Source: a virus (lineage: Duplodnaviria > Caudoviricetes). From it: DNA of 53,337 bases. The DNA lies in the IMG/VR virus record IMGVR_UViG_3300031999_000027, positions 1 through 53,337 of that record. The stretch is one strand, 5' to 3'. Position numbers and translations under genes: made by a program. Below are positions 1 through 53,337 of the stretch, piece after piece. A model generated the notes under the pieces. The model was not told where the DNA came from. It saw nothing but the letters and a program-made list of their open reading frames with translations, and did no database searches. Each line of letters opens with the position of its first letter. Within the stretch, counting starts at the first letter, position 1.

Positions 1-46
1 TAAGCGTGGCGTGGGTGGGAAATCAGAGAAGGGGGGAAAAAGTTAG

Positions 47-355
47 ATGGACATTTATATAATCATCAAAGTCGGGTATGAAGGGATAAATGGTATCCTT
101 AGAGGGTTTAATGACCCTAAACAAGCACTTCAATTCTATGAAGAGGAGAAAACACGAATCCTAGAAAGCAAAGATGAAGAATATTCGTTGATGGATGAGG
201 AGGATAATGAGATAATTCATCCGGGTCGCGGAGGTAACCGGAGAAAACGAAGAGCCGATAGACTTTGCATCCAGAAAGTAACTGATATAGAGCCAGCGAA
301 ATGTGTCTGCCGAGAACTAGGATTACACTCTAAAGAGGAGATGATTCTGTATTGA
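47..355 (+). CDS. hypothetical protein
   Basis: 102-aa ORF after a purine-rich leader, in the + strand gene run. Confidence 0.6.
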   Translation: MDIYIIIKVGYEGINGILRGFNDPKQALQFYEEEKTRILESKDEEYSLMDEEDNEIIHPGRGGNRRKRRADRLCIQKVTDIEPAKCVCRELGLHSKEEMILY

Positions 356-392
356 TCTATTCGTCTTCTTGCGCTAAGGGAGGGGATGAGAA

Positions 393-587
393 ATGTCATT
401 CGTGAAGATTAAAGACAAACAGGGAATAATGAAGATTGACAACGGTGTTGATCTCAAGGCACAACTCGCTGATGGATCAATCAACGAGGGTGATCTCGTA
501 GCTAATGTTAAGCAATGGATGATAGCAGTTAAGGATGGTCAGGGTATCACGCTAGAGCCGATCAAGGTGAAAGATATCATCTGGTAG
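393..587 (+). CDS. hypothetical protein
   Basis: 64-aa ORF preceded by GGGAGG RBS. Confidence 0.65.
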   Translation: MSFVKIKDKQGIMKIDNGVDLKAQLADGSINEGDLVANVKQWMIAVKDGQGITLEPIKVKDIIW

Positions 588-599
588 GAAACGCGTAAG

Positions 600-794
600 G
601 TGAGTAAACAAATGTCTAAGAGATTCGATATCTATGGGGGTTATAGCGGCATGGTTCTTCAAGCTCAGAGTGTGGGTGAAGAGGAAGTAAGGAAACGGTT
701 TGAGAACTACCTAAAGACATGTGATCATGGTTACGAAATAAAATTCGAGTGCATCAAGGAAGGATCATCTGATCATCTGACGTGCGAAGGGTGA
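600..794 (+). CDS. hypothetical protein
   Basis: 64-aa ORF tightly packed in the operon. Confidence 0.55.
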   Translation: MSKQMSKRFDIYGGYSGMVLQAQSVGEEEVRKRFENYLKTCDHGYEIKFECIKEGSSDHLTCEG

Positions 795-853
795 GATGTC
801 GGACCTGGTGTAGTATTAGTAGTCGTAGTAGGATCAAGAGGTGAAAGTTAAAA

Positions 854-1207
854 ATGAAAATTGAAGTGTATGCAGAAGGAGAGCCGAGATCCGGAAAGAG
901 TTTCATCTTGGAACGGATCAAGGAAACGTTGAAGGCGTACGGCTTTGACGCGAACAATGTTGTTAATGTAACAGCGGATAAGGAGTTGTTAACATTGATT
1001 CGCGATGAGGATAGGCAACATTTTTTAACCGGGGATAGAAAACTGATCTTCGGAGACTGGGAGTTCGAGATAGACAAAGTGGGGCATCTGATGAAAGTAA
1101 TCCACGCGGGTGCGGTACTTGAGACGTCAGAGGTATGGGTGGGGTTGTTTGTTGACTCACTGATGGAGGTCAATTTGAACGCGGTATTGAAGAAGGTCTC
1201 GCCATGA
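854..1207 (+). CDS. small protein with N-terminal P-loop-like motif
   Basis: GEPRSGKS after a hydrophobic strand; GAGGTGA RBS upstream; only 117 aa. Confidence 0.55.
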   Translation: MKIEVYAEGEPRSGKSFILERIKETLKAYGFDANNVVNVTADKELLTLIRDEDRQHFLTGDRKLIFGDWEFEIDKVGHLMKVIHAGAVLETSEVWVGLFVDSLMEVNLNAVLKKVSP

Positions 1208-1488
1208 GTCTAAAAAATAAAATCGAAGAAGAACTAACGAAAGGATACAACTGGTGTTATTCACCTTTTAAGCCGCAAAACACCTCGGAGGTTGCTGGGA
1301 TGATAAACACAGGAATAAAACCAAATATACTTTCGATAATCGACGAGGCCAAGAAGGAGTTTCTTAATGTAATAGTCATTGACCCCAAGGAAAATGATTA
1401 TGAAACGAGCATCCCGCAGTCTTTAGAGCAGTACAAACAAGATGAAGCAATCTGGAACATCTTCAAGAAATGGTTTGGTGAATCTTGA
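1204..1488 (+). CDS. hypothetical protein, paralog of 17231-17461
   Basis: ATGA overlap with the upstream gene; shares DEAKKEF and FKKWFG motifs with 17231-17461. Confidence 0.65.
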   Translation: MSLKNKIEEELTKGYNWCYSPFKPQNTSEVAGMINTGIKPNILSIIDEAKKEFLNVIVIDPKENDYETSIPQSLEQYKQDEAIWNIFKKWFGES

Positions 1489-1623
1489 ATGGCTGAGCAT
1501 CCCATTTGTCTAATGTACAAGTGCCCGGGTTACCCGTGTAAGATCTTGGATCCCGTGTTGGAGAACCCTGTGGTGTGCAATGAGAAGGGATTCTGGGAGA
1601 AGCACAAGGAGGAGAAGAAATGA
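1489..1623 (+). CDS. small Cys-containing hypothetical protein (44 aa)
   Basis: ATG immediately after the previous stop, GGTGA RBS; reads MAEHPICLMYKCPGYPCK...; below the ORF-track cutoff. Confidence 0.4.
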   Translation: MAEHPICLMYKCPGYPCKILDPVLENPVVCNEKGFWEKHKEEKK

Positions 1624-2119
1624 GTAACAAACGACGGCTGGAAATATAAGAAAACCTTGCAGATGGTTTAGGATTCCTTATTTATGGTATAGCGCAGGTC
1701 TATGATATAGACCGAGAACTATTAGTGAAGACATCTATCAAGATGTTACATGTAGCAGAGGATGACGCGTCTAAACTGTTTAATATAGCTGACGGTGTGC
1801 GTTCAATACTGGAGAAGGTCAGTCTGTGATGTTCTATATATGGAACAAGACGGGGTTCAGGAACCTCAAGAGAAAGAGAGTCTCTAGAGCTATCGAACAG
1901 GGTCATAGATTGTTTTATGGAACCGTAGAACATGAATTACGAGGATTAGATTCCTACGCTGTAGTAGAGGACATGAGAATCAAGAGGGGATACTGATGGA
2001 TTGGAAGTTTTCATTCCGTAGACTTTGGGAAAAATTTACAATCCAAAAATTTTCATTCCCTCCTACTACTACATTTGCCATCTTCCCTATTGTCCTGGAG
2101 ATCAGTCTTTCCAGTATCG

Positions 2120-2134
2120 ACGACTTTATTAATG
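2120..2134 (+). promoter_or_regulatory. putative archaeal TATA-box promoter of the replication operon
   Basis: GACTTTATTAAT about 65 bp upstream of 2198 in an intergenic region. Confidence 0.4.
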
Positions 2135-2197
2135 AGTAATGGTGATCATTGAATGCATCAACTCTCAAACAACGAGAGATGCAAGGATTGAAAAGAA

Positions 2198-2473
2198 ATG
2201 CCAATAAGTCTAGACGAGTTCAAGAAGCTCGCACCGAAGGGAGAGAAATCTGCCACGGTGCCGACAGAGAAGCTCTTAGCTGAGCTTAAGAAACAGGGAA
2301 TGACAACTAAGGAGGTAGCGAAGCTCCTTGGTGTACAGTCTGGCACAGCGTACTCGAGGTTGGGAAAGCTCGAGAAGATCGGTGCTGTTCACAGAGGAAT
2401 GCAGGGCACTACATCCTACTGGGCAGCGAAGCCAGATTACGTCCCGAAACCTGAGACCGAGAAGGCCAAATAG
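2198..2473 (+). CDS. winged helix-turn-helix DNA-binding protein
   Basis: GMTTKEVAKLLGVQSGTAYSRLGKLEKIGAV is a typical wHTH pattern followed by a beta wing. Confidence 0.8.
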   Translation: MPISLDEFKKLAPKGEKSATVPTEKLLAELKKQGMTTKEVAKLLGVQSGTAYSRLGKLEKIGAVHRGMQGTTSYWAAKPDYVPKPETEKAK

Positions 2474-2475
2474 AA

Positions 2476-2739
2476 TTGCCCATCGACTGGAGTAGTGTCT
2501 TAAGAGAACAAGCGTTATCCTGTGATGAGATCTCGAACAGAATCGGAAAAAGCAGGCCGACTACTCTTAAACTACTCCAGGAGGCAGTCATCAATAGTAT
2601 TCTCGATGCAAGGGTCAAAGATTCTATCGTTTTTTATTCACTCGCTTATAAGCCAGAATGTGGTGAATGTGAAACAGCCATGGAGAGCGAGTGTAGTAAG
2701 TGTTTCACAGCAGTAAGTAATACAAGGAAAGTGTTGTAA
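2476..2739 (+). CDS. winged-HTH protein with C-terminal Zn finger
   Basis: LSCDEISNRIGKSRPTTLKLL HTH plus CxxC...CxxC. Confidence 0.65.
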   Translation: MPIDWSSVLREQALSCDEISNRIGKSRPTTLKLLQEAVINSILDARVKDSIVFYSLAYKPECGECETAMESECSKCFTAVSNTRKVL

Positions 2740-2741
2740 CA

Positions 2742-3911
2742 TTGTCGTATCCTGAAGAGCTAAAGGTCTGGTCGGAGAAACTCGGAGAGTCTGTTGAAGA
2801 CCTGCAGACGAAGTTCACCGAGGAAGTTGCCTTAGTCAAGAAAAACCATCCGGAGATGACACCGGAGGTCGTTGCGCTCAGAGCACTCAAGATCCTTTAT
2901 TCGAAGATCAAGTCTGATATGCGATCTCGAGCCGAGCCCTTTGACTTCGTTCCTGTAGGGGTTACATCGAAACGCGATATGAATGTTAGGAAGAAGGAAG
3001 ATCTCCTCGCGAAGTACGCGAACCCTGACACCCGGGAGGAAGCCTTAGCTGGTATCGATGGAATTAGAATCAAGGTAACGATCAACCAAGTGACGGGGGA
3101 TGAAACACCAATCGTCGTTGATGATCGTGAATGGATCGAGTTCCAAAGAGACGGCAAGGACGCTAAGTTCAAAAACAGAAGCTACGGAAAGGAACTAGCG
3201 GAAACCTGGGTTAGGGATGAGATCGCTATAGGGAAGCGGGCAAACTCAAACGAGGGGTTCCGGATACTGAGGATCAACTCATTGAAGAACCAAGCAGAGG
3301 GATATCCGAAACTTGGACAATCGATGCGGTCGAGGTTCACGGTTCGGAAGGAAGACGAACTCATCGTGGATCTACGATCCGTCGAACAGACCTCATGGAC
3401 GAATCTCATCATGATCCCAGGAGTGAAAGACGCCACGACTGAAGCCGGTATGTACGATCTCCTGGGGAAATTACCTGATTGGTTGAAGACATCACTTGGG
3501 AGTGAGGAACTGAAGGACATCCATGAGAAGTTCAAAGACGACTACTCGAGGGTAGCAATGATCGAGGGAGATGTCACGTATATAGGTCATGAGGCTAACG
3601 AGAACGGTTCCTTCATGATCGTCTTTGAGGATGAATCGAACTTTGACATAGAAAGTGAGGGCATACAGGGTTATATTCCGAAAGAGTTGGAACCCTGGAT
3701 ACAGTTTAGCCCTGGGACCCATGTAAGGGCACTAGTGCGCACTGGAGAAGGCAACGTCAGAGACCGTGATACAGGAGAGTTCATGAAGGACACCGAGGGT
3801 AACAACGTGAAGCGGATAATCTTCAATGTTCTCGGAATAGCCGCGGATCCCAGCATGAAAATTCCCTATGAGCCAGTAGTGGATGAGACTGAGTCAGTGA
3901 CCCAGTCTTAA
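2742..3911 (+). CDS. putative single-stranded DNA-binding protein (RPA-like, OB folds)
   Basis: Helical N-terminus resembling archaeal RPA N-domains, beta-rich body, acidic C-terminus, next to an ATPase/recombinase gene. Confidence 0.5.
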   Translation: MSYPEELKVWSEKLGESVEDLQTKFTEEVALVKKNHPEMTPEVVALRALKILYSKIKSDMRSRAEPFDFVPVGVTSKRDMNVRKKEDLLAKYANPDTREEALAGIDGIRIKVTINQVTGDETPIVVDDREWIEFQRDGKDAKFKNRSYGKELAETWVRDEIAIGKRANSNEGFRILRINSLKNQAEGYPKLGQSMRSRFTVRKEDELIVDLRSVEQTSWTNLIMIPGVKDATTEAGMYDLLGKLPDWLKTSLGSEELKDIHEKFKDDYSRVAMIEGDVTYIGHEANENGSFMIVFEDESNFDIESEGIQGYIPKELEPWIQFSPGTHVRALVRTGEGNVRDRDTGEFMKDTEGNNVKRIIFNVLGIAADPSMKIPYEPVVDETESVTQS

Positions 3912-3949
3912 TCCATATCCCATTTTTCCTTTCAAACGGAACGAGTGAA

Positions 3950-4879
3950 TTGAGAGAGCACTTGATGTGGTTGAGTATGGCTCAAGAGATGAAGTTTGGT
4001 AAATCCGGTGATAAGGAATCTCCGGATCCCGTAATGAGAACAGTGTCAAAGGAACCTCCTAAGGATCCAAGGTTGTATTTCAAAGGAGGGTCTCAGGTGA
4101 AAGCGTTAAAGGGTCTCAGATTGGCTGTCTGGGGAGGGCCTGGAACTGGTAAATCGAACTTGTGTTTCACAATGCCTAAACCGATTAGGGCGATTAATAC
4201 TGACTTTGGGATGTATCCATTACTGGAGCAGAAAGAGTTCGCTCAATGGCTCAAGCCGAATCTCCTTGAGGATATGATTGAGATTGCGGAGATTGGTGCG
4301 ATGGATGAGTTCACAAAGGAACCGGATCCGTTGGCTTCGTTGACAGCAATCGAAGAAGCGTTGACGTCGTTAGTTGGAATGGAATTAGGCACAATATGTT
4401 TGGATTCAGGGTCTGATGTCTGGCAGTTCATCTCGCATTGGTTAGAAGAGGTAGCACATTTCCGGAGTGCGAAGACCGGAGATAAGTATCAATTCGAATG
4501 GGGGAAGGCTAATGCGAGATATCGATTAATAATGATGAGAATCGTTTCGAAACCGATTAATCTAGTGATCACTGGTCAATCATCGATTGTCTATCGTGAT
4601 GGCAATCCCACGGATGATCTAAAAGCCGATTGGATGAAGAAAACGCCGTATTGGGCGGATCTAGAGCTAGAGATGCAGAGGAGATCGGACAAAGTGTTCC
4701 AAGCGAAGGTTAGAAAATGCAGACTAGGAGCTAACAAGACTGATTTGATTATTAATCCCACATATGAGAATATAGTAAAGTGGGTAAGGACTGAGTTCCC
4801 GGAAAGAACTATCTACACACAAGGGATAACTTCGATCGATCAGGTGAATAACTCCCCAGAGGTGAAACCGATTGTTTGA
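3950..4879 (+). CDS. RecA-fold/AAA_24 ATPase (Sak4-like recombinase); true start may be ATG 3977
   Basis: Walker A GGPGTGKS, Walker B ICLDS, EWGKAN and VITGQ segments typical of the phage AAA_24/Sak4 family. Confidence 0.7.
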   Translation: MREHLMWLSMAQEMKFGKSGDKESPDPVMRTVSKEPPKDPRLYFKGGSQVKALKGLRLAVWGGPGTGKSNLCFTMPKPIRAINTDFGMYPLLEQKEFAQWLKPNLLEDMIEIAEIGAMDEFTKEPDPLASLTAIEEALTSLVGMELGTICLDSGSDVWQFISHWLEEVAHFRSAKTGDKYQFEWGKANARYRLIMMRIVSKPINLVITGQSSIVYRDGNPTDDLKADWMKKTPYWADLELEMQRRSDKVFQAKVRKCRLGANKTDLIINPTYENIVKWVRTEFPERTIYTQGITSIDQVNNSPEVKPIV

Positions 4880-5189
4880 TGATAACAAGACAACAATCCT
4901 CTGCGGTGGTTGTGGAGGCAAAGGATGGGTGGATTCCCAGTTCTATGGTCCTTGTACATGTCCCATTTGCAGGGGAACTGGTATGGCATATATCACTATA
5001 ATCAAGGATCAAGGGAATAACACTAAGATAATAGAATCAACCGGAGATAGTTTGAAATGGTCAGAGTTCAAGAAGCTCATAGAGAGCAAAGGTGTCAAAG
5101 ATGATGACCAGATCTGGTATATTGACATTTCATTCAACGAGCCGATTTCTATAGAGAAGGACGGCGCAAGATGGAGGATACATTCTTGA
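4872..5189 (+). CDS. small protein with DnaJ-type zinc-finger motifs
   Basis: CGGCGGKG and CPICRGTG (CxxCxGxG twice). Confidence 0.6.
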   Translation: MFDDNKTTILCGGCGGKGWVDSQFYGPCTCPICRGTGMAYITIIKDQGNNTKIIESTGDSLKWSEFKKLIESKGVKDDDQIWYIDISFNEPISIEKDGARWRIHS

Positions 5190-5896
5190 AGGTCTGCCTT
5201 ATCTCACCGGATTCATGGCTTCACACTAAAACTGATCTGCATTTTGTTCTCGCGCAAAGGTGTCTGCAATCGGATGTGTATAAGGACTTCTACGCACAAG
5301 AGGATAAGTTTAAGATTCTGGATCATGGGATCTATGAGTCTGATATGATGGAATTCGATGATACAATGAAGATTGCAGACGAGATATCCGCGAATGAGAT
5401 CATTCTTCCGGATGATATAATGAATCGAATGCCTATTGATTTTTACGAAGACCTGCTGGATTCGCTCCCGAAGAATTATCGGTATATGGTTGTGCCCCAA
5501 GGAGAAAATCCAGCAGAGTGGCGTGAATCTTATTTGGAGTTGAAGAAACTTCCGGTGGATACGATTGGGATTCCGATTTGGTTACATAAGGAGTTCCGAG
5601 CTAGGTCAACGATTGTCAATTACATGTTCAAAAGAGGAGAACTGGATATGTCTAAGGATCATCACCTCTTGGGGTTGGATAATTATTGGGAGCTGATCGA
5701 GTATCCATCAGGAATCATTCGAAGTGTTGACACCTCTTTGCCGTTCTCAATGGCCTGTTCTGGAGAGGTATCTAAATGGTTCGAAGAACCTCCGGAGCAT
5801 AAGAGAGTATCTGAGGATATACCACTGTTTGATGTTCCAAATGAGTTCCTGACACATGAGCTAAGTCTACTAGAGGTAGCATCAAGACTAGTCTAA
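5171..5896 (+). CDS. TGT-fold TIM-barrel protein, putative DpdA-like 7-deazaguanine DNA transglycosylase
   Basis: ILDHG, IILPD, VVPQG, IGIP, HHLLG and SVDTS in the order seen in TGT/DpdA-like proteins; genome also carries folE/queDEC. Confidence 0.6.
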   Translation: MEDTFLKVCLISPDSWLHTKTDLHFVLAQRCLQSDVYKDFYAQEDKFKILDHGIYESDMMEFDDTMKIADEISANEIILPDDIMNRMPIDFYEDLLDSLPKNYRYMVVPQGENPAEWRESYLELKKLPVDTIGIPIWLHKEFRARSTIVNYMFKRGELDMSKDHHLLGLDNYWELIEYPSGIIRSVDTSLPFSMACSGEVSKWFEEPPEHKRVSEDIPLFDVPNEFLTHELSLLEVASRLV

Positions 5897-5929
5897 GGAG
5901 GGGTCATTATAGTTATCAAATGCGACCTG

Positions 5930-8500
5930 ATGAATCTCGATTACATCGAGGAAGATAATAAACCGATGTTGTACTGGTTCCTCAGAGATATGAACGGTAA
6001 ACGAATAAAACGCAAATTAGGGTTTATTGGACCCCACGCTTGGAACAACGATCCGAGTTCAGGTCCTCCGGTTAAAGATATCTTCGGTCGCACGGTGTAC
6101 GAGTGGAAAGCAAGAATGCCCTCGGAAATAGGAGGAGGAAGAGATCGTTACGCGATGACTTGTGAAGCCGACGTGTTGTTCCCGATGAGGGCGATGATCG
6201 ATATGGGAATCTACTGCGGAGTGGAGATAGGAGAAGATAATGTCATTCGAGCAGTAGAAAGTCATGGAATCGCTCCGCTCTACTCCTTGTTTGATTTTGA
6301 GTACTTCTCTCCGAAGGAGATCATGCCGATGCCCCAAGATGCAAAATGGCCTGCGATCACAGTCCAATGGGGTCTCACTTCGGACAATATTATACATATA
6401 ATAGTACTGAACTTTACGTCCCTCGAGCAGGCCCCATTAGGAACACTGTCGGACTCATGTATAGCCGCATCGGACTCACGTAGAGCGCTCTGGTCAAGTT
6501 TTAAGAGCATAACAGTTCACATTGAGCTCCGTGATGAACAAACGGGCAAATGGCTCATCGAACCGCAATATCTCACGTATCCTGTGCAAGTAACTGTCGT
6601 TGATGATGAACGAGATTTGTTTATTGACTTCGCCAAGTGGCATATGGGAGAGCCCATTCCAAACCAAACTGGTGAAACGGACATTGATGGCTGGGCGGGG
6701 TACAATAGCAATAACTACGACTGGCCGATGTATCTCAGGAGGGCAGATAGATTGGGGATCTCATGGGCGGTCTCCGAACACATCTCCCCACTGCACCGAG
6801 CGTCAGCGAGATTCAATGTCCAATATAAGAAATGGGATGTCCATATCTGGGGCAGGACGATTGCTGATCTGAATGATATTTATAAGAAATACGTCAAGCC
6901 AGTTGGGGAGAGAACTAGTTATGATCTCAAAATCGTTGTTGCAGACGAGTGTGGGCTCCATTACCAAGACTTAGGAGCTTATATGAAGGAGAGCTACGAA
7001 AACGATCCGCAATCATTGATAGAGTACGCCGCGAAAGACGTCATCGCTTTGAAACTATTGAACGAGAAGTGTGACTTGTTGCCATATATCGATGTTCTTC
7101 GCCGAACAGCGGGCACTCTCTTTGACAAATCGACGTCGAATAAGGTTCTTGTAGATACGATGTGTTTGAGACTCGCTGGTGCCCCGTTGCCTACGGGAAC
7201 CAAACATGAGAAGTTGAAGAAAGCAAAAGGCGCACTGGTGATCACCCCGACTGTAGGATTGCACCAATGGGTAATGCTCTTGGATTTGAAGAGTATTTAT
7301 CCTTCGATGATAATCGCATATAATCTCAGCCCTGAGTGCAAAGACCCCAACGGAGAAATTCAAATACCAATCGTTGATGATCAGGGCCGCACGACGGAAG
7401 TGATTAGATATCGGAGATCACCGATAGGGGTGCTCCCAAAAGTGGCTGATCATTTAATGGCGCTCAGAGAACGTTATCGTGCCCTAGGACGAGAGATTGA
7501 ATCTCATCCAGGGTTCGACGTTCAATATCGCGAAAGGATCAAATCTCAAGAAACCGTAGCAAAGTTCATCGCCTGCAGCTTGAACGGTGTCTTGGCCTAT
7601 CCTGGTTTCCGTCTATACGACCCAGAGGTATTCAATTGTGTCACATCGATCACCAGATCTGTGATATGGAAAGTCAGGCAGTTCTTAGAGCCCAGAGGAC
7701 TCAAGATTATGTACGCTGATACCGATTCGTTGTTCGTTAGGCTAACGAGCGCAACGAAGGAAACAGCCGCTGAGGAAGCGTTTAAGATAGAAGCCGACGT
7801 TCAGGAGTATATTAATGAATGGACGAAATCCCTCGGAGCCACTTATCCGATAGAGATCAAGTTTGAGAATCTCTTTGACAGGATCCTTTGGAAACGCAGA
7901 GCCAAAGGTGATGACCCTGCGAAGAAACACTACGGGGGACATTATGTAATGAAAGACGGAGTGTGGAAGGAAGGAATGAAAATCTCTGGTCTGGCACCGA
8001 GATCCTCAGCGAATGCTTTGTTCACGAGGAAACTCACCACACAGTTCCTCAATCTAGTTCTTGGGAAGAATGATATAGACTCCGCAGTGGAGGTCGTTCG
8101 CCAAGCATGGAATAGTATATTGACTATTGACGATGTCTCAATGATAGGTATCCCTAAGGGCCTTCATCAGGCGAATATCGATTTGGAGAACCTCCATGGG
8201 AGCACCAAACCATGGATTGAAGGAGTGGAACATGCTAATAAGGTATTTGGATGGCGATTCAACGAGGACGATAAACCCAAGTTGATATATACGATCCCCA
8301 CTGCGATGTTCCCGTATAAGACTCTCTGTTTGAACTCCGATCAGACCAAAGTACCAAACAGTGTAAGGATCAATTGGTCCCTTCAGAGAGAGAAGGTTCT
8401 TAAGAATAAGTTCTTCGAACTTTTGGAAGCCATTGGTCGTGACTGGTCTGAGATAGAGTTCAAGGTTAGGAAGACAAAGATGAGTGATTACTTTGGGTGA
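5930..8500 (+). CDS. polB: family B DNA polymerase
   Basis: Exo motifs FDFE, YNSNNYD, YAAKD; polymerase motifs DLKSIYPS, KFIACSLNG (variant motif B), YADTDS, KKHY. Confidence 0.96.
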   Translation: MNLDYIEEDNKPMLYWFLRDMNGKRIKRKLGFIGPHAWNNDPSSGPPVKDIFGRTVYEWKARMPSEIGGGRDRYAMTCEADVLFPMRAMIDMGIYCGVEIGEDNVIRAVESHGIAPLYSLFDFEYFSPKEIMPMPQDAKWPAITVQWGLTSDNIIHIIVLNFTSLEQAPLGTLSDSCIAASDSRRALWSSFKSITVHIELRDEQTGKWLIEPQYLTYPVQVTVVDDERDLFIDFAKWHMGEPIPNQTGETDIDGWAGYNSNNYDWPMYLRRADRLGISWAVSEHISPLHRASARFNVQYKKWDVHIWGRTIADLNDIYKKYVKPVGERTSYDLKIVVADECGLHYQDLGAYMKESYENDPQSLIEYAAKDVIALKLLNEKCDLLPYIDVLRRTAGTLFDKSTSNKVLVDTMCLRLAGAPLPTGTKHEKLKKAKGALVITPTVGLHQWVMLLDLKSIYPSMIIAYNLSPECKDPNGEIQIPIVDDQGRTTEVIRYRRSPIGVLPKVADHLMALRERYRALGREIESHPGFDVQYRERIKSQETVAKFIACSLNGVLAYPGFRLYDPEVFNCVTSITRSVIWKVRQFLEPRGLKIMYADTDSLFVRLTSATKETAAEEAFKIEADVQEYINEWTKSLGATYPIEIKFENLFDRILWKRRAKGDDPAKKHYGGHYVMKDGVWKEGMKISGLAPRSSANALFTRKLTTQFLNLVLGKNDIDSAVEVVRQAWNSILTIDDVSMIGIPKGLHQANIDLENLHGSTKPWIEGVEHANKVFGWRFNEDDKPKLIYTIPTAMFPYKTLCLNSDQTKVPNSVRINWSLQREKVLKNKFFELLEAIGRDWSEIEFKVRKTKMSDYFG

Positions 8501-8753
8501 GATAGATAAACTAAGAGAGGTTATCCGCGTAGTATGTCATATGACAATAGATAAGAACTTTGATAATAAGGAATACGATGATGCAATACAATGTTTGAAA
8601 AATGGGGACACATTCATGATCAATATCGCTCTACATCTGGTGCCTAATGACATGATTTGGATGGAGCTTATAGAACACGATGGGGCTATAACGAAGGCAT
8701 TATATAAGAAAGTGATAGAGACAAAAAAGGAGTTCGACATACCTGGTGATTAA
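8484..8753 (+). CDS. hypothetical protein
   Basis: 89-aa ORF overlapping the polB end. Confidence 0.5.
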   Translation: MITLGEIDKLREVIRVVCHMTIDKNFDNKEYDDAIQCLKNGDTFMINIALHLVPNDMIWMELIEHDGAITKALYKKVIETKKEFDIPGD

Positions 8754-8755
8754 TA

Positions 8756-8947
8756 TTGGAAATAGGTAAATGGATCATTAAACTTCGCTCCCCTGTAGTG
8801 ATCGAGAGAGCTCCGAAACCTGCATTACCGGATCAACTAGTTCTCTTCGGTATGCCGGTGTTCGCGATGGAAGGCATCCCAGAAGGAGCAATATTCACAG
8901 TTAATGATAAAGGAGAGGCTAGAAGAGCTATTGATAATCTTGGTTAG
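8756..8947 (+). CDS. hypothetical protein
   Basis: GGTGA RBS; packed in the operon. Confidence 0.5.
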   Translation: MEIGKWIIKLRSPVVIERAPKPALPDQLVLFGMPVFAMEGIPEGAIFTVNDKGEARRAIDNLG

Positions 8948-9191
8948 GATTCACAAGAACAGAGTGCAATTCGACTGGGGAGGATGGTTACAATGGAAAC
9001 CAGTAGGAACAAAAAACAAGATATGGTACACGGTTCATCAAGGAGCGTTCGAACCCCTCGAGATGAGGGATCGGATTCAGAACGAGATAGAGAACATGAA
9101 AGCATATCACGTGGCACTAGAGATCGACGGAGAATGGGATCGGTCGAGGAAAGTCATGGTAGTTTCATCAGTCAGCGGCTTAGTTGGATGA
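8904..9191 (+). CDS. hypothetical protein
   Basis: 95-aa ORF filling the operon gap; start uncertain. Confidence 0.45.
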   Translation: MIKERLEELLIILVRIHKNRVQFDWGGWLQWKPVGTKNKIWYTVHQGAFEPLEMRDRIQNEIENMKAYHVALEIDGEWDRSRKVMVVSSVSGLVG

Positions 9192-9261
9192 ACTGGGTAG
9201 CTCCAAAATGGTCGTCGAATTACAGTAGAGAAACCAACATCGTGGGAGACGAAGGAATGGG

Positions 9262-9543
9262 ATGAAATCAAACATAACTAAGATCAAAGAGATCGATCGG
9301 GAGGCTATGGATAAGATCCTCGAACGAGCGGTCCCCTATGAGAACTTAACCGCAACCCCTGTCTGGAGACAAATGTCTATTGACGCTATCCTCTCAGGGG
9401 TAGTCTATAGGGGTAGCCGTGCTCGGGCGACCAAGGATTTAAATAAAGCATACGATGACATCTTAGATGCTATCAATTACCTCAGGTTTGCAGGCGTTCT
9501 TATGAAAGAGGAAATCGAACGACAGAAGCAGGTGAAGAAATGA
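9262..9543 (+). CDS. all-alpha NTP-pyrophosphatase-like / nucleotide-modification-associated (DUF1599-like) protein
   Basis: Helical 93 aa with DDILDAINY motif. Confidence 0.55.
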   Translation: MKSNITKIKEIDREAMDKILERAVPYENLTATPVWRQMSIDAILSGVVYRGSRARATKDLNKAYDDILDAINYLRFAGVLMKEEIERQKQVKK

Positions 9544-10355
9544 ACGAACGAAGCTCAGAAAGACTCTTCATACATAAAAGCGGTCTGAGCTCGTGGAGAC
9601 AATGTCCGAGAAAATTTTACTGGATGTATATCAAACAACAAGGCCCAGAGGTCTCAGACGAGAGCATCGCGATGGAACATGGAGCTACGTTCCATCATGT
9701 TGCTCGCCAGTTTGAGTACATCTATGACACTGATGTGTTGTTTGGTAGTGGAACTTATATCGATCGATTGAAATACTTATCGAGTTGTATTCCCAAAGGA
9801 ATCTCCAACACAATCTACGGATGGATGCAAAACCTAGTGGATTTCGAAGCCAGACGATCTTTAGATTGGACATTACCTCAGGGGATGTTCAAACCTGTAC
9901 AGATGGAAAGATATTTAGAATCCCCGGAGTTTAACTATGCGGGAACGTTTGATAGGTTGGACTATTATGATGAGGACTCTTACATCGTGATTGATTATAA
10001 ACCGAGGATATATAATATATCAATGATTAGACAGGAACAGGCGATCTACTGGGTCTTGATCAACGATCAATTGAAACTTGATAAACCAGTCAATCATTGG
10101 GGAGTCATCGCCTACGATGAGGGGGTTTATCACTCCGAAGAATTTAAGAAGGTCACATTCACAGCTCTGAAGAAGAATACGAATAATCTCTGGGAGAAGA
10201 TCCAAGAGTATAAATTGTCGGGCGATCGGAACATCTTCCCGATCAAGTCAGGGGAACATTGCGATTACTGTATGTTCTTGACGCTCTGTTGGAACGATCC
10301 AGAGTACATAGATGAAGTGATGGCTACTAAAAGAGAGGAGATCAATGAAGAATAA
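9540..10355 (+). CDS. Cas4/RecB-like PD-(D/E)xK exonuclease with Fe-S cysteines
   Basis: QCPRKF, GATFH, ERYL, GTFDRL, IDYK, QQAIY and C-terminal CDYC...C. Confidence 0.88.
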   Translation: MNERSSERLFIHKSGLSSWRQCPRKFYWMYIKQQGPEVSDESIAMEHGATFHHVARQFEYIYDTDVLFGSGTYIDRLKYLSSCIPKGISNTIYGWMQNLVDFEARRSLDWTLPQGMFKPVQMERYLESPEFNYAGTFDRLDYYDEDSYIVIDYKPRIYNISMIRQEQAIYWVLINDQLKLDKPVNHWGVIAYDEGVYHSEEFKKVTFTALKKNTNNLWEKIQEYKLSGDRNIFPIKSGEHCDYCMFLTLCWNDPEYIDEVMATKREEINEE

Positions 10356-10857
10356 CCTGTGGGTAGTGTTGGGAGTCGCAATCATGATCATATCTGCAGG
10401 ATCTATAATATATAGTACCCGTAGACCATCAATAGTCCCTCCGATAAATCAGACTAAGCTATTAATGAACGTCTATGGAAATGTGACCCAAGCTGTGTTA
10501 ATCTTCTGCCGCGTAGAACTCACCCCCACAGGCCCTATCATACGTAATAGCTCTGTTGCTGCATACACTGAAGCAACAGCGTATTGGGGGTTCTATGATA
10601 ACGGAACTTGTGTCATAATTACAGTTCCATATATGACCATCGGATGGAACGCAACTACAAACAGTAACACAGCGAGGGTGTTCAATGATGTATTCGGTTA
10701 TAGATATGGTAACTTAGATACATTCATCGGAGGGGTCAAATGGAATGATCTAATAGTAAGTTATAACAACCCTAAGGGGAACATGTTATCAGTTCCCAAG
10801 TTATCCAGTTATAATCAAACGAACACATTAAAAGTTCTAAGGGAGTTGCACAAGTAA
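10345..10857 (+). CDS. membrane-anchored/secreted protein
   Basis: N-terminal hydrophobic helix, several N-x-S/T sequons. Confidence 0.6.
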   Translation: MKNNLWVVLGVAIMIISAGSIIYSTRRPSIVPPINQTKLLMNVYGNVTQAVLIFCRVELTPTGPIIRNSSVAAYTEATAYWGFYDNGTCVIITVPYMTIGWNATTNSNTARVFNDVFGYRYGNLDTFIGGVKWNDLIVSYNNPKGNMLSVPKLSSYNQTNTLKVLRELHK

Positions 10858-11132
10858 TGGGCAAAAGATTAATTGGGGAGTCATCGGACAAAGATAAAGT
10901 CCTAGAAGCTCTGAGTTATCGAAACAGAAGTGTTCTTATCATTCAGAGGGAACTTCCTGGAGTTCAAGAAGTTCTCTTGGAGTGGACTACAGATCGTAGC
11001 CCAATGATCGTCACAGTATCCCAGGGAAGAGAATGGATGAAGGTGCTCTTTGCTACTGGAACACTGGTGACATTTATGGTCAACAGACCGGAGAGTATCT
11101 CTCGATACTCTCTTGTCATTGATAAGAGTTGA
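10857..11132 (+). CDS. hypothetical protein
   Basis: TAATG stop/start overlap with the upstream gene. Confidence 0.55.
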   Translation: MGKRLIGESSDKDKVLEALSYRNRSVLIIQRELPGVQEVLLEWTTDRSPMIVTVSQGREWMKVLFATGTLVTFMVNRPESISRYSLVIDKS

Positions 11133-11577
11133 TGAAATGACATGGAAAGAGGTTCTGAAGGGGTCAGCGGATCCCGATTTTTTATCAATAACCGTGCCAG
11201 GGGTCGTAGGAACCACCCGGCATGTAGTCATGAAGATCCCAAGAGGGAAGAGACTAAGCATGTCCAAACTCCGGACACTTATCAAACCTCTTGCGATGAT
11301 AGAAGTCAAGAATATAGCCGATCTGCCGGAGTTAATGAGGACGGATATGATAATACTCTCTCAGGTGGAGGAGATTGGGAAGCATCCGGGGCTCTTATCC
11401 ATCGGAGCAGCAATGGAGTCTGGTATGATAGAAGTAGACACTATCAACGGCAGGATGCTGTTTAATTCGTTTGCTGTTCTATGGTTAGCAACATCAGATG
11501 AGAACATCCCAGAGGGGTTCAAGAAGAACTCCACAGTGATAACAATCCCCGAAGAGGAGGATGTGTTTGAGGAATGA
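11113..11577 (+). CDS. hypothetical protein
   Basis: 154-aa ORF whose stop overlaps the queC start (ATGA). Confidence 0.55.
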   Translation: MSLIRVDEMTWKEVLKGSADPDFLSITVPGVVGTTRHVVMKIPRGKRLSMSKLRTLIKPLAMIEVKNIADLPELMRTDMIILSQVEEIGKHPGLLSIGAAMESGMIEVDTINGRMLFNSFAVLWLATSDENIPEGFKKNSTVITIPEEEDVFEE

Positions 11578-12305
11578 AAGCGATCGCCATCTGTAGCGGA
11601 GGATTGGATTCCACTGTGATGTTGTATGAGATGATCTCGAATAGAATCACTCCTGTGGTGTTGAGTTTCGACTATGGTCAGAGGCACAGGATAGAACTGG
11701 ATTTCATAGAACGAACGGCGAAGAAGCTCAATCTCCGGTGGATCCTCGAACGTATGCCGACGTTTAACTCAGCTCTGACCACAGGAGTAATGGGGGTTAA
11801 TGAGTTTGAGGAACTAACGAAGGCCATGATTCCAAAAGCTAACTACGATGACGCCTCTCAGAAAATCACAGTTGTTCCCAACAGGAATATGATCATGATT
11901 GCCATCGCTGGGGGATACGCTGTTCAGATGGGTGCTCAGGAAATCTGGTATGCGGCACATTCCGGTGATCATGCGATCTATCCCGATTGCCGAGAGAGTT
12001 TCGTCTGTGCGTTGGCCGAAGCCCTAACCGAGGGAACATATGAGAAGATTCAATTGGTTGCCCCGTTCATCAATCTAACAAAGACAGATATCGTCAAACG
12101 AGGAGCGTTATTGGGAGTACCATTCGAAGACACTTGGAGTTGTTATGATCCCCAGAAACCCCTACATTGGGATCCTCATTACGTTGATCTGCAGATGTTG
12201 CAATGTGGGAAGTGTGGAACGTGCAGAGAGCGAATCGAAGCTTTCACTAAGGCAGGTATCAGAGATCCTACTTCCTACGTGAAAAGTAAAGGAGTGAAAA
12301 CCTAG
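11574..12305 (+). CDS. queC: 7-cyano-7-deazaguanine synthase
   Basis: SGGLDS PP-loop, FDYGQRH, VPNRN, YPDCR, TWSCY, CGKCGTC. Confidence 0.97.
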   Translation: MKAIAICSGGLDSTVMLYEMISNRITPVVLSFDYGQRHRIELDFIERTAKKLNLRWILERMPTFNSALTTGVMGVNEFEELTKAMIPKANYDDASQKITVVPNRNMIMIAIAGGYAVQMGAQEIWYAAHSGDHAIYPDCRESFVCALAEALTEGTYEKIQLVAPFINLTKTDIVKRGALLGVPFEDTWSCYDPQKPLHWDPHYVDLQMLQCGKCGTCRERIEAFTKAGIRDPTSYVKSKGVKT

Positions 12306-12349
12306 GAGATTACTACTATGAATACTAATACTACTCGGGGGTCGTTCGT

Positions 12350-12766
12350 TTGATGTACCTGAAGTTTGATGAGATCACGTTTGAAGCGGCGCACTACCTC
12401 CCGGGGTATGATGGGAAGTGCGCTGGGATTCACGGTCATACGTATACAGTGAAGGACTTGGTTATTAGAGTGTCAGAGTTCCTAGATGACCAGGGGATCA
12501 TTGTGGACTTCGGGAAGATCACGGGGTATTTCGCCAAGGAGTGGGATCATAAATTCTTGATCCCGGTTGCTGGCATAGGCTATTGGGAAGACATATATGA
12601 ACACACAGGATTCAAGCCGATGATTGATAACAGAAAGGTTGTTAATTATGGCTCCGATGAATACTGTGCTGAGAGAATCAGAGATGAACTAATGGTGTTA
12701 CATCCAAACATCGCCGAGGTTCATTTCACGTTGTACGAAGGGAAGAACCATGGGGTGTCAGTATGA
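12350..12766 (+). CDS. queD: 6-carboxy-5,6,7,8-tetrahydropterin synthase
   Basis: FEAAH, CAGIHGHTY, VDFG, WDHKFL, LYEG. Confidence 0.93.
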   Translation: MMYLKFDEITFEAAHYLPGYDGKCAGIHGHTYTVKDLVIRVSEFLDDQGIIVDFGKITGYFAKEWDHKFLIPVAGIGYWEDIYEHTGFKPMIDNRKVVNYGSDEYCAERIRDELMVLHPNIAEVHFTLYEGKNHGVSV

Positions 12767-13071
12767 TCGCGTTAACTGCGACGACATCAACCTACGAGCA
12801 ACCCAAATGTCCGGGAAAGTGTTCCGAGGGAGATAACTTAGTATGTCCGTATGCTAGCTGGCAGTATCAGACGTCGTTTGTCACTGTAAACGGTCAAGGG
12901 GGTTCATCGAAGTTCACAAAGTACGTTCATTGTGGGTTGGCGACACCCTTCGTGTGGTATCCCACACCGATATTGAGCCCTTGCCCACATGCGACGTGGA
13001 CAATATGGTGTACGGCATTTGGTCTGGATTGTGAGACTTGTCCTGTGAAGAAAGCGAGGAGTGTCCAATGA
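12763..13071 (+). CDS. Cys-rich hypothetical protein inside the que operon
   Basis: ATGA overlaps with queD and queE; about 9 Cys in 102 aa. Confidence 0.55.
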   Translation: MIALTATTSTYEQPKCPGKCSEGDNLVCPYASWQYQTSFVTVNGQGGSSKFTKYVHCGLATPFVWYPTPILSPCPHATWTIWCTAFGLDCETCPVKKARSVQ

Positions 13072-13772
13072 TAGATCTAGTGGAGATTTTTAGAAGCATT
13101 CAAGGAGAAGGCCCCTTCATCGGGTCACCTGCTGTCTTCGTCAGAGTCCATGGATGTAATCTAGCATGTTCCTTCTGTGATACGAAGTACTCCTGGTACT
13201 CGAACGCCGGGGAGGGTTACAGAGAGGTCGATCCAACAATACTGATCATGGAGATTCTTGACATCGCGAGGATCAACGACATTATCGTCCTGACGGGCGG
13301 GGAACCTATGATCTATCAGGACCAGCTGACACACGTCGCTGGTGTACTTCCACATAAGATTCATATCGAGACTAACGGAACGATCTTGCCTCAGGGAGAG
13401 CAGATCCTCAAGGATATCGATCATTGGGTTGTGAGCCCCAAAGAATGGCAGAAGCCAGAGAATAGAGCTAAGGTCGAATGGTGGTTGGATCATTTCAAGA
13501 AGAATCTCACGATGAAGTTTGTTATATCAACAGAAGACGATGTCGAACTGCTTTCGGAGACGTTTAGACTTCAGAAGGCTCCGTTAGTGGTATTACAACC
13601 AGAGAGGTTCGCAATGACATCAGGGGTACCACATAATGGCAGTCAGCAGGGCCTATATCTAGAGAATATGAAGAAGCTCATTGAATGGGCGGACGCTCAT
13701 CTCAATGGCGTTAACTGGAGGGTTCTCCCGCAGCTCCATTATCTCTTGTGGGGAAACCGACGAGGAGTTTGA
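13068..13772 (+). CDS. queE: 7-carboxy-7-deazaguanine synthase (radical SAM)
   Basis: EIFRSIQGEG, GCNLACSFCDT, LTGGEP, IETNGT, VSPK, PQLH; ATG 13068 preferred over the longer ORF. Confidence 0.95.
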   Translation: MIDLVEIFRSIQGEGPFIGSPAVFVRVHGCNLACSFCDTKYSWYSNAGEGYREVDPTILIMEILDIARINDIIVLTGGEPMIYQDQLTHVAGVLPHKIHIETNGTILPQGEQILKDIDHWVVSPKEWQKPENRAKVEWWLDHFKKNLTMKFVISTEDDVELLSETFRLQKAPLVVLQPERFAMTSGVPHNGSQQGLYLENMKKLIEWADAHLNGVNWRVLPQLHYLLWGNRRGV

Positions 13773-13776
13773 AATA

Positions 13777-14448
13777 ATGAGAAACGAGCAATCACTTGAA
13801 GACACGATAGAGAAAGAAGGAGACTCAGGGTTAGAATCTACCCCGCATCATTATGTTCTGCATAATAAGGACAAGATCATGGACAAATTCCGTGAAATAT
13901 TGCTCCTATCGGGGTTTAATCCCTCGTCGAATCCATTGAGACGTACCCCGGAGAGACAATGGGAGGTTCTCCGAACTATGACAGAAGGGTATGTTATAGA
14001 CCCCACACTTGATAGAATGTATAGAGATTACGCCCTTGGAGACCTTCCCGGTGTGAGAATCTGCCCGGGAATTCACTTCGTTTCATTATGTGAACATCAC
14101 TTCGTTCCATTCTACGGTGTTGTCGACATAGCATACGTTCCTGGTAACGGCAAAGTCACTGGGCTATCTAAACTCCCTCAGCTGGTACAGAAGTACGCCC
14201 GAAGACCTCAGCTTCAAGAGAAGATGGCTGCGCAGATAGCAGACGAACTAATGCAGAGATGTGAAGTTTCCGGGGTCATGGTCATAGCTTCAGGTTATCA
14301 CACGTGTGAGATGATTGAGGGAGTCAAGGAAGGCTTCCATCGAGATAAACCTTATATCACACCAGAGATCCGGGGATCGTTCACCGCGGACACTGGGCTC
14401 AGGGAAGCTACGATGATGCACCTGGGGAGGTTGGCTAAGAATGTATGA
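13777..14448 (+). CDS. folE: GTP cyclohydrolase I
   Basis: RTPER, SLCEHHFVPFYG, GLSKL, RRPQLQE, HTC; ATG 13777 after a GAGGAG RBS. Confidence 0.95.
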   Translation: MRNEQSLEDTIEKEGDSGLESTPHHYVLHNKDKIMDKFREILLLSGFNPSSNPLRRTPERQWEVLRTMTEGYVIDPTLDRMYRDYALGDLPGVRICPGIHFVSLCEHHFVPFYGVVDIAYVPGNGKVTGLSKLPQLVQKYARRPQLQEKMAAQIADELMQRCEVSGVMVIASGYHTCEMIEGVKEGFHRDKPYITPEIRGSFTADTGLREATMMHLGRLAKNV

Positions 14449-14788
14449 TAATGACACCGACCCTAGTTCGAAAGCCAGTCCGTTCTTAGTGGACTTCGGT
14501 AGTATCACTCTGGAGGAACTTGCGGAGTATAAGATGGAGAAGGGAAGAGCGAAGTTTGAGAATCCAGATAACTATACCGCTGCATCGATGTTGATGAGGT
14601 ATATAAGACACATTGGGGAGTTCCTCAACTCAATCGAAGGTCTCGACTATGGAGCGATGATGGAATACATCGCTGATGTTCAGAACGTCGGATCGTTACT
14701 ATATCCGAAGCTTCAGGAGGATATGATCCAGCGGGATTACGAGATAAGTATGATGGAAGATGAACAGAACAGCAAAGGACCGAACTAA
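14441..14788 (+). CDS. MazG-like all-alpha nucleotide pyrophosphohydrolase-like protein
   Basis: Helical; HIGEF...EYIADVQN resembles the ExxE...ExADxxN pattern; follows folE. Confidence 0.45.
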   Translation: MYDNDTDPSSKASPFLVDFGSITLEELAEYKMEKGRAKFENPDNYTAASMLMRYIRHIGEFLNSIEGLDYGAMMEYIADVQNVGSLLYPKLQEDMIQRDYEISMMEDEQNSKGPN

Positions 14789-14970
14789 TCCTGTTCGTAG
14801 ACTTTATCTATATTAAAGGGGGAATAAATAAGGAATGTCTGTGCCAGTAGTTGTCTTCAACGGTCGGTTAACAAGGTGTATGTATAAAGAGACAACAGTA
14901 GTGGTTAACTGTAGGGATTGTCTATATAGGTATCAATGCGACGCGATAAATATCACGATTCCTAAGGAGA

Positions 14971-15627
14971 GTGGAACACCTGATATTCGTTGATAGTCGG
15001 GAGCCTCAAGAGGTAATGCAACGCGTCTGGGATAGGAAGATATCTCATATGGTAAAGGCACTCGAGGTGGGGGATTTTCAAAATGAAAAGGGAAACGCGA
15101 TCATCGAGAGGAAAAGACCGGAGGACATCTGGGGTCGAGTCCTTAACAAATCGAACGGCTGGGATGATCAGATGTCGAGATTGTCAGACTACGCATACGG
15201 ACACAACTGTATGCCATGGCTCATTGTTGAAGGCTCATTCGAGACAGCTTCGAGAAGAACTCATGGGAAGTTTCATCCGGAAGAAACCAGAGGAGCTATT
15301 GTCTCTGCGGCCGTACGATATGGAATTGCGGTGTGGAATGCAGAGAGTCTTGATGATCTCCTCACCACAGTCTGCTCTATTTGCGAGAAAGCTGATCGGG
15401 AACTCGGGCAGCCGAAGCAATTGCCCTTCTCGAGAGTAGCTATGGACAAACGCGCTGCCATACTAATGAACGTTTGCCACGTGTCAGCCAAACAAGCAGA
15501 ACATCTGTTGCATCACTTTGGTTCCATTCGAGGGGTTCTCCTAGCCACGGAGAATCAACTGTCGATCGTCGACGGTGTAGGGTTCATCACAGCAAAGAAG
15601 ATCTGTCAGTATAAGGACTCGGTGTAG
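14971..15627 (+). CDS. ERCC4/XPF-family structure-specific nuclease with HhH domain
   Basis: VDSRE, GDF, IERKxxxD, LIVEG; C-terminal HFGSI...VDGVG helix-hairpin-helix. Confidence 0.9.
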   Translation: MEHLIFVDSREPQEVMQRVWDRKISHMVKALEVGDFQNEKGNAIIERKRPEDIWGRVLNKSNGWDDQMSRLSDYAYGHNCMPWLIVEGSFETASRRTHGKFHPEETRGAIVSAAVRYGIAVWNAESLDDLLTTVCSICEKADRELGQPKQLPFSRVAMDKRAAILMNVCHVSAKQAEHLLHHFGSIRGVLLATENQLSIVDGVGFITAKKICQYKDSV

Positions 15628-15630
15628 GCA

Positions 15631-16767
15631 ATGTCAATCTATGATGAATTAATAGCGGAGTTTCATCATAGAAAATGCGCACATGCAGACATCTATCCCG
15701 GACATTATGCATGTTCGGTCGGTGCCCATATGTTCAACTTAGTTAATCAAGAGACCGAAGTTCTGATAGCCAATGCAATCCCTATAGATACGAGGCTTCA
15801 TATAATGATGGTTGCTCCTCCCGGTTATAGTAAGACCTTCTGGTTGGAGATGTTCCTAAGAGGCAAATGGTGTGTTTTGGAAGGCACGACTATCCAACAC
15901 GGGTTCGAGGGGTCAACGACCGAAGCGGGATTCGTCGGATCAGCATCAATGTCGGAAGGCGGGGATCCAGTCGTGACACCAGGGTTAGCGAAGATCTACG
16001 AGAAGGGTATAGTAGGTTTTGAAGAATTCTCCGCGTTGACAGCTATGATGAAGTCATCTCATAGTCAACAATTGGACGCAGCGATGCTCTTAGCGTTGGA
16101 TAGAGGCTATGTTGTGAAACGATTGCGAGCGGGAAGGATCGGGTATAAGACGAATGTCACAGTATTCGCAGGAACTCAACCTGCGAGGTTCGATCTGACT
16201 TCTGGTCTAGGCCGACGGTTCTATTATCTATTACTGATACCCACTGCGGATGATAAGGAACTAATCAGGGGAAAGATTAGAGAAGGCTGGGGGGTCAGAA
16301 TGAATCTCGATAGAACGAATAAGATCCGAGCCAAGATAGATGAAGTTCAAGAGGAGCTGTACAAAATTAAAAGTGTTCGTCGAACCCCTGCGGTTAACAA
16401 TCTTCTCGATGAGCTGAGGATGCCACCGTACGAAGAGCAGCTCTATATTAGACTGATAATCGGCTACAAGGTGATCACACAGGACTTTGGCTCGGAGTTA
16501 ACGTTAGATCTTGATCCACGGATTGCCGCGTTGTGCAAGCAAGAAGCTATATGGAGAAAGGCTATTCGTCGAGGACCAGAGATTGCCGAGGTAGTAGCTC
16601 TATTAAGACATAATGGGAATCAAATGAGCATCGTCGAACTCCGAGATGAGCTAATGGATTTTGGCATTGATTGGAAGAAATCATCGGAGTTAATTGCTGA
16701 ACTATCAAAAATGAAGATTCTCGTTCTGGGAGAATCAAATGTAACATTGAAAGGGAAGTGGGAATAG
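15631..16767 (+). CDS. MCM-like AAA+ helicase (short form) with C-terminal wHTH
   Basis: PPGYSKT Walker A, STTEAGFVG, PGL...GFEEF Walker B, AGTQP, GRRF arginine finger. Confidence 0.72.
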   Translation: MSIYDELIAEFHHRKCAHADIYPGHYACSVGAHMFNLVNQETEVLIANAIPIDTRLHIMMVAPPGYSKTFWLEMFLRGKWCVLEGTTIQHGFEGSTTEAGFVGSASMSEGGDPVVTPGLAKIYEKGIVGFEEFSALTAMMKSSHSQQLDAAMLLALDRGYVVKRLRAGRIGYKTNVTVFAGTQPARFDLTSGLGRRFYYLLLIPTADDKELIRGKIREGWGVRMNLDRTNKIRAKIDEVQEELYKIKSVRRTPAVNNLLDELRMPPYEEQLYIRLIIGYKVITQDFGSELTLDLDPRIAALCKQEAIWRKAIRRGPEIAEVVALLRHNGNQMSIVELRDELMDFGIDWKKSSELIAELSKMKILVLGESNVTLKGKWE

Positions 16768-16770
16768 AAT

Positions 16771-17244
16771 TTGAATGAGAAAAAAGGAACAATGTTAAAC
16801 CTCGATGTTAGTCTCGTTGAGCAAGCGAAGCTCTTAGGGATTAATATGAGCAATGTTATGAATGTAACATTGAAATATCTCCTTGAGGGATCTTCGTTGC
16901 AACCTATTAGGACCGATTTGATGCTTGTGGAACAAGATATAGCTCGAGTGAACAATGAATTATCATTGCGCTCGTTGGAGACACAAGGACTATCCGCGAG
17001 ACTTGAGATGTTACTAGCTGAACAGATCAATTTAAGCTCAGCGTTGGTTAACGCAGAAAAGGACACCTCATTGGCTAAAGTCTTGGAACGAATACGATCT
17101 CTGATGGTTACTAATGTTCCCTTAGAGGAGATCCTCGAGAGACATGATCTAATCAATGAATTAGAATCACTATTGTCAATGAAAGTAACCTACGAATGGT
17201 TGGAGACGTTTAAAATTCGAGTGATGAAGAATGACCAAGGGTAA
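16771..17244 (+). CDS. ribbon-helix-helix (CcdA/VapB-like) protein with coiled coil
   Basis: TMLNLDVSLVEQAKLLGINMSNVMN N-terminus, heptad-rich middle. Confidence 0.6.
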   Translation: MNEKKGTMLNLDVSLVEQAKLLGINMSNVMNVTLKYLLEGSSLQPIRTDLMLVEQDIARVNNELSLRSLETQGLSARLEMLLAEQINLSSALVNAEKDTSLAKVLERIRSLMVTNVPLEEILERHDLINELESLLSMKVTYEWLETFKIRVMKNDQG

Positions 17245-17461
17245 ACTCTATGATAACATTCCCGAGCCTGCTAGACTAGGGATTGGAAATACCAATGAGG
17301 GCGATTTCATATCCTATACGAATCACACCGCAAACCTCAAACTTCTTGATGAGGCCAAGAAGGAGTTTGAACAGATTAATCCTAATTATGAAGATAATGC
17401 AGATTGGCATGACGCCGATTTAGATGAATGGTTCAAGAAGTGGTTTGGTGATGAAGAATGA
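17231..17461 (+). CDS. hypothetical protein, paralog of 1204-1488
   Basis: DEAKKEF and FKKWFG shared with 1204-1488. Confidence 0.6.
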   Translation: MTKGKLYDNIPEPARLGIGNTNEGDFISYTNHTANLKLLDEAKKEFEQINPNYEDNADWHDADLDEWFKKWFGDEE

Positions 17462-17784
17462 GTAAAACGACTGAAAGAATAGCAGCCGAACTTCTTCATG
17501 ATAAAAATCATGAGGAATTAATAAACTTCCCAGGTGTGCTAAACACTGTAGTTGGGAATAAGATAACAGATGGGAAGGACACTGGAGAGATCAGTATTAT
17601 ATTTCTTGTGGCTAAGAAGAAGAAACTAAGGGGACTAAAGGTAGTTGATAGGATACCACCCACCTATAGGGGTGTCCTAACTGACGTCCAAGAGCTCTCA
17701 TCTAAGGACTTCGATCTAGGACCTACGGATGCTTCTAAAATGAGACCGTCTGATCAGAAGAAACTACTTGGGGTGATGAAGTGA
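17458..17784 (+). CDS. stand-alone protease propeptide-like domain
   Basis: PGVLNTVVGNKITDGKDTGEISIIFLV...IPPTYRGVLTDVQE resembles the N-terminal prodomain of Nal1-like/S1 serine proteases. Confidence 0.5.
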   Translation: MSKTTERIAAELLHDKNHEELINFPGVLNTVVGNKITDGKDTGEISIIFLVAKKKKLRGLKVVDRIPPTYRGVLTDVQELSSKDFDLGPTDASKMRPSDQKKLLGVMK

Positions 17785-18536
17785 GCAGAGATCCTGGATT
17801 ACCTGATATTGCAAGATTTGCAAGTCCTATCTATAATCAAGGTGCTTGTGGCTCTTGTACAGCATTTGGCACTCTTGGAGCTGTGGAACTTGAGATTAGG
17901 AAGATGCATAATACCCCCGATGAGAAACTTGAATTGAGTAGACGTGATCTTTTCAGCTGCTCTGGTGGAACTTGTAATAGAGGTAACTATGTGGATGTTA
18001 CAGTCATTGCAGCTGAGAAGGGTGTCGCATTGAATGATGATTGTCCATACGATGCGATGGATCATAGCTGTGAACAGGGGAGAACGGCCGATTGGTGGAA
18101 GAGAGGAAAGAAGACTACTAAGACTATATCATTCAAAACACACGATGACATGAGAGCGGCTCTTTCAGATGGATATGCCCTTGTGGGTTCGATGGCTGTT
18201 TACACAAGTTTCTTTAACTATAGGAAGGGAGTATATCAACATCTTCCTGGTGAACGGTTGGAGGGATACCACTGTATTTCTATGCATGAATATGATGTAT
18301 CTGATGAATCGGTTCTGATTCAGAACTCATGGGGTGACTGGGGATGTCCCAACCCAAGAAGAACTGACCAACCTTATGGCTATTGTTGGATAAAGATAAC
18401 AGAACTTGATCCTGAGTCATTCAGGGTGGTCGTAAATGATGATCCAATACCAGAGCCTGGACCGGATCCGTCAATATGGGAGAAGATATGGAACTGGATT
18501 ATTATCCTCTTGAGGAGGATATTTGGAGGTAAGTGA
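17781..18536 (+). CDS. papain-family (C1A) cysteine peptidase
   Basis: NQGACGSC (catalytic Cys), GYHCI (His), QNSWG (Asn); Pro-rich linker then an amphipathic C-terminal helix. Confidence 0.92.
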   Translation: MSRDPGLPDIARFASPIYNQGACGSCTAFGTLGAVELEIRKMHNTPDEKLELSRRDLFSCSGGTCNRGNYVDVTVIAAEKGVALNDDCPYDAMDHSCEQGRTADWWKRGKKTTKTISFKTHDDMRAALSDGYALVGSMAVYTSFFNYRKGVYQHLPGERLEGYHCISMHEYDVSDESVLIQNSWGDWGCPNPRRTDQPYGYCWIKITELDPESFRVVVNDDPIPEPGPDPSIWEKIWNWIIILLRRIFGGK

Positions 18537-18538
18537 AC

Positions 18539-18712
18539 ATGAACTTTGATATGAAATATGTAGTAGGCATTCTCCTACTTGTGATAGCGGTGGCACTATT
18601 CTGGACAGCCAGAATAGACCTGCCAACGTTCCTTGGGTTAATGGCTGCAGCCCTTGCTGTGATGGGATACACAGCATACCAGGCTAGGAAAGTTGACAAG
18701 ACTATCCCTTAG
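18539..18712 (+). CDS. small two-TM membrane protein (holin-like), 57 aa
   Basis: Translated by hand: MNFDMKYVVGILLLVIAVALFWTARIDLPTFLGLMAAALAVMGYTAYQARKVDKTIP; GGAGGT RBS; below the ORF-track cutoff. Confidence 0.65.
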   Translation: MNFDMKYVVGILLLVIAVALFWTARIDLPTFLGLMAAALAVMGYTAYQARKVDKTIP

Positions 18713-18727
18713 CAGGAGAAAGAATAG

Positions 18728-19291
18728 ATGAAACTTACAGGAATTCTTGTAACTATATGTATCATATTAAGTTGTACAACTGTTTATTATGGAATACTAG
18801 AACATAACCCACTTACAGCTATAGTTACTGAGAACGAGCAGAAGATTATCGTCTATGAGAATACCATTGCTGAATTAACTTCACAGCTACGGATAGTTAA
18901 CATTACAATTACACAATTGGTAAAGGATAAGAATACTCTTGAGAAGAAGATAGAGAGTATTACCAGATATAAGAACTTTGCTGGAACTGGAACATATCTG
19001 AAGAAGATGGGTTATGATAAGGTAATAGTGATACAAAGAGCAGACTCTTGGGCTGATGCAATAACTGAACAGTTGAAGAAAGAGACTACTGTAATCATGA
19101 TATATAGATACTCTATAGGCACTGAGAGCTTCCGTTGGCTATCACCGCCTACTATCGATAGTACTACATGTGTGTTAGTGATTAGCTACTCAGAGGCTGC
19201 TATAATAGTTGGACAAATGCCACATCTTGGGATACCTTGGTATGCACCCGGAGATAGTGAGTGGGCAATGCTCTTGGTGGAGGCTGATTGA
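18728..19291 (+). CDS. membrane-anchored coiled-coil protein
   Basis: N-terminal hydrophobic helix then heptad repeats; AGGAG RBS. Confidence 0.65.
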   Translation: MKLTGILVTICIILSCTTVYYGILEHNPLTAIVTENEQKIIVYENTIAELTSQLRIVNITITQLVKDKNTLEKKIESITRYKNFAGTGTYLKKMGYDKVIVIQRADSWADAITEQLKKETTVIMIYRYSIGTESFRWLSPPTIDSTTCVLVISYSEAAIIVGQMPHLGIPWYAPGDSEWAMLLVEAD

Positions 19292-20557
19292 TTGACAATA
19301 CTATTGATGCCCACACTAGATTGTAACTTCCGATGCCTGGCATGCTTTGAAGACCCAATACACTCAAAGACTGTGGTAAATATCCCACTTAATTTAGATG
19401 CTATGGAACAGACATTAGCTAAACTTTGGGAGGACACATATTATCATGGCAGTGGGATTGGGATTCATGGAGGAGAGTGTCTGCTTGCACCACCTGTCGT
19501 ATTAGATAGGCTATTCGAGGTTCAACAAAAGTACACTGGAGGTACTTCAGTAGTAACAAATGCCTCACTGATAACTCCAGCTATTATGAGACTTTTCAAG
19601 AAGTACAAGACTGATGTGTCAGTTAGTGTAGATGGTCCGCCAGAGTATAATCTCTTGAGGGGTCCCAGTCCACTTGACAAAGACATCACGGGAGAGTACA
19701 ACAAGTTACTGAATGACAACATCAAATGGCTTCGAGAAGAGGAGATATCTGTAAGCGTGATGTGCATTATTAACAAGTTTAACTCAGGAGATGCTAAGAA
19801 AGTCAAACGAATGAAGCAATGGTTCAATGAGCTGGCTACGTTGGGAATACGTGGAGGAAGGATTAATCCAATGTATGCTGATGGAGCGGCTAAGAAATAC
19901 GAACTCACTAACGATGAATTGCTGTACGCATATATTGAGTACACTAAGATGACGTTTGAGAGCAGCAAGATGAGATGGTTGCCGTTCAGGGAAATGATAG
20001 ACAACGTGCTTAACTTCAGTTCTTCTCCATGTATCTTTGGAGGGTGTGACTTCTTATGCACACACACTGTGACCATATTCCCCGACGGTTCACTCGGTAA
20101 CTGTGACAGAACATTCTCGGATGGCGTTGGCATAAGAAGCGAGTACGGGAAGAGAGAAGGTAGAACAAGCGCCCTCCAGCAGACACAATGCGCGGGATGC
20201 AATTACTGGAACATATGTAAAGGAGGATGCCCTTGTGAGGGGGTTGACGGCGATTGGAGAAACAAAACTAGATTCTGTGAAGCCATCGCTGGAACATACG
20301 ACTTCATTACAGATTATCTAACAGGACTACTGCCAAATGTGAGAATTTCTAATGACAGTGAACCATTCAGAGCCATGGGTTGGGGTCTTGTAGACAGACC
20401 TACGACATTCGGAAACTACACTGCTAAAACACAAGCTTTACCGCAAACTCAACAGCCAAATGGACATAGCGATAGTCACGGAGATCATCACGGAGATAAA
20501 CCGCATGGTGACCATGCGGATGAGGCACATAATGATCAAGGAGGAGTGAGACAATGA
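19292..20557 (+). CDS. radical SAM/SPASM-domain protein (peptide/protein maturase-like) with H-x-D-repeat C-terminal tail
   Basis: CNFRCLAC (CxxxCxxC), IHGGE, VTNA, SVSVDGP; SPASM C...GNC...CAGC...CKGGC...C. Confidence 0.93.
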   Translation: MTILLMPTLDCNFRCLACFEDPIHSKTVVNIPLNLDAMEQTLAKLWEDTYYHGSGIGIHGGECLLAPPVVLDRLFEVQQKYTGGTSVVTNASLITPAIMRLFKKYKTDVSVSVDGPPEYNLLRGPSPLDKDITGEYNKLLNDNIKWLREEEISVSVMCIINKFNSGDAKKVKRMKQWFNELATLGIRGGRINPMYADGAAKKYELTNDELLYAYIEYTKMTFESSKMRWLPFREMIDNVLNFSSSPCIFGGCDFLCTHTVTIFPDGSLGNCDRTFSDGVGIRSEYGKREGRTSALQQTQCAGCNYWNICKGGCPCEGVDGDWRNKTRFCEAIAGTYDFITDYLTGLLPNVRISNDSEPFRAMGWGLVDRPTTFGNYTAKTQALPQTQQPNGHSDSHGDHHGDKPHGDHADEAHNDQGGVRQ

Positions 20558-21369
20558 AGGAAGTTCAACCGTTTATATCTTTATCGTGGAAAAACCAAGA
20601 AGTCAGACAGAAGTGGGAACCAATCAGACAGGCGATCTATAAGGCAACCTATATTGCAGAATATGAAATGATAAAACGAGGGAAGAGGCACTGCGACGTA
20701 TATACTTTCACTCCCCAGAGATTCGACGAGCAGATGAACTGGGTGATTAATAACGGGTTCGTACCGTTAACGATATTGAAGTCAAAGACATACGAGGGGT
20801 TCGGACACAGGCACTATCCCGCAGATAAGATGGATTGGGACGTGTTCGCATACAGTGTAATAGCTGATACTTATGAGAATGCCAAGAAGTTCCAGCAGGC
20901 GAGCATTGGAAATGTCGATCACCGGATCATAGGACAATTACTAGGCTACCCAGAGTGCTGCATTGATTTCTTCCTTCCCATTTGGCTAGAGAAACGTGTG
21001 ATGGATCCGATGTGGGAGATTGCAGAGAACACTGAAGGGATGAAAAGGACATCGACAGAAATCGAGGTCACCGGAAACCCAATGTTGAATAGGATGGCAA
21101 GGTACTTTGGTCTTCAGGTCTGCCCATTCTTCACCCACAGCTACACCTGTAAAGAAGCCATCAAGTTCAATGAAGCCTGGTACGAAATAATGCACGACCA
21201 TTATCCGTATGAATCCGAAGAACTACTGAAGCTCCTAGCTATGCCTATGACATGGAGCCACCACAACATGATCATCTATGTCGAGCATCCCTTATTCAGG
21301 GGAGCAAGTAATGGATTCGACTGGGACACGAAAAAGGTGGTTAGATGGCTAGGCTCAGCGTCTGCCTGA
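20554..21369 (+). CDS. DUF483-like protein
   Basis: GQLLGYPECCIDFF and PFFTHSYTCKEA resemble DUF483 motifs; ATGA-coupled to the radical SAM gene. Confidence 0.55.
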   Translation: MKEVQPFISLSWKNQEVRQKWEPIRQAIYKATYIAEYEMIKRGKRHCDVYTFTPQRFDEQMNWVINNGFVPLTILKSKTYEGFGHRHYPADKMDWDVFAYSVIADTYENAKKFQQASIGNVDHRIIGQLLGYPECCIDFFLPIWLEKRVMDPMWEIAENTEGMKRTSTEIEVTGNPMLNRMARYFGLQVCPFFTHSYTCKEAIKFNEAWYEIMHDHYPYESEELLKLLAMPMTWSHHNMIIYVEHPLFRGASNGFDWDTKKVVRWLGSASA

Positions 21370-22136
21370 CCGGACATTCCAGACCTCTCTTATCCCAACT
21401 AGTATTTGAGAGAGCCAAGGACATCCTAGATGGTTATGATTGTGAGTTTACGTTCGCATACGATAGAGACCCGGAATCCCCCCATGATGAGTTGATTGAG
21501 ATAGTTAAGTTGCTATTCGATATTAAAGAGGTTGTGATAAGCAAACATCACACCAAGCGAGGAGAGTTACTCAATGATGCGTTTATGAAGAGTTCAGGGG
21601 AGTATTACATATTTTTGGAGAACGATTGGTACTGGGTAGAGGATAGGATCGAAGATGCCATACGGGCATTAGATGAAGTAGACTTCGTTCGGATGGTGCG
21701 CACTCCGTTCAAGAACTTTACCACAATTAAGAATGGTTTCTGCATATTAGCTCCAGAGACAGGTTATGCGTATAACTTTAACCCTAGTGTTAGGAAAGAT
21801 GTATTCCTTATAGGAATATTCAGAGAGGATTTGAACAGCGATCAACTAGAGAGTCTTACATCGACGTTATTCAACGCTATGGGTAAAACAGCTGCAGTAC
21901 TCGATACTGATAGTTTATCCCACATAGGATTTGTCAATAGCAATGGGGTGTTGAGAGAGCAACATTTCATTCGGGAGGGGATTAAGCCTTCACTTATCGA
22001 AGTAGTGAAGTGGTTTGAGTCAATCTCAAAAGATCGGTCGCATATTGATCTTTTCGTAGAGCATCTCCAAACAGAGGTCAGAGGAGCAGACAAAGGAGTG
22101 GAGTTAGATGAAACTTTCAGCAGTAATATCCTATAG
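21345..22136 (+). CDS. GT-A fold glycosyltransferase (GT2-like)
   Basis: LSVCLT start, RGELLNDAF, YYIFLENDW (DxD-like), FNPSV, SHIG. Confidence 0.7.
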   Translation: MARLSVCLTGHSRPLLSQLVFERAKDILDGYDCEFTFAYDRDPESPHDELIEIVKLLFDIKEVVISKHHTKRGELLNDAFMKSSGEYYIFLENDWYWVEDRIEDAIRALDEVDFVRMVRTPFKNFTTIKNGFCILAPETGYAYNFNPSVRKDVFLIGIFREDLNSDQLESLTSTLFNAMGKTAAVLDTDSLSHIGFVNSNGVLREQHFIREGIKPSLIEVVKWFESISKDRSHIDLFVEHLQTEVRGADKGVELDETFSSNIL

Positions 22137-22947
22137 AGACTGCATTAGAACAGGCTATCCGTTCTTAGAATCCATCTTAAGTGTACTGCCGATTGTGGAC
22201 GAGTACCTGATAAACGACGGTGGGTCGATTGATGGAACTCTTGAAGCAACGAAACGATTAGTTGAGATGTATCCTGATAAGATTATATTATTTCAGATTA
22301 AAGATTATCCCTCAGACCATTGGCAGTGTGTCTCCGAACAATACAATAAATTACTTAACGATGCAACTGGAGACTGGATATTCATGGGAAATGCCGATGA
22401 GTTGATGCATGAAGATGACGCGAGAAAGTTTAGGGCAAAGCTAGAAGCATCACCGATTGATATCTTGGTCTACAGACACCTTCGGCGGGAAGTCTCTAAC
22501 TGGTGGAGCGAGATGGGTTCTTATGATTATTACCCTGCAAGAACTGTTCGTAATATAGAAGGGGTTTTTCAGAGTTGGGCAAGTCACGGAGGAGACGAGT
22601 TCTTGGTGCCTGAGTGGAGGTGGTTAAGAGAACCCCCTGAGTGCCAAACATTGGATGGATATATGATGTGGCATTACTACATGATGTTCCCCGAAAACAT
22701 CTTTGAGAAAAGGAAACATGATTCCGAAGAGGTAGCCACAGGAGATAAGGAAAGAATGATCCAGTACGAATGGTGGAAGGAGAACAAAGACAAGATAAAG
22801 CCGCCCGAGTGGTATGGGAAGAAAACTGTTCCGGACCAACCTAGGTCTATGCAGGGATTAGTAGGAGCCTTGAGATATTATGTTAGAGAAGAAATGTTTG
22901 ATAGAAAGTGGATACAGGAAATTTATGAAGGCACAGTATCCCAGTGA
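22108..22947 (+). CDS. glycosyltransferase family 2 protein
   Basis: LSAVI, INDGGSIDGT, ATGDWIFMGNADE. Confidence 0.85.
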   Translation: MKLSAVISYRDCIRTGYPFLESILSVLPIVDEYLINDGGSIDGTLEATKRLVEMYPDKIILFQIKDYPSDHWQCVSEQYNKLLNDATGDWIFMGNADELMHEDDARKFRAKLEASPIDILVYRHLRREVSNWWSEMGSYDYYPARTVRNIEGVFQSWASHGGDEFLVPEWRWLREPPECQTLDGYMMWHYYMMFPENIFEKRKHDSEEVATGDKERMIQYEWWKENKDKIKPPEWYGKKTVPDQPRSMQGLVGALRYYVREEMFDRKWIQEIYEGTVSQ

Positions 22948-24269
22948 GCCACATCATCGTGAGCTATATCTGTATGGTAGTTGGTGTGGGTGTCTACATG
23001 TGCAGTATTTGAATGTGGTGTGTTAACATGCGGAACATTCCCGTGGGAGTTTGAATGATTATTCACATGCGGTGTATTAACATAGCTATTGTAATGTGGA
23101 GTGTTTTCATGCGGAATGTTAGTGTGGCTGTCGCTATGCGGTGTATCCTCATGCACATCTCCGTGTGTATTAGTATGGGTATCTACATGAGCTGTGTCGC
23201 TGTGGACATCTGAGTGAGTGTTCACATGATCGTTCACATGGGCTGTATTGGTGTGGGTATTAGTATGAGGAGTATTATAGTGAGGAGCGTTGCTGTGACT
23301 GTCATTGTGTGCAAGGTCATCATGGACATCTGAATGAGTATCAGCATGGGCACTATCTGAGTGAGTATTGGAATGAGTGTTACTGTGTGGTATATTTTGA
23401 TGTTCCTCAAGCTGGCGGTCAGTATGCGGAACATCTGAGTGAGTATCCGAATGAGAGTTACTATGAGGGGTGTTCGAGTGAGTATTTGAGTGATCATTTA
23501 CATGAGCCACATTGCTATGAGTATCACTATGCGATGTATCACTATGAGAAACATCACTATGGCTATCAGCGTGTGCCGTATCGTCATGAACATCGGTGTG
23601 AAGATTTGTATGAGTGTTGGTATGAGGAGTATTTGCGTGAGGAACGTCTCCGTGAGTGTTTGAATGGTCATTTATGTGCACATTGTCGTAATGGGCATCC
23701 GCATGGGCTGTATCAGTATGAGAGTCACTGTGACTATCATAGTGTGCGGTGTCCTCGTGAACGTCACCATGAGTGTTTGTATGAGTATCTACATGGGGCA
23801 CATTTGAATGGGGGGTATTGACATGAGGAACATTACTGTGGGTATTTAAGTGAACAACATTCGCATGTTCCCCCTCCCTTAATAGCCTCCAAGAGCGAAT
23901 ATCTCCAGTAGATTGATACCTAACGGGAGACGCTTCAGGATGATCAGTTTGTACGGTGTAAATAGACTTCGCGGCAACCGAAGTTCGAATCCGTGGAACT
24001 CCACCTACACCAGTAGCCCCATCTGCTGTTGCTACTATAGTGATTGGAACATACGGTGTATCTAAATGTGCCTTATCTACGTGAACATCGGCGTGCGAAT
24101 CAACGTGGGTATCGGTATGTGAATCCCAATGCTCAGGAGACAGATCCACATCTGTATGATTCTGATGAGGAACATTACTGTGAGTATTCGTATGGGTATT
24201 CATATGGGTATTTTCATGCACGATGTTGACGTGCCCAGCGAGGCGGAGCCCATCATACTGATTCGGCAT
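22923..24269 (-). CDS. H-x-[D/N] repeat protein, last gene of the tail operon (putative tail-tip/fibre protein and radical SAM substrate)
   Basis: 448 aa; 81 H-x-D/N tripeptides by manual count, mostly spaced 4-5 aa; start overlaps the stop of the 984-aa tail gene (TAATG). Confidence 0.85.
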   Translation of the reverse strand: MPNQYDGLRLAGHVNIVHENTHMNTHTNTHSNVPHQNHTDVDLSPEHWDSHTDTHVDSHADVHVDKAHLDTPYVPITIVATADGATGVGGVPRIRTSVAAKSIYTVQTDHPEASPVRYQSTGDIRSWRLLREGEHANVVHLNTHSNVPHVNTPHSNVPHVDTHTNTHGDVHEDTAHYDSHSDSHTDTAHADAHYDNVHINDHSNTHGDVPHANTPHTNTHTNLHTDVHDDTAHADSHSDVSHSDTSHSDTHSNVAHVNDHSNTHSNTPHSNSHSDTHSDVPHTDRQLEEHQNIPHSNTHSNTHSDSAHADTHSDVHDDLAHNDSHSNAPHYNTPHTNTHTNTAHVNDHVNTHSDVHSDTAHVDTHTNTHGDVHEDTPHSDSHTNIPHENTPHYNSYVNTPHVNNHSNSHGNVPHVNTPHSNTAHVDTHTNYHTDIAHDDVAHWDTVPS

Positions 24270-27223
24270 TAAAGATCAGTCCTAAACCACAGTTCGCCGG
24301 TCCGCGGAGTACTTGGATCGCCTGTTTTAAGAGGAAGTATTAGGTGAGCATCCACGTCACTTAAATCTAACGTCGCGAACACATCGATATCACCATCTCC
24401 TCGGAATTTCAACGAGTACCCACCTGATTCTAATGTAATATCCTGAGTCCCCAGAACGGTCATTATTTTGAGTGTACCTCTGCCACCTTCCTCAGTACCA
24501 TCGATCCATCCTATAGGGGTACCATCGGCTTTCTGAATCCCATATTGACCTATCCCCTTTACAGTCACTCCATTAGAGTCTAATATGACATTCCCCCCTC
24601 CGGCAGTAGCTTTGCCCGTAGCTGCATCCAAGGAGAACTGCAACGTTCCTGTTCCCGCAGCTCCAGAATACCCCTTGATCCCAGCTTCGTTGATCATTAT
24701 ATGCCCATCAGCAACGTAAGCCTCCCCTGTTGTCGGATCGAGTTTAAATGTGATCGTTGATGCGTCTTTCATCCCCACAATCCCTAGAGTGTCCGACATG
24801 ATGATTTTCGGATAACCAACCGATGTCTGGATCAAATGACCAGTGATCGTCATCGTAGCCTCAAGATGATCCACAATGATCGACTTAACTGTAATGACCC
24901 CTCCTGATATCGTCGGGAGATAACTATCAAACATTAATATCGTCGGGGGTTTGGAACTATCGGTCTCAACCTTCACTATCGCAATCATTCCAAGACCAGG
25001 TCCTGTTGCTGCAGCATGATCAGTGGTTTGACGTAAAGTTGTGGATGCATCCCAGTAACAGTACCAAACCCCTGCAGCTAAAGTGATCCTTGACGCATAG
25101 AGTAACGCGTCGATTGTCTTAGAACTTCCATCGGAGAATGTCACCTTGGCATTATCAGTGATCGCCCCACCCTTTCCCCAGTAGAACTTATTATTCGACG
25201 GAGTCGCAGAATCGTAAGTAACATACAAGTCCGACGTCCAGGGTCTTAACTCAACATTCAGATCAATCGCCGAGAGTTTTAATGGAGTAGCAACGACCGA
25301 ACTCGTAGCGGCCGATATGTTCTTCGACGTATCAAAGGCCTTCACCCAGAAATACTGTGGAACGTAATCGGATGTTGTCTCTACTACCCAGGCGAAGAAG
25401 TTAGTATTAATCACCGCTATCGGATCTGCAGGGATGCTGTTCGTTGTGTTCCGATAAACTAAGTATCCAGCTAAGTCAGCTTCTGTGTTCACCGTCCATC
25501 GGACAATCACCCCCCCAGGGATTCCAGTAGCTCCTAATCCAGTGGGCACTCCCGGAGGGGTCGTGTCTGTTGCTGCTAATTTATCGACAATCGTCGTCCA
25601 TGGGGAGTACTTATTAAGTTTGGATATCGCCACTGCTTGGAATTTATAAACCAATCCCGGCATACATCTAGGGATCACAAAATAGATATCCGTCCCTGAC
25701 CCCGGATCATCCATAAACAACGTCGTCCAATTCGTTGTGCCGTCGATTCTGACTCTCAACGCATACTGAGTAGCCCCAGTGACTCTAGCTATCTTAACAT
25801 CAAACGTGATCGACACTGTACCATCTGCGGCAATGGCCGATGTTGTTGTAATATCTGACGCGTCGAATCCCGCTGGAGCGGCCAAAGTCGTTCCATAAAG
25901 TTGACCTTCTCCCAAGGTTGTTCCCTTACCTTGGAAGGTTTCAATAGTTAACGAATTAACCCCATCACAGGTGATCTTCGCTAAGAGACCTTTCACGTTC
26001 CCTACGCAGTCACTATACAACTGAGAATAGGTCAGTGCCGCGACCGGCCATAACCAATAAACATACGTGGTTCCCACAGATACAGTGATCGTCTGCTGAG
26101 GAGTCAGATCGATCACTAATGTATCTCCATCAGCGAAGTTGATATTCCCATCCGCCGGTGGGGTAGCCCCGTTGACATTCACTGTGTAGACCGGATCGAT
26201 TACATCTACACTGAACACTATATCGGAATTCCAACCTTGAGAGCCCTTAGGGATCGCTGACGTTATATAAATGCCAAACTCCTCATACTTCGTCAGATCG
26301 ATCACTCTGTCTTCCAACGTCTTATTTGGTGCGTTGATTGATATAAACACCTGATCGAGTCTTCGGACTATCCTCGTGATCCTCTCCGTGGTTCCAGTTA
26401 ATCCTAACGCAGGAACAGTTAACGCTACAGTATCCCCTAGAGATATCACTCCAGAGTCATTCAACGATACTTCTAACTGACTGGGACCGTCTTCGACGTT
26501 CATCTCATTATAATATTTAAGAGCTAACAAATTTAACGTCGTGACATCTGCGGCTTTCTTCTCGGTAAATGATCTTATCTTAGTTCCTAATCCATCATTA
26601 TAGAACCCCTCTAAATACGCCCCAGCTGCGTTTTGTCCTCTAACGTAAACTATATTGACCTTTCCTACTCTATTTTTCATCCTTGACGTCTCTATATCCT
26701 GAATGATCGTGAGAGCTCCTTTATAAGAACCTCTCAGGCCGACGACAAATGTATTCGTCGCTTCAACATAATAATAGTCTGTGTTCGCAATATCCGCTAG
26801 GAACTTTCCAGCATCAAAACATGACGCTCTAGCGAAACGTACAGAAATAACCGGATCAGTCGGCGCAGTCCATGAGACCACAACCCCTGCGGCGAGTCCG
26901 ATGGCAGTCAATATCGTCGACGCAGCGGTCGCCACGTAATTCTCCGTGATCCCCTTGAACGCCATCTTGTAATACACGCTAGGAATGATGCTCGTTTCTA
27001 GAACATCTGCAGCGTGATTCGCTCCGGTGCAGGTTCCGGAGAATAGCAAAGTTGATCCTCCGGTAGTCCACCTCAATGTCGCAGGGCAGTCACTGTTGAC
27101 AATCGTTCGATTCCCTGACGTATTCGGGAGAAATATCTTGCATATCTCCGTACCATTGAGGTTCTCATCTGACTCAGATAACCAACCAGTGGATCCCCCG
27201 ACGATAGACTCATATCCCGTCAT
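24269..27223 (-). CDS. tail tip/baseplate hub protein with fibronectin type III domains
   Basis: 984 aa after the tape measure and Dit-like genes; FN3 signatures (YKFQAVA, DTTPPGVPTGL, DLAGYLVYR, YFWVKAFD). Confidence 0.75.
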   Translation of the reverse strand: MTGYESIVGGSTGWLSESDENLNGTEICKIFLPNTSGNRTIVNSDCPATLRWTTGGSTLLFSGTCTGANHAADVLETSIIPSVYYKMAFKGITENYVATAASTILTAIGLAAGVVVSWTAPTDPVISVRFARASCFDAGKFLADIANTDYYYVEATNTFVVGLRGSYKGALTIIQDIETSRMKNRVGKVNIVYVRGQNAAGAYLEGFYNDGLGTKIRSFTEKKAADVTTLNLLALKYYNEMNVEDGPSQLEVSLNDSGVISLGDTVALTVPALGLTGTTERITRIVRRLDQVFISINAPNKTLEDRVIDLTKYEEFGIYITSAIPKGSQGWNSDIVFSVDVIDPVYTVNVNGATPPADGNINFADGDTLVIDLTPQQTITVSVGTTYVYWLWPVAALTYSQLYSDCVGNVKGLLAKITCDGVNSLTIETFQGKGTTLGEGQLYGTTLAAPAGFDASDITTTSAIAADGTVSITFDVKIARVTGATQYALRVRIDGTTNWTTLFMDDPGSGTDIYFVIPRCMPGLVYKFQAVAISKLNKYSPWTTIVDKLAATDTTPPGVPTGLGATGIPGGVIVRWTVNTEADLAGYLVYRNTTNSIPADPIAVINTNFFAWVVETTSDYVPQYFWVKAFDTSKNISAATSSVVATPLKLSAIDLNVELRPWTSDLYVTYDSATPSNNKFYWGKGGAITDNAKVTFSDGSSKTIDALLYASRITLAAGVWYCYWDASTTLRQTTDHAAATGPGLGMIAIVKVETDSSKPPTILMFDSYLPTISGGVITVKSIIVDHLEATMTITGHLIQTSVGYPKIIMSDTLGIVGMKDASTITFKLDPTTGEAYVADGHIMINEAGIKGYSGAAGTGTLQFSLDAATGKATAGGGNVILDSNGVTVKGIGQYGIQKADGTPIGWIDGTEEGGRGTLKIMTVLGTQDITLESGGYSLKFRGDGDIDVFATLDLSDVDAHLILPLKTGDPSTPRTGELWFRTDL

Positions 27224-27234
27224 GGTTGATCATC

Positions 27235-27633
27235 CTACAGTGATATGATCTGCGATCCTTCCCAGAACTCCGCAGTGTAGAAGAACGCAGTCATTACTCC
27301 TGGGCGTTCCTCAAAACTGATCCCTGCGAATACATACGTTCGTCCGCTGTAGAGTCTCCCAGTAGCGGTAATAGTGACCGTCTTATATACTGCTGCATCA
27401 AGAGGGGTCAAATAAGTAGTCGTTAATGTATCCTTAGACGACGCAGGCATTGTCGAGATGATTCCCTCTATCTGTAGAACGTTCGCCTTCCTTCCAAACG
27501 CTAGAAGTAACGGTAACGCTCCAGGGAATCTCGTCTGTTTAACATCCGCTTGTAACTTATGAACAATCCTCGAGGGAAACCTCGGTAACGTGATCGCTCC
27601 TGCTGTTGGGGTTATAACAAAATTCAAATCCAT
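27235..27633 (-). CDS. distal tail protein-like
   Basis: 132-aa beta-rich protein directly after the tape measure gene. Confidence 0.55.
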   Translation of the reverse strand: MDLNFVITPTAGAITLPRFPSRIVHKLQADVKQTRFPGALPLLLAFGRKANVLQIEGIISTMPASSKDTLTTTYLTPLDAAVYKTVTITATGRLYSGRTYVFAGISFEERPGVMTAFFYTAEFWEGSQIISL

Positions 27634-30245
27634 TTACCCCCCATAGTTTTGGTGAACGTTACAATCGATGAACCCTTCGACGCGGCATCTGCTATCTTCT
27701 GCAAATCTACATCTCCGGAGATATTACCAATCTCAAAGTTCATATACTGTGTCTGATTAACCTGTGGAGTACGATATGCCATCCCTGTATTATCGGTCGG
27801 AGCGGGTGTCGGAACTGGTGTAGGGTTCGCGGGGGTTGTCCAACCAAACGCCTGCCCTAGCCATGAGTTCTTTATCCAGTCAATGATTCCTTGAACAAAC
27901 CCTGTTAAGGCATCTCTGATTCCCCCGAAGTTAGTAACCAACAAGACAATCGCTGCGATCAACAACCCAATAGCTATGACCGGCCAACCAATTGCGGCTA
28001 CCACAGATGCAATCACAGGGATCAGTGTCGTGGTAATGAACCCAACGATAGTACCAATCAAAGGACCCAACCCAAGAATTTGCATAATAAGCCCAGAGAT
28101 TATAGAAATGATAGGAGCAAAGAGTACAAAGATCCCTGCGAGAAATCCCAACGCGGGCATTAGAGGTGTAAGGGCCTTCAGAACATTCAATATTATAGGT
28201 GCGAACAACGCCAGAGTGTTAATCAAAGAAACCAAGAACGCCCCTATAGGACCTCTTAATGCCTCAGCGATGGCATTGATTATGATAATCAAACCAGGCC
28301 CTGCTTGAATAGCAATCGCCATCATAGCGAGAGTTATATTCCCTAACGCCACTTGAACATTTAATGCTTCCTTAGGGAAGTCAGTAAGAACCTGCAGGTT
28401 CTCCGCAGTTCTCGCCGGAGTAGTTCCCCCACCGTATCCAGCCTGTTGTAACCCTATAGCCTCAGCAACAGAGGAAATCGTTTCCTCCCATTGTGCCATA
28501 GTATCAATGAGAGTCTTCAACGTCGAAGTCGCAATATTCCATATTATCCTATTTAGCTGCATCATCCTATACGCTAGGAAGAACAGCCCTCTACCCATAG
28601 CCCCTCCAGCAGATCCAGCCGCTCCTTCTCCAGCTGGACCTCCTACCCCACCCTGTGCTTCAGCTGCTTCAGCACCTTCGCTTAACCCAGTGACATCTCC
28701 AGTTCTCTCAGCGTATTCTTCCTCCGTCTCCGGGCGTTGCCTACCATACACAGGTTCTCTTACTGTTCTCTTTTTGCCGTTCTCTTGTTTTTCAACCTCT
28801 TTAAACCCAAGTATATCTCTGATATACTGTCTAGGAACCTCTGTCAGTGGAGGTTCTTGCTCCCTCTTGAACAACTCAGCTATTCGACTTCTGAAACTCT
28901 GCTTAATCAGTCCCATAACTCCAACTTCTCTTGGAACCTCTCCAGGCATCCCTTCCGCTCCAGGGGGCACCTTACTAACCTCAGCCATAGATTCAACATA
29001 AGCTCCCTCGAAGGCTGAGTTGATTAAATCGAATGTCTCCTTGGCACCGAGACCTCCAGCGGTCCATCGTTGCTCACCATGTCTCTTTCCCTCCGCTGTC
29101 TCCCATATGTCCTCCGACCTAAGTGTGGGTGGGATAGCAGCCATTAACCTTTCAGTAATCCCCTTTCTAGCTTCCTCAGGAATTGTCTCCTTTGTAAGCT
29201 GTTCCATCTGTTTCATTAACTCAGGGATCTGTTCCTCTGGAGGTATTACCTCCCGAGTAGCCGCCATCCACATCCTTGGCGCAGGTCCCTCACGCAGTTC
29301 ATTGTACGCATCAAAGCTCTTTTTCATACTGTCTTTATAATACTTCTGAAGATCCGTTTTACTAAGCATCGCCTTAGGCATAAGTGCCTCTCTTGGAGGA
29401 ATCTTTACAGGACCTTTCTTAGTTAATACCTCCCCTTGTATAGCTTCGACTAAATTCTGCTCCTTCTCAGTGTCCTCAATGATTGATTGTATCAAAGTCG
29501 GAAGGGCCGTGATCATCGAATCCACTAATTCTCTCTTACCCTTGGATTTCATCATCATATTCAATGATGCTATCAATTGTTGCTGAACGGCTTTGCTTTT
29601 CCTAGACGAAGGCCTAAGTGTCCTTTCTGTTGCCTCAATTAGAGTGAACCCCTCACCTTCTTCGTCCTCCTCTTCCTCTCCTGAAGGTACAGCTCCTGTC
29701 GCAGCGGCAGCAATCCCAGATTTGATCCTCGCTGCGTCGGCCTCCGCTTCCTTCGCGACTCGTTTCTCTTCCTCTACCGCGTCCTCCTCAGCTTCTTCAA
29801 ACTTAGCCTCTTTTAATTGTGCGAGAAGTTCCTCCTCAGTTAACACTGACTCCCCTGGTTGAAGATCCGTTCTAATATTAGTCTCTGGAATGCCTAACTT
29901 CATCCCTAGAGACCCAGGAATAAACTGCGTAGTCCTCGCAATAGTCGGCGCACCAGTGGGCCTTCTCCCAGAAGGCAACTCAACCCGTTTCTTAGGATTC
30001 CTAAACTCCTTAGGGGGTTGTTCTTTGCCAAAAACCTGCGTTACATTCGCGGCATCTTCCCTTGATAACGGTTGTCTGGTACTATAAACAGCCGCTGTTG
30101 CACTCTGAAGATCCTTTATTTGCTCCGTAGCTTGTTTCGCATCATCTGTGAGACTTTTGAGCTCCCTTTTGACTTCCTCTATAGCTCTAGTATCTCCCTT
30201 CTTTGCAGATACCTCAACCTCAAGTTTCTTCTCGGTTTCCGCCAA
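27624..30245 (-). CDS. tape measure protein
   Basis: 873 aa, helical, hydrophobic C-terminal repeats, downstream of the tail chaperones. Confidence 0.8.
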   Translation of the reverse strand: MAETEKKLEVEVSAKKGDTRAIEEVKRELKSLTDDAKQATEQIKDLQSATAAVYSTRQPLSREDAANVTQVFGKEQPPKEFRNPKKRVELPSGRRPTGAPTIARTTQFIPGSLGMKLGIPETNIRTDLQPGESVLTEEELLAQLKEAKFEEAEEDAVEEEKRVAKEAEADAARIKSGIAAAATGAVPSGEEEEDEEGEGFTLIEATERTLRPSSRKSKAVQQQLIASLNMMMKSKGKRELVDSMITALPTLIQSIIEDTEKEQNLVEAIQGEVLTKKGPVKIPPREALMPKAMLSKTDLQKYYKDSMKKSFDAYNELREGPAPRMWMAATREVIPPEEQIPELMKQMEQLTKETIPEEARKGITERLMAAIPPTLRSEDIWETAEGKRHGEQRWTAGGLGAKETFDLINSAFEGAYVESMAEVSKVPPGAEGMPGEVPREVGVMGLIKQSFRSRIAELFKREQEPPLTEVPRQYIRDILGFKEVEKQENGKKRTVREPVYGRQRPETEEEYAERTGDVTGLSEGAEAAEAQGGVGGPAGEGAAGSAGGAMGRGLFFLAYRMMQLNRIIWNIATSTLKTLIDTMAQWEETISSVAEAIGLQQAGYGGGTTPARTAENLQVLTDFPKEALNVQVALGNITLAMMAIAIQAGPGLIIIINAIAEALRGPIGAFLVSLINTLALFAPIILNVLKALTPLMPALGFLAGIFVLFAPIISIISGLIMQILGLGPLIGTIVGFITTTLIPVIASVVAAIGWPVIAIGLLIAAIVLLVTNFGGIRDALTGFVQGIIDWIKNSWLGQAFGWTTPANPTPVPTPAPTDNTGMAYRTPQVNQTQYMNFEIGNISGDVDLQKIADAASKGSSIVTFTKTMGGKWI

Positions 30246-30489
30246 GGGGGTCTAACATCTCCATTCGTTTGTACTTTCTTTCGATATCATCCTGGAGACT
30301 TCCTCTGTGTTCTGGATTCATCTGCTCTGATGCATCACTAAGGATCTTAGTATCCAGCATCAGATCCCATATCCCCGGTTCGATGTCATCCAATAGGTGT
30401 TCCTGCCGGAGAATCTGACTCGGCCTTTGGTTGACTGACAACGCTATTGCCCCCACCATCTTCCCCAACTGGCTTTCCGCGAGGGCGAA
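30220..30489 (-). CDS. tail assembly chaperone C-terminal extension (gpGT-like, reached by +1 frameshift)
   Basis: Open +1 frame from TTT-CGC at 30490-30485 to the stop at 30220, just before the tape measure gene. Confidence 0.6.
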   Translation of the reverse strand, partial: FALAESQLGKMVGAIALSVNQRPSQILRQEHLLDDIEPGIWDLMLDTKILSDASEQMNPEHRGSLQDDIERKYKRMEMLDPLGGNREET

Positions 30490-30886
30490 ACAAGCTTTGT
30501 ATCTTCTCCTCCGACATATCGGCGAGAACGAATACCTCTTGTATCAGGAAGAAATAATCCATAAGGTCCAATTCGTCAACCGCTAATGCCTCTTCAGTTG
30601 GGGTGATAGACACCTTAGGTTCTATAACACACTTTACAAGAACCTCATCCATGATATCCATCATGGACTCTACAAGTTTCTGCCTCTCTGGTGTGAGTGT
30701 CTTGAACTCCCCTGTTGTTGGATCTATATTCTGCTCAATCTGAGGTAACTGATCTCTTAAATCCTGAGCATCAAGTAGTTTCATATACGAATCCCTTCCG
30801 GGTTTGCGAATCGTAGCCACATCCCCAGAAGGCATTGTCAACGTTTTCCGTCTCCTCTCACGGTATCTTCCAGCGTCTATTCCCAT
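30386..30886 (-). CDS. tail assembly chaperone (gpG-like)
   Basis: Lies between the tail tube and tape measure genes; helical acidic protein. Confidence 0.7.
   Translation of the reverse strand: MGIDAGRYRERRRKTLTMPSGDVATIRKPGRDSYMKLLDAQDLRDQLPQIEQNIDPTTGEFKTLTPERQKLVESMMDIMDEVLVKCVIEPKVSITPTEEALAVDELDLMDYFFLIQEVFVLADMSEEKIQSLFRPRGKPVGEDGGGNSVVSQPKAESDSPAGTPIG
30485..30490 (-). promoter_or_regulatory. putative +1 programmed ribosomal frameshift site TTT-CGC
   Basis: In-frame TTG TTT CGC in the chaperone gene; the +1 frame gives FALAESQLGKMVGAIALSVNQRPSQIL... Confidence 0.55.
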
Positions 30887-31140
30887 TATTTATCAACTTC
30901 TTCTATGTCTTCTATTTCTTCTATTTCTTCTATTTCTTCTATTTCTGACTCTTTAACTAACTGATCTCCGAACCAAACGATTTCTGACTCACACTCGATA
31001 CATTTCCTAGTTCCCGAGGAGCCTTTCTTCGTGAAGTTCTCACCCTTGTACTCTGCTGCCTCAGGGATAAGATTCGCCTTACCACACGATGGGCAGTTAA
31101 TATAGACGTTCATTACACTACACCGGACCAGCAACGTCAT
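30886..31140 (-). CDS. Zn-ribbon protein with acidic tail
   Basis: CPSC...CIEC; C-terminal (EEI)n. Confidence 0.55.
   Translation of the reverse strand: MTLLVRCSVMNVYINCPSCGKANLIPEAAEYKGENFTKKGSSGTRKCIECESEIVWFGDQLVKESEIEEIEEIEEIEDIEEVDK
30898..30945. repeat. 9-bp tandem repeat (TTCTTCTAT, about 5 copies) encoding IEE repeats
   Basis: ttcttctatgtcttctatttcttctatttcttctatttcttctatttc. Confidence 0.8.
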
Positions 31141-32119
31141 TCGACAGTACTATCGACGGAGCGGCAGTCGCACCAGCTGATGTGTGGCTATATGCTTGGA
31201 AGCCAATTCTTTGCCTGAGTCTTTCTCTTCCAGTAGTTCCTGACTCTAATGTCTGTAACGCCACCGCGGGAAGAGATATCGTCATGTCATAGTTCGGGTG
31301 AACCACTCCTGACGCCTGTCCGAGATAGTAGAGAGTCATTACTCCAGTTAAGAAATCATTATGAGGAGCAGTCTCCGCCCCAGAGACACCACCGTAGAAC
31401 TTAGACCTCTGTGTGAAAGTCGTAAATCTAGCATCGAGCTCTCCGGAAATCGTGAATCCCTCTTCAGATATATCCTGGAGGAACCTAGACCCTGAAGTAT
31501 GTGCATCATCAGGTATTGCTCTCTCCAACCTGACCCTGACGTTCTCACATTTGAGACTTTCACCGAAGGAAGTCACGGTAGCATCATACAACGTATACGG
31601 TCTGAGAGCAGGTAACACAGTCGCATCTAATGCCAATCCCGCTGTGGCAATATCCTCCGTCTTATACTGTGTTGTGATCTCAGCCATACATGGTCTGTTT
31701 TGCGCAGCGTTGAACTCGATTGATTTCACAACGTTTCCTAATGTGAAAATCGGGAGCAACGCACCGTATCCATGTCTGTACTCCATCGAGAACGACTTCA
31801 CACCATCAACCACGGAATACGTGTGCTGTTGTACACCATCATGCGCTGCTGATGAGACCCCTCCCATCACCCATTTCAACATATTCTCCAAGTTGTCTGG
31901 TCTCGCGTACATCGAGATCCTATTCTCTCCAACAAAGCCCCCTAGAATTCCTCCTGCTTCCATCAGATCTACAGATTCCTTTAGCCCCATCATATTATTA
32001 TTCGGTGTCGGTGTGTAATCAGCCACAGGGATCTGTTTAACCCCGCCTATTATCGTCCAAGTTCCAGGATTAGTTCCATAGGCCGCTTCTTCCTTGATTG
32101 CTATCCATCTGTTCCCCAT
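31118..32119 (-). CDS. major tail tube protein
   Basis: IKEEAAYGT N-terminus typical of phage tail tube proteins; 333 aa; upstream of the chaperone. Confidence 0.8.
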   Translation of the reverse strand: MGNRWIAIKEEAAYGTNPGTWTIIGGVKQIPVADYTPTPNNNMMGLKESVDLMEAGGILGGFVGENRISMYARPDNLENMLKWVMGGVSSAAHDGVQQHTYSVVDGVKSFSMEYRHGYGALLPIFTLGNVVKSIEFNAAQNRPCMAEITTQYKTEDIATAGLALDATVLPALRPYTLYDATVTSFGESLKCENVRVRLERAIPDDAHTSGSRFLQDISEEGFTISGELDARFTTFTQRSKFYGGVSGAETAPHNDFLTGVMTLYYLGQASGVVHPNYDMTISLPAVALQTLESGTTGRERLRQRIGFQAYSHTSAGATAAPSIVLSNDVAGPV

Positions 32120-32148
32120 TTCATATCATTCTCCGATCAGTTTCCTGA

Positions 32149-32631
32149 TCATTCCTCCGAAACTGGGTCGTCTACCCAGATTCTTGCTTCTACTACGAAC
32201 GAAACCAACTGTCTCTCGTATCCAGCTACGTCAGGTGGGTTCGATCGTGATTGACCGAATCTTATATCACTAACTAACCCATCCAACGTTCGATGAGCCA
32301 ACAATTTCTTCTTAATCTTTCCTACCCATCCGATGCAGGTTTTTAATGCTACTACCATGTCGTCCCCCTTAGTGAACACCAACAAAGGAATAGAGTACAA
32401 CTGATAATCCCCATGGGTGTCACTCACAACAATCGAACTAGTTCCTGCGGAGACCATCACCAGAACATCCTCGAAGTCAGGCACTGGGGGGTATTTAATT
32501 CCCTGAAGAACGTTTGCAACACCTAGCCCCGTCACTTCTTTAGTCACAGAGAAGACCTTATCCCAGACGTCAACCCATACTGTCTCAGAGTCTGTCACGG
32601 AAGACCCCCTTCGGCGTTTCTTTTCATCCAA
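32149..32631 (-). CDS. tail terminator/completion protein (start probably internal, near 32598)
   Basis: Position before the tail tube; RTLDGLV motif. Confidence 0.6.
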   Translation of the reverse strand: MDEKKRRRGSSVTDSETVWVDVWDKVFSVTKEVTGLGVANVLQGIKYPPVPDFEDVLVMVSAGTSSIVVSDTHGDYQLYSIPLLVFTKGDDMVVALKTCIGWVGKIKKKLLAHRTLDGLVSDIRFGQSRSNPPDVAGYERQLVSFVVEARIWVDDPVSEE

Positions 32632-33086
32632 TCCTCATCCGTAAAACCCAGAACATCATTGATCGCTTGTTCAAAGAACCTATAAGGTCTATTCCCTGGA
32701 TGCTCTCCTAATGGGTTCTCTATCTCAATGATCTCGTTTTCCGTTCCCCATTTAGTGACTCTTCTCGTAGGATGGATGAGTCTTCGATCTATATCTGGGA
32801 CATATCTTCCCGGGGAGGGATTCGAACCTCGTTCTAAGGGCACAGCATACGGAGCATCAACGGATACTATAATCGTATCTCCTTGGTTAGTTTTATTAAC
32901 ACTACCATAGAGCTCCCCAGAGACATACAGCTCCTCTGCAATAATGTGATTTTTCGTCTGTATCACAATCCAATCAGCGATGTCATTAGCCAACTTCTCC
33001 CCAATACCCATCAGTGATAGCTCAAACGTGTCTATCGTCGCCATGACTTCTTTGTCATCGATTGTAATAGCTAATTCAACTGACAT
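32595..33086 (-). CDS. HK97 gp10-like tail completion protein
   Basis: SGELYGSV, APYAVPLERG, HPGNRPYRFFEQA. Confidence 0.75.
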   Translation of the reverse strand: MSVELAITIDDKEVMATIDTFELSLMGIGEKLANDIADWIVIQTKNHIIAEELYVSGELYGSVNKTNQGDTIIVSVDAPYAVPLERGSNPSPGRYVPDIDRRLIHPTRRVTKWGTENEIIEIENPLGEHPGNRPYRFFEQAINDVLGFTDEDWMKRNAEGGLP

Positions 33087-33771
33087 CTTTGTTATCCTCT
33101 ATAGTGTCTGTTCTCAACTGAGCTAACGTGATCATTCCTCCAGGAACCAATATAGGTTGCCCACTAGGAGTTCCAGGAGTAGGTCCTGACATCTGTACTA
33201 ACGCTAACGCTCGTTCAGATATCACATAATATCGTTGAATCTGTCTGTCAACCGCCTCTGGTAGCCTCCCTGCGGTTCTCTCGTATTCTGCCGCGTAGGC
33301 TACATAACTAAGATACACAGCTCTTGCTAGAATCGCTTGGTTAACTATTGCCAAGGGTACTATATCCGCCTTATTATACGTGACATACTCCGCAGCTGAC
33401 GCGATCTGTATCTCTATCGTTTCACTGGATAATCTCTTCGTGCCCATGTCAGCAAGATAAATCCTAACCTCAGCTACCGTAGGCCAGGAGATATCCCAGA
33501 CGATGAACGCAAACGGGTAAACATAGTTCTTTGTCAAAACTGTGTTAACCCAAGAGACCATCCAACGGCCGACAGGGCCCGTCAAAGGTATTGAATAATC
33601 CAGATACCAAGTCCCCAAGATGACCTGTATGCAATCCGTTAGAGCCTTCGTAGCAATCAATATCCTCTGTGGGTCATAAATCGTGATCACCGCAGACGAC
33701 GGATCATATGCAGCATTGTTCTCATCAGTGAATGTTCCCTGAATCCTTTTTACTCCCCCAGGTAATATCAC
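33076..33771 (-). CDS. head-tail adaptor protein with N-terminal Ig-like domain
   Basis: Beta-rich N-half, then PTVAEVRIYL helical adaptor-like half. Confidence 0.6.
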   Translation of the reverse strand: MILPGGVKRIQGTFTDENNAAYDPSSAVITIYDPQRILIATKALTDCIQVILGTWYLDYSIPLTGPVGRWMVSWVNTVLTKNYVYPFAFIVWDISWPTVAEVRIYLADMGTKRLSSETIEIQIASAAEYVTYNKADIVPLAIVNQAILARAVYLSYVAYAAEYERTAGRLPEAVDRQIQRYYVISERALALVQMSGPTPGTPSGQPILVPGGMITLAQLRTDTIEDNKDVS

Positions 33772-33823
33772 TCAAATTGCCTCCTTAGATAAAGACCCAT
33801 CTGATATTTCAGTCGAATGTGAA

Positions 33824-33836
33824 GTATATAAAAACT
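33824..33836 (-). promoter_or_regulatory. TATA-box promoter for neck/tail genes
   Basis: Minus-strand AGTTTTTATATAC about 55 bp upstream of 33771 in an intergenic gap. Confidence 0.5.
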
Positions 33837-33861
33837 TAGTCCATCAAACAACAATCATCAA

Positions 33862-36615
33862 TCACTCCGGTGATGTATCCTCCATCTTGCGAGAGTCATC
33901 AACAAACATTCCTTTACGAGAGTCATCAACAAATGTTGCGTTTGAGGACCTCTGGACGAATCTTGCACGAAGCCACAGAACAACACTAGTAGCACTTGCG
34001 GTAGCTACTTGTGTTATATTTCCAATGGCTCTCCTTATGTGAGCTGATCCCCTGATGCCAATAGCACTAGTGACAATCGTGCTGGTTGCCACTCGACTTA
34101 GTATTAACGAGCGTCCAGTAACACCCACTTGGGCTACCCCGGCAAGTGCTGCTCTCCCAAATATGCTGGCTGCTCTAAAGGCCATTCCTATTACATTCAT
34201 TGTTCCCAAAGCAGTCCTTATAGCCGATAGTACCCTATTCGATATTCCTACTAGACTGATTGTCCCTAATACTAATCGTATAGCTGACAGCATTCTTGAC
34301 GATACTCCTGCCAGGTTGACTGTACCAATTGCTGACCGTATCTTTGAGAGTGTTCTTTGTGAGATTCCTGTTATATGGAATATGCTAACTACAATTCGTG
34401 TTGCTGTTAGAATTCTCGACGATATTCCGATCAATCCTACTGCACCGGCTGCTGATCTGATGAATCCTGCCACCTTATTTGTGTTCGCAATCATCGAGAG
34501 TGCTGCGACGGTTGAACGCGACAAGATTAGTGATCTCGCCGCTACACCAACTGAAGTGATCGCTCCTATCGTACTACGCACCGCAACGATTGCTCGGTTT
34601 GATGCTCCAGTTACTCCTATCACTCCGGTTGCTATTCGACTCAGCAGGAGAGATCGTGCTGTGTTACCGATAATAGAAAGTGCGCCTGTAGCGGCTCTTA
34701 TAGTGGACATCATTCTGGAGGCTATTCCAGCTACTGATAATGTGCTCACAGCTGTCCTAATCGAGGTGACTAATCTTTCAGCACTCCCGATGATGTTTAC
34801 TGCTCCTGCCATACCTCTAGTGAAAATGCCTGCTCTACCAGCCAAGGCAACTAAACCTTGAGCTCCTTGTGCCAGTCGGCTTAATATTAGCGAGCGACTA
34901 GCAGCTCCTATCTGTGTTATTGTTCCCGAAACCGCACGCACAACCTGCAACGATCTAACTGCATTAGCCACTGCACCGATAGCTCCACTTGTCATTCTGA
35001 CAAAGATTCCCGATCGTTTTGTGTCAGCAGAAATACTCTGTGTTGCAATCACAGACCGGAGTGCTAGTAGCACGCGAACTGCCGATCCGATCGATGAGAG
35101 TCCCGCTATTCCGCCTCTAACCACAGCGAGCATTCTACCCGGAGTAGCAATCAATGATTGAGCTGCTGATGCTGCCCTGTTCTTGATAGCTGTGCGCGCT
35201 GATACTCCAACAGATGAGAGTGCCGCTACGTGGCTTCTAACAATCACTAGGCTCCTGGTCGTCTGTCCGACTAGTGACTGCGCTCCTGCAACTGATCTGA
35301 TTGCAGCAAGCAATCTAGCTGATCCGCTTACTATGCTGATGGTGGCACTTGCCGCACGAGTAATAATGAAACTTACAGCCGTGTCTGATACTTGACTTAA
35401 TGCAGCCGATGAGCTTCTAATGGCGGCTAATAAGCGGCCTGACACTCCAATCAGTCCGATTGCCGCTATTGCTCCGCGAGCTCCAACAAACGAACGTACA
35501 CTTGCTGCGGTTACTCCAAGTGTCCCGATTGCGCTTCTTATACCAATTGTCACTCTCTGAGCCACTGATACCGTACTCATTGCAGCAGATGCTAAGCGCA
35601 GCCCAATGAATAATCGTATTGCGCTTCCGCTTAAGCCTATCGCGCTGACTGCCGCTCTACTAGCAACAAGTAGCCGATTAGTAACTCCAACTATGCTAAG
35701 TGTAACAATAGCCGACCTAACTGCGACCTTCAGACGACCCGAAACTTCAACTATGTTGATAGCTCCGATCGACGATTTAGTGAAAATGCCTACTCTGCTA
35801 GCTAGGCCAACTAAGCTTTGACCTCCAGCCGCTATTCGGATCACAATTAATAAGCGATCGGCAACTCCTATTTGCGATAATCCTGCAGCCGCAGACCTGG
35901 CATATGCTCCTACCGCCCATGTCACGACGAGTTTCGTGGCATCAACGAATACCTCATAGTTGGCCTCTAGGTAGCCCACGGCAGTTGCGGCTATTCCGAT
36001 AGCCGATGCCGCTACTCGAGTTCCTACCAAGTTTCTTGCAGTACTAGCCGCTTGTTGGATTGCCGCTACTACACTTCTAGTATAAGACACAGGCCATGCC
36101 CAATTCGTGCTCCGAGTCTGATTCGCCTCGGCGAGTGTGTTATCGTCGATTCTTAGGTAGGCATACTTGCCGCTCTTCAGTGCCGTCACGTCGCCGTAGA
36201 AGTCGATCTCCAGCCAGTCGGTCTGATCGACAACGGTGTACTCGGCGAAGATGTAGTTCGCTCCTGTGTACGTCGTGTAGGAACTGCCGAAGTTGGTCGT
36301 GTTGCTCACGTTCGTCGCTATCGTGGTGCGGATGGTGCCGTCGTTCTTGCGGATGATGATGTCCACGTCGCCGTGGACGGTGCCTCCGTCTTTGTAGGCT
36401 CTGAAGATGGCTGCGATTGTGACCGCTGAGAGTTTAGTTATGTCCGTGAGTTGGTAGACGAATTTGCCGAATATGACGCGGTTTACAATCGCAGTCGATA
36501 CGGTGAGCGTTGTGCCTGCTGCATCGGCGGCGATTGTCTTGAGGAGATAGTAGCTTGTGCCGCCTATGGTCGTCGTGTCCTGATGGCAGTAGAGCGTCGG
36601 CATGCCGACACTCAC
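33862..36615 (-). CDS. fibre-like protein with about 34 copies of a 20-aa Arg/Ala/Ser/Ile repeat
   Basis: 917 aa; period-20 repeats with R at positions 1 and 15 (e.g. RSAIGTVNLAGVSSRMLSAI). Confidence 0.75.
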   Translation of the reverse strand: MSVGMPTLYCHQDTTTIGGTSYYLLKTIAADAAGTTLTVSTAIVNRVIFGKFVYQLTDITKLSAVTIAAIFRAYKDGGTVHGDVDIIIRKNDGTIRTTIATNVSNTTNFGSSYTTYTGANYIFAEYTVVDQTDWLEIDFYGDVTALKSGKYAYLRIDDNTLAEANQTRSTNWAWPVSYTRSVVAAIQQAASTARNLVGTRVAASAIGIAATAVGYLEANYEVFVDATKLVVTWAVGAYARSAAAGLSQIGVADRLLIVIRIAAGGQSLVGLASRVGIFTKSSIGAINIVEVSGRLKVAVRSAIVTLSIVGVTNRLLVASRAAVSAIGLSGSAIRLFIGLRLASAAMSTVSVAQRVTIGIRSAIGTLGVTAASVRSFVGARGAIAAIGLIGVSGRLLAAIRSSSAALSQVSDTAVSFIITRAASATISIVSGSARLLAAIRSVAGAQSLVGQTTRSLVIVRSHVAALSSVGVSARTAIKNRAASAAQSLIATPGRMLAVVRGGIAGLSSIGSAVRVLLALRSVIATQSISADTKRSGIFVRMTSGAIGAVANAVRSLQVVRAVSGTITQIGAASRSLILSRLAQGAQGLVALAGRAGIFTRGMAGAVNIIGSAERLVTSIRTAVSTLSVAGIASRMMSTIRAATGALSIIGNTARSLLLSRIATGVIGVTGASNRAIVAVRSTIGAITSVGVAARSLILSRSTVAALSMIANTNKVAGFIRSAAGAVGLIGISSRILTATRIVVSIFHITGISQRTLSKIRSAIGTVNLAGVSSRMLSAIRLVLGTISLVGISNRVLSAIRTALGTMNVIGMAFRAASIFGRAALAGVAQVGVTGRSLILSRVATSTIVTSAIGIRGSAHIRRAIGNITQVATASATSVVLWLRARFVQRSSNATFVDDSRKGMFVDDSRKMEDTSPE

Positions 36616-36890
36616 CTCCTGAACGTTATCTTGAGGACCTCGGCTCCGCTTCCCTCAACGATCCACCTGTATCCGCATTCTGGGTTCTCCGTGGGCAATT
36701 CTGGACCTGATACACAGGTGTCGTGTGTCTGCCCGCACTCATCGCAATATTCGTCTCGATGACTGTAGATACTGCATTTCCCTTTGGTGGTGAGGTGGCG
36801 ACATGATCCCTCAGTGATCTCCCCGTCTACGTAGCCGCAGCAATAGCCGCATCCTGTACAGGAGCCCATCCGATGAATGATTAAGTCCAT
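36612..36890 (-). CDS. CxxCxxCC (YkgJ-like) cysteine-cluster protein
   Basis: CTGCGYCC, CRHL...CSIYSHR, further Cys residues. Confidence 0.75.
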   Translation of the reverse strand: MDLIIHRMGSCTGCGYCCGYVDGEITEGSCRHLTTKGKCSIYSHRDEYCDECGQTHDTCVSGPELPTENPECGYRWIVEGSGAEVLKITFRR

Positions 36891-36891
36891 A

Positions 36892-39246
36892 TCAAATCAC
36901 ATGCCTTAGGTATATCTTCGCTGCATTCACCTTTTCGTATGTGTCTAAAATCGAACTCACATCGAACTCCTTATCCGCCCAACCAACATCGGGCGTTATC
37001 GTGCCAGCATCGACGAAGCCTGCTCCGGAATCAATATAGATTTTAATAGTCCCCCCGCTAACCTCCTTTCGGCAATGTATTCTAAGTAAAACACTCTGCG
37101 GTACTGTTGTTCTAGCGGAATCTGCGAAGTCAAAATTACCAATTTCATCCTCATTGGTATCGTTGTGGATATAATTAATCGGATAGTCGATCGCATCTAA
37201 ATATGGCGTTGTGCCTACCTTTGTCCAAGCATTTCTGCTAGTTACAGTATACAAGTTGACGTATAGTTCCTCATCAAGTATGAATGCTGCAATTGCGACC
37301 TGACTTAATGTAGCCTGTTTGGCTCTAAATGCGGCTTTCATTCTACCAGTACCAGCAACCTGGGCGATAGCCCCGATAACCGATCTGTTGCCAACAAAGG
37401 CTCTGGCAACTGACCCTGTCTGCGAGATCCCACCTGTAACGGTTCTCAACGCCATTTTAACTCTATTGGCCGCCCCCACATTGGCGAGTGCTCCAGCCAC
37501 AGATCTGATCGCCACTGCTACTCTCCTACTGACCCCAATTTGAGCTATCGTGCCAGTGGTCGTCCTGATTGCAGCCTTCAGGCGCCCTGAAACTCCAACC
37601 GTACTGATAGCTCCGACCGACGACCTAACTGCGATCTTCAAGCGGCTTGCAGTACCTGCCGCGGCAATCGCCGCTCCATCCACACGAAGTTTAAGTAATC
37701 GTCTGGCTGATACTCCGGCTACACCAAATATTCCAGTTTTCGAACGAGTTTTAGAAGCTAATCGGTTGCTTATGCCAACGGCAGCTAGGGCAGCAACTGC
37801 TGAACGAGTATATTCCTGAATAGTCGAAGTGCAGTAGATGTAGGCGACCTCGTAGTATGCTGGGAGGCTGCTCGCCGTGTTGTAGGTGTGGTCGACGTGG
37901 GTTCCGGAGGTGGTCGTCGAGTGGTCTGTGTGTGCGCCGGTGCTGCTGAGGTTGCCGTGGTTGTGGGCGGGGCCGTAAAAAGTAATCCCCAAACAAGGTG
38001 GACCACTAACATGATAGAAGGCCGTGGGGCCGTGATTATGAGACCACGTAGAGTCGTTACATGTGTGCGTATGTGTTCCTTGGGAATCGACTGTGTGAGT
38101 GTGATCCCCCGCCGCTTGAGGTGTGTGCGTGTGTGTAGTCGCTCCACCTGTTCCGCCGGGGTTCGTTACACTGGTGTTTACGCCTCTGATGAATTTGCTG
38201 AACAGGTTTGGTCTTCCGCCATTGCCGTCGCACAACGCCCAGTTTGCGGGGATGTTGGCTAATGTGCCTGTCCATGTGGTTATGACTCCTATCGCCAAGT
38301 TGGCTCCGCCTGCGCCAGCTTTGATGGGTGCAAGCTCATAGTATGGCGGCCTTCCGTCGGCGGTGTTTATAGTATGTGAGTGCGACCCCGCGCTCGTTGC
38401 GGTGTGAGTGTGACCACCGCCTGACGCGGCGCCATGTGTATGCGATCCTTGGGAGAAATATCCTCCACCATCCGCGCTTCCGCTAAAGCACTGATCTGTA
38501 TAATTGTGATAGTGATTCCCCGCCGAGTCTGATGTATGAGTATGGGTTGTAGACGATAGTGTGTGAGTGTGCGCTCCGGCGGCGTCTTGTGTGTGAGTGT
38601 GGGAGTCTGCTCCGCCCGTGCCTCCGGGGTTAGTTGCAGCCGGAACACCCCTCAGGAACTTGGCTACTAGGGCGGTATCAAGACTAAAACCAGCGGGGAT
38701 GCTGGCAAGGGTTCCACTCCAGAGAACGATGACGTTCTGAGCAAAGGTGGTCGGGGTTCCATCAGAATAGATGAAGGCAACTTGATAGTAGGCGGGTCTC
38801 GTGTCCGCGTTCTGAAACGTGTGAGCATGCGCGCCCAGAGTATCAATCGGATGGGTATGCGCTCCACCGCTGGGCCAAGTGTGGTTATGGTTTCCGGCAG
38901 TGTCTGTCAATCCCACACTATTGACATCCACTACATAATTCGTGGCCCCATGTTCGGCATCGTGTGTTCCAGTTGTGGTGGGTGTAGTGTGAACGTGTGC
39001 CCCTCCACTTCCGGAGGTTCCGCCGTGATTGTGCGCCCCGCCCGTCGCTGACTCAACGTGAAGGTGAGTGTCGGAGCCGCCGGTCGCTCCGGGGTTGGTC
39101 GCGGCATCCGGGACGCCCTTCAGGAACTTATCCAGAAGATTGGGTCGTCCACCGTTGCCATCGCAGAGATTCCATCCAGCAGGGATGTTAACTAGGGTCC
39201 CCGTCCAAACCGCTATAACTCCCGCTGGAATAGGCATTGTGAACAT
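36892..39246 (-). CDS. fibre protein with three tail-collar-like domains, GxHxH repeats and nine 20-aa Arg repeats
   Basis: IPAGWNLCDGNGGRPNL...GGxxxHxH module three times, each closed by PxYYxxA. Confidence 0.8.
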   Translation of the reverse strand: MFTMPIPAGVIAVWTGTLVNIPAGWNLCDGNGGRPNLLDKFLKGVPDAATNPGATGGSDTHLHVESATGGAHNHGGTSGSGGAHVHTTPTTTGTHDAEHGATNYVVDVNSVGLTDTAGNHNHTWPSGGAHTHPIDTLGAHAHTFQNADTRPAYYQVAFIYSDGTPTTFAQNVIVLWSGTLASIPAGFSLDTALVAKFLRGVPAATNPGGTGGADSHTHTQDAAGAHTHTLSSTTHTHTSDSAGNHYHNYTDQCFSGSADGGGYFSQGSHTHGAASGGGHTHTATSAGSHSHTINTADGRPPYYELAPIKAGAGGANLAIGVITTWTGTLANIPANWALCDGNGGRPNLFSKFIRGVNTSVTNPGGTGGATTHTHTPQAAGDHTHTVDSQGTHTHTCNDSTWSHNHGPTAFYHVSGPPCLGITFYGPAHNHGNLSSTGAHTDHSTTTSGTHVDHTYNTASSLPAYYEVAYIYCTSTIQEYTRSAVAALAAVGISNRLASKTRSKTGIFGVAGVSARRLLKLRVDGAAIAAAGTASRLKIAVRSSVGAISTVGVSGRLKAAIRTTTGTIAQIGVSRRVAVAIRSVAGALANVGAANRVKMALRTVTGGISQTGSVARAFVGNRSVIGAIAQVAGTGRMKAAFRAKQATLSQVAIAAFILDEELYVNLYTVTSRNAWTKVGTTPYLDAIDYPINYIHNDTNEDEIGNFDFADSARTTVPQSVLLRIHCRKEVSGGTIKIYIDSGAGFVDAGTITPDVGWADKEFDVSSILDTYEKVNAAKIYLRHVI

Positions 39247-39251
39247 CCTAC

Positions 39252-39548
39252 TTATTCAATAATCTGGTCGATGTGCCAGTGTATCCGCTTCAGCTCCCTG
39301 TAGCAGAGGAGAAGAAGAGCCTCTTTCGTGTCGCAGTTCAGCATCTTCGCGTAGTCCCGCGCCTCCTTCAATATCGATTGCAGTTCCTGACAGTCTTTCG
39401 TCAACTCTTCCTTCGCCTGCTTCTCCTGCTCCATCAACTCATCCAGGCGCTTTCGCCGCTTCTCATCGCCGAGTTCGCTGAGCATCGTATCCACCTTGAG
39501 CGCCGTGAAGGTCTTTTCGACCTCCTTCAACCGCGACTGGAGAGACAT
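39252..39548 (-). CDS. hypothetical coiled-coil protein
   Basis: 98 aa, charged and helical, GAGGTG RBS. Confidence 0.55.
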   Translation of the reverse strand: MSLQSRLKEVEKTFTALKVDTMLSELGDEKRRKRLDELMEQEKQAKEELTKDCQELQSILKEARDYAKMLNCDTKEALLLLCYRELKRIHWHIDQIIE

Positions 39549-39896
39549 TCACGCCACCTCTATCACGTATTCTTTTCCGATGAAGTCCTGCGCACGCTTC
39601 CATGTCCTCTCAGGCGTTACCTCATCCAGCTCACCGAGCCTCTGGTGGATGACGTCCTGTAGACTTCCTTTGAAGTGGTCCCGAACCTCGATGTCGGTCA
39701 ATCCGCGGAGGTTGCCCACCATCTCGCAGACGCGGACCTCCTCGGTCCTTCCTGCAATCGTGGCGTCTATAGTCAACGTGATCATCCGACCCGTGGGGTC
39801 GAGTTCTATATCCGTGATTTTGATATTAACCTGAACCATCTTCTCATCTCCTATTCTGTTGATGAAATGGGATTCAATTTTGGAACTACCATCCAC
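39549..39896 (-). CDS. hypothetical protein (likely start ATG 39839)
   Basis: Packed in the operon; AGGAG RBS before the internal Met. Confidence 0.55.
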   Translation of the reverse strand: MDGSSKIESHFINRIGDEKMVQVNIKITDIELDPTGRMITLTIDATIAGRTEEVRVCEMVGNLRGLTDIEVRDHFKGSLQDVIHQRLGELDEVTPERTWKRAQDFIGKEYVIEVA

Positions 39897-41143
39897 GAAT
39901 ATCTTCCAAACGTGTCCATCGTCTCTTCCTTCAAGTCGAACACTAAGTCGTCCTTGAAGAACTTTGCTGCTTCCTCCCTATATAGCTTGAAGTGCATATC
40001 ATCCAAGACTATGACCTTCGCGTGTTCCCTAACGAATTCAAAAAGCTTCACACGATCCTCTATCGCATAGTCCAACAATATCAGGTCGAAGTCCCCCGTA
40101 ATGTCATCGAACCCTTCCACCACGTTGTCCGTATTAAGCTTATGCTTCACGAGGAACTCCCTTGTTCTTTCAAGCCACGTTGGATCCTTATCCGCGGAGA
40201 CGACTTCAGCGCAGTTTGACCGGAAGACAAACGAGCTAAAGCCCGATCCCAAGTCTAGCATTCTCTTTGGGTGTAATTGCTTGATTGTCTTATCCAGGAA
40301 GCAAGCTAACTGCCAACTGATCGCCCATTCGGGTTTCGATACATCCTTTACATACTCCAGATACGCCGTCCTCATGGCATCCGATGGCTTATATCCTATG
40401 TTGCCCCTCACCAGCCTGAAATTATTCGATGGATCCGCCTGCACATCGATCTCCACGGGCAGTTGCTTGGTAAATGCGAACAGCAGCTCCCTGAACTTGT
40501 CAAGCCGCCCCTCCTCCTTGAACCCCCTCACCATCTTCCAGAACAGCGACATCTCATATGTCTCATTAGTGACAACGTACGGCGTCGCTATATGGCCAAG
40601 ATGGAGACCCGTATCCACGAAGATTGGTATCCCGGCCTCTTTGCACTTAACACAGAAGAAGATGTCTTCTCCGGACTGGCTCTTATCACTGCACTGGAAC
40701 CAAGGGTACTCGACTCTCTCGAAGACCTCTCTCTTAATCAACAAGAAGCCCGTGCCGACGATGTCCACTTGGATCAGCTTGTCATATTGGAAAGGCGTCG
40801 GGGTCCGGTAAGTCCTTGATGCCTCATCCCAGTATCCGAAACATGGAGCGTGGTCGCCGCCCTTCTTATATATGACGGCACTGGTCACCGGTTTGTCATG
40901 AGCTAACAGTATCTTAATTGCGTTAGCATCAGCAATTGTATCTGAGTCCCAAAATAGCAGATGTGTGCAGTCTGTTTTGAGGAACTGCTCGACACAGCTA
41001 TTCCGCTTGTCATCTAAGAACTTCGAGTAATCAGATTCTACATGTGCATGAGTTACCAATCCCCCTCCCGCATGCAGGATCGAATCTAACACTAACGGTT
41101 GGATCTCCCTAAGTATCGGGATAGCTAGGAACACTGAGGCCAT
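39851..41143 (-). CDS. glycosyltransferase (GT-A) / class I SAM-methyltransferase fusion
   Basis: N-terminal FWDSD, VGTGFLLI, GEDIFFC; C-terminal LDLGSG, FDLILLD, IVLDD. Confidence 0.85.
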   Translation of the reverse strand: MASVFLAIPILREIQPLVLDSILHAGGGLVTHAHVESDYSKFLDDKRNSCVEQFLKTDCTHLLFWDSDTIADANAIKILLAHDKPVTSAVIYKKGGDHAPCFGYWDEASRTYRTPTPFQYDKLIQVDIVGTGFLLIKREVFERVEYPWFQCSDKSQSGEDIFFCVKCKEAGIPIFVDTGLHLGHIATPYVVTNETYEMSLFWKMVRGFKEEGRLDKFRELLFAFTKQLPVEIDVQADPSNNFRLVRGNIGYKPSDAMRTAYLEYVKDVSKPEWAISWQLACFLDKTIKQLHPKRMLDLGSGFSSFVFRSNCAEVVSADKDPTWLERTREFLVKHKLNTDNVVEGFDDITGDFDLILLDYAIEDRVKLFEFVREHAKVIVLDDMHFKLYREEAAKFFKDDLVFDLKEETMDTFGRYSWMVVPKLNPISSTE

Positions 41144-41166
41144 TGTTTTACCCCTCAGTGTTCTGC

Positions 41167-41745
41167 CTACGATAGGGTTATCTTATCCCATTTGGCAGTA
41201 AGCTGGTCGTCAGTCACGAGAGATACACTAACAATCGTTGCCTCAAAGTAGAGATTGCCTGCACTCGCGGCGTCAAGAAGACCCATCTTCACGACAGCTG
41301 CGACATTCGCAGTAGCTGTGAATGTCTTCGATAGGATACACTCGCCGGTTGCACACCCACCGACACTATACGCGGCAGTTGCTCTCGCCAGGCCACTCAA
41401 CGTGATTTCAGCCTCAATTTTCGTGTCCGTGGCCGCCATTGCGCCAGTGCCCTCGCTCAGCACTATGAAGTTAGTTATGCCCGCGGTAGTTGCACTGTTG
41501 AACAGCCTGTCCTTGGCACCGCTCAGCGCCGTATTGCAGGTTATGTTATGATTCTTATATATCTCGAGTTTCTCTTCGTAAAGTCTATTCCCCTCCGCAT
41601 CAAAGAGCGGAATCCCCCGTTCCTTGTCAACCCACTTAGCTCGGCGGATTTGCCATTCTACCCCATTAGGCCCGATACCAATCCTTCCCATGGGAGCGGG
41701 CTCTGGTTCCTTCATTCCCAAGACTTTGGTTAACCTTTCAAACAT
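41167..41745 (-). CDS. virion structural protein (beta-rich)
   Basis: HNITCNT...GTGAMAATDT...GLLDAASAGNL pattern common in phage structural/fibre-attachment proteins. Confidence 0.55.
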   Translation of the reverse strand: MFERLTKVLGMKEPEPAPMGRIGIGPNGVEWQIRRAKWVDKERGIPLFDAEGNRLYEEKLEIYKNHNITCNTALSGAKDRLFNSATTAGITNFIVLSEGTGAMAATDTKIEAEITLSGLARATAAYSVGGCATGECILSKTFTATANVAAVVKMGLLDAASAGNLYFEATIVSVSLVTDDQLTAKWDKITLS

Positions 41746-41816
41746 TGATCATTCACCCAACTTGCTTTCTTGAGCCCTTATCAGACCCTCATCAGCCTGT
41801 CAATTCAGGGAGCATC

Positions 41817-42140
41817 TTATCTTCCTATAAAATAACTGATCAATTGTCCAGCAATTGCCGTCAGACTAGTGACAATAGCAATGATTATCGCAGCTTTCTC
41901 TTTCCACTGCAAAGGTTCTCTACGGGTGCTCTTCGCATCAGTGATCTCCTCTCTTAGCTTCGTAACCTCGTGGTTAACAAATGTGTTCAACCGGACGTTG
42001 ATTGCCCCAATAGCTACCGCCTGGAGTTCCCTGCAAGCCTTTTCAGTATCATCCATTGTTTTCAATCGTACTTCAATTCCATCAGTGCGAGTTTCTAACA
42101 CAGCCACCCGTTCACCTATTGCTTTACCATTCTTGCTCAT
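41817..42140 (-). CDS. coiled-coil protein with C-terminal TM helix (possible holin/XhlA-like)
   Basis: ERVAVLE coiled coil; AAIIIAIVTSLTAIAG TM helix. Confidence 0.55.
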   Translation of the reverse strand: MSKNGKAIGERVAVLETRTDGIEVRLKTMDDTEKACRELQAVAIGAINVRLNTFVNHEVTKLREEITDAKSTRREPLQWKEKAAIIIAIVTSLTAIAGQLISYFIGR

Positions 42141-42149
42141 CTTCTCACC

Positions 42150-42533
42150 TCACAGCGTTCCGGCCTCAAGATAGAATATGCCAGTTCCATGAACCCCCGC
42201 GACATTCGGCTTCACTGAAATCCTCATCGAATGCCAGAGCCCAGCAATATCCGGGTCCCAATCGCTCCAGAAGTACGTAAAATACCCCGCTGCGACTAGG
42301 ATATCATCCTTAAAGGTGCTAAACTTCGTTCCATCAGGGCTCATTTCCACCCTGAATCGCAAATCTTGCGCCGCCGCGACCAACGTGAGTGTCTTCGATC
42401 TCATTCCTTGAATCGAAAACTCCCCATTAGTGACCACCTTAGGTAAAGTTAACGGAACTACCACATAGGTATCCACTGTCGTGAGCTTGAGTCCTTCAAC
42501 ATGGGTTAACGTAGGCTTAACGAATACATCCAT
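42150..42533 (-). CDS. putative virion structural protein (beta-sandwich)
   Basis: VEMSPDG motif; located in the head cluster. Confidence 0.5.
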   Translation of the reverse strand: MDVFVKPTLTHVEGLKLTTVDTYVVVPLTLPKVVTNGEFSIQGMRSKTLTLVAAAQDLRFRVEMSPDGTKFSTFKDDILVAAGYFTYFWSDWDPDIAGLWHSMRISVKPNVAGVHGTGIFYLEAGTL

Positions 42534-42633
42534 TGTCTAATTACCATCTCCTTTGACGCTTAACGCACAGGGGTTTAGGAGCCCCTACCTCCGTTCAGGA
42601 GTTAAAAATGTCCGTCCTGAACTCGGACTTAGT

Positions 42634-43590
42634 TTACTTCAACGCTACGTAAATATCCCCAGCAACAGTAGCTCCTGTTAGAGCAACTCCCAGCTTCACG
42701 TGCTCGTCATCCTCAGTAGCCCTTACTAACGCGGAAACAGTTACCGTGGATTCGGCATCTCCAATGTCAATCGTCGTAATCTCAGAGTAATCATTCACCG
42801 ATGGAATGACCGCAGCACCGTTCAGAGCTATCTCTTCTGATGCCGCAGCTCCAGTGAGGTTCTTACCTCTAACTCCAATGACTTTTGTCGTTGCCCCACT
42901 GGCTGTTACACCAATCTTCCCACAATGAGCTCTGGGATCAGTGGCTGTCAATCGACCCTTCGAGAGAGTTCCTGTCGCGAGGGTTACAATATCCGCATGA
43001 CCACTATGTTCCTCGACCGTTACCGTTCCTGCATGTGCGGCACTTATCACCACAGCATGGATATTCGCCCATACTTTGGCCCCTGCTATCACATTTGCAC
43101 CGTTCAGTGTTAGCGTTTCACTATCCAACGTTCCTGCCTGAAGTTTGCCATAAACCGTCACCGTCTGACCAATATCAGCCCCACTAGCAGAATGCGTATC
43201 GACAGAATCACTCGCAGGTTGATTAGCGAAATCCAACCCCGCGATTGTTGTGTACTCTCCGCCCCCGAGAGCTGCAGAGATCAATCCAGAGTCGATCATT
43301 CTTACAGCCTTCCCTTCAGGCCCTGCTTTGACGTTCTTTCCAACTTCTAACTTTCCTAACGTCGCTACTGGGGTAATTCCCGTTGTCTTAAACGTTATCG
43401 GCAACCCAGTTGTGGTTCCTAGACCACGACTCTCCGCTCCGATTACTTTGATCGAATTAGCCGCTGAAGCTATGATCCCTGTTCCATCATGCTCCACGAG
43501 ACAATGCGCAGTTGTCGTACCATTTGTCGCTAAGGAGTACTCGGAGTCCTTGATCAGACCCCTCAGTATCAGACCAATGTCATCTACCAT
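42634..43590 (-). CDS. capsid decoration/cement-like protein with inserted domain
   Basis: DUF2190-like N- and C-terminal halves (VIGA...VKAGPEGKA; LGVALTGA) directly after the capsid gene. Confidence 0.5.
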   Translation of the reverse strand: MVDDIGLILRGLIKDSEYSLATNGTTTAHCLVEHDGTGIIASAANSIKVIGAESRGLGTTTGLPITFKTTGITPVATLGKLEVGKNVKAGPEGKAVRMIDSGLISAALGGGEYTTIAGLDFANQPASDSVDTHSASGADIGQTVTVYGKLQAGTLDSETLTLNGANVIAGAKVWANIHAVVISAAHAGTVTVEEHSGHADIVTLATGTLSKGRLTATDPRAHCGKIGVTASGATTKVIGVRGKNLTGAAASEEIALNGAAVIPSVNDYSEITTIDIGDAESTVTVSALVRATEDDEHVKLGVALTGATVAGDIYVALK

Positions 43591-43605
43591 GTTTTATGAG
43601 CCTCC

Positions 43606-44559
43606 TTAACAGACGTTACTGATCTTTGCAATGCCAACATTCGTTGCATCCGTACTAGAGTTCGGTTGGATCTTCGTTCCGAAGAGCTGTCTTACCACCC
43701 ACTCCTCGCCGCCATCATCCAGTTCCTTATGATACGCCGGAGGGATGACTCCACCAGTGTAGACACCGTGTTCTCCGGTATCTTCTGCGTTGACTACCAG
43801 GTAGGCGTCATCGCTGATTCCAGCTGGGCTACCCGCCAAGGTGTATATACTCCCCGGTGGGTGGGTTATAGCATCAGTATAGAGTGTCGGAAGTATCGTT
43901 ATCTGATAATTCCCACTGAAGTAGTCCGATAATCTCTGTTGTACGTTGCCTATCAATTGGAGCTTCTGGAGATTGCCATAGACTGGAGCTGGGACGACCA
44001 ACTTAAGGTTATTAAGTGTCGCCATGGTCGTGTAACCATTCGAGATCAGGTTATTCCATGCAGTGATGACATCCTTCTCTATATCTACCGTTGCCCCGCC
44101 AGAGTTCCACTCGGAACCCGCACCTACAGTAACTGTGTTCGTAGCGTATGTTCCTGCGATGACCTTGTCCAAAATATCCTTGTCCTTCCAGAAAGCTAAC
44201 GCCTCTTGGACGCGTCTGACGGCAGCTTGCTGATCCTGTTGAGCGGCCTGTCGGATCTTTCCCTCTCCTGTGATACTCCATCTTGCTTCGAACTTATAGA
44301 GAGTGTAGCCATACGGAGTCCATGAAACTCTCTCCATCTGTACCTTCGCACCTGGGGCCAGAGGATAGTTCCCAATAAGGTTCCCTGGGAAGCTATTCGC
44401 TACATCTATGACCGGATAGTTCTTCGTCGGAAGCATCTTCGTCCCTACGCTGAGGAAATCTGCATTCCGCCAGACGACTCTCTCAACAATGGTATTCTTT
44501 CTAACATTGTCAGAATTCATCATGCCATCGGCCATCGCGACTTTCATCATTTGTGACAT
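43606..44559 (-). CDS. major capsid protein (HK97 fold)
   Basis: 317 aa; downstream of the protease/decoration genes; strong GAGG RBS. Confidence 0.78.
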   Translation of the reverse strand: MSQMMKVAMADGMMNSDNVRKNTIVERVVWRNADFLSVGTKMLPTKNYPVIDVANSFPGNLIGNYPLAPGAKVQMERVSWTPYGYTLYKFEARWSITGEGKIRQAAQQDQQAAVRRVQEALAFWKDKDILDKVIAGTYATNTVTVGAGSEWNSGGATVDIEKDVITAWNNLISNGYTTMATLNNLKLVVPAPVYGNLQKLQLIGNVQQRLSDYFSGNYQITILPTLYTDAITHPPGSIYTLAGSPAGISDDAYLVVNAEDTGEHGVYTGGVIPPAYHKELDDGGEEWVVRQLFGTKIQPNSSTDATNVGIAKISNVC

Positions 44560-44571
44560 TTTCTTAACCTC

Positions 44572-45039
44572 CTAACAATGCTGGATGGCGATCATCACCT
44601 TGATGACACCGCCGACAGCATTACCCTTGGTCTCAAGAGCCCTTCCGACGACAGATCTCAACTCCACTAGAGTTGGTGTTGCACCCGCGTAAGTGACCAG
44701 ATCAACAGTCCCTCCAGCAGTCGATTGCAAAGTATCTCCATAGACTATAGGTACATTAGCAGCCAACAGTTGGACTAACGCCTCACCCTCTCTCTGTATC
44801 TGCACGGGTTTAGTAACAACCGCAGTCCATGCCCCGCCACCATAGCCATCATTGATGAACTCCTTTGTCGACTTTGTCGAGACACCATAAACCCTCTCAT
44901 CTGCTCCGCAAAGGTCTACATGTCCAGTGGCCGTAACCATCTTGAGAACAAACCCGCCGGCCTGTATGGCCGTGTCTGTGATTCTCGATTCGTATTCCTC
45001 ACCACAAAGCGCTGGTCTAAGAACTCCACCATCAACCAT
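44572..45039 (-). CDS. capsid decoration protein (DUF2190-like)
   Basis: AIQAGGFV, YGV, IVYGDTL, VVGRALE; directly upstream of the capsid gene. Confidence 0.65.
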   Translation of the reverse strand: MVDGGVLRPALCGEEYESRITDTAIQAGGFVLKMVTATGHVDLCGADERVYGVSTKSTKEFINDGYGGGAWTAVVTKPVQIQREGEALVQLLAANVPIVYGDTLQSTAGGTVDLVTYAGATPTLVELRSVVGRALETKGNAVGGVIKVMIAIQHC

Positions 45040-45041
45040 TT

Positions 45042-45965
45042 TTAGCTACCCTCCTTTTTAAGGAACATCTCTTTAAGATCCACACCGAAAACATCCCTTG
45101 ACGCCCCTTCTAACTCTTCGTTCTTTACTATGATAGGCGTCTCACTTGGTAATATCGGTGCTATCTTAGAGATAATCCCCCTATAAGCATTGAGCATCCG
45201 CATTTTCATTGAATGCTCAGAAACCCCCTCACAGTAGACATCTACTTTGAAGTCCTTATCCATCCCGGTAATCTCCCCGACGACCTTTACGATCTCCGCA
45301 GCTTCATTTGATGTCTTCATAGCCCCAAGTGTCGTCTTTACCACCTCAAGATCGGTCTTCAATATATCTACAGTCTTACCCTTCTCAGCAAGCGCCTTCA
45401 TCTGGACGTACTCATCCTCGCTAAGAGCTACCATCTTCGTACTCTCTTTGGGCTCACCAATAAGAGTCGCTCCAGCTAAAAGCGCCTTCTTTTTGTCCTC
45501 ATCCATGCTCAGTTTCACACTCTCAATTCTTCCAATCTTAGCGGGTTGGCACGCGGGGTTCTCCACTCCAATCGCAATAGAACTCCCTTGAATTCTTACT
45601 GCGTTCATCTGAGAATCTACATAGACCTCCGCTTCCATTGACTGCCCCATAGGGTACTCCCCCATAACGACCTTGTCAACAGTGGTCTTATCCCAGATAT
45701 ACCCTCTATTCCGGATGCATCCATCTTGATACCACGAGACAGCGTTGAACCCCTTCACCGCTTCCCTCGTTTGATCAATATGTCCCTCGTGCAAGGCTAC
45801 GCCAGAAAAAGTTGGCGCTCCTGATGCCACGACGGCGTCTGAGTAGGTAATCTTATTTCCATCAACGCCCTGCCAAGTCCCCGGGCAAAGTACCGTACCT
45901 TCATACTTGAGTACCTCGCCGAGAATCTCAAACGAGGTAATCTGACCACTCAGAACAGCTTTCAT
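45042..45965 (-). CDS. prohead protease/scaffold fusion
   Basis: N-terminal domain with His and SME, VENPAC, then a helical scaffold-like region. Confidence 0.65.
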   Translation of the reverse strand: MKAVLSGQITSFEILGEVLKYEGTVLCPGTWQGVDGNKITYSDAVVASGAPTFSGVALHEGHIDQTREAVKGFNAVSWYQDGCIRNRGYIWDKTTVDKVVMGEYPMGQSMEAEVYVDSQMNAVRIQGSSIAIGVENPACQPAKIGRIESVKLSMDEDKKKALLAGATLIGEPKESTKMVALSEDEYVQMKALAEKGKTVDILKTDLEVVKTTLGAMKTSNEAAEIVKVVGEITGMDKDFKVDVYCEGVSEHSMKMRMLNAYRGIISKIAPILPSETPIIVKNEELEGASRDVFGVDLKEMFLKKEGS

Positions 45966-46039
45966 TCAATGCACCCGATTTCCGATTTTCCGGGGGAACC
46001 TACAATCCCCTTCCGCATGTCTATGATCGTTTTTTATAT

Positions 46040-46050
46040 TTATAAATCCT
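46040..46050 (-). promoter_or_regulatory. late promoter TATA motif AGGATTTATAA
   Basis: Identical 11-mer also at 50582-50592; about 75 bp upstream of 45965. Confidence 0.6.
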
Positions 46051-46064
46051 CGGCCCAAAGGAAC

Positions 46065-46544
46065 CTACTTGGTTAGAGCTAGCTTAGCCCGGCGATCGGC
46101 GATCAGCCCCATCAACGCCACTATCTCGGGGTCTTCGGTCTCAGTACTCCCACGAACTAGAACCTTCTTCCCCTCATCGGGAGTGTATCCTCTAGCTTCC
46201 AACTCTGGAATGTACTTAGCTAGACCGATCAAACAGGGCTTCTCTATAGCTTCCTCATACGTCAGAATCAGATCATAATCACTCGCCAATTTGACATCCT
46301 CTATAGGGGCCGATGCTTTCTCTTTGATCGTATGGTCCGATAACCACTTCTCCACGTCAGCCTTCTCTGGGAACCTGTCCTTATGGAACACCATCGATTG
46401 TATCGCCCAGTCATTCTTGCCTTTATACTTGCCAAAGACGAATGATACCCCTCCATTCGTTTCCTTTGTTCTGAACTCCTCAAACAGACCAGGATCTCTA
46501 ACCCTGTGTCTCCAAGTGTTCTCTTTTTCCTCAATTCCCGGCAT
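46065..46544 (-). CDS. head morphogenesis-associated hypothetical protein
   Basis: RHRVRDPGLFEEFRT...QSMVF.K...KWL..H domain between the portal and protease genes. Confidence 0.55.
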   Translation of the reverse strand: MPGIEEKENTWRHRVRDPGLFEEFRTKETNGGVSFVFGKYKGKNDWAIQSMVFHKDRFPEKADVEKWLSDHTIKEKASAPIEDVKLASDYDLILTYEEAIEKPCLIGLAKYIPELEARGYTPDEGKKVLVRGSTETEDPEIVALMGLIADRRAKLALTK

Positions 46545-46578
46545 TTAATCAACTCCTTTTAAGATTCACAATTACCCC

Positions 46579-48072
46579 CTATGTTTTCTGATTCGCTTTA
46601 TCCGACTGGGGGGTCTGAACTTTGTCCTTGGATTGTGGAACACCTCTCTTAATTTGTGCGGCGGTCTCATCAGGGGAGTTCGCGTTGGGCCCTGTAGTAC
46701 TACCAAATGGCCCAGCAGAAGGTCCCTTTCTCATCGCAATCTCTTCCTCAAGGAGTACTCTATCGTCCTCCGTGAGAGGATCCTTCCCTAGAACCTCCCT
46801 CATTTCGTTAATCGTATATATATTCGCAGATGCGAGCACAGCTACTTGTCTCGTCAGGGATTCTACGTCCTTTGGTAGGATCAACTGTAGTTTGATGTCT
46901 AATTCTTCAGCCTCTAGAGTGTTCCCTAAGGCTTCTCTTAGAAGCACCAAGAGATAGTTCTTGATCAACTGGGCGAGGAACTCCGCCATCAATTGCTCTA
47001 TAGACGCGGCAACAAGTTCCGCTGCGAAACTCTCCTTGGTCTGAGATACCGACTTAACAAAGTAAGTGTCTTGTACTCCTTGTGCGAGTTGCTTCAATAG
47101 CTCGTTCGGTGACACGTAAGTCGTCGACTTGGGTTCTATAATATTAATGTCAACCCCTTTGACCTCTCCTACCTTCGGCGTGACATATCCCTGATCAGGC
47201 ATTTGATTCTTTAACTTCGCAATGTACGCTTCGATAGCCTTCGCACCAGCAACTAACGCTGCAGCTCGGCGTTCGGTCATCGTATCACCATCATACTGAT
47301 CGGGATTTAGCACATCCGTCAGATCAATCTCATGATGTTCCCTTGGGAGGTAGAGCTTCCTCCAGATCATATCATTGACTATCGTGCTGAGTCTCCAAAG
47401 GATAATCGGCCGAAGAGCCTCAAGGGGGCTTTGAGACCAGATCCCCCAAGTCAGCCTGTTCTGATTATCCGTGACCATTTCCGCGTCATTCGCCAGTGCT
47501 ATATGCATCACTTCTTCCGGCTTGTAGAGTTTCCGGCCGGGTTCTCCATAAAATTCATCAAATATATACACTCCCGGAGGTCCGGAGAGGATCTGCATAG
47601 ATGTTAGATCTTCCATCTTGTTCGCGGCTGTCATCATCTCCATAGGCAAGAAATCCAACCTATTAACATCCAAATGCTTTACCGCGATGACATCACCGTC
47701 AATGAGCAACCTCCTAGCAATCACGTAAAACCTCTGGTCGAACTTGAGATCCAACGCCTTTCTCTGAGCGGTTTTCAAGAACGTCTTTTCCTTGTCCTCA
47801 AGATCCTCCCCGGGATGGTACATAATCCCCTGGTAGCACCTTTCAACAAGGATTGACATCTTCATAATCGCGGTGTTTAGATCGGAGTCTCTCTTAACCA
47901 TGCGGTTATAAAGCTGATATTTATTAAGACCAGGCGCGAAAACCTCATCTAGGATCTCTGTCGCTCCGGGAATCCGATGGAACAACGCTGGGATGTCACT
48001 TAATCCGACGGTCATCTTGTCCCCATACAGGATTTTTAACTGACCAAAACTGATTTCCGGCATAGTTTTCAC
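46579..48072 (-). CDS. portal protein
   Basis: 497 aa directly after the large terminase; LLIDGD, EVMHI, GIWSQSPL, YTINEMREVLG. Confidence 0.85.
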   Translation of the reverse strand: MKTMPEISFGQLKILYGDKMTVGLSDIPALFHRIPGATEILDEVFAPGLNKYQLYNRMVKRDSDLNTAIMKMSILVERCYQGIMYHPGEDLEDKEKTFLKTAQRKALDLKFDQRFYVIARRLLIDGDVIAVKHLDVNRLDFLPMEMMTAANKMEDLTSMQILSGPPGVYIFDEFYGEPGRKLYKPEEVMHIALANDAEMVTDNQNRLTWGIWSQSPLEALRPIILWRLSTIVNDMIWRKLYLPREHHEIDLTDVLNPDQYDGDTMTERRAAALVAGAKAIEAYIAKLKNQMPDQGYVTPKVGEVKGVDINIIEPKSTTYVSPNELLKQLAQGVQDTYFVKSVSQTKESFAAELVAASIEQLMAEFLAQLIKNYLLVLLREALGNTLEAEELDIKLQLILPKDVESLTRQVAVLASANIYTINEMREVLGKDPLTEDDRVLLEEEIAMRKGPSAGPFGSTTGPNANSPDETAAQIKRGVPQSKDKVQTPQSDKANQKT

Positions 48073-49574
48073 CTAATCATACTAAACGGAGCCATTAATG
48101 GCGGCACCCAAGGAGCGGCTGGCTCAGCATCCGCTGCCCAAACAAGATTACACACTGCGTCTGCTATGTCCTTCGACCCTCCCTTCGGGTGATCGACATG
48201 CTTTGCATTCAATTGAATAAGATTCTTCCATTCTTCCAGAAGTTTAGCATTCACACAACAGTGTAGCTGATTCGCATACTGGAGTTTTCTCAGAACTTCA
48301 TAATGTTCGAGTTTCACTAAATTATTGTAGACCTGTATCCCCCCAAGCTGTAACTCCTTTTGGAGCTCCGGATACTGCCAGGTATCAGAGACGAACGTCC
48401 TAACCCGAAGATCAGTTACAGTTTCTATAATGTCCTTCTTCACCGTCAGAGGGTTGATCTCCATCGCAACTCGCTTACCTAATTTTTTAATCATCATTTG
48501 CTCTCGAACAGCCTCCGGGGAGAATCTCTTGACACCGATCACGTAATACTCCCCAGAGTTCCGATCCTTATACCCCAACGCTAGACCGAAGGAATCCATC
48601 GTCCCCGCTGGGTCCGCGGATAATATCAACGTATCAGGGTTAGTTCGTTGCCTTGCTTTCCAATACGCCCATGATGTTCCCGACTCGAACACATTGTCAA
48701 TCGACGTGTCGAACGTCAGAATGCTCTCGTCCTTGTAGAATCTATCTACCGAAGCTTGAGGGATCGCGCCGTAGTCTCGCCAAAATGTAATCGGATCTTC
48801 CTTGAGCTTCGCCTGTAGGAACTCTCCATCGAACGGGAGATTAGGGTTTATTTCCCAAGTCGGTAACGGAGCGTAAACTTGTGCGTAGGGGTTATCCCTG
48901 TTCTGTTCTGCGAGCTGGTTCGCCTTCGACTCAGTATAAAGCGGGGAGGTAATAACAATGTTCTTTCCACTGAATTGAAAAGAGGTCGTCGATTTGGACA
49001 GCGAACTAAATACAAGTTCGGCGGATCGCTTGCCTTCTGTTCTCTCAAGCCTATCTAGTTCATCAAAGACGTTTGCTTTGACCGTTCTTCCCACAAGAGC
49101 CATCGCAGAGCTTAATCCTGCTTTGATCTCAACCGGATGCTTAGGGAACCTGATTTCATTCGCATAACACTCCGCGTTGTATTTCTGAAAAAACGGGGAG
49201 TTGGAGACAGAGCTCTTAACCGCGTAATAAATCGTATCCTCAGCTTGATCTTCGGATGTTGCCACACAAATGATGTAAAACTTTGAGTCTTTCTCCAGGT
49301 GATACTGTTCGTAGATATTCGGAGTTGTTAAGAGCGTAAACGCCTCATAACAGACGATATCTGCGGCTAGTCGAGTCTTCCCTCCCCTCATGCCCGCTAT
49401 AATCACCAAAAGGATGACCTTCGGATTCTTATAGAACGTCGAGAAGATGTGCTCCTGCATCGGATATGGTTTTCTACCAAGGAAATACGGGTCTTTAACG
49501 AAAGTGATAGGGTCCTCCTTCGCCTTCATCTCAAGAAACATCTGCATTGTAGAAGAGAGGACCATGTCAATCAT
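48069..49574 (-). CDS. terL: terminase large subunit
   Basis: PYPMQ, GMRGGKT Walker A, VFDE Walker B, ITSP; nuclease domain ADPA...DSFG...SKDIADA. Confidence 0.93.
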   Translation of the reverse strand: MIDMVLSSTMQMFLEMKAKEDPITFVKDPYFLGRKPYPMQEHIFSTFYKNPKVILLVIIAGMRGGKTRLAADIVCYEAFTLLTTPNIYEQYHLEKDSKFYIICVATSEDQAEDTIYYAVKSSVSNSPFFQKYNAECYANEIRFPKHPVEIKAGLSSAMALVGRTVKANVFDELDRLERTEGKRSAELVFSSLSKSTTSFQFSGKNIVITSPLYTESKANQLAEQNRDNPYAQVYAPLPTWEINPNLPFDGEFLQAKLKEDPITFWRDYGAIPQASVDRFYKDESILTFDTSIDNVFESGTSWAYWKARQRTNPDTLILSADPAGTMDSFGLALGYKDRNSGEYYVIGVKRFSPEAVREQMMIKKLGKRVAMEINPLTVKKDIIETVTDLRVRTFVSDTWQYPELQKELQLGGIQVYNNLVKLEHYEVLRKLQYANQLHCCVNAKLLEEWKNLIQLNAKHVDHPKGGSKDIADAVCNLVWAADAEPAAPWVPPLMAPFSMIR

Positions 49575-49723
49575 CCCACAACGATCAAAACTATGCCTAA
49601 CACAGATCTAAGAACTCTTCCAGTTTGGAAATACCACGGATGGGTATCGTAATTCCAATAGACCATATTCGCAACTCCCTCACAGAGATAGAACAACCCT
49701 ATAAGTTTGATAGTCAAATTCAT
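49571..49723 (-). CDS. small membrane protein (50 aa)
   Basis: Hand translation MNLTIKLIGLFYLCEG...VLGIVLIVVG; stop overlaps the terL start. Confidence 0.4.
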   Translation of the reverse strand: MNLTIKLIGLFYLCEGVANMVYWNYDTHPWYFQTGRVLRSVLGIVLIVVG

Positions 49724-49793
49724 TTCTTGACACTCTTCTTCATAGGATGTCTTGCGAAGAGACTAATCCAGTGCTTATCAACCAAAATTAATG

Positions 49794-49991
49794 TCACTTC
49801 TCAAAGAACTGCTTCGACCAGCCAGCCCGTTTGACTTTCTTCTCTACACTAGTGTTTTTCTTCGTTGGTTTCGGAGAAACCCACCCGCCCATCAATATCC
49901 CAGAATAGTTATCATGTGGGGCTATCAAAGTTGTGCCGTTCTCAGTCCAACCTTCCCACATTGGAACACAATCATTGGCGGCGTCACTCAC
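49794..49991 (-). CDS. hypothetical protein
   Basis: 65-aa ORF coupled to the upstream gene. Confidence 0.45.
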   Translation of the reverse strand: MSDAANDCVPMWEGWTENGTTLIAPHDNYSGILMGGWVSPKPTKKNTSVEKKVKRAGWSKQFFEK

Positions 49992-50512
49992 TTTTGACCC
50001 AACTCCTTGCTCAAGAACGCAAGAACCTTCGCACGATCCTCAGGACAGAGCTCCGACATTATGAAATTCTGCAGTTGGTTGATCTGATTCTGTTGAATCC
50101 TGAGCTCAACGATATATTTGGTTTCGATGTCACCGTTCAACTCCGCTATCGTTCGTGCGGATTGTCTGATCTCCTTCACTAGATTCATTGCTGGGCCAAT
50201 CAACGACAAGTCAAACTCCCCGATGGAGTCGAGTTTCTCCAGCAAACTCGTCGCAATCTTGTCCATCTTGTTCGATAATCGTGTCAAAACCCCGACACCA
50301 TCGAGAGTTTTCTTCTCCACAGCGCAAATAGCATCCCCGGAACCTGTCGTGACCCTGATGTGTTCTTTAAGATGCTTCTCGAAAACATCCCTATCCTCAA
50401 TATTCAATCTCCGCATAGCTTCTGTCACAGAGATTGCTGATGTCAAAACTAGATTAACGATGTTCATATTCTGCGGATTAGCGCATATCGGACAATCAGT
50501 CACTCGTAACAC
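49988..50512 (-). CDS. putative terminase small subunit
   Basis: N-terminal CPIC...H...H Zn/HTH-like region then helices; first gene of the packaging operon. Confidence 0.6.
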   Translation of the reverse strand: MLRVTDCPICANPQNMNIVNLVLTSAISVTEAMRRLNIEDRDVFEKHLKEHIRVTTGSGDAICAVEKKTLDGVGVLTRLSNKMDKIATSLLEKLDSIGEFDLSLIGPAMNLVKEIRQSARTIAELNGDIETKYIVELRIQQNQINQLQNFIMSELCPEDRAKVLAFLSKELGQK

Positions 50513-50581
50513 CCCATCGAACTTCGCCTACTGGGCACTCCAGCGCCAGGAGACCTCTGTATGAGATAGGCACCCTGAGAG

Positions 50582-50592
50582 TTATAAATCCT
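50582..50592 (-). promoter_or_regulatory. late promoter TATA motif AGGATTTATAA
   Basis: Identical to 46040-46050; about 70 bp upstream of 50512. Confidence 0.6.
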
Positions 50593-50760
50593 TGGATCAT
50601 AGATCAACAGGCGATAGGCTTTGGGTTTTTCGGAGTTCTAAAAAATTACACTGCTGAGTGAGCGACAGGTTAGTTGAGTGCCGGAAGTTTTAACTAGGGT
50701 CCTCACATTATTATTGAGTATCAGCATCCTAAATCTGGGTGTTAGATATTCAACAGAGAG

Positions 50761-51075
50761 ATGAATGAAATGAAAACAACTACAGAAGTAGTTAGAGATA
50801 TGCCTGAAACAAAAGAAAGTAATGAAGTAAACTTCATACTTCTAGGGAGAGATGATACAGCAACTAGAATCAGACATAGTAAATTTATATCTGATATAGT
50901 ACCAAGATTGAGAAGTAAGAATGTAACTTGTAATCAGCTAGTTAAATCTTACTCAGCATCAGTTAGAATAATCAGCTATCAGTATATGTATCATATATTA
51001 GAAGATCTAGTTAGTATGAAGATATGCAAGAAAACTTATAACAAGAGCTTAGGATGTAATGAATACAAATTCTAA
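50761..51075 (+). CDS. winged-helix-like protein, paralog 1 of 4
   Basis: FILLxR...PxL...VT..QL...QYMYHILE...C.K..N.SLGCNEY.F. Confidence 0.75.
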   Translation: MNEMKTTTEVVRDMPETKESNEVNFILLGRDDTATRIRHSKFISDIVPRLRSKNVTCNQLVKSYSASVRIISYQYMYHILEDLVSMKICKKTYNKSLGCNEYKF

Positions 51076-51540
51076 ACTGATGAAGAGTGAGAAAGTTATA
51101 CTTTCTGCTAGAATCTGTATTTTAGATAGAGAGACTAGAAGTAAGCATGTATCTTCTAGTCCTATACTAAAAGTATAGATTCAATAGAGATATTGAATAA
51201 GATATGCAGAGATGAAACAAATGAAAACAACGAATGTTGTATCTGAAGTTATGCCTGAGACAAGAGAAGTAGAAATTGAATCTGTAGAAGTAGATTTCAT
51301 ACTTCTAGATAGAGATGTAATTGAACGCAGCGTTAGAGAAAGTAAATGGGATAAGTATATATTACCGAAGTTAAGAGGTAAGCTTGTAACGAAGCGTCAG
51401 TTGAAGAGTAGTTATGAAGCAACCTTCGGTAAGATCAGTGATCAGTATCTGTATCATATATTAGAACGCTACGTAAGTAAGAAAGTATGCACGAAGAAGT
51501 ATAACAAGAGCTTAGGATGTAATGAATACAAATTCTAAAC
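51037..51540 (+). repeat. 41-bp perfect direct repeat (51037-51077 and 51500-51540)
   Basis: tataacaagagcttaggatgtaatgaatacaaattctaaac at the 3' ends of paralogs 1 and 2. Confidence 0.9.
51212..51538 (+). CDS. winged-helix-like protein, paralog 2 of 4
   Basis: Same motifs as 50761-51075. Confidence 0.78.
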   Translation: MKQMKTTNVVSEVMPETREVEIESVEVDFILLDRDVIERSVRESKWDKYILPKLRGKLVTKRQLKSSYEATFGKISDQYLYHILERYVSKKVCTKKYNKSLGCNEYKF

Positions 51541-51806
51541 AGTTGAAGAGTTATGATTTCTTCGTTGAGTGGAGGTTGATGAATGTACAACTGATGATCG
51601 ATTATCGAAGAGCGTTCTATAGCTACGCCCGCTACATATATACGAGCTTTAGATTACAGATGCTCGTGTGTATGATGATTAGGGTCACAAACCCTAGTCA
51701 GAAGCATTCCGCCTGTAGTCTTATCATCTATATATTATATAACGTTATATATAACCTGTAGATAGGGTAGGAGGAACAACCTTCTATCCCTACAAGGTGT
51801 AGAAAC

Positions 51807-52127
51807 ATGACACAAGGTGTAGAAACCAAGAATGTAGGCCTTATACAAGAGAAAGTTGAGAACGTAGAGTTCACGTTACTTCCTAGAGATGAGATTGAAT
51901 CTCGTCAGAGGAGTAGCTACTGGAATGATATCGTTCTACCGAAGTTGGTTGGTAATATAGTTACCAGCAGCCAACTGCGAAAGTCGCTCAAGGCGGTAGG
52001 TAAAGAAGTCAGCCAGCAGTATATGTATCATATACTGGAGAAGTGGGCCGCGAAGGGAGTCTGCAAGAAGAGACTGAATAGTAGCTTAGGATGCAACGAG
52101 TATGAGTTCAAGAAGCCGTCGAAGTAA
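51807..52127 (+). CDS. winged-helix-like protein, paralog 3 of 4
   Basis: FTLLPR, VLPKL, QYMYHILE, SLGCNEYEF. Confidence 0.78.
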   Translation: MTQGVETKNVGLIQEKVENVEFTLLPRDEIESRQRSSYWNDIVLPKLVGNIVTSSQLRKSLKAVGKEVSQQYMYHILEKWAAKGVCKKRLNSSLGCNEYEFKKPSK

Positions 52128-52338
52128 GAAGACTAATGAGACGGAGATCAAGAGGAGGTGAAACAATGAAAGGCTATGAACTAGGTGAGTGTCACCCGAA
52201 GTTGAACTCTAGTGTGGTTATAGTTACAATAACTAAGTAGTTGAGCTGAAGAAGCGATGAGACACGAGATAGGTCCTGGTGATTTATTGAAGAATACTCT
52301 CGAGATGATGAGAGAAGTAGATAGGCAGGTAAGAACAA

Positions 52339-52644
52339 ATGTCTGCAAACAATAGCCTGAAGAATGTAGTACTCGCTGAAGAAGCGTCCACAGTTGAGTT
52401 CGTTCTACTCCCTAGAGAGACGGTTGAACGATCTCAGAGAGTATCGAAGTGGGATAAGGTGATCCTACCGAAATTGAAAGGTAAGAGCGTCACCATCCAC
52501 CAGATGATGGATTCATTAGAGAAGATGGAAGGTAGGAAACCCAACAGAAACTACGTCTACGCGAAGATGAATAGATGGGTCGCGCAGGGCGTATGTAAGA
52601 AAGTCTCAGCGGGAGCGTACGATAAGTACGTATTCCCAAAGTAG
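52339..52644 (+). CDS. winged-helix-like protein, paralog 4 of 4
   Basis: FVLLPR, SKWDKVILPKL, GVCKK; most divergent copy. Confidence 0.75.
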   Translation: MSANNSLKNVVLAEEASTVEFVLLPRETVERSQRVSKWDKVILPKLKGKSVTIHQMMDSLEKMEGRKPNRNYVYAKMNRWVAQGVCKKVSAGAYDKYVFPK

Positions 52645-52645
52645 A

Positions 52646-52852
52646 GTGAGGAGAGAGAAAAGAATGAAAGTACCAAGAGTAACAAGAAAAGCAGGAAACG
52701 TTGTCTTATACATGAGAGAGAAAGAGGATGCAGAGATGCTGCTGCTAACTCTAAAGAGAGTGCAGAGATACGATCACAACAGAGGAGTTAGTGATCACAA
52801 CGATAGACATTATGCAATCGACGGCATCATTGAAGTGTTAGAGGAAATATAG
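52646..52852 (+). CDS. hypothetical protein
   Basis: 68-aa ORF following paralog 4. Confidence 0.45.
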   Translation: MRREKRMKVPRVTRKAGNVVLYMREKEDAEMLLLTLKRVQRYDHNRGVSDHNDRHYAIDGIIEVLEEI

Positions 52853-53337
52853 AACAAGCAGAGGGAACAAGATGATAGATAATACATCATCACGGTCCGG
52901 AGTTAACATAGCTCGAGCTCTAGACGATCAACCACCGATACATCTATTGCTCCCATATATAGACGAACGCAATTCGAAGTCGCGAGTGGCGAACGATTTA
53001 GGGACCCTAAAAAAAATCTCATTCCTACGAGTTTAACCATTCTACGTCCAAGTTGTTCATAAACAGTAACTATACGTATAATTTATACGTATTTTTCCTC
53101 TCATATATTTAAACATGCTCCTACTACTATGAATACTACTACCATGATTATTCTCATTACTTCAGTATATAGTACATACTCAATAATACATACTATATAC
53201 AGTACAGTATATACCTAGTAATTACCCAATCCTACAACACATACATTATCATCCGTCATAATATTGAACATAATACCTACGACGAATGCGTCCGCCTGAC
53301 GATCAGACAGCGATATAGTCCATAGTTAGTGTATATA

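Follow-up and report, generated by a model that had tools for sequence, protein, structure and literature searches.

Why would a radical SAM (rSAM) enzyme carry in its own C-terminal tail the motif that fills a separate protein encoded nearby? The question is raised by a 53,337-nucleotide stretch of viral DNA (Duplodnaviria; Caudoviricetes; IMG/VR record IMGVR_UViG_3300031999_000027, positions 1–53,337; hereafter the window), in which a first-pass annotation had noted such a tail and offered three readings of it: a self-modified segment, an autoinhibitory pseudo-substrate or a relic of a precursor-enzyme fusion.

The enzyme is encoded at 19292–20557 (+) and has 421 residues if a TTG start is assumed; the database copy P0001 has 416 and apparently a later start. 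Its assignment to the radical SAM superfamily follows from the CxxxCxxC cluster motif of Cys11, Cys15 and Cys18 (19322–19345, +), which are conserved at 90% or more in alignment A1, and from a match to Pfam PF04055 above the gathering score (36.5 bits, cut-off 29.5). A SPASM cysteine region (20030–20278, +) was located by regular expression and comprises Cys247, Cys252-x13-Gly266-x4-Cys271, Cys300-x2-Cys303-x5-Cys309-x3-Cys313 and Cys329, the last conserved cysteine; Cys252, Gly266, Cys271, Cys300, Cys303, Cys309, Cys313 and Cys329 are invariant among 60 aligned relatives in A1. The seven-cysteine SPASM pattern Cx9-15Gx4C ... Cx2Cx5Cx3C ... C corresponds to two auxiliary clusters. With the full cysteine pattern and a fold match to anSMEcpe, ChlB, CteB and SuiB, the enzyme belongs to the SPASM subgroup. 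In Foldseek searches with the AF2 model (pLDDT 88.7), the best match was anSMEcpe (4k36; E 2e-16, TM 0.63/0.72), and the next solved fold was the three-residue cyclophane-forming enzyme (3-CyFE) ChlB (9gm3; E 9e-14, TM 0.65/0.72). The best NCBIfam matches, to DynA, DarW, anSME and AmcB, include cyclophane maturases; all lie well under their cut-offs, and none of the curated 3-CyFE models is reached, namely XyeB (TIGR04496, 25.4 bits against 450), GrrM/OscB (TIGR04261, 37.1 against 310), YhhB (NF041707, 39.8 against 445) and AmcB (NF041718, 59.3 against 425). After the SPASM region, residues 350–385 (20339–20446, +) are modelled as packed on the core, with 10-residue pLDDT blocks of 95, 83, 92 and 89 over residues 341–380, and contain a conserved 'RP[ST]..G'-like motif that is also visible in the C-termini of homologs.

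From about residue 385 onwards the model loses confidence. The pLDDT drops first to 55 and then under 50 along the end of a Q/P-rich linker (residues 386–391; 20447–20464, +) and stays below 50 for residues 390–421, so that the tail is predicted to be disordered. The tail proper (20465–20536, +) translates into the 24 residues quoted by the first-pass annotation, which are residues 392–415 of the open reading frame, and the six H-x-D tripeptides described there after the SPASM domain and the Q/P linker are indeed present downstream of Cys329. They start at residues 392, 396, 400, 405, 408 and 413, with spacings of 4, 4, 5, 3 and 5, the first about seven residues past the last confidently modelled residue, and they take up six of the seven histidines in the tail. 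Chance is a poor explanation for this density: the last 36 residues hold six triplets against a mean of 1.14 in 200,000 composition-preserving shuffles (P(≥6) = 5e-6), and shuffling of the 24-residue core gives P = 3e-5. Scanned in all six frames, the window has 30-residue stretches with at least four H-x-[D/N] triplets in only two genes, those of the enzyme and the repeat protein. Classification of the tail as a Pentapeptide repeat was considered and rejected, as among eight long-tailed homologs only one exceeds the Pfam Pentapeptide_2 cut-off of 26.4, with 27.0 bits. A predicted complex of the core (residues 1–385 with three 4Fe-4S clusters and SAM) and the tail (residues 386–421) scored 0.02 against a mark of 0.32, a result that is neutral on docking. 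Within the DNA of the final six residues and the stop codon (20537–20557, +) lies a Shine-Dalgarno-like AAGGAGG for the gene that follows; its ATG start and the rSAM stop codon share the sequence ATGA.

The presumed substrate is a 448-residue H-x-[D/N] repeat protein encoded at 22923–24269 (−), which has no Pfam, NCBIfam or PHROG family match. It has 82 histidines, 81 of them followed two residues later by Asp (40) or Asn (41). Neighbouring histidines are 4 residues apart in 42 cases and 5 apart in 33. The first-pass annotation had placed the same motif in this protein, 2.4 kb away on the opposite strand; the distance is borne out (2,366 bases separate the 3′ end of the repeat gene from the end of the rSAM gene) and the spacing is similar, whereas the identity of the motif is only partial, the third position being exclusively Asp in the tail and Asn in half of the partner's triplets. 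The repeat gene lies directly downstream of a gene for a large virion or tail protein of 984 residues (24269–27223, −; PHROG 32822 'virion structural protein', E 1e-8) in a tail operon, stop and start overlapping, and the tape measure gene is found at 27624–30245. In a related locus, L007, a homolog of the 984-residue protein likewise precedes the repeat protein. The convergent arrangement of the repeat and rSAM genes is shared with the closest relatives L069, L070 and L076. On the rSAM side, the gene is translationally coupled to that of a 271-residue DUF483-like partner (20554–21369, +; Pfam DUF483 E 1.9e-4, under the cut-off), relatives of which were found by tblastn in 55 of 67 loci, mostly just downstream of the rSAM gene, and the Atlas clusters of which carry DUF483 and are mostly viral. 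Two accessory genes follow, one for a weakly GT2-like protein of 263 residues (21345–22136, +; Pfam Glycos_transf_2 E 1.4e-3, under the cut-off), with relatives in none of the 67 loci by tblastn, and the other for a family 2 glycosyltransferase of 279 residues (22108–22947, +; PF00535, 32.4 bits, cut-off 23.3), with relatives in four. A papain-like peptidase (17781–18536) was considered as a conserved tail-cleaving partner and rejected; it is absent from all 67 loci and therefore lies outside the conserved module.

Comparison across the enzyme family shows how far the tail extends beyond this virus. Relatives were recovered from viral contigs with alignment A1 as query, a single-protein query having returned none, while a search of genome contigs with one narrow pattern gave five loci, a figure that is not a measure of the family's frequency in cells. 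At least two H-x-D triplets are present in the last 80 residues of 118 of 163 non-redundant relatives, and at least three in 103. The tails are mostly arrays of 'HGD' with a period of five (399 of 561 inter-triplet gaps equal 5), and their copy number ranges between 2 and over 12. Among the three nearest relatives (65–68% identity), residues at X2 differ but His and Asp are retained, and the tail persists down to about 28–30% core identity. Its grammar is strict, with Asp in 114 of 115 cases, Gly at X2 in 53%, and His as the residue before 'GD' in 523 of 538 (97%), where Phe or Tyr occurs only five times. An H-x-D-H-x-D 'kernel' was rejected as the universal or ancestral tail unit, being present in only 36 of the 163 enzymes. 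The first-pass annotation had allowed that the tail might prove a generic His-rich extension whose homologs do not keep the H-x-D register; because the motif is family-wide, in 118 of 163 relatives, that objection falls away. Judged from these alignments, the tail is a conserved feature of the family, neither a chance occurrence nor a decaying copy of the neighbouring gene, and appears to be under selection of its own. Its presence is nevertheless variable, as tail-less enzymes with the same cysteine pattern exist and a tree of 153 enzymes requires 17 or more changes between presence and absence of the tail. No separate gene for a small HGD peptide was found near tail-less enzymes in 17 scanned loci.

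The partner is more constant than the tail. Analogous repeat reading frames adjoin the rSAM gene in related loci. Where at least 5 kb of sequence is present on each side of the enzyme gene, as in 30 non-redundant loci, 29 contain an H-x-[D/N] repeat ORF; the link between enzyme and repeat protein drawn in the first-pass annotation is real and made stronger by comparison. The accompanying check, whether H-x-D tails are kept only where a repeat protein is nearby, has no discriminating power: 18 of the 29 partners stand beside tailed enzymes and 11 beside tail-less ones, so that a partner is to be expected with or without a tail. The partner ORFs are 142–910 residues long with tens to more than 100 triplets each, and some have collagen repeats and match tail-fibre PHROGs. 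Their grammar is best described as aromatic-x-[D/N], since Tyr, Phe and Trp replace His in register 7–13 fold over background in 71 partner ORFs; these residues make up 53% of 508 in-register non-His positions (Tyr 142, Phe 88, Trp 40) against a background of 5.9%. Among 1,778 substrate triplets, 1,371 end in Asp and 407 in Asn, and Gly stands at X2 in 10%, so H-G-D falls inside the substrate grammar. As read from these sequences, the grammar is triceptide-like.

A model that would accommodate these observations takes the segment as one version of an intrinsically disordered C-terminal extension found throughout a family of virus-encoded rSAM/SPASM protein maturases. The real partners of these enzymes would be large tail-fibre-region proteins full of aromatic-x-Asp/Asn triplets, here the product of 22923–24269. 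By analogy with known enzymes, the repeat protein is most likely cross-linked in triceptide style, each triplet having a ring carbon of His, Tyr, Phe or Trp joined to the β-carbon of the Asp or Asn two residues on. The tail would offer a specialised variant of the smallest substrate unit, His-Gly-Asp with a period of mostly five, and could enter the substrate channel of the enzyme that carries it, there to be cyclised as a cis-substrate or to serve as a placeholder displaced by the multivalent fibre protein; being tethered and predicted to be disordered from residue 390, it should be accessible for this. Such entry into the channel is proposed tentatively and is rated somewhat short of probable. 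The narrower claim that the enzyme is a genuine self-modifier, one that converts its tail's His-Gly-Asp triplets to a string of strained His-Asp cyclophanes, is unlikely by comparison. The tail grammar is far narrower than that of the substrates (Asp nearly invariant, Gly at X2 in 53% rather than 10%, His rarely replaced), although a plain additional substrate should share their freedom in the aromatic residue and in Asp/Asn, and strict His and Asp would suit metal ligands. The tail also seems dispensable, since 11 of the 30 well-flanked loci have the partner without it, the state changes are many, and no small HGD peptide gene takes its place near the 17 tail-less enzymes. The cyclophane reading itself is weakened by the scores of all NCBIfam cyclophane-maturase models, well under their cut-offs.

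The same strictness is an argument for a metal-binding tail, in which the His-Gly-Asp arrays would bind Fe, Zn, Ni or Cu and never enter the active site, and which might serve in loading the three Fe-S clusters or in metal-bridging the enzyme to the His/Asp arrays of the fibre protein. Substrates swap His for Tyr, Phe or Trp and Asp for Asn while the tail does not, the tail is disordered and its copy number differs widely between homologs (2 to over 12), as in known His-rich tails, and a Gly after His would, on chemical reasoning alone, suit backbone-amide coordination. Copper-binding His-crosslinked peptides made by rSAM enzymes are described in the available part of PMC10206099. This explanation leaves as a coincidence that nearly every tail triplet has the i/i+2 register that defines the partner. 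Generic His-rich metal tails, moreover, tend to be irregular, and some enzymes with the same cysteine pattern do without a tail. Metal binding is rated on the doubtful side. A non-catalytic tether, with the tail binding the repeat protein, the DUF483-like partner or the assembling virion tail to give processivity, would profit substrates with tens to more than 100 triplets and fits the variable copy number and the nearly constant DUF483-like partner; the rSAM enzyme HxsC of the HXS system likewise acts in complex with a small partner, HxsD, according to the accessible text of PMC13128918. Like-charged acidic His/Asp arrays would, however, need metal or a partner to mediate the contact, and similar partners are served by tail-less enzymes, which makes a tether distinctly unlikely.

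The remaining two explanations are very improbable. For a tail left over from a precursor-enzyme fusion, or for functionless low-complexity drift, speak its repeated loss, its very variable copy number and a slight nucleotide similarity to the repeat gene. In that alignment 32 of 48 bases are identical, and the score of 20 exceeds those of all 300 codon shuffles (mean 12.2, maximum 18). That excess over the codon-shuffled controls is modest, and a recent copy of the repeat gene was rejected; the slight similarity arises because the peptide register is shared. Against a relic stand the presence of the motif in 118 of 163 enzymes, its retention at about 28–30% core identity, and the His and Asp held while neighbouring residues vary. 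The tail consensus also differs from that of the local repeat proteins, with a narrower grammar of its own. As weaker evidence, a search among longer proteins for natural fusions with a complete repeat protein gave none, the one match being an intein-bearing enzyme of 755 residues. An rSAM/DUF483 module that targets DNA, or something else other than protein, with neither the tail nor the repeat protein as substrate, is scarcely to be expected either. Cyanobacterial homologs of rSAM and DUF483 adjoin deazapurine DNA-modification genes in the available text of bioRxiv 10.1101/2024.08.14.607894, and the window has genes for QueC, QueD, a QueE-like protein and FolE, but these lie 5–8 kb away in a separate block. 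The near-constant neighbour of the rSAM gene is instead the repeat protein (29 of 30), also in the cultured phages Cumys and phiMa, and both the fold and the sequence of the enzyme resemble peptide and protein maturases. Among the readings of the first-pass annotation, the relic is thus disfavoured by the tail's own HGD, Asp-only consensus and its persistence to about 28% identity, while the self-modified segment and the pseudo-substrate both agree with the sequences, which do not separate them.

The interest of the module lies in its scale, as rSAM cyclophane chemistry is known from small secreted peptides, and here the same triplet grammar fills whole tail-fibre-region proteins in many uncultured viruses and three cultured Thermus phages, with the enzyme carrying a conserved miniature of its partner's motif. 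Cross-linking of a virion protein by an rSAM enzyme would, if the proposed chemistry is right, be without precedent, as would an rSAM maturase that carries a substrate-like tail of its own, be it for self-modification, autoinhibition or metal handling. A true self-modifier would, in addition, give the borosins their first radical SAM counterpart, the tail becoming a protease-resistant, metal-binding or docking element made by the chemistry that staples dozens of fibre triplets, and virion protein and maturase would both bear cross-links of the peptide-antibiotic type. In the open-access literature (subscription journals and supplements were outside the scope) no description of the tail or the repeat proteins was found.

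Among known systems, the triceptide synthases (XncB, OscB, MscB, YxdB, HaaB, YhhB, ChlB and MicB) are likewise rSAM/SPASM enzymes acting on repeated aromatic-X-X3 triplets. A triceptide is defined by an i to i+2 C–C link from a ring to a Cβ, which lowers the mass by 2 Da per triplet, with His as ring donor for HaaB, YhhB and MicB and Asp or Asn as Cβ acceptor for OscB and YxdB; the combination His-x-Asp is not among the motifs listed in the available portions of these sources (PMC11002830, PMC12912966). The repeat protein has the corresponding aromatic-X2-X3 triplets, 81 of them H-x-[D/N], with Tyr, Phe and Trp in register across the family, whereas the substrates are virion-region proteins of 142–910 residues and not short ribosomal leader-core precursor peptides. 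Viral encoding, the nearly constant DUF483-like partner and the triplets on the enzyme's own tail are further differences. The HXS antiphage system also combines an rSAM enzyme and a small partner with a matured protein bearing His-x-small-residue repeats, HxsA having five His-x-Ser repeats alongside the rSAM enzymes HxsB and HxsC and the small partner HxsD; it is, however, a bacterial defence system with two rSAM enzymes, an H-x-S motif and a +8 Da change at one motif, and an enzyme-borne repeat tail is not mentioned in the accessible text (PMC13128918). The window's module has one rSAM gene followed by the DUF483-like gene, its repeat protein contains no H-x-S, and its enzyme scores 34.3 bits against the HxsB model TIGR03978 (cut-off 370).

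Borosins of the OphMA type provide the precedent for a C-terminal tail as substrate segment, the maturase modifying a core peptide at its own C-terminus (PMC7878506, available part). In contrast to the enzyme described here, the borosin enzyme is a methyltransferase and not an rSAM enzyme, and its tail is the sole substrate, with no separate large one. The borosin tail is then released as the product. The best structural match, anSMEcpe (PDB 4k36–4k39), is an rSAM/SPASM enzyme acting on a whole protein, but it is only about 20% identical, and the TIGR03942 score is 59.7 bits where 349 would be required. The window's enzyme has no obvious target of the sulfatase or Cys/Ser-x-x-x-R type, and anSMEs are not known to have a repeat tail.

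The closest parallel is found in the cultured Thermus phages Cumys, phiMa and phiLo, the only cultured phages with matches to the rSAM enzyme, which have the same combination of repeat protein and tailed enzyme. The rSAM enzymes of Cumys and phiMa are 29–30% identical to that of the window and end in an HGD tail with four H-x-D and one Y-x-D, and all histidines of their repeat proteins lie in H-x-D (54 of 54 in Cumys, 53 of 53 in phiMa). The preprint bioRxiv 10.1101/2024.08.14.607894 gives the third gene of this 'rSAM module' as of 'unknown function' and suggests DNA modification; in its available text the word 'histidine' occurs 0 times, and the H-x-D repeats and the tail go unmentioned. The window's rSAM/DUF483 pair is an instance of this module, with an rSAM gene, then a DUF483-like gene, and a third conserved gene, in a phage. 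The difference is one of arrangement, the repeat gene of the window being convergent, whereas in Cumys and phiMa the order is repeat protein, rSAM and DUF483, after the baseplate and fibre genes, and these two cultured phages make the question of tail and repeat directly testable.

The rSAM/SPASM enzyme of the window, an ORF of 421 residues (19292-20557, + strand), ends in the sequence reported by the first-pass annotation, and translation of positions 20465-20536 yields exactly the 24 tail residues given there. The six H-x-D triplets that it noted stand: they begin at residues 392, 396, 400, 405, 408 and 413 (spacing 4, 4, 5, 3 and 5), and six of the seven tail histidines start a triplet. When the last 36 residues are shuffled, 1.14 triplets are obtained on average and six or more with a probability of 5e-6 (3e-5 for the 24-residue tail core alone). 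The H-x-[D/N] repeat protein of 448 residues encoded on the opposite strand (22923-24269, − strand) has 82 histidines; Asp (40) or Asn (41) stands at position +2 of 81 of them, and their spacing is 4 (42 times) or 5 (33 times). The pattern noted as shared stands with one correction: the third position in the partner is equally Asp or Asn, and in the tail Asp only. A six-frame scan of the window revealed no other 30-residue stretch with at least four H-x-[D/N] triplets besides these two genes, which are convergent with 2,366 bases between them, and the nucleotide similarity between tail and repeat gene does not exceed that given by the shared peptide register. Long open frames antisense to 22923-24269, for example 23309-23821 (+ strand, 170 residues), arise from the codon periodicity of the repeat and were rejected as genes.

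The tail is widespread among homologous enzymes. A word-indexed protein search found 136 relatives at E ≤ 1e-5, and H-G-D arrays recur at the C-termini among the 120 listed. These relatives and the enzymes read from viral loci comprise 163 non-redundant sequences; two or more H-x-D lie within the last 80 residues of 118 of them, and three or more in 103. Homologs thus do keep the register, the absence of which from them would, according to the first-pass annotation, have spoken against its reading. Neighbouring tail triplets are separated by a gap of 5 in 399 of 561 cases, and His precedes GD in 523 of 538. The three closest relatives among those listed (65-68% identity) keep the tail His and Asp while the residues between them vary; in a 60-row alignment of the window enzyme and its relatives, columns H396, G397, D398, H408 and D410 are each at least 90% conserved, which is not an unbiased estimate, since the 60 rows were hand-picked and 56 of them bear tails. 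The tail ends themselves differ. Many HGD tails have a terminal S-P-D-W-R/K motif after the last triplet (for example enzymes P0027, P0031, P0034 and P0044; loci L072, L075 and L090), in place of which a Bathyarchaeota-like clade has a C-terminal Cys after 0-3 triplets. In a subfamily (loci L011, L029, L037, L038, L050, L053 and L055), the enzyme carries just two triplets side by side, P-H-A-D-H-T-D, and then a conserved Tyr/Phe-rich stretch of about 20 residues; together these look like a fixed element and not an expandable array. The long HGD tail of P0100 (residues 208-246) barely reaches the Pfam Pentapeptide_2 cut-off (27.0 bits versus 26.4), which seven other long HGD tails do not reach; the match is probably a low-complexity coincidence.

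The repeat proteins provide a clue to the selected property. In 71 distinct repeat ORFs, holding 2,227 H-x-[D/N] triplets, 508 in-register positions before x-[D/N] are not His, and 53% of these are Tyr (142), Phe (88) or Trp (40) against a background of 5.9%, corresponding to enrichments of 7.6-, 12.6- and 9.7-fold, respectively; Thr is also frequent (133, 1.9-fold), within longer units. This enrichment argues that selection in the partners favours an aromatic ring at the second position before Asp/Asn rather than metal-binding His as such, and aromatic-x-[D/N] is the motif of the triceptides, or three-residue cyclophanes (3-CyFE). In these, rSAM/SPASM enzymes bond a ring carbon of residue i with the Cβ of residue i+2, with His described as ring donor for HaaB, YhhB and MicB and Asp/Asn as acceptors for OscB and YxdB (PMC11002830, PMC12912966). 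The grammar of the tails is narrower: the third residue of the triplet is Asp in 114 of 115 cases, compared with 1,371 Asp and 407 Asn in partners, the second is Gly in 53% versus 10%, and an aromatic residue in place of His is rare (five F/Y among 15 non-His positions before GD). Judged by this difference, the tail has a selected consensus of its own and is not copied from the local partner.

With the 60-row alignment as query, 62 related loci were found on viral, 70 on metagenome and five on genome contigs, the last from four Bathyarchaeota MAGs and one Planctomycetota. With a repeat protein defined as an ORF that has at least six H-x-[D/N] and places 60% or more of its His in them, the 46 non-redundant viral loci comprise 26 with tail and repeat, 14 with repeat only, three with tail only and three with neither; the corresponding numbers for the 92 pooled non-redundant viral and metagenome loci are 44, 22, 17 and nine, where those lacking a repeat ORF are mostly on short contigs. 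Among the 30 loci with at least 5 kb on both flanks, a repeat protein lies beside 18 tailed enzymes and a single tail (L121) lacks one, with no locus lacking both; the repeat protein also accompanies 11 tail-less enzymes, so that its presence nearby does not separate tailed from tail-less enzymes. Locus L001, formerly counted as tail only, shows a repeat gene farther downstream in a longer flank (L070). The convergent layout is common to the window and its closest relatives L069, L070 and L076; elsewhere the usual place of the repeat gene is directly upstream of the rSAM gene on the same strand, and one locus can have as many as five repeat paralogs (L050, L053). A DUF483-like gene follows the rSAM gene in most loci (tblastn matches in 55 of 67), while relatives of the window glycosyltransferase occur in four of 67 and of a weak GT2-like gene in none of 67. 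Two genes just upstream of the rSAM operon (17458-18536), one a small ORF resembling a protease (PHROG 20754), the other encoding a papain-family C1 peptidase, are conserved in none of the 67 related loci; in this virus they might conceivably serve to process the tail or the repeat protein.

The window partner is the last gene of a tail operon, following the tape measure (27624-30245), a 132-residue protein and a 984-residue virion protein with which it has overlapping stop and start codons. Of ten large repeat proteins examined in other loci, two have collagen triple-helix repeats and tail-fibre PHROG matches, three match PHROG 8917 (function unassigned) and five have no match. In the repeat proteins L038:4859-6481 and L055:6501-8183, H-x-[D/N] arrays come after a collagen triple-helix region at the N-terminus, which links the family with trimeric phage fibres. 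Cultured phages have the same genes: Thermus phages Cumys and phiMa encode, in order, baseplate genes, a 'tail collar fiber protein', a small ORF, the repeat protein (all His in H-x-D, 54 of 54 in Cumys_13 and 53 of 53 in phiMa_29), an rSAM enzyme whose tail has four H-x-D and one Y-x-D, and a DUF483 protein. The preprint on Cumys describes an 'rSAM module' of unassigned function, suggests DNA modification and does not contain the word 'histidine' in its text (bioRxiv 10.1101/2024.08.14.607894). In the Thermus jumbo phage phiLo the rSAM enzyme is also tailed, and at a distance of 4.4 kb lies an ORF in which 75 of 76 His fall in H-x-[D/N]; the gene after the phiLo rSAM (L140, 7479-8513) is annotated as a methyltransferase. 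Atlas structure matches of the window DUF483-like protein include viral clusters with DUF483 in 43% and a methyltransferase family in 26-35% of members.

The enzyme itself has a CxxxCxxC motif (Cys11, 15 and 18, at least 90% conserved) and a full SPASM pattern (Cys252-x13-Gly-x4-Cys271, Cys300-x2-C-x5-C-x3-Cys313, Cys329), the cysteines and glycine of which are invariant in the 60 aligned relatives. It passes the Pfam Radical_SAM cut-off; the best NCBIfam matches are the peptide maturases DynA, DarW, AmcB, PapB, YhhB, GrrM/OscB, XyeB and HxsB together with anSME, all far under their cut-offs, and it therefore belongs to no curated NCBIfam family. An AlphaFold2 model from the 60-row alignment has a confident core (mean pLDDT 88.7, pTM 0.86) with residues 350-385 confidently packed against it, whereas residues 390-421 are predicted to be disordered (pLDDT <50). 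Foldseek ranks anSMEcpe first (E 2e-16), then ChlB (E 9e-14, TM 0.65/0.72), CteB and SuiB, and ChlB is a three-residue-cyclophane enzyme (PMC12912966). Two homologous enzymes, P0051 (736 residues) and P0121 (755 residues), contain an intein (Pfam Intein_splicing and LAGLIDADG_3).

Co-occurrence, motif grammar and fold make it fairly probable that the rSAM/SPASM maturase, aided by its DUF483-like partner, would modify the aromatic-x-D/N triplets in proteins of the fibre region, with cyclophane formation as the probable reaction. As for the tail, it might occupy the channel of the enzyme that bears it, whether as cis-substrate or as displaceable placeholder, the leading but tentative one of three readings, favoured by its bearing the same triplet as the partner, by HGD falling inside the partner grammar, by its being tethered and predicted to be disordered and by the precedent of borosins, where an enzyme modifies its own C-terminus (PMC7878506). 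Less easily accommodated by such mimicry are the narrower tail grammar and the fact that the tail is dispensable. On a tree built with FastTree from the cores of 153 enzymes (113 tailed, 40 tail-less) after removal of the tails, tail presence changes at least 17 times, compared with a mean of 35.5 (range 29-40) in 200 label shuffles; the tail is inherited in clades, yet its gains or losses have been numerous, with the partner retained. No separate small HGD-peptide gene replaces the tail beside 17 tail-less enzymes.

The narrow grammar, with its strict His and Asp and Gly beside His, would instead suit metal binding, which we regard as somewhat less likely and which leaves the register shared with the partner unexplained. 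A mixed role, such as a cyclised tail that then binds metal, is quite possible. It is improbable that the tail acts as a tether, whether to the partner, to the DUF483-like protein or to the phage tail during assembly. A relic origin can be given very little credence, and a target other than protein is equally hard to credit. A search among longer proteins showed no fusion of the enzyme with a complete repeat protein, which is weak evidence.

The window, a whole IMG/VR record estimated as 89% complete, belongs to a tailed virus that has genes for a family B polymerase and a tail tube as well as portal-like genes. Since the nearest cellular relatives of the enzyme were found in Bathyarchaeota MAGs, an archaeal host is possible. 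An ERCC4/XPF-type nuclease (14971-15627) that carries a helix-hairpin-helix pair at its C-terminus has an archaeal/eukaryotic-style architecture, in keeping with these relatives. A full preQ0/7-deazaguanine gene set at 11574-14448, consisting of QueC (11574-12305), QueD/PTPS (12350-12766), a QueE-like small rSAM (13038-13772) and GTP cyclohydrolase I (13681-14448), suggests deazapurine DNA modification.

Searches of the open-access literature turned up no paper that describes the tail on the enzyme or the repeat proteins of the viruses. The viral system resembles the triceptide systems in its way of working, but lies outside the curated 3-CyFE families because no cut-off is reached and the substrates are whole proteins. 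The HXS defence system likewise employs an rSAM enzyme and a small partner in maturing a His-x-small-residue repeat protein, but as described its motif and gene set are different, and it belongs to the host's side (PMC13128918).

Follow-up and report, generated by a model that had tools for sequence, protein, structure and literature searches.

To our knowledge, the formation of cyclophanes by radical SAM enzymes has so far been known from short ribosomal peptides. The substrate of the anaerobic sulfatase maturase is an entire protein, one side chain of which is oxidised, and the His-Xaa-Ser (Hxs) systems, according to the name of the NCBIfam model, combine H-x-S repeat peptides with radical SAM enzymes. 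Triceptide synthases, in the available text of the report on them, form links from His-C2 to Cβ on H-x-X motifs (HaaB on HAA, YhhB on HNR and HtkB on HTK), and one of them accepts Phe in place of His (PMC11499958). Among viruses, the Thermus phages Cumys and phiMa carry an ‘rSAM module’ whose neighbours include deazapurine DNA modification genes; the accessible part of the preprint suggests DNA modification as its role and makes no mention of repeats (bioRxiv 10.1101/2024.08.14.607894). In the published literature, the cassette described below was found only as this unexplained module. A different use of His is seen in the bacteriophage T4 gp37 needle, where His residues bind seven iron ions along its length, as given in the available portions of two reports (PMC6957217, PMC11705849).

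The window, that is, the whole stretch of DNA analysed, comprises 53,337 nt of an uncultivated virus of the Caudoviricetes (IMGVR_UViG_3300031999_000027). One of its genes encodes a protein with 81 H-x-[D/N] triplets and one Y-x-N triplet, and this resembles the aromatic-x-X3 substrate motif of triceptides. As in triceptides, a maturase with CxxxCxxC and SPASM cysteines is encoded beside the putative substrate, His predominates at the aromatic position, and Tyr or Phe is accepted instead, as far as the available triceptide text covers this (PMC11499958). In contrast to the short precursor with a leader found there, the protein is a 448-aa member of the tail block with about 82 motifs, a conserved folded domain and no leader; its X3 is Asp or Asn, and a DUF483-like partner and glycosyltransferases accompany the enzyme. 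The triceptide bond joins an aromatic carbon to Cβ, with a loss of 2 Da per motif, and the corresponding bond would be the predicted one here.

With some 80 mirrored triplets adjoined by an enzyme of cross-linking type, chemical stapling of the fibre by the virus itself is probable. On balance we favour the reading that the triplets are substrates of the adjoining cassette and are most likely stapled from aromatic ring to β-carbon, as in triceptides. If this holds for whole viral fibre proteins, it would add a class to the known post-translational modifications of proteins and open a new route to rigid, stable fibres: peptide-antibiotic chemistry would be applied to a whole structural protein, giving a poly-cyclophane protein material on the virus particle. 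It would also give a function to a module of cultured Thermus phages to which none has been assigned so far. The mirror layout and the Asp/Asn complementarity described below amount to concrete structural predictions, and the cultured phages Cumys, phiMa and phiLo bring the question within reach of virion mass spectrometry.

The repeat protein and its mirrored arrays

The repeat gene follows a gene for a virion structural protein, whose stop codon its ATG overlaps (Table 1). Of the 82 His residues in the encoded protein, all but H110, which lies in the non-repeat domain, start an H-x-[D/N] triplet; 2,000 shuffles of the protein gave 17.7 ± 3.3 such triplets, with a maximum of 28. Position 3 of the repeat unit is Asn (42) or Asp (40) and nothing else, position 2 is variable (S 24, T 15, V 13 and others), position 4 is mostly T, V or S, and position 5 is optional (P 17, A 12). 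The spacing from His to His is 4 residues in 42 cases and 5 residues in 33. The initial annotation had described three blocks of 13, 34 and 34 motifs, separated by a non-repeat domain of about 60 residues and by RQLEE, with D or N always at position 3, a varying position 2 and a single Tyr-Val-Asn unit in register. Recounting reproduced this layout in full, block 3 comprising its 34 His units and the Tyr unit and stopping 4 residues short of the C-terminus.

Table 1 Features of the repeat gene and of the genes around it
Feature	Position in window	Strand	Basis or remark
Radical SAM/SPASM enzyme, 421 aa	19292-20557	+	Radical_SAM PF04055, cysteine pattern
DUF483-like partner, 271 aa	20554-21369	+	Overlaps stop of radical SAM gene
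Family-2 glycosyltransferase-like protein, 263 aa, weak match	21345-22136	+	Glycos_transf_2 19 bits, below cut-off
Family-2 glycosyltransferase, 279 aa	22108-22947	+	Pfam 32.4 bits
His-x-Asp/Asn repeat protein, 448 aa	22923-24269	−	Open reading frame; last of tail/fibre block
Block 3, 34 His units and one Tyr unit (35 in all), putative returning arm (aa 290-444)	22938-23402	−	
Tyr-Val-Asn unit in register (aa 396-398)	23076-23084	−	Mirrored by a His unit of the opposite arm
RQLEE (aa 285-289), mirror centre, read as hairpin turn	23403-23417	−	Mirrored His position sums
Block 2, 34 units, putative outgoing arm of the long mirror array (aa 135-284)	23418-23867	−	
Non-repeat domain (aa 72-134)	23868-24056	−	Together with aa 1-12 (24234-24269), small β-domain
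Block 1, 13 units, 7 + 6 around a DLSPE-type turn (aa 13-71)	24057-24233	−	Run pattern 7-(6)-6
Virion structural/fibre-like protein, 984 aa, directly upstream of the repeat gene	24269-27223	−	phrog_32822 virion structural protein, E 1.1e-8

At the DNA level, Tandem Repeats Finder reported only four arrays of 2-2.8 copies, the direct-repeat families show 60-80% identity, and the codons are mixed (His CAT 50, CAC 32; six Ser codons used). The array is therefore not the product of recent slippage, which bears out the selection at the protein level that had been proposed from the diverged codons. The protein contains neither H-x-H, nor Cys, nor a sulfatase motif, and is thereby distinct, as had also been noted, from the other fibre gene of the same virus (36892-39246, minus strand, 784 aa), which has 18 H-x-H motifs. 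No match to the repeat protein was found in Pfam (E ≤ 0.1), PHROG, NCBIfam or the PDB sequences. None was found either by tblastn against 50,697 phage records, a result that says little because the low-complexity filter was on. A promoter and terminator scan returned signals no better than the shuffled level.

The His residues of blocks 2 and 3 are mirrored around RQLEE. In all 34 pairs, the two positions sum to 571-573, and 29 of the 33 spacings are equal on the two arms, which came as closely in step in only 496 of 100,000 shuffles. The mirrored sums argue for an antiparallel hairpin of about 150 residues per arm, and, judged from the sequence, the long mirror array is most probably such a hairpin of β-strands. 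The usual β-strand rise is 3.3 Å per residue, at which the rod would measure about 50 nm. Mirrored units carry one Asp and one Asn in 30 of 34 cases, a number reached by none of 200,000 label shuffles.

A significant spacing palindrome is present in 80 of 208 homologs, with its centre at 0.46-0.53 of the tract, and the median distance between tract end and C-terminus is 2 residues. Among repeat proteins found via the enzyme, the palindrome is significant in only 5 of 18. Asp/Asn complementarity fails in one locus (L013, 12 of 28), and the mirrored pairs of the relatives are mostly Asp/Asp (1,783 of 1,972); these counts weigh against the favoured reading. A pairing of mirrored Tyr and Phe replacements across the arms was considered and rejected, as 107 aromatic units lie opposite a His unit, against 4 pairs in which both members are aromatic.

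Block 1 is read as a short hairpin. In an alignment of this region (A1), one loop of the small conserved domain has 5-6 residues in 50 homologs and about 59 in the repeat protein; block 1 is inserted there. The small β-domain also occurs in stand-alone proteins, 88-207 aa long, where it makes up the C-terminus. AlphaFold2 run with alignment A1 on residues 1-140 gave a pLDDT of 73-90 for residues 70-130 and below 50 for block 1. With the model of the small domain, Foldseek against the PDB returned no row at E ≤ 0.001, VIA-align in its wide setting gave a best Z of 2.0, and the best row in the viral library was at E 0.017, to uncharacterised phage proteins; these nil matches do not show that the fold is new. 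One locus (L002), related to the N-terminal part of P0006 only, is without a repeat tract.

Predictions for the whole repeat protein gave no usable model of the repeats: the mean pLDDT was 39 in AlphaFold2 without an alignment and 0.36 in the ESM Atlas. No Atlas match scored above 0.77, and an Atlas cluster with gp37_trimer, at a score of 0.76, lies below the noise level. An uncontrolled complex prediction for three copies of residues 233-342 with four iron ions scored 0.00 and decides neither way. The low pLDDT values and the extreme composition are in keeping with a low-complexity, largely disordered His-rich metal sponge or spacer, lacking fold and modification. However, filler would not be expected to keep to so strict a rule at three positions, to hold its mirror symmetry within one residue along 150 residues, to show Asp/Asn complementarity or to be conserved as such proteins are, in 131 clusters at 50% identity, and we regard a disordered stretch as very improbable.

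A radical SAM cassette and its linkage to repeat genes

At its 3′ end, the repeat gene is met by a converging cassette that comprises the radical SAM enzyme with its DUF483-like partner, and two glycosyltransferases. The gene for the 279-aa glycosyltransferase, on the opposite strand, shares 25 bases with the repeat gene, 3′ end over 3′ end, and the enzyme lies about 2.4 kb away. This enzyme, of a cross-linking type, had been missed in the initial annotation. QueC, QueD, QueE and FolE genes are located about 5 kb upstream in the same window.

The enzyme scores 36.5-38.6 bits with Radical_SAM (PF04055), above the cut-off. It has an N-terminal CxxxCxxC motif (C11/C15/C18) and cysteines in a SPASM pattern (C247, C252, C271, C300, C303, C309, C313 and C329), both of them invariant in 16 enzyme homologs; the Pfam SPASM model gave no match to the enzyme gene. 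Its C-terminal tail consists of 6-7 H-x-D units of its own. In NCBIfam, the enzyme scores best with peptide maturases (DynA, DarW, AmcB, PapB, YhhB, GrrM/OscB, HxsB and XyeB). Unlike the triceptide synthases, the enzyme misses all named families by a wide margin (25-75 bits versus curated cut-offs of 310-650), with 25.4 bits versus 450 for XyeB, 37.1 versus 310 for GrrM/OscB, 39.8 versus 445 for YhhB and 59.3 versus 425 for AmcB. The likeness to Hxs systems is likewise limited by 34.3 bits versus a cut-off of 370 for HxsB. Among solved chains, the nearest is the anaerobic sulfatase maturase (PDB entry 4k36, E 7.8e-30, full length), followed by the radical SAM domain of ChlB (PDB entry 9gm3, E 1.2e-16). 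Although the former is the closest SPASM enzyme of solved structure, the score with the sulfatase maturase model is 60 bits versus a cut-off of 349, and the repeat protein lacks the Cys and the sulfatase motif of that system. That the nearest solved relative by profile is a sulfatase maturase and not a cyclophane synthase counts against stapling, as do the low scores with the named families and the length of 448 aa, the structural nature and the lack of a recognisable leader peptide of the repeat protein.

Twenty-one viral loci were fetched through the enzyme alone, not through the repeat protein, and in 20 of them repeat protein, enzyme and partner occur together. A separate open reading frame with at least 8 units is present in 17 of the 21, and 3 more have one that abuts the enzyme start. 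Nearly all of these repeat genes lie ≤100 nt upstream on the same strand as the enzyme, whereas the repeat gene here is convergent and 2.4 kb from it, which counts against the favoured reading. In 21 of 23 loci, the radical SAM gene is immediately followed by a DUF483-like gene, among them the one for the annotated Cumys DUF483 protein, which the partner in the window matches at E 1.2e-24 (tblastn against its gene); the Pfam DUF483 score of the partner is 21.9 bits, under the cut-off of 25. Homologs of the 279-aa glycosyltransferase come after the DUF483-like gene in 5 of the 23 loci, and none of the 23 contains a homolog of the 263-aa glycosyltransferase-like protein.

Among 50,697 phage records, tblastn with the enzyme gave only 3 matches, all from Thermus phages. 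Identity to the radical SAM gene of Cumys and phiMa amounts to 29-30%, with 86% of the query covered (E 2e-33). The module of these phages agrees with the cassette in that a DUF483-type partner follows the homologous radical SAM gene. It also has a third, unnamed protein before that gene, which in the cultured phage Cumys (Cumys_13) carries 56 H/Y/F-x-D/N units; the Cumys module sits after tail-fibre genes. In the window, by contrast, the repeat gene converges with the enzyme gene instead of preceding it, and the cassette includes two glycosyltransferases as well. Thermus phage phiLo has 46 + 32 repeat units about 4 kb away from its radical SAM gene.

Enzyme and substrate could also be as proposed and the chemistry another one: Asp/Asn might be hydroxylated at the β-carbon or otherwise oxidised, the triplets might be epimerised or methylated, a C-N or C-O link might form, or glycosylation sites might be created. 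Such a chemistry, which we rate as unlikely, would suit the whole-protein substrate of the closest solved relative and the wide margin by which every named cyclophane-synthase model was missed. The phiLo partner is annotated as a putative methyltransferase, fusions of DUF483 to methyltransferases are reported in the accessible part of the preprint (bioRxiv 10.1101/2024.08.14.607894), and there are the loci with a glycosyltransferase after the partner gene. However, hydroxylation, epimerisation or methylation of residue 3 needs no aromatic residue at position 1, whereas a link from ring to β-carbon predicts that His is replaced mainly by aromatic residues.

Replacement of His and the chemistry of the triplets

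Across 120 homologs and the repeat protein itself, 159 in-register replacements of His were counted. Tyr (81) and Phe (43) make up 124 of them, versus 2 Asp, 1 Glu and 0 Cys as non-aromatic metal ligands. The remainder comprises P 9, A 9, G 4, L 4, T 3, Q 1, S 1 and W 1, and some of these are probably mis-registered. At position 3, the 3,850 units counted have Asp in 3,691 cases and Asn in 159, and almost never Glu. One base change leads from His to Y, N, D, Q, R, P or L, and two lead to Phe. Because Tyr alone of the one-step residues is common and Phe requires two changes, aromaticity is selected at position 1. Taken with Asp/Asn at position 3, the Tyr and Phe replacements fit a rule that pairs an aromatic ring with a short side chain bearing a β-CH2. 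The initial annotation had preferred aromatic cross-linking to His metal ligation on the strength of the Tyr-Val-Asn unit; a lone Tyr in one protein would prove nothing by itself, and that preference is now supported by the replacements in homologs and by a radical SAM/SPASM maturase of predicted cross-linking chemistry.

The same counts bear on an unmodified, metal-loaded needle similar to gp37, in which His and Asp/Asn of the paired arms would be ligands and the cassette would have another target, for example DNA. Both are fibre-block proteins, and in the available descriptions of gp37 the chain apparently runs out to the tip and back, with His on one face (PMC6957217, PMC11705849). The mirror spacing of the repeat protein fits this out-and-back topology with its tip turn, although no model of the repeats came out of structure prediction; a strand would present positions 1 and 3 on one face, and the same virus has an H-x-H fibre. 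A DNA target is proposed for the module in the available preprint text (bioRxiv 10.1101/2024.08.14.607894), and deazaguanine genes are present in the window. Against this, Phe, which is no metal ligand, is the second commonest replacement, and Cys, Asp and Glu together reach 3 of 159. The enzyme gene is found with a repeat-protein gene in nearly every locus fetched, and the enzyme itself ends in H-x-D units. Unlike gp37, the repeat protein is free of H-x-H, matches no Pfam fibre family and has a period of 4-5 residues rather than about 10; aromatic residues instead of ligands replace its His, and a dedicated radical SAM cassette accompanies it. A needle of this kind is accordingly quite improbable. 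Stapled triplets could bind metal as well, since a C-C staple would leave both the imidazole nitrogens and the carboxylates intact.

Stapling by the cassette agrees with the form of the triplet, because aromatic-x-X3 is what cyclophane-forming radical SAM/SPASM maturases act on. The repeat protein closes the tail-fibre block and is presumably present in the virion. In the mechanism that we propose, its two mirror arrays, of 7 + 6 and 34 + 35 units, would both form antiparallel β-hairpin rods projecting from the small conserved β-domain. The enzyme would take a hydrogen from the β-carbon of Asp or Asn, which would then be bonded to the imidazole or phenol ring two residues earlier. Every rung would be closed into a small ring by a covalent bond, and the fibre would be rendered rigid, resistant to heat and protease, and possibly glycosylated. 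More tentatively, and with some doubt on our part, the product may be a single β-hairpin rod of tens of nm with one Asp and one Asn per rung, of which each of the approximately 80 rungs is ring-closed by the radical SAM enzyme and then glycosylated. Phe had been considered as an argument against cross-linking; this was dropped, as one triceptide synthase, according to the available text, links Phe rings (PMC11499958).

The H-x-[D/N] repeat protein and its relatives

The repeat gene is open over 448 residues and encodes a protein in which 81 of the 82 His residues are part of an H-x-[D/N] triplet, the sole exception lying in the non-repeat domain. The distance from one His to the next is four residues in 42 cases and five in 33. 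Position 3 of the unit is occupied by Asn (42) or Asp (40), whereas position 2 varies; Thr, Val or Ser usually fills position 4, and the fifth residue, where there is one, is Pro or Ala. Shuffling of the protein yielded 17.7 ± 3.3 such triplets (2,000 shuffles, maximum 28), compared with the 81 observed. The ORF, the location of an in-register Tyr-Val-Asn unit and the character of positions 2 and 3 are all as described in the initial annotation; its blocks of 13, 34 and 34 motifs stand as counted, with the third comprising 35 units when the Tyr unit is included. Its proposal that the pattern is selected at the protein level, rather than reflecting DNA slippage, is borne out, because tandem arrays in the gene are only tiny, its repeat families are 60–80% identical at the DNA level and synonymous codons are mixed.

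Coordinates of the repeat protein, the cassette and neighbouring features (aa, residues of the repeat protein; other positions are those of the window)
Feature	Position	Strand	Remark
Repeat gene	22923-24269	-	448 aa
Block 1	about aa 13-71	-	13 units
Block 2	aa 135-284	-	34 units
RQLEE	between blocks 2 and 3	-	pentapeptide
Block 3	aa 290-444	-	34 His units and one in-register Tyr-Val-Asn
Tyr-Val-Asn unit	aa 396-398 (23076-23084)	-	in register with His units
Radical SAM protein, 421 aa	19292-20557	+	PF04055 above its cut-off
H-x-D tail of radical SAM protein	20477-20554	+	6-7 units
DUF483-like protein, 271 aa	20554-21369	+	21.9 bits, slightly below cut-off
First family-2 glycosyltransferase-like gene	21345-22136	+	
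Second family-2 glycosyltransferase-like gene	22108-22947	+	
Papain-family (C1) cysteine peptidase	17781-18536	+	just upstream of cassette
7-Deazaguanine (preQ0-type) set	11574-14448	+	QueC, PTPS/QueD-like, QueE-like radical SAM, GTP cyclohydrolase I
784-aa tail-fibre protein	36892-39246	-	phrog_5795, E 2.4e-34
917-aa ORF	33862-36615	-	
430-aa glycosyltransferase/methyltransferase-like gene	39851-41143	-	PHROG hits; weak Pfam hits
Replication genes	5930-8500, 9540-10355, 14971-15627	+	

No match to the repeat protein was found in Pfam, PHROG, NCBIfam or PDB sequences. A word-indexed search of large protein collections retrieved 137 related proteins, and 131 clusters at 50% identity were found among 1.84 billion representatives. 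In nearly all relatives the repeat lies at the extreme C terminus of a protein of 250–1,300 residues, with N-terminal parts that are unrelated (for example, a Laminin_G_3 domain or an MG2 domain). Each of 120 homologs among the matches listed contains 17–70 triplets.

These 120 homologs and the repeat protein of the window were used to count substitutions, scored where x-x-[D/N] stood in register between two H-x-[D/N] units 8–10 residues apart. His is replaced 159 times, by Tyr (81), Phe (43), Pro (9), Ala (9), Gly (4), Leu (4), Thr (3), Asp (2), and Glu, Gln, Ser and Trp (one each); a further 94 double gaps hold no in-register unit. Position 3 is Asp in 3,691 and Asn in 159 of the 3,850 regular units; compared with its relatives, the protein of the window is unusual in having Asn there about half the time. 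Position 1 is thus selected for aromaticity and position 3 for a short acid or amide. The earlier suggestion that aromatic cross-linking fits the pattern better than metal ligation by His is supported by this substitution table, and by a radical SAM cassette that had not been recognized at that stage.

A radical SAM cassette beside the repeat gene

The cassette is convergent with the 3′ end of the repeat gene. Its radical SAM enzyme carries a CxxxCxxC motif at residues 11–18, and eight Cys residues in the SPASM pattern are invariant in 16 homologs; the Pfam SPASM model gave no match in this gene. The highest-scoring NCBIfam models are those of peptide maturases (DynA, DarW, AmcB, PapB, YhhB, GrrM/OscB, HxsB, XyeB and DarE), all scoring far under their cut-offs. 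In profile comparisons, the solved chains closest to the enzyme are anaerobic sulfatase maturase (E = 7.8e-30 over the full length) and, next, the ChlB radical SAM domain (E = 1.2e-16). The H-x-D units of the enzyme's own C-terminal tail are kept in the 16-homolog consensus and could serve as a docking or pseudo-substrate tail.

Linkage was assessed in 21 viral loci fetched with the alignment of the 16 enzyme homologs. A separate ORF with at least eight units is present in 17 of them, and in L016, L018 and L022 a unit-bearing ORF abuts the start of the enzyme. In all, a repeat ORF accompanies the enzyme in 20 of the 21 loci, mostly within 100 nt upstream and on the same strand; the locus sequence of the single exception, L008, stops 760 nt beyond the enzyme gene. 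In 21 of 23 related loci, the enzyme gene is followed by a homolog of the DUF483-like gene. Homologs of the second glycosyltransferase come after the DUF483-like gene in five of the 23 (L013, L017, L019, L023 and L028), so that it recurs as an optional part of the cassette, and no homologs of the first glycosyltransferase, the papain-like peptidase or the 984-aa structural protein were detected in these 23 loci. Among 50,697 phage records, the enzyme matches only the Thermus phages Cumys, phiMa and phiLo. In Cumys, 56 units are present in the product of an unnamed gene flanked by the tail-collar fibre gene and that of the 'rSAM protein'; phiLo has 46+32 units in a gene that lies about 4 kb from the enzyme gene. 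In two pairs of proteins from the large collections (P0340/P0027 and P0382/P0118), the longest contig of an enzyme homolog equals in length that of a repeat-protein homolog (113181 and 29714, respectively), a hint that the members of each pair are encoded together.

In a preprint, an 'rSAM module' of Thermus phages is described as a radical SAM protein, DUF483 and a third unknown protein; deazapurine neighbours are noted in cyanobacteria and DNA modification is offered as a guess (bioRxiv 10.1101/2024.08.14.607894). DNA as the target of the cassette is kept alive by the deazaguanine genes about 5 kb upstream of it, a preQ0-type set that suggests modified DNA in this virus. Linkage, the aromatic-only character of position 1, the strict limitation of position 3 to short residues and the type of enzyme argue together that the repeat protein is most likely the substrate of the cassette. 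The chemistry, judged from sequence patterns, would most likely be a staple from the ring to a C-beta. Triceptides are three-residue cyclophanes with a link from an aromatic residue to C-beta in aromatic-x-X3 motifs; HaaB, YhhB and HtkB join His-C2 to C-beta, with HtkB acting on a Phe variant as well (PMC11499958). Against the reading of the repeat protein as a stapled substrate, the enzyme falls outside every named family, the solved structure closest to it is not that of a cyclophane synthase and the gene order in the window is atypical; the deazaguanine genes likewise speak against it.

Metal binding of the kind seen at the H-x-H iron sites of gp37, the T4 long-tail-fibre needle, may occur alongside stapling, because a C–C staple leaves the imidazole nitrogens and the carboxylates free. 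The repeat protein has no H-x-H motifs and no Cys. Its pattern differs, as initially annotated, from that of the 784-aa tail fibre, whose 18 H-x-H motifs fall into four groups with a period of about 10; the virus thus has both an H-x-H fibre and an H-x-[D/N] protein.

The repeat pattern is real, and the literature searched contains nothing on the system beyond an unexplained module and no link of such phage-protein repeats to a radical SAM enzyme. The new results are the substitution table, the mirror-layout statistics, the complementarity of Asp and Asn across the arms and the finding that block 1 is inserted in a conserved domain.

Mirror layout of the repeat arms

In many relatives a short irregular stretch divides the tract evenly (18-18, 20-20, 24-24, 22-22 and similar), and these halved tracts stop 0–8 residues short of the C terminus. 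Palindromes in the series of His–His spacings were scored without gaps against 300 shuffles per protein, in 208 proteins with at least 16 units (seven with fewer were dropped). The score reached p ≤ 0.05 in 80 and p ≤ 0.01 in 54 of the 208; significant palindromes are centred at 0.46–0.53 of the tract, with arms spanning a median of 93% of it. In blocks 2 and 3 of the repeat protein, mirrored His positions sum to 571–573 in all 34 pairs, 29 of 33 spacings are equal and the arms are at most one residue out of step over about 150 residues, which is matched by only 496 of 100,000 shuffles. A mirror image at the protein level cannot arise from a DNA inverted repeat; the layout points to antiparallel pairing of the halves, and to blocks 2 and 3 as a putative hairpin that turns at RQLEE. 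Of the 18 repeat proteins retrieved independently by way of the enzyme, only five have a palindrome at p ≤ 0.05, and only in L028 and L015 does it mirror the whole tract cleanly; the layout is thus common, not universal.

The roughly 60-aa non-repeat domain and the first 12 residues make up a conserved small module; at least 52 stand-alone proteins of 88–207 residues also end with it at their C terminus. In the alignment of the module, block 1 takes the place of a loop that has 5–6 residues in 50 homologs and lies between two conserved strands. An insertion whose ends are obliged to meet is what a hairpin would give, which lends independent support to hairpins. AlphaFold2 with an alignment predicted the small module with pLDDT 73–90, leaving the block 1 insertion without a model; fold searches with the predicted module found no known fold.

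When the units of the two long arms are paired outward from the turn, Asp on one arm faces Asn on the other in 30 of 34 pairs (32 of 34 with one unit of the returning arm unpaired), and the boundaries of the Asp and Asn runs coincide (3, 5, 6, 3 and so on). The number of complementary pairs is 27 and 22 when one arm is shifted by ±1, 21 and 16 when it is shifted by ±2, and none of 200,000 label shuffles reached 30. The rule is also found in block 1 (5/6), in the nearest homolog P0001 (6/6 and 8/10), in the homologous protein P0074 (ten Asn, none opposite Asn) and in one hairpin of L019 (5/5). It is absent in L013 (12 of 28 pairs), and relatives mostly have plain Asp/Asp pairs (1,783 of 1,972). 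The coupling at zero offset and the equal linkers fit a register that would place the His residues of each arm opposite Asp or Asn on the facing arm; every pair of units would then make up a cluster of four residues on a single face of the ribbon. Aromatic replacements lie opposite His of the other arm in 107 cases, compared with four aromatic/aromatic pairs. Stapled or unstapled, the arms would pair antiparallel to form rods projecting from the small domain.

Genomic setting

The window is a single linear virus record of 53,337 bases, with a completeness estimate of 89%. On the minus strand, a tailed-virus structural block extends from about 49.6 kb to 22.9 kb, with the large terminase, then the portal, and genes for the 784-aa tail-fibre, minor tail, tape-measure-like and 984-aa virion structural proteins. 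The repeat gene is the final gene of this block, and its ATG overlaps the stop codon of the 984-aa gene. The 430-aa glycosyltransferase/methyltransferase-like gene within the block may contribute a further modification of virion proteins. The 917-aa ORF, for which no match was found in PHROGs, and the C-terminal third of the 784-aa fibre with H-x-H motifs are made up of some thirty repeats of about 20 residues, in which Arg, Gly and Ser are regularly spaced. Genes for a family B DNA polymerase, a PD-(D/E)XK nuclease and an ERCC4/XPF-type nuclease that has helix-hairpin-helix motifs are among those for replication.
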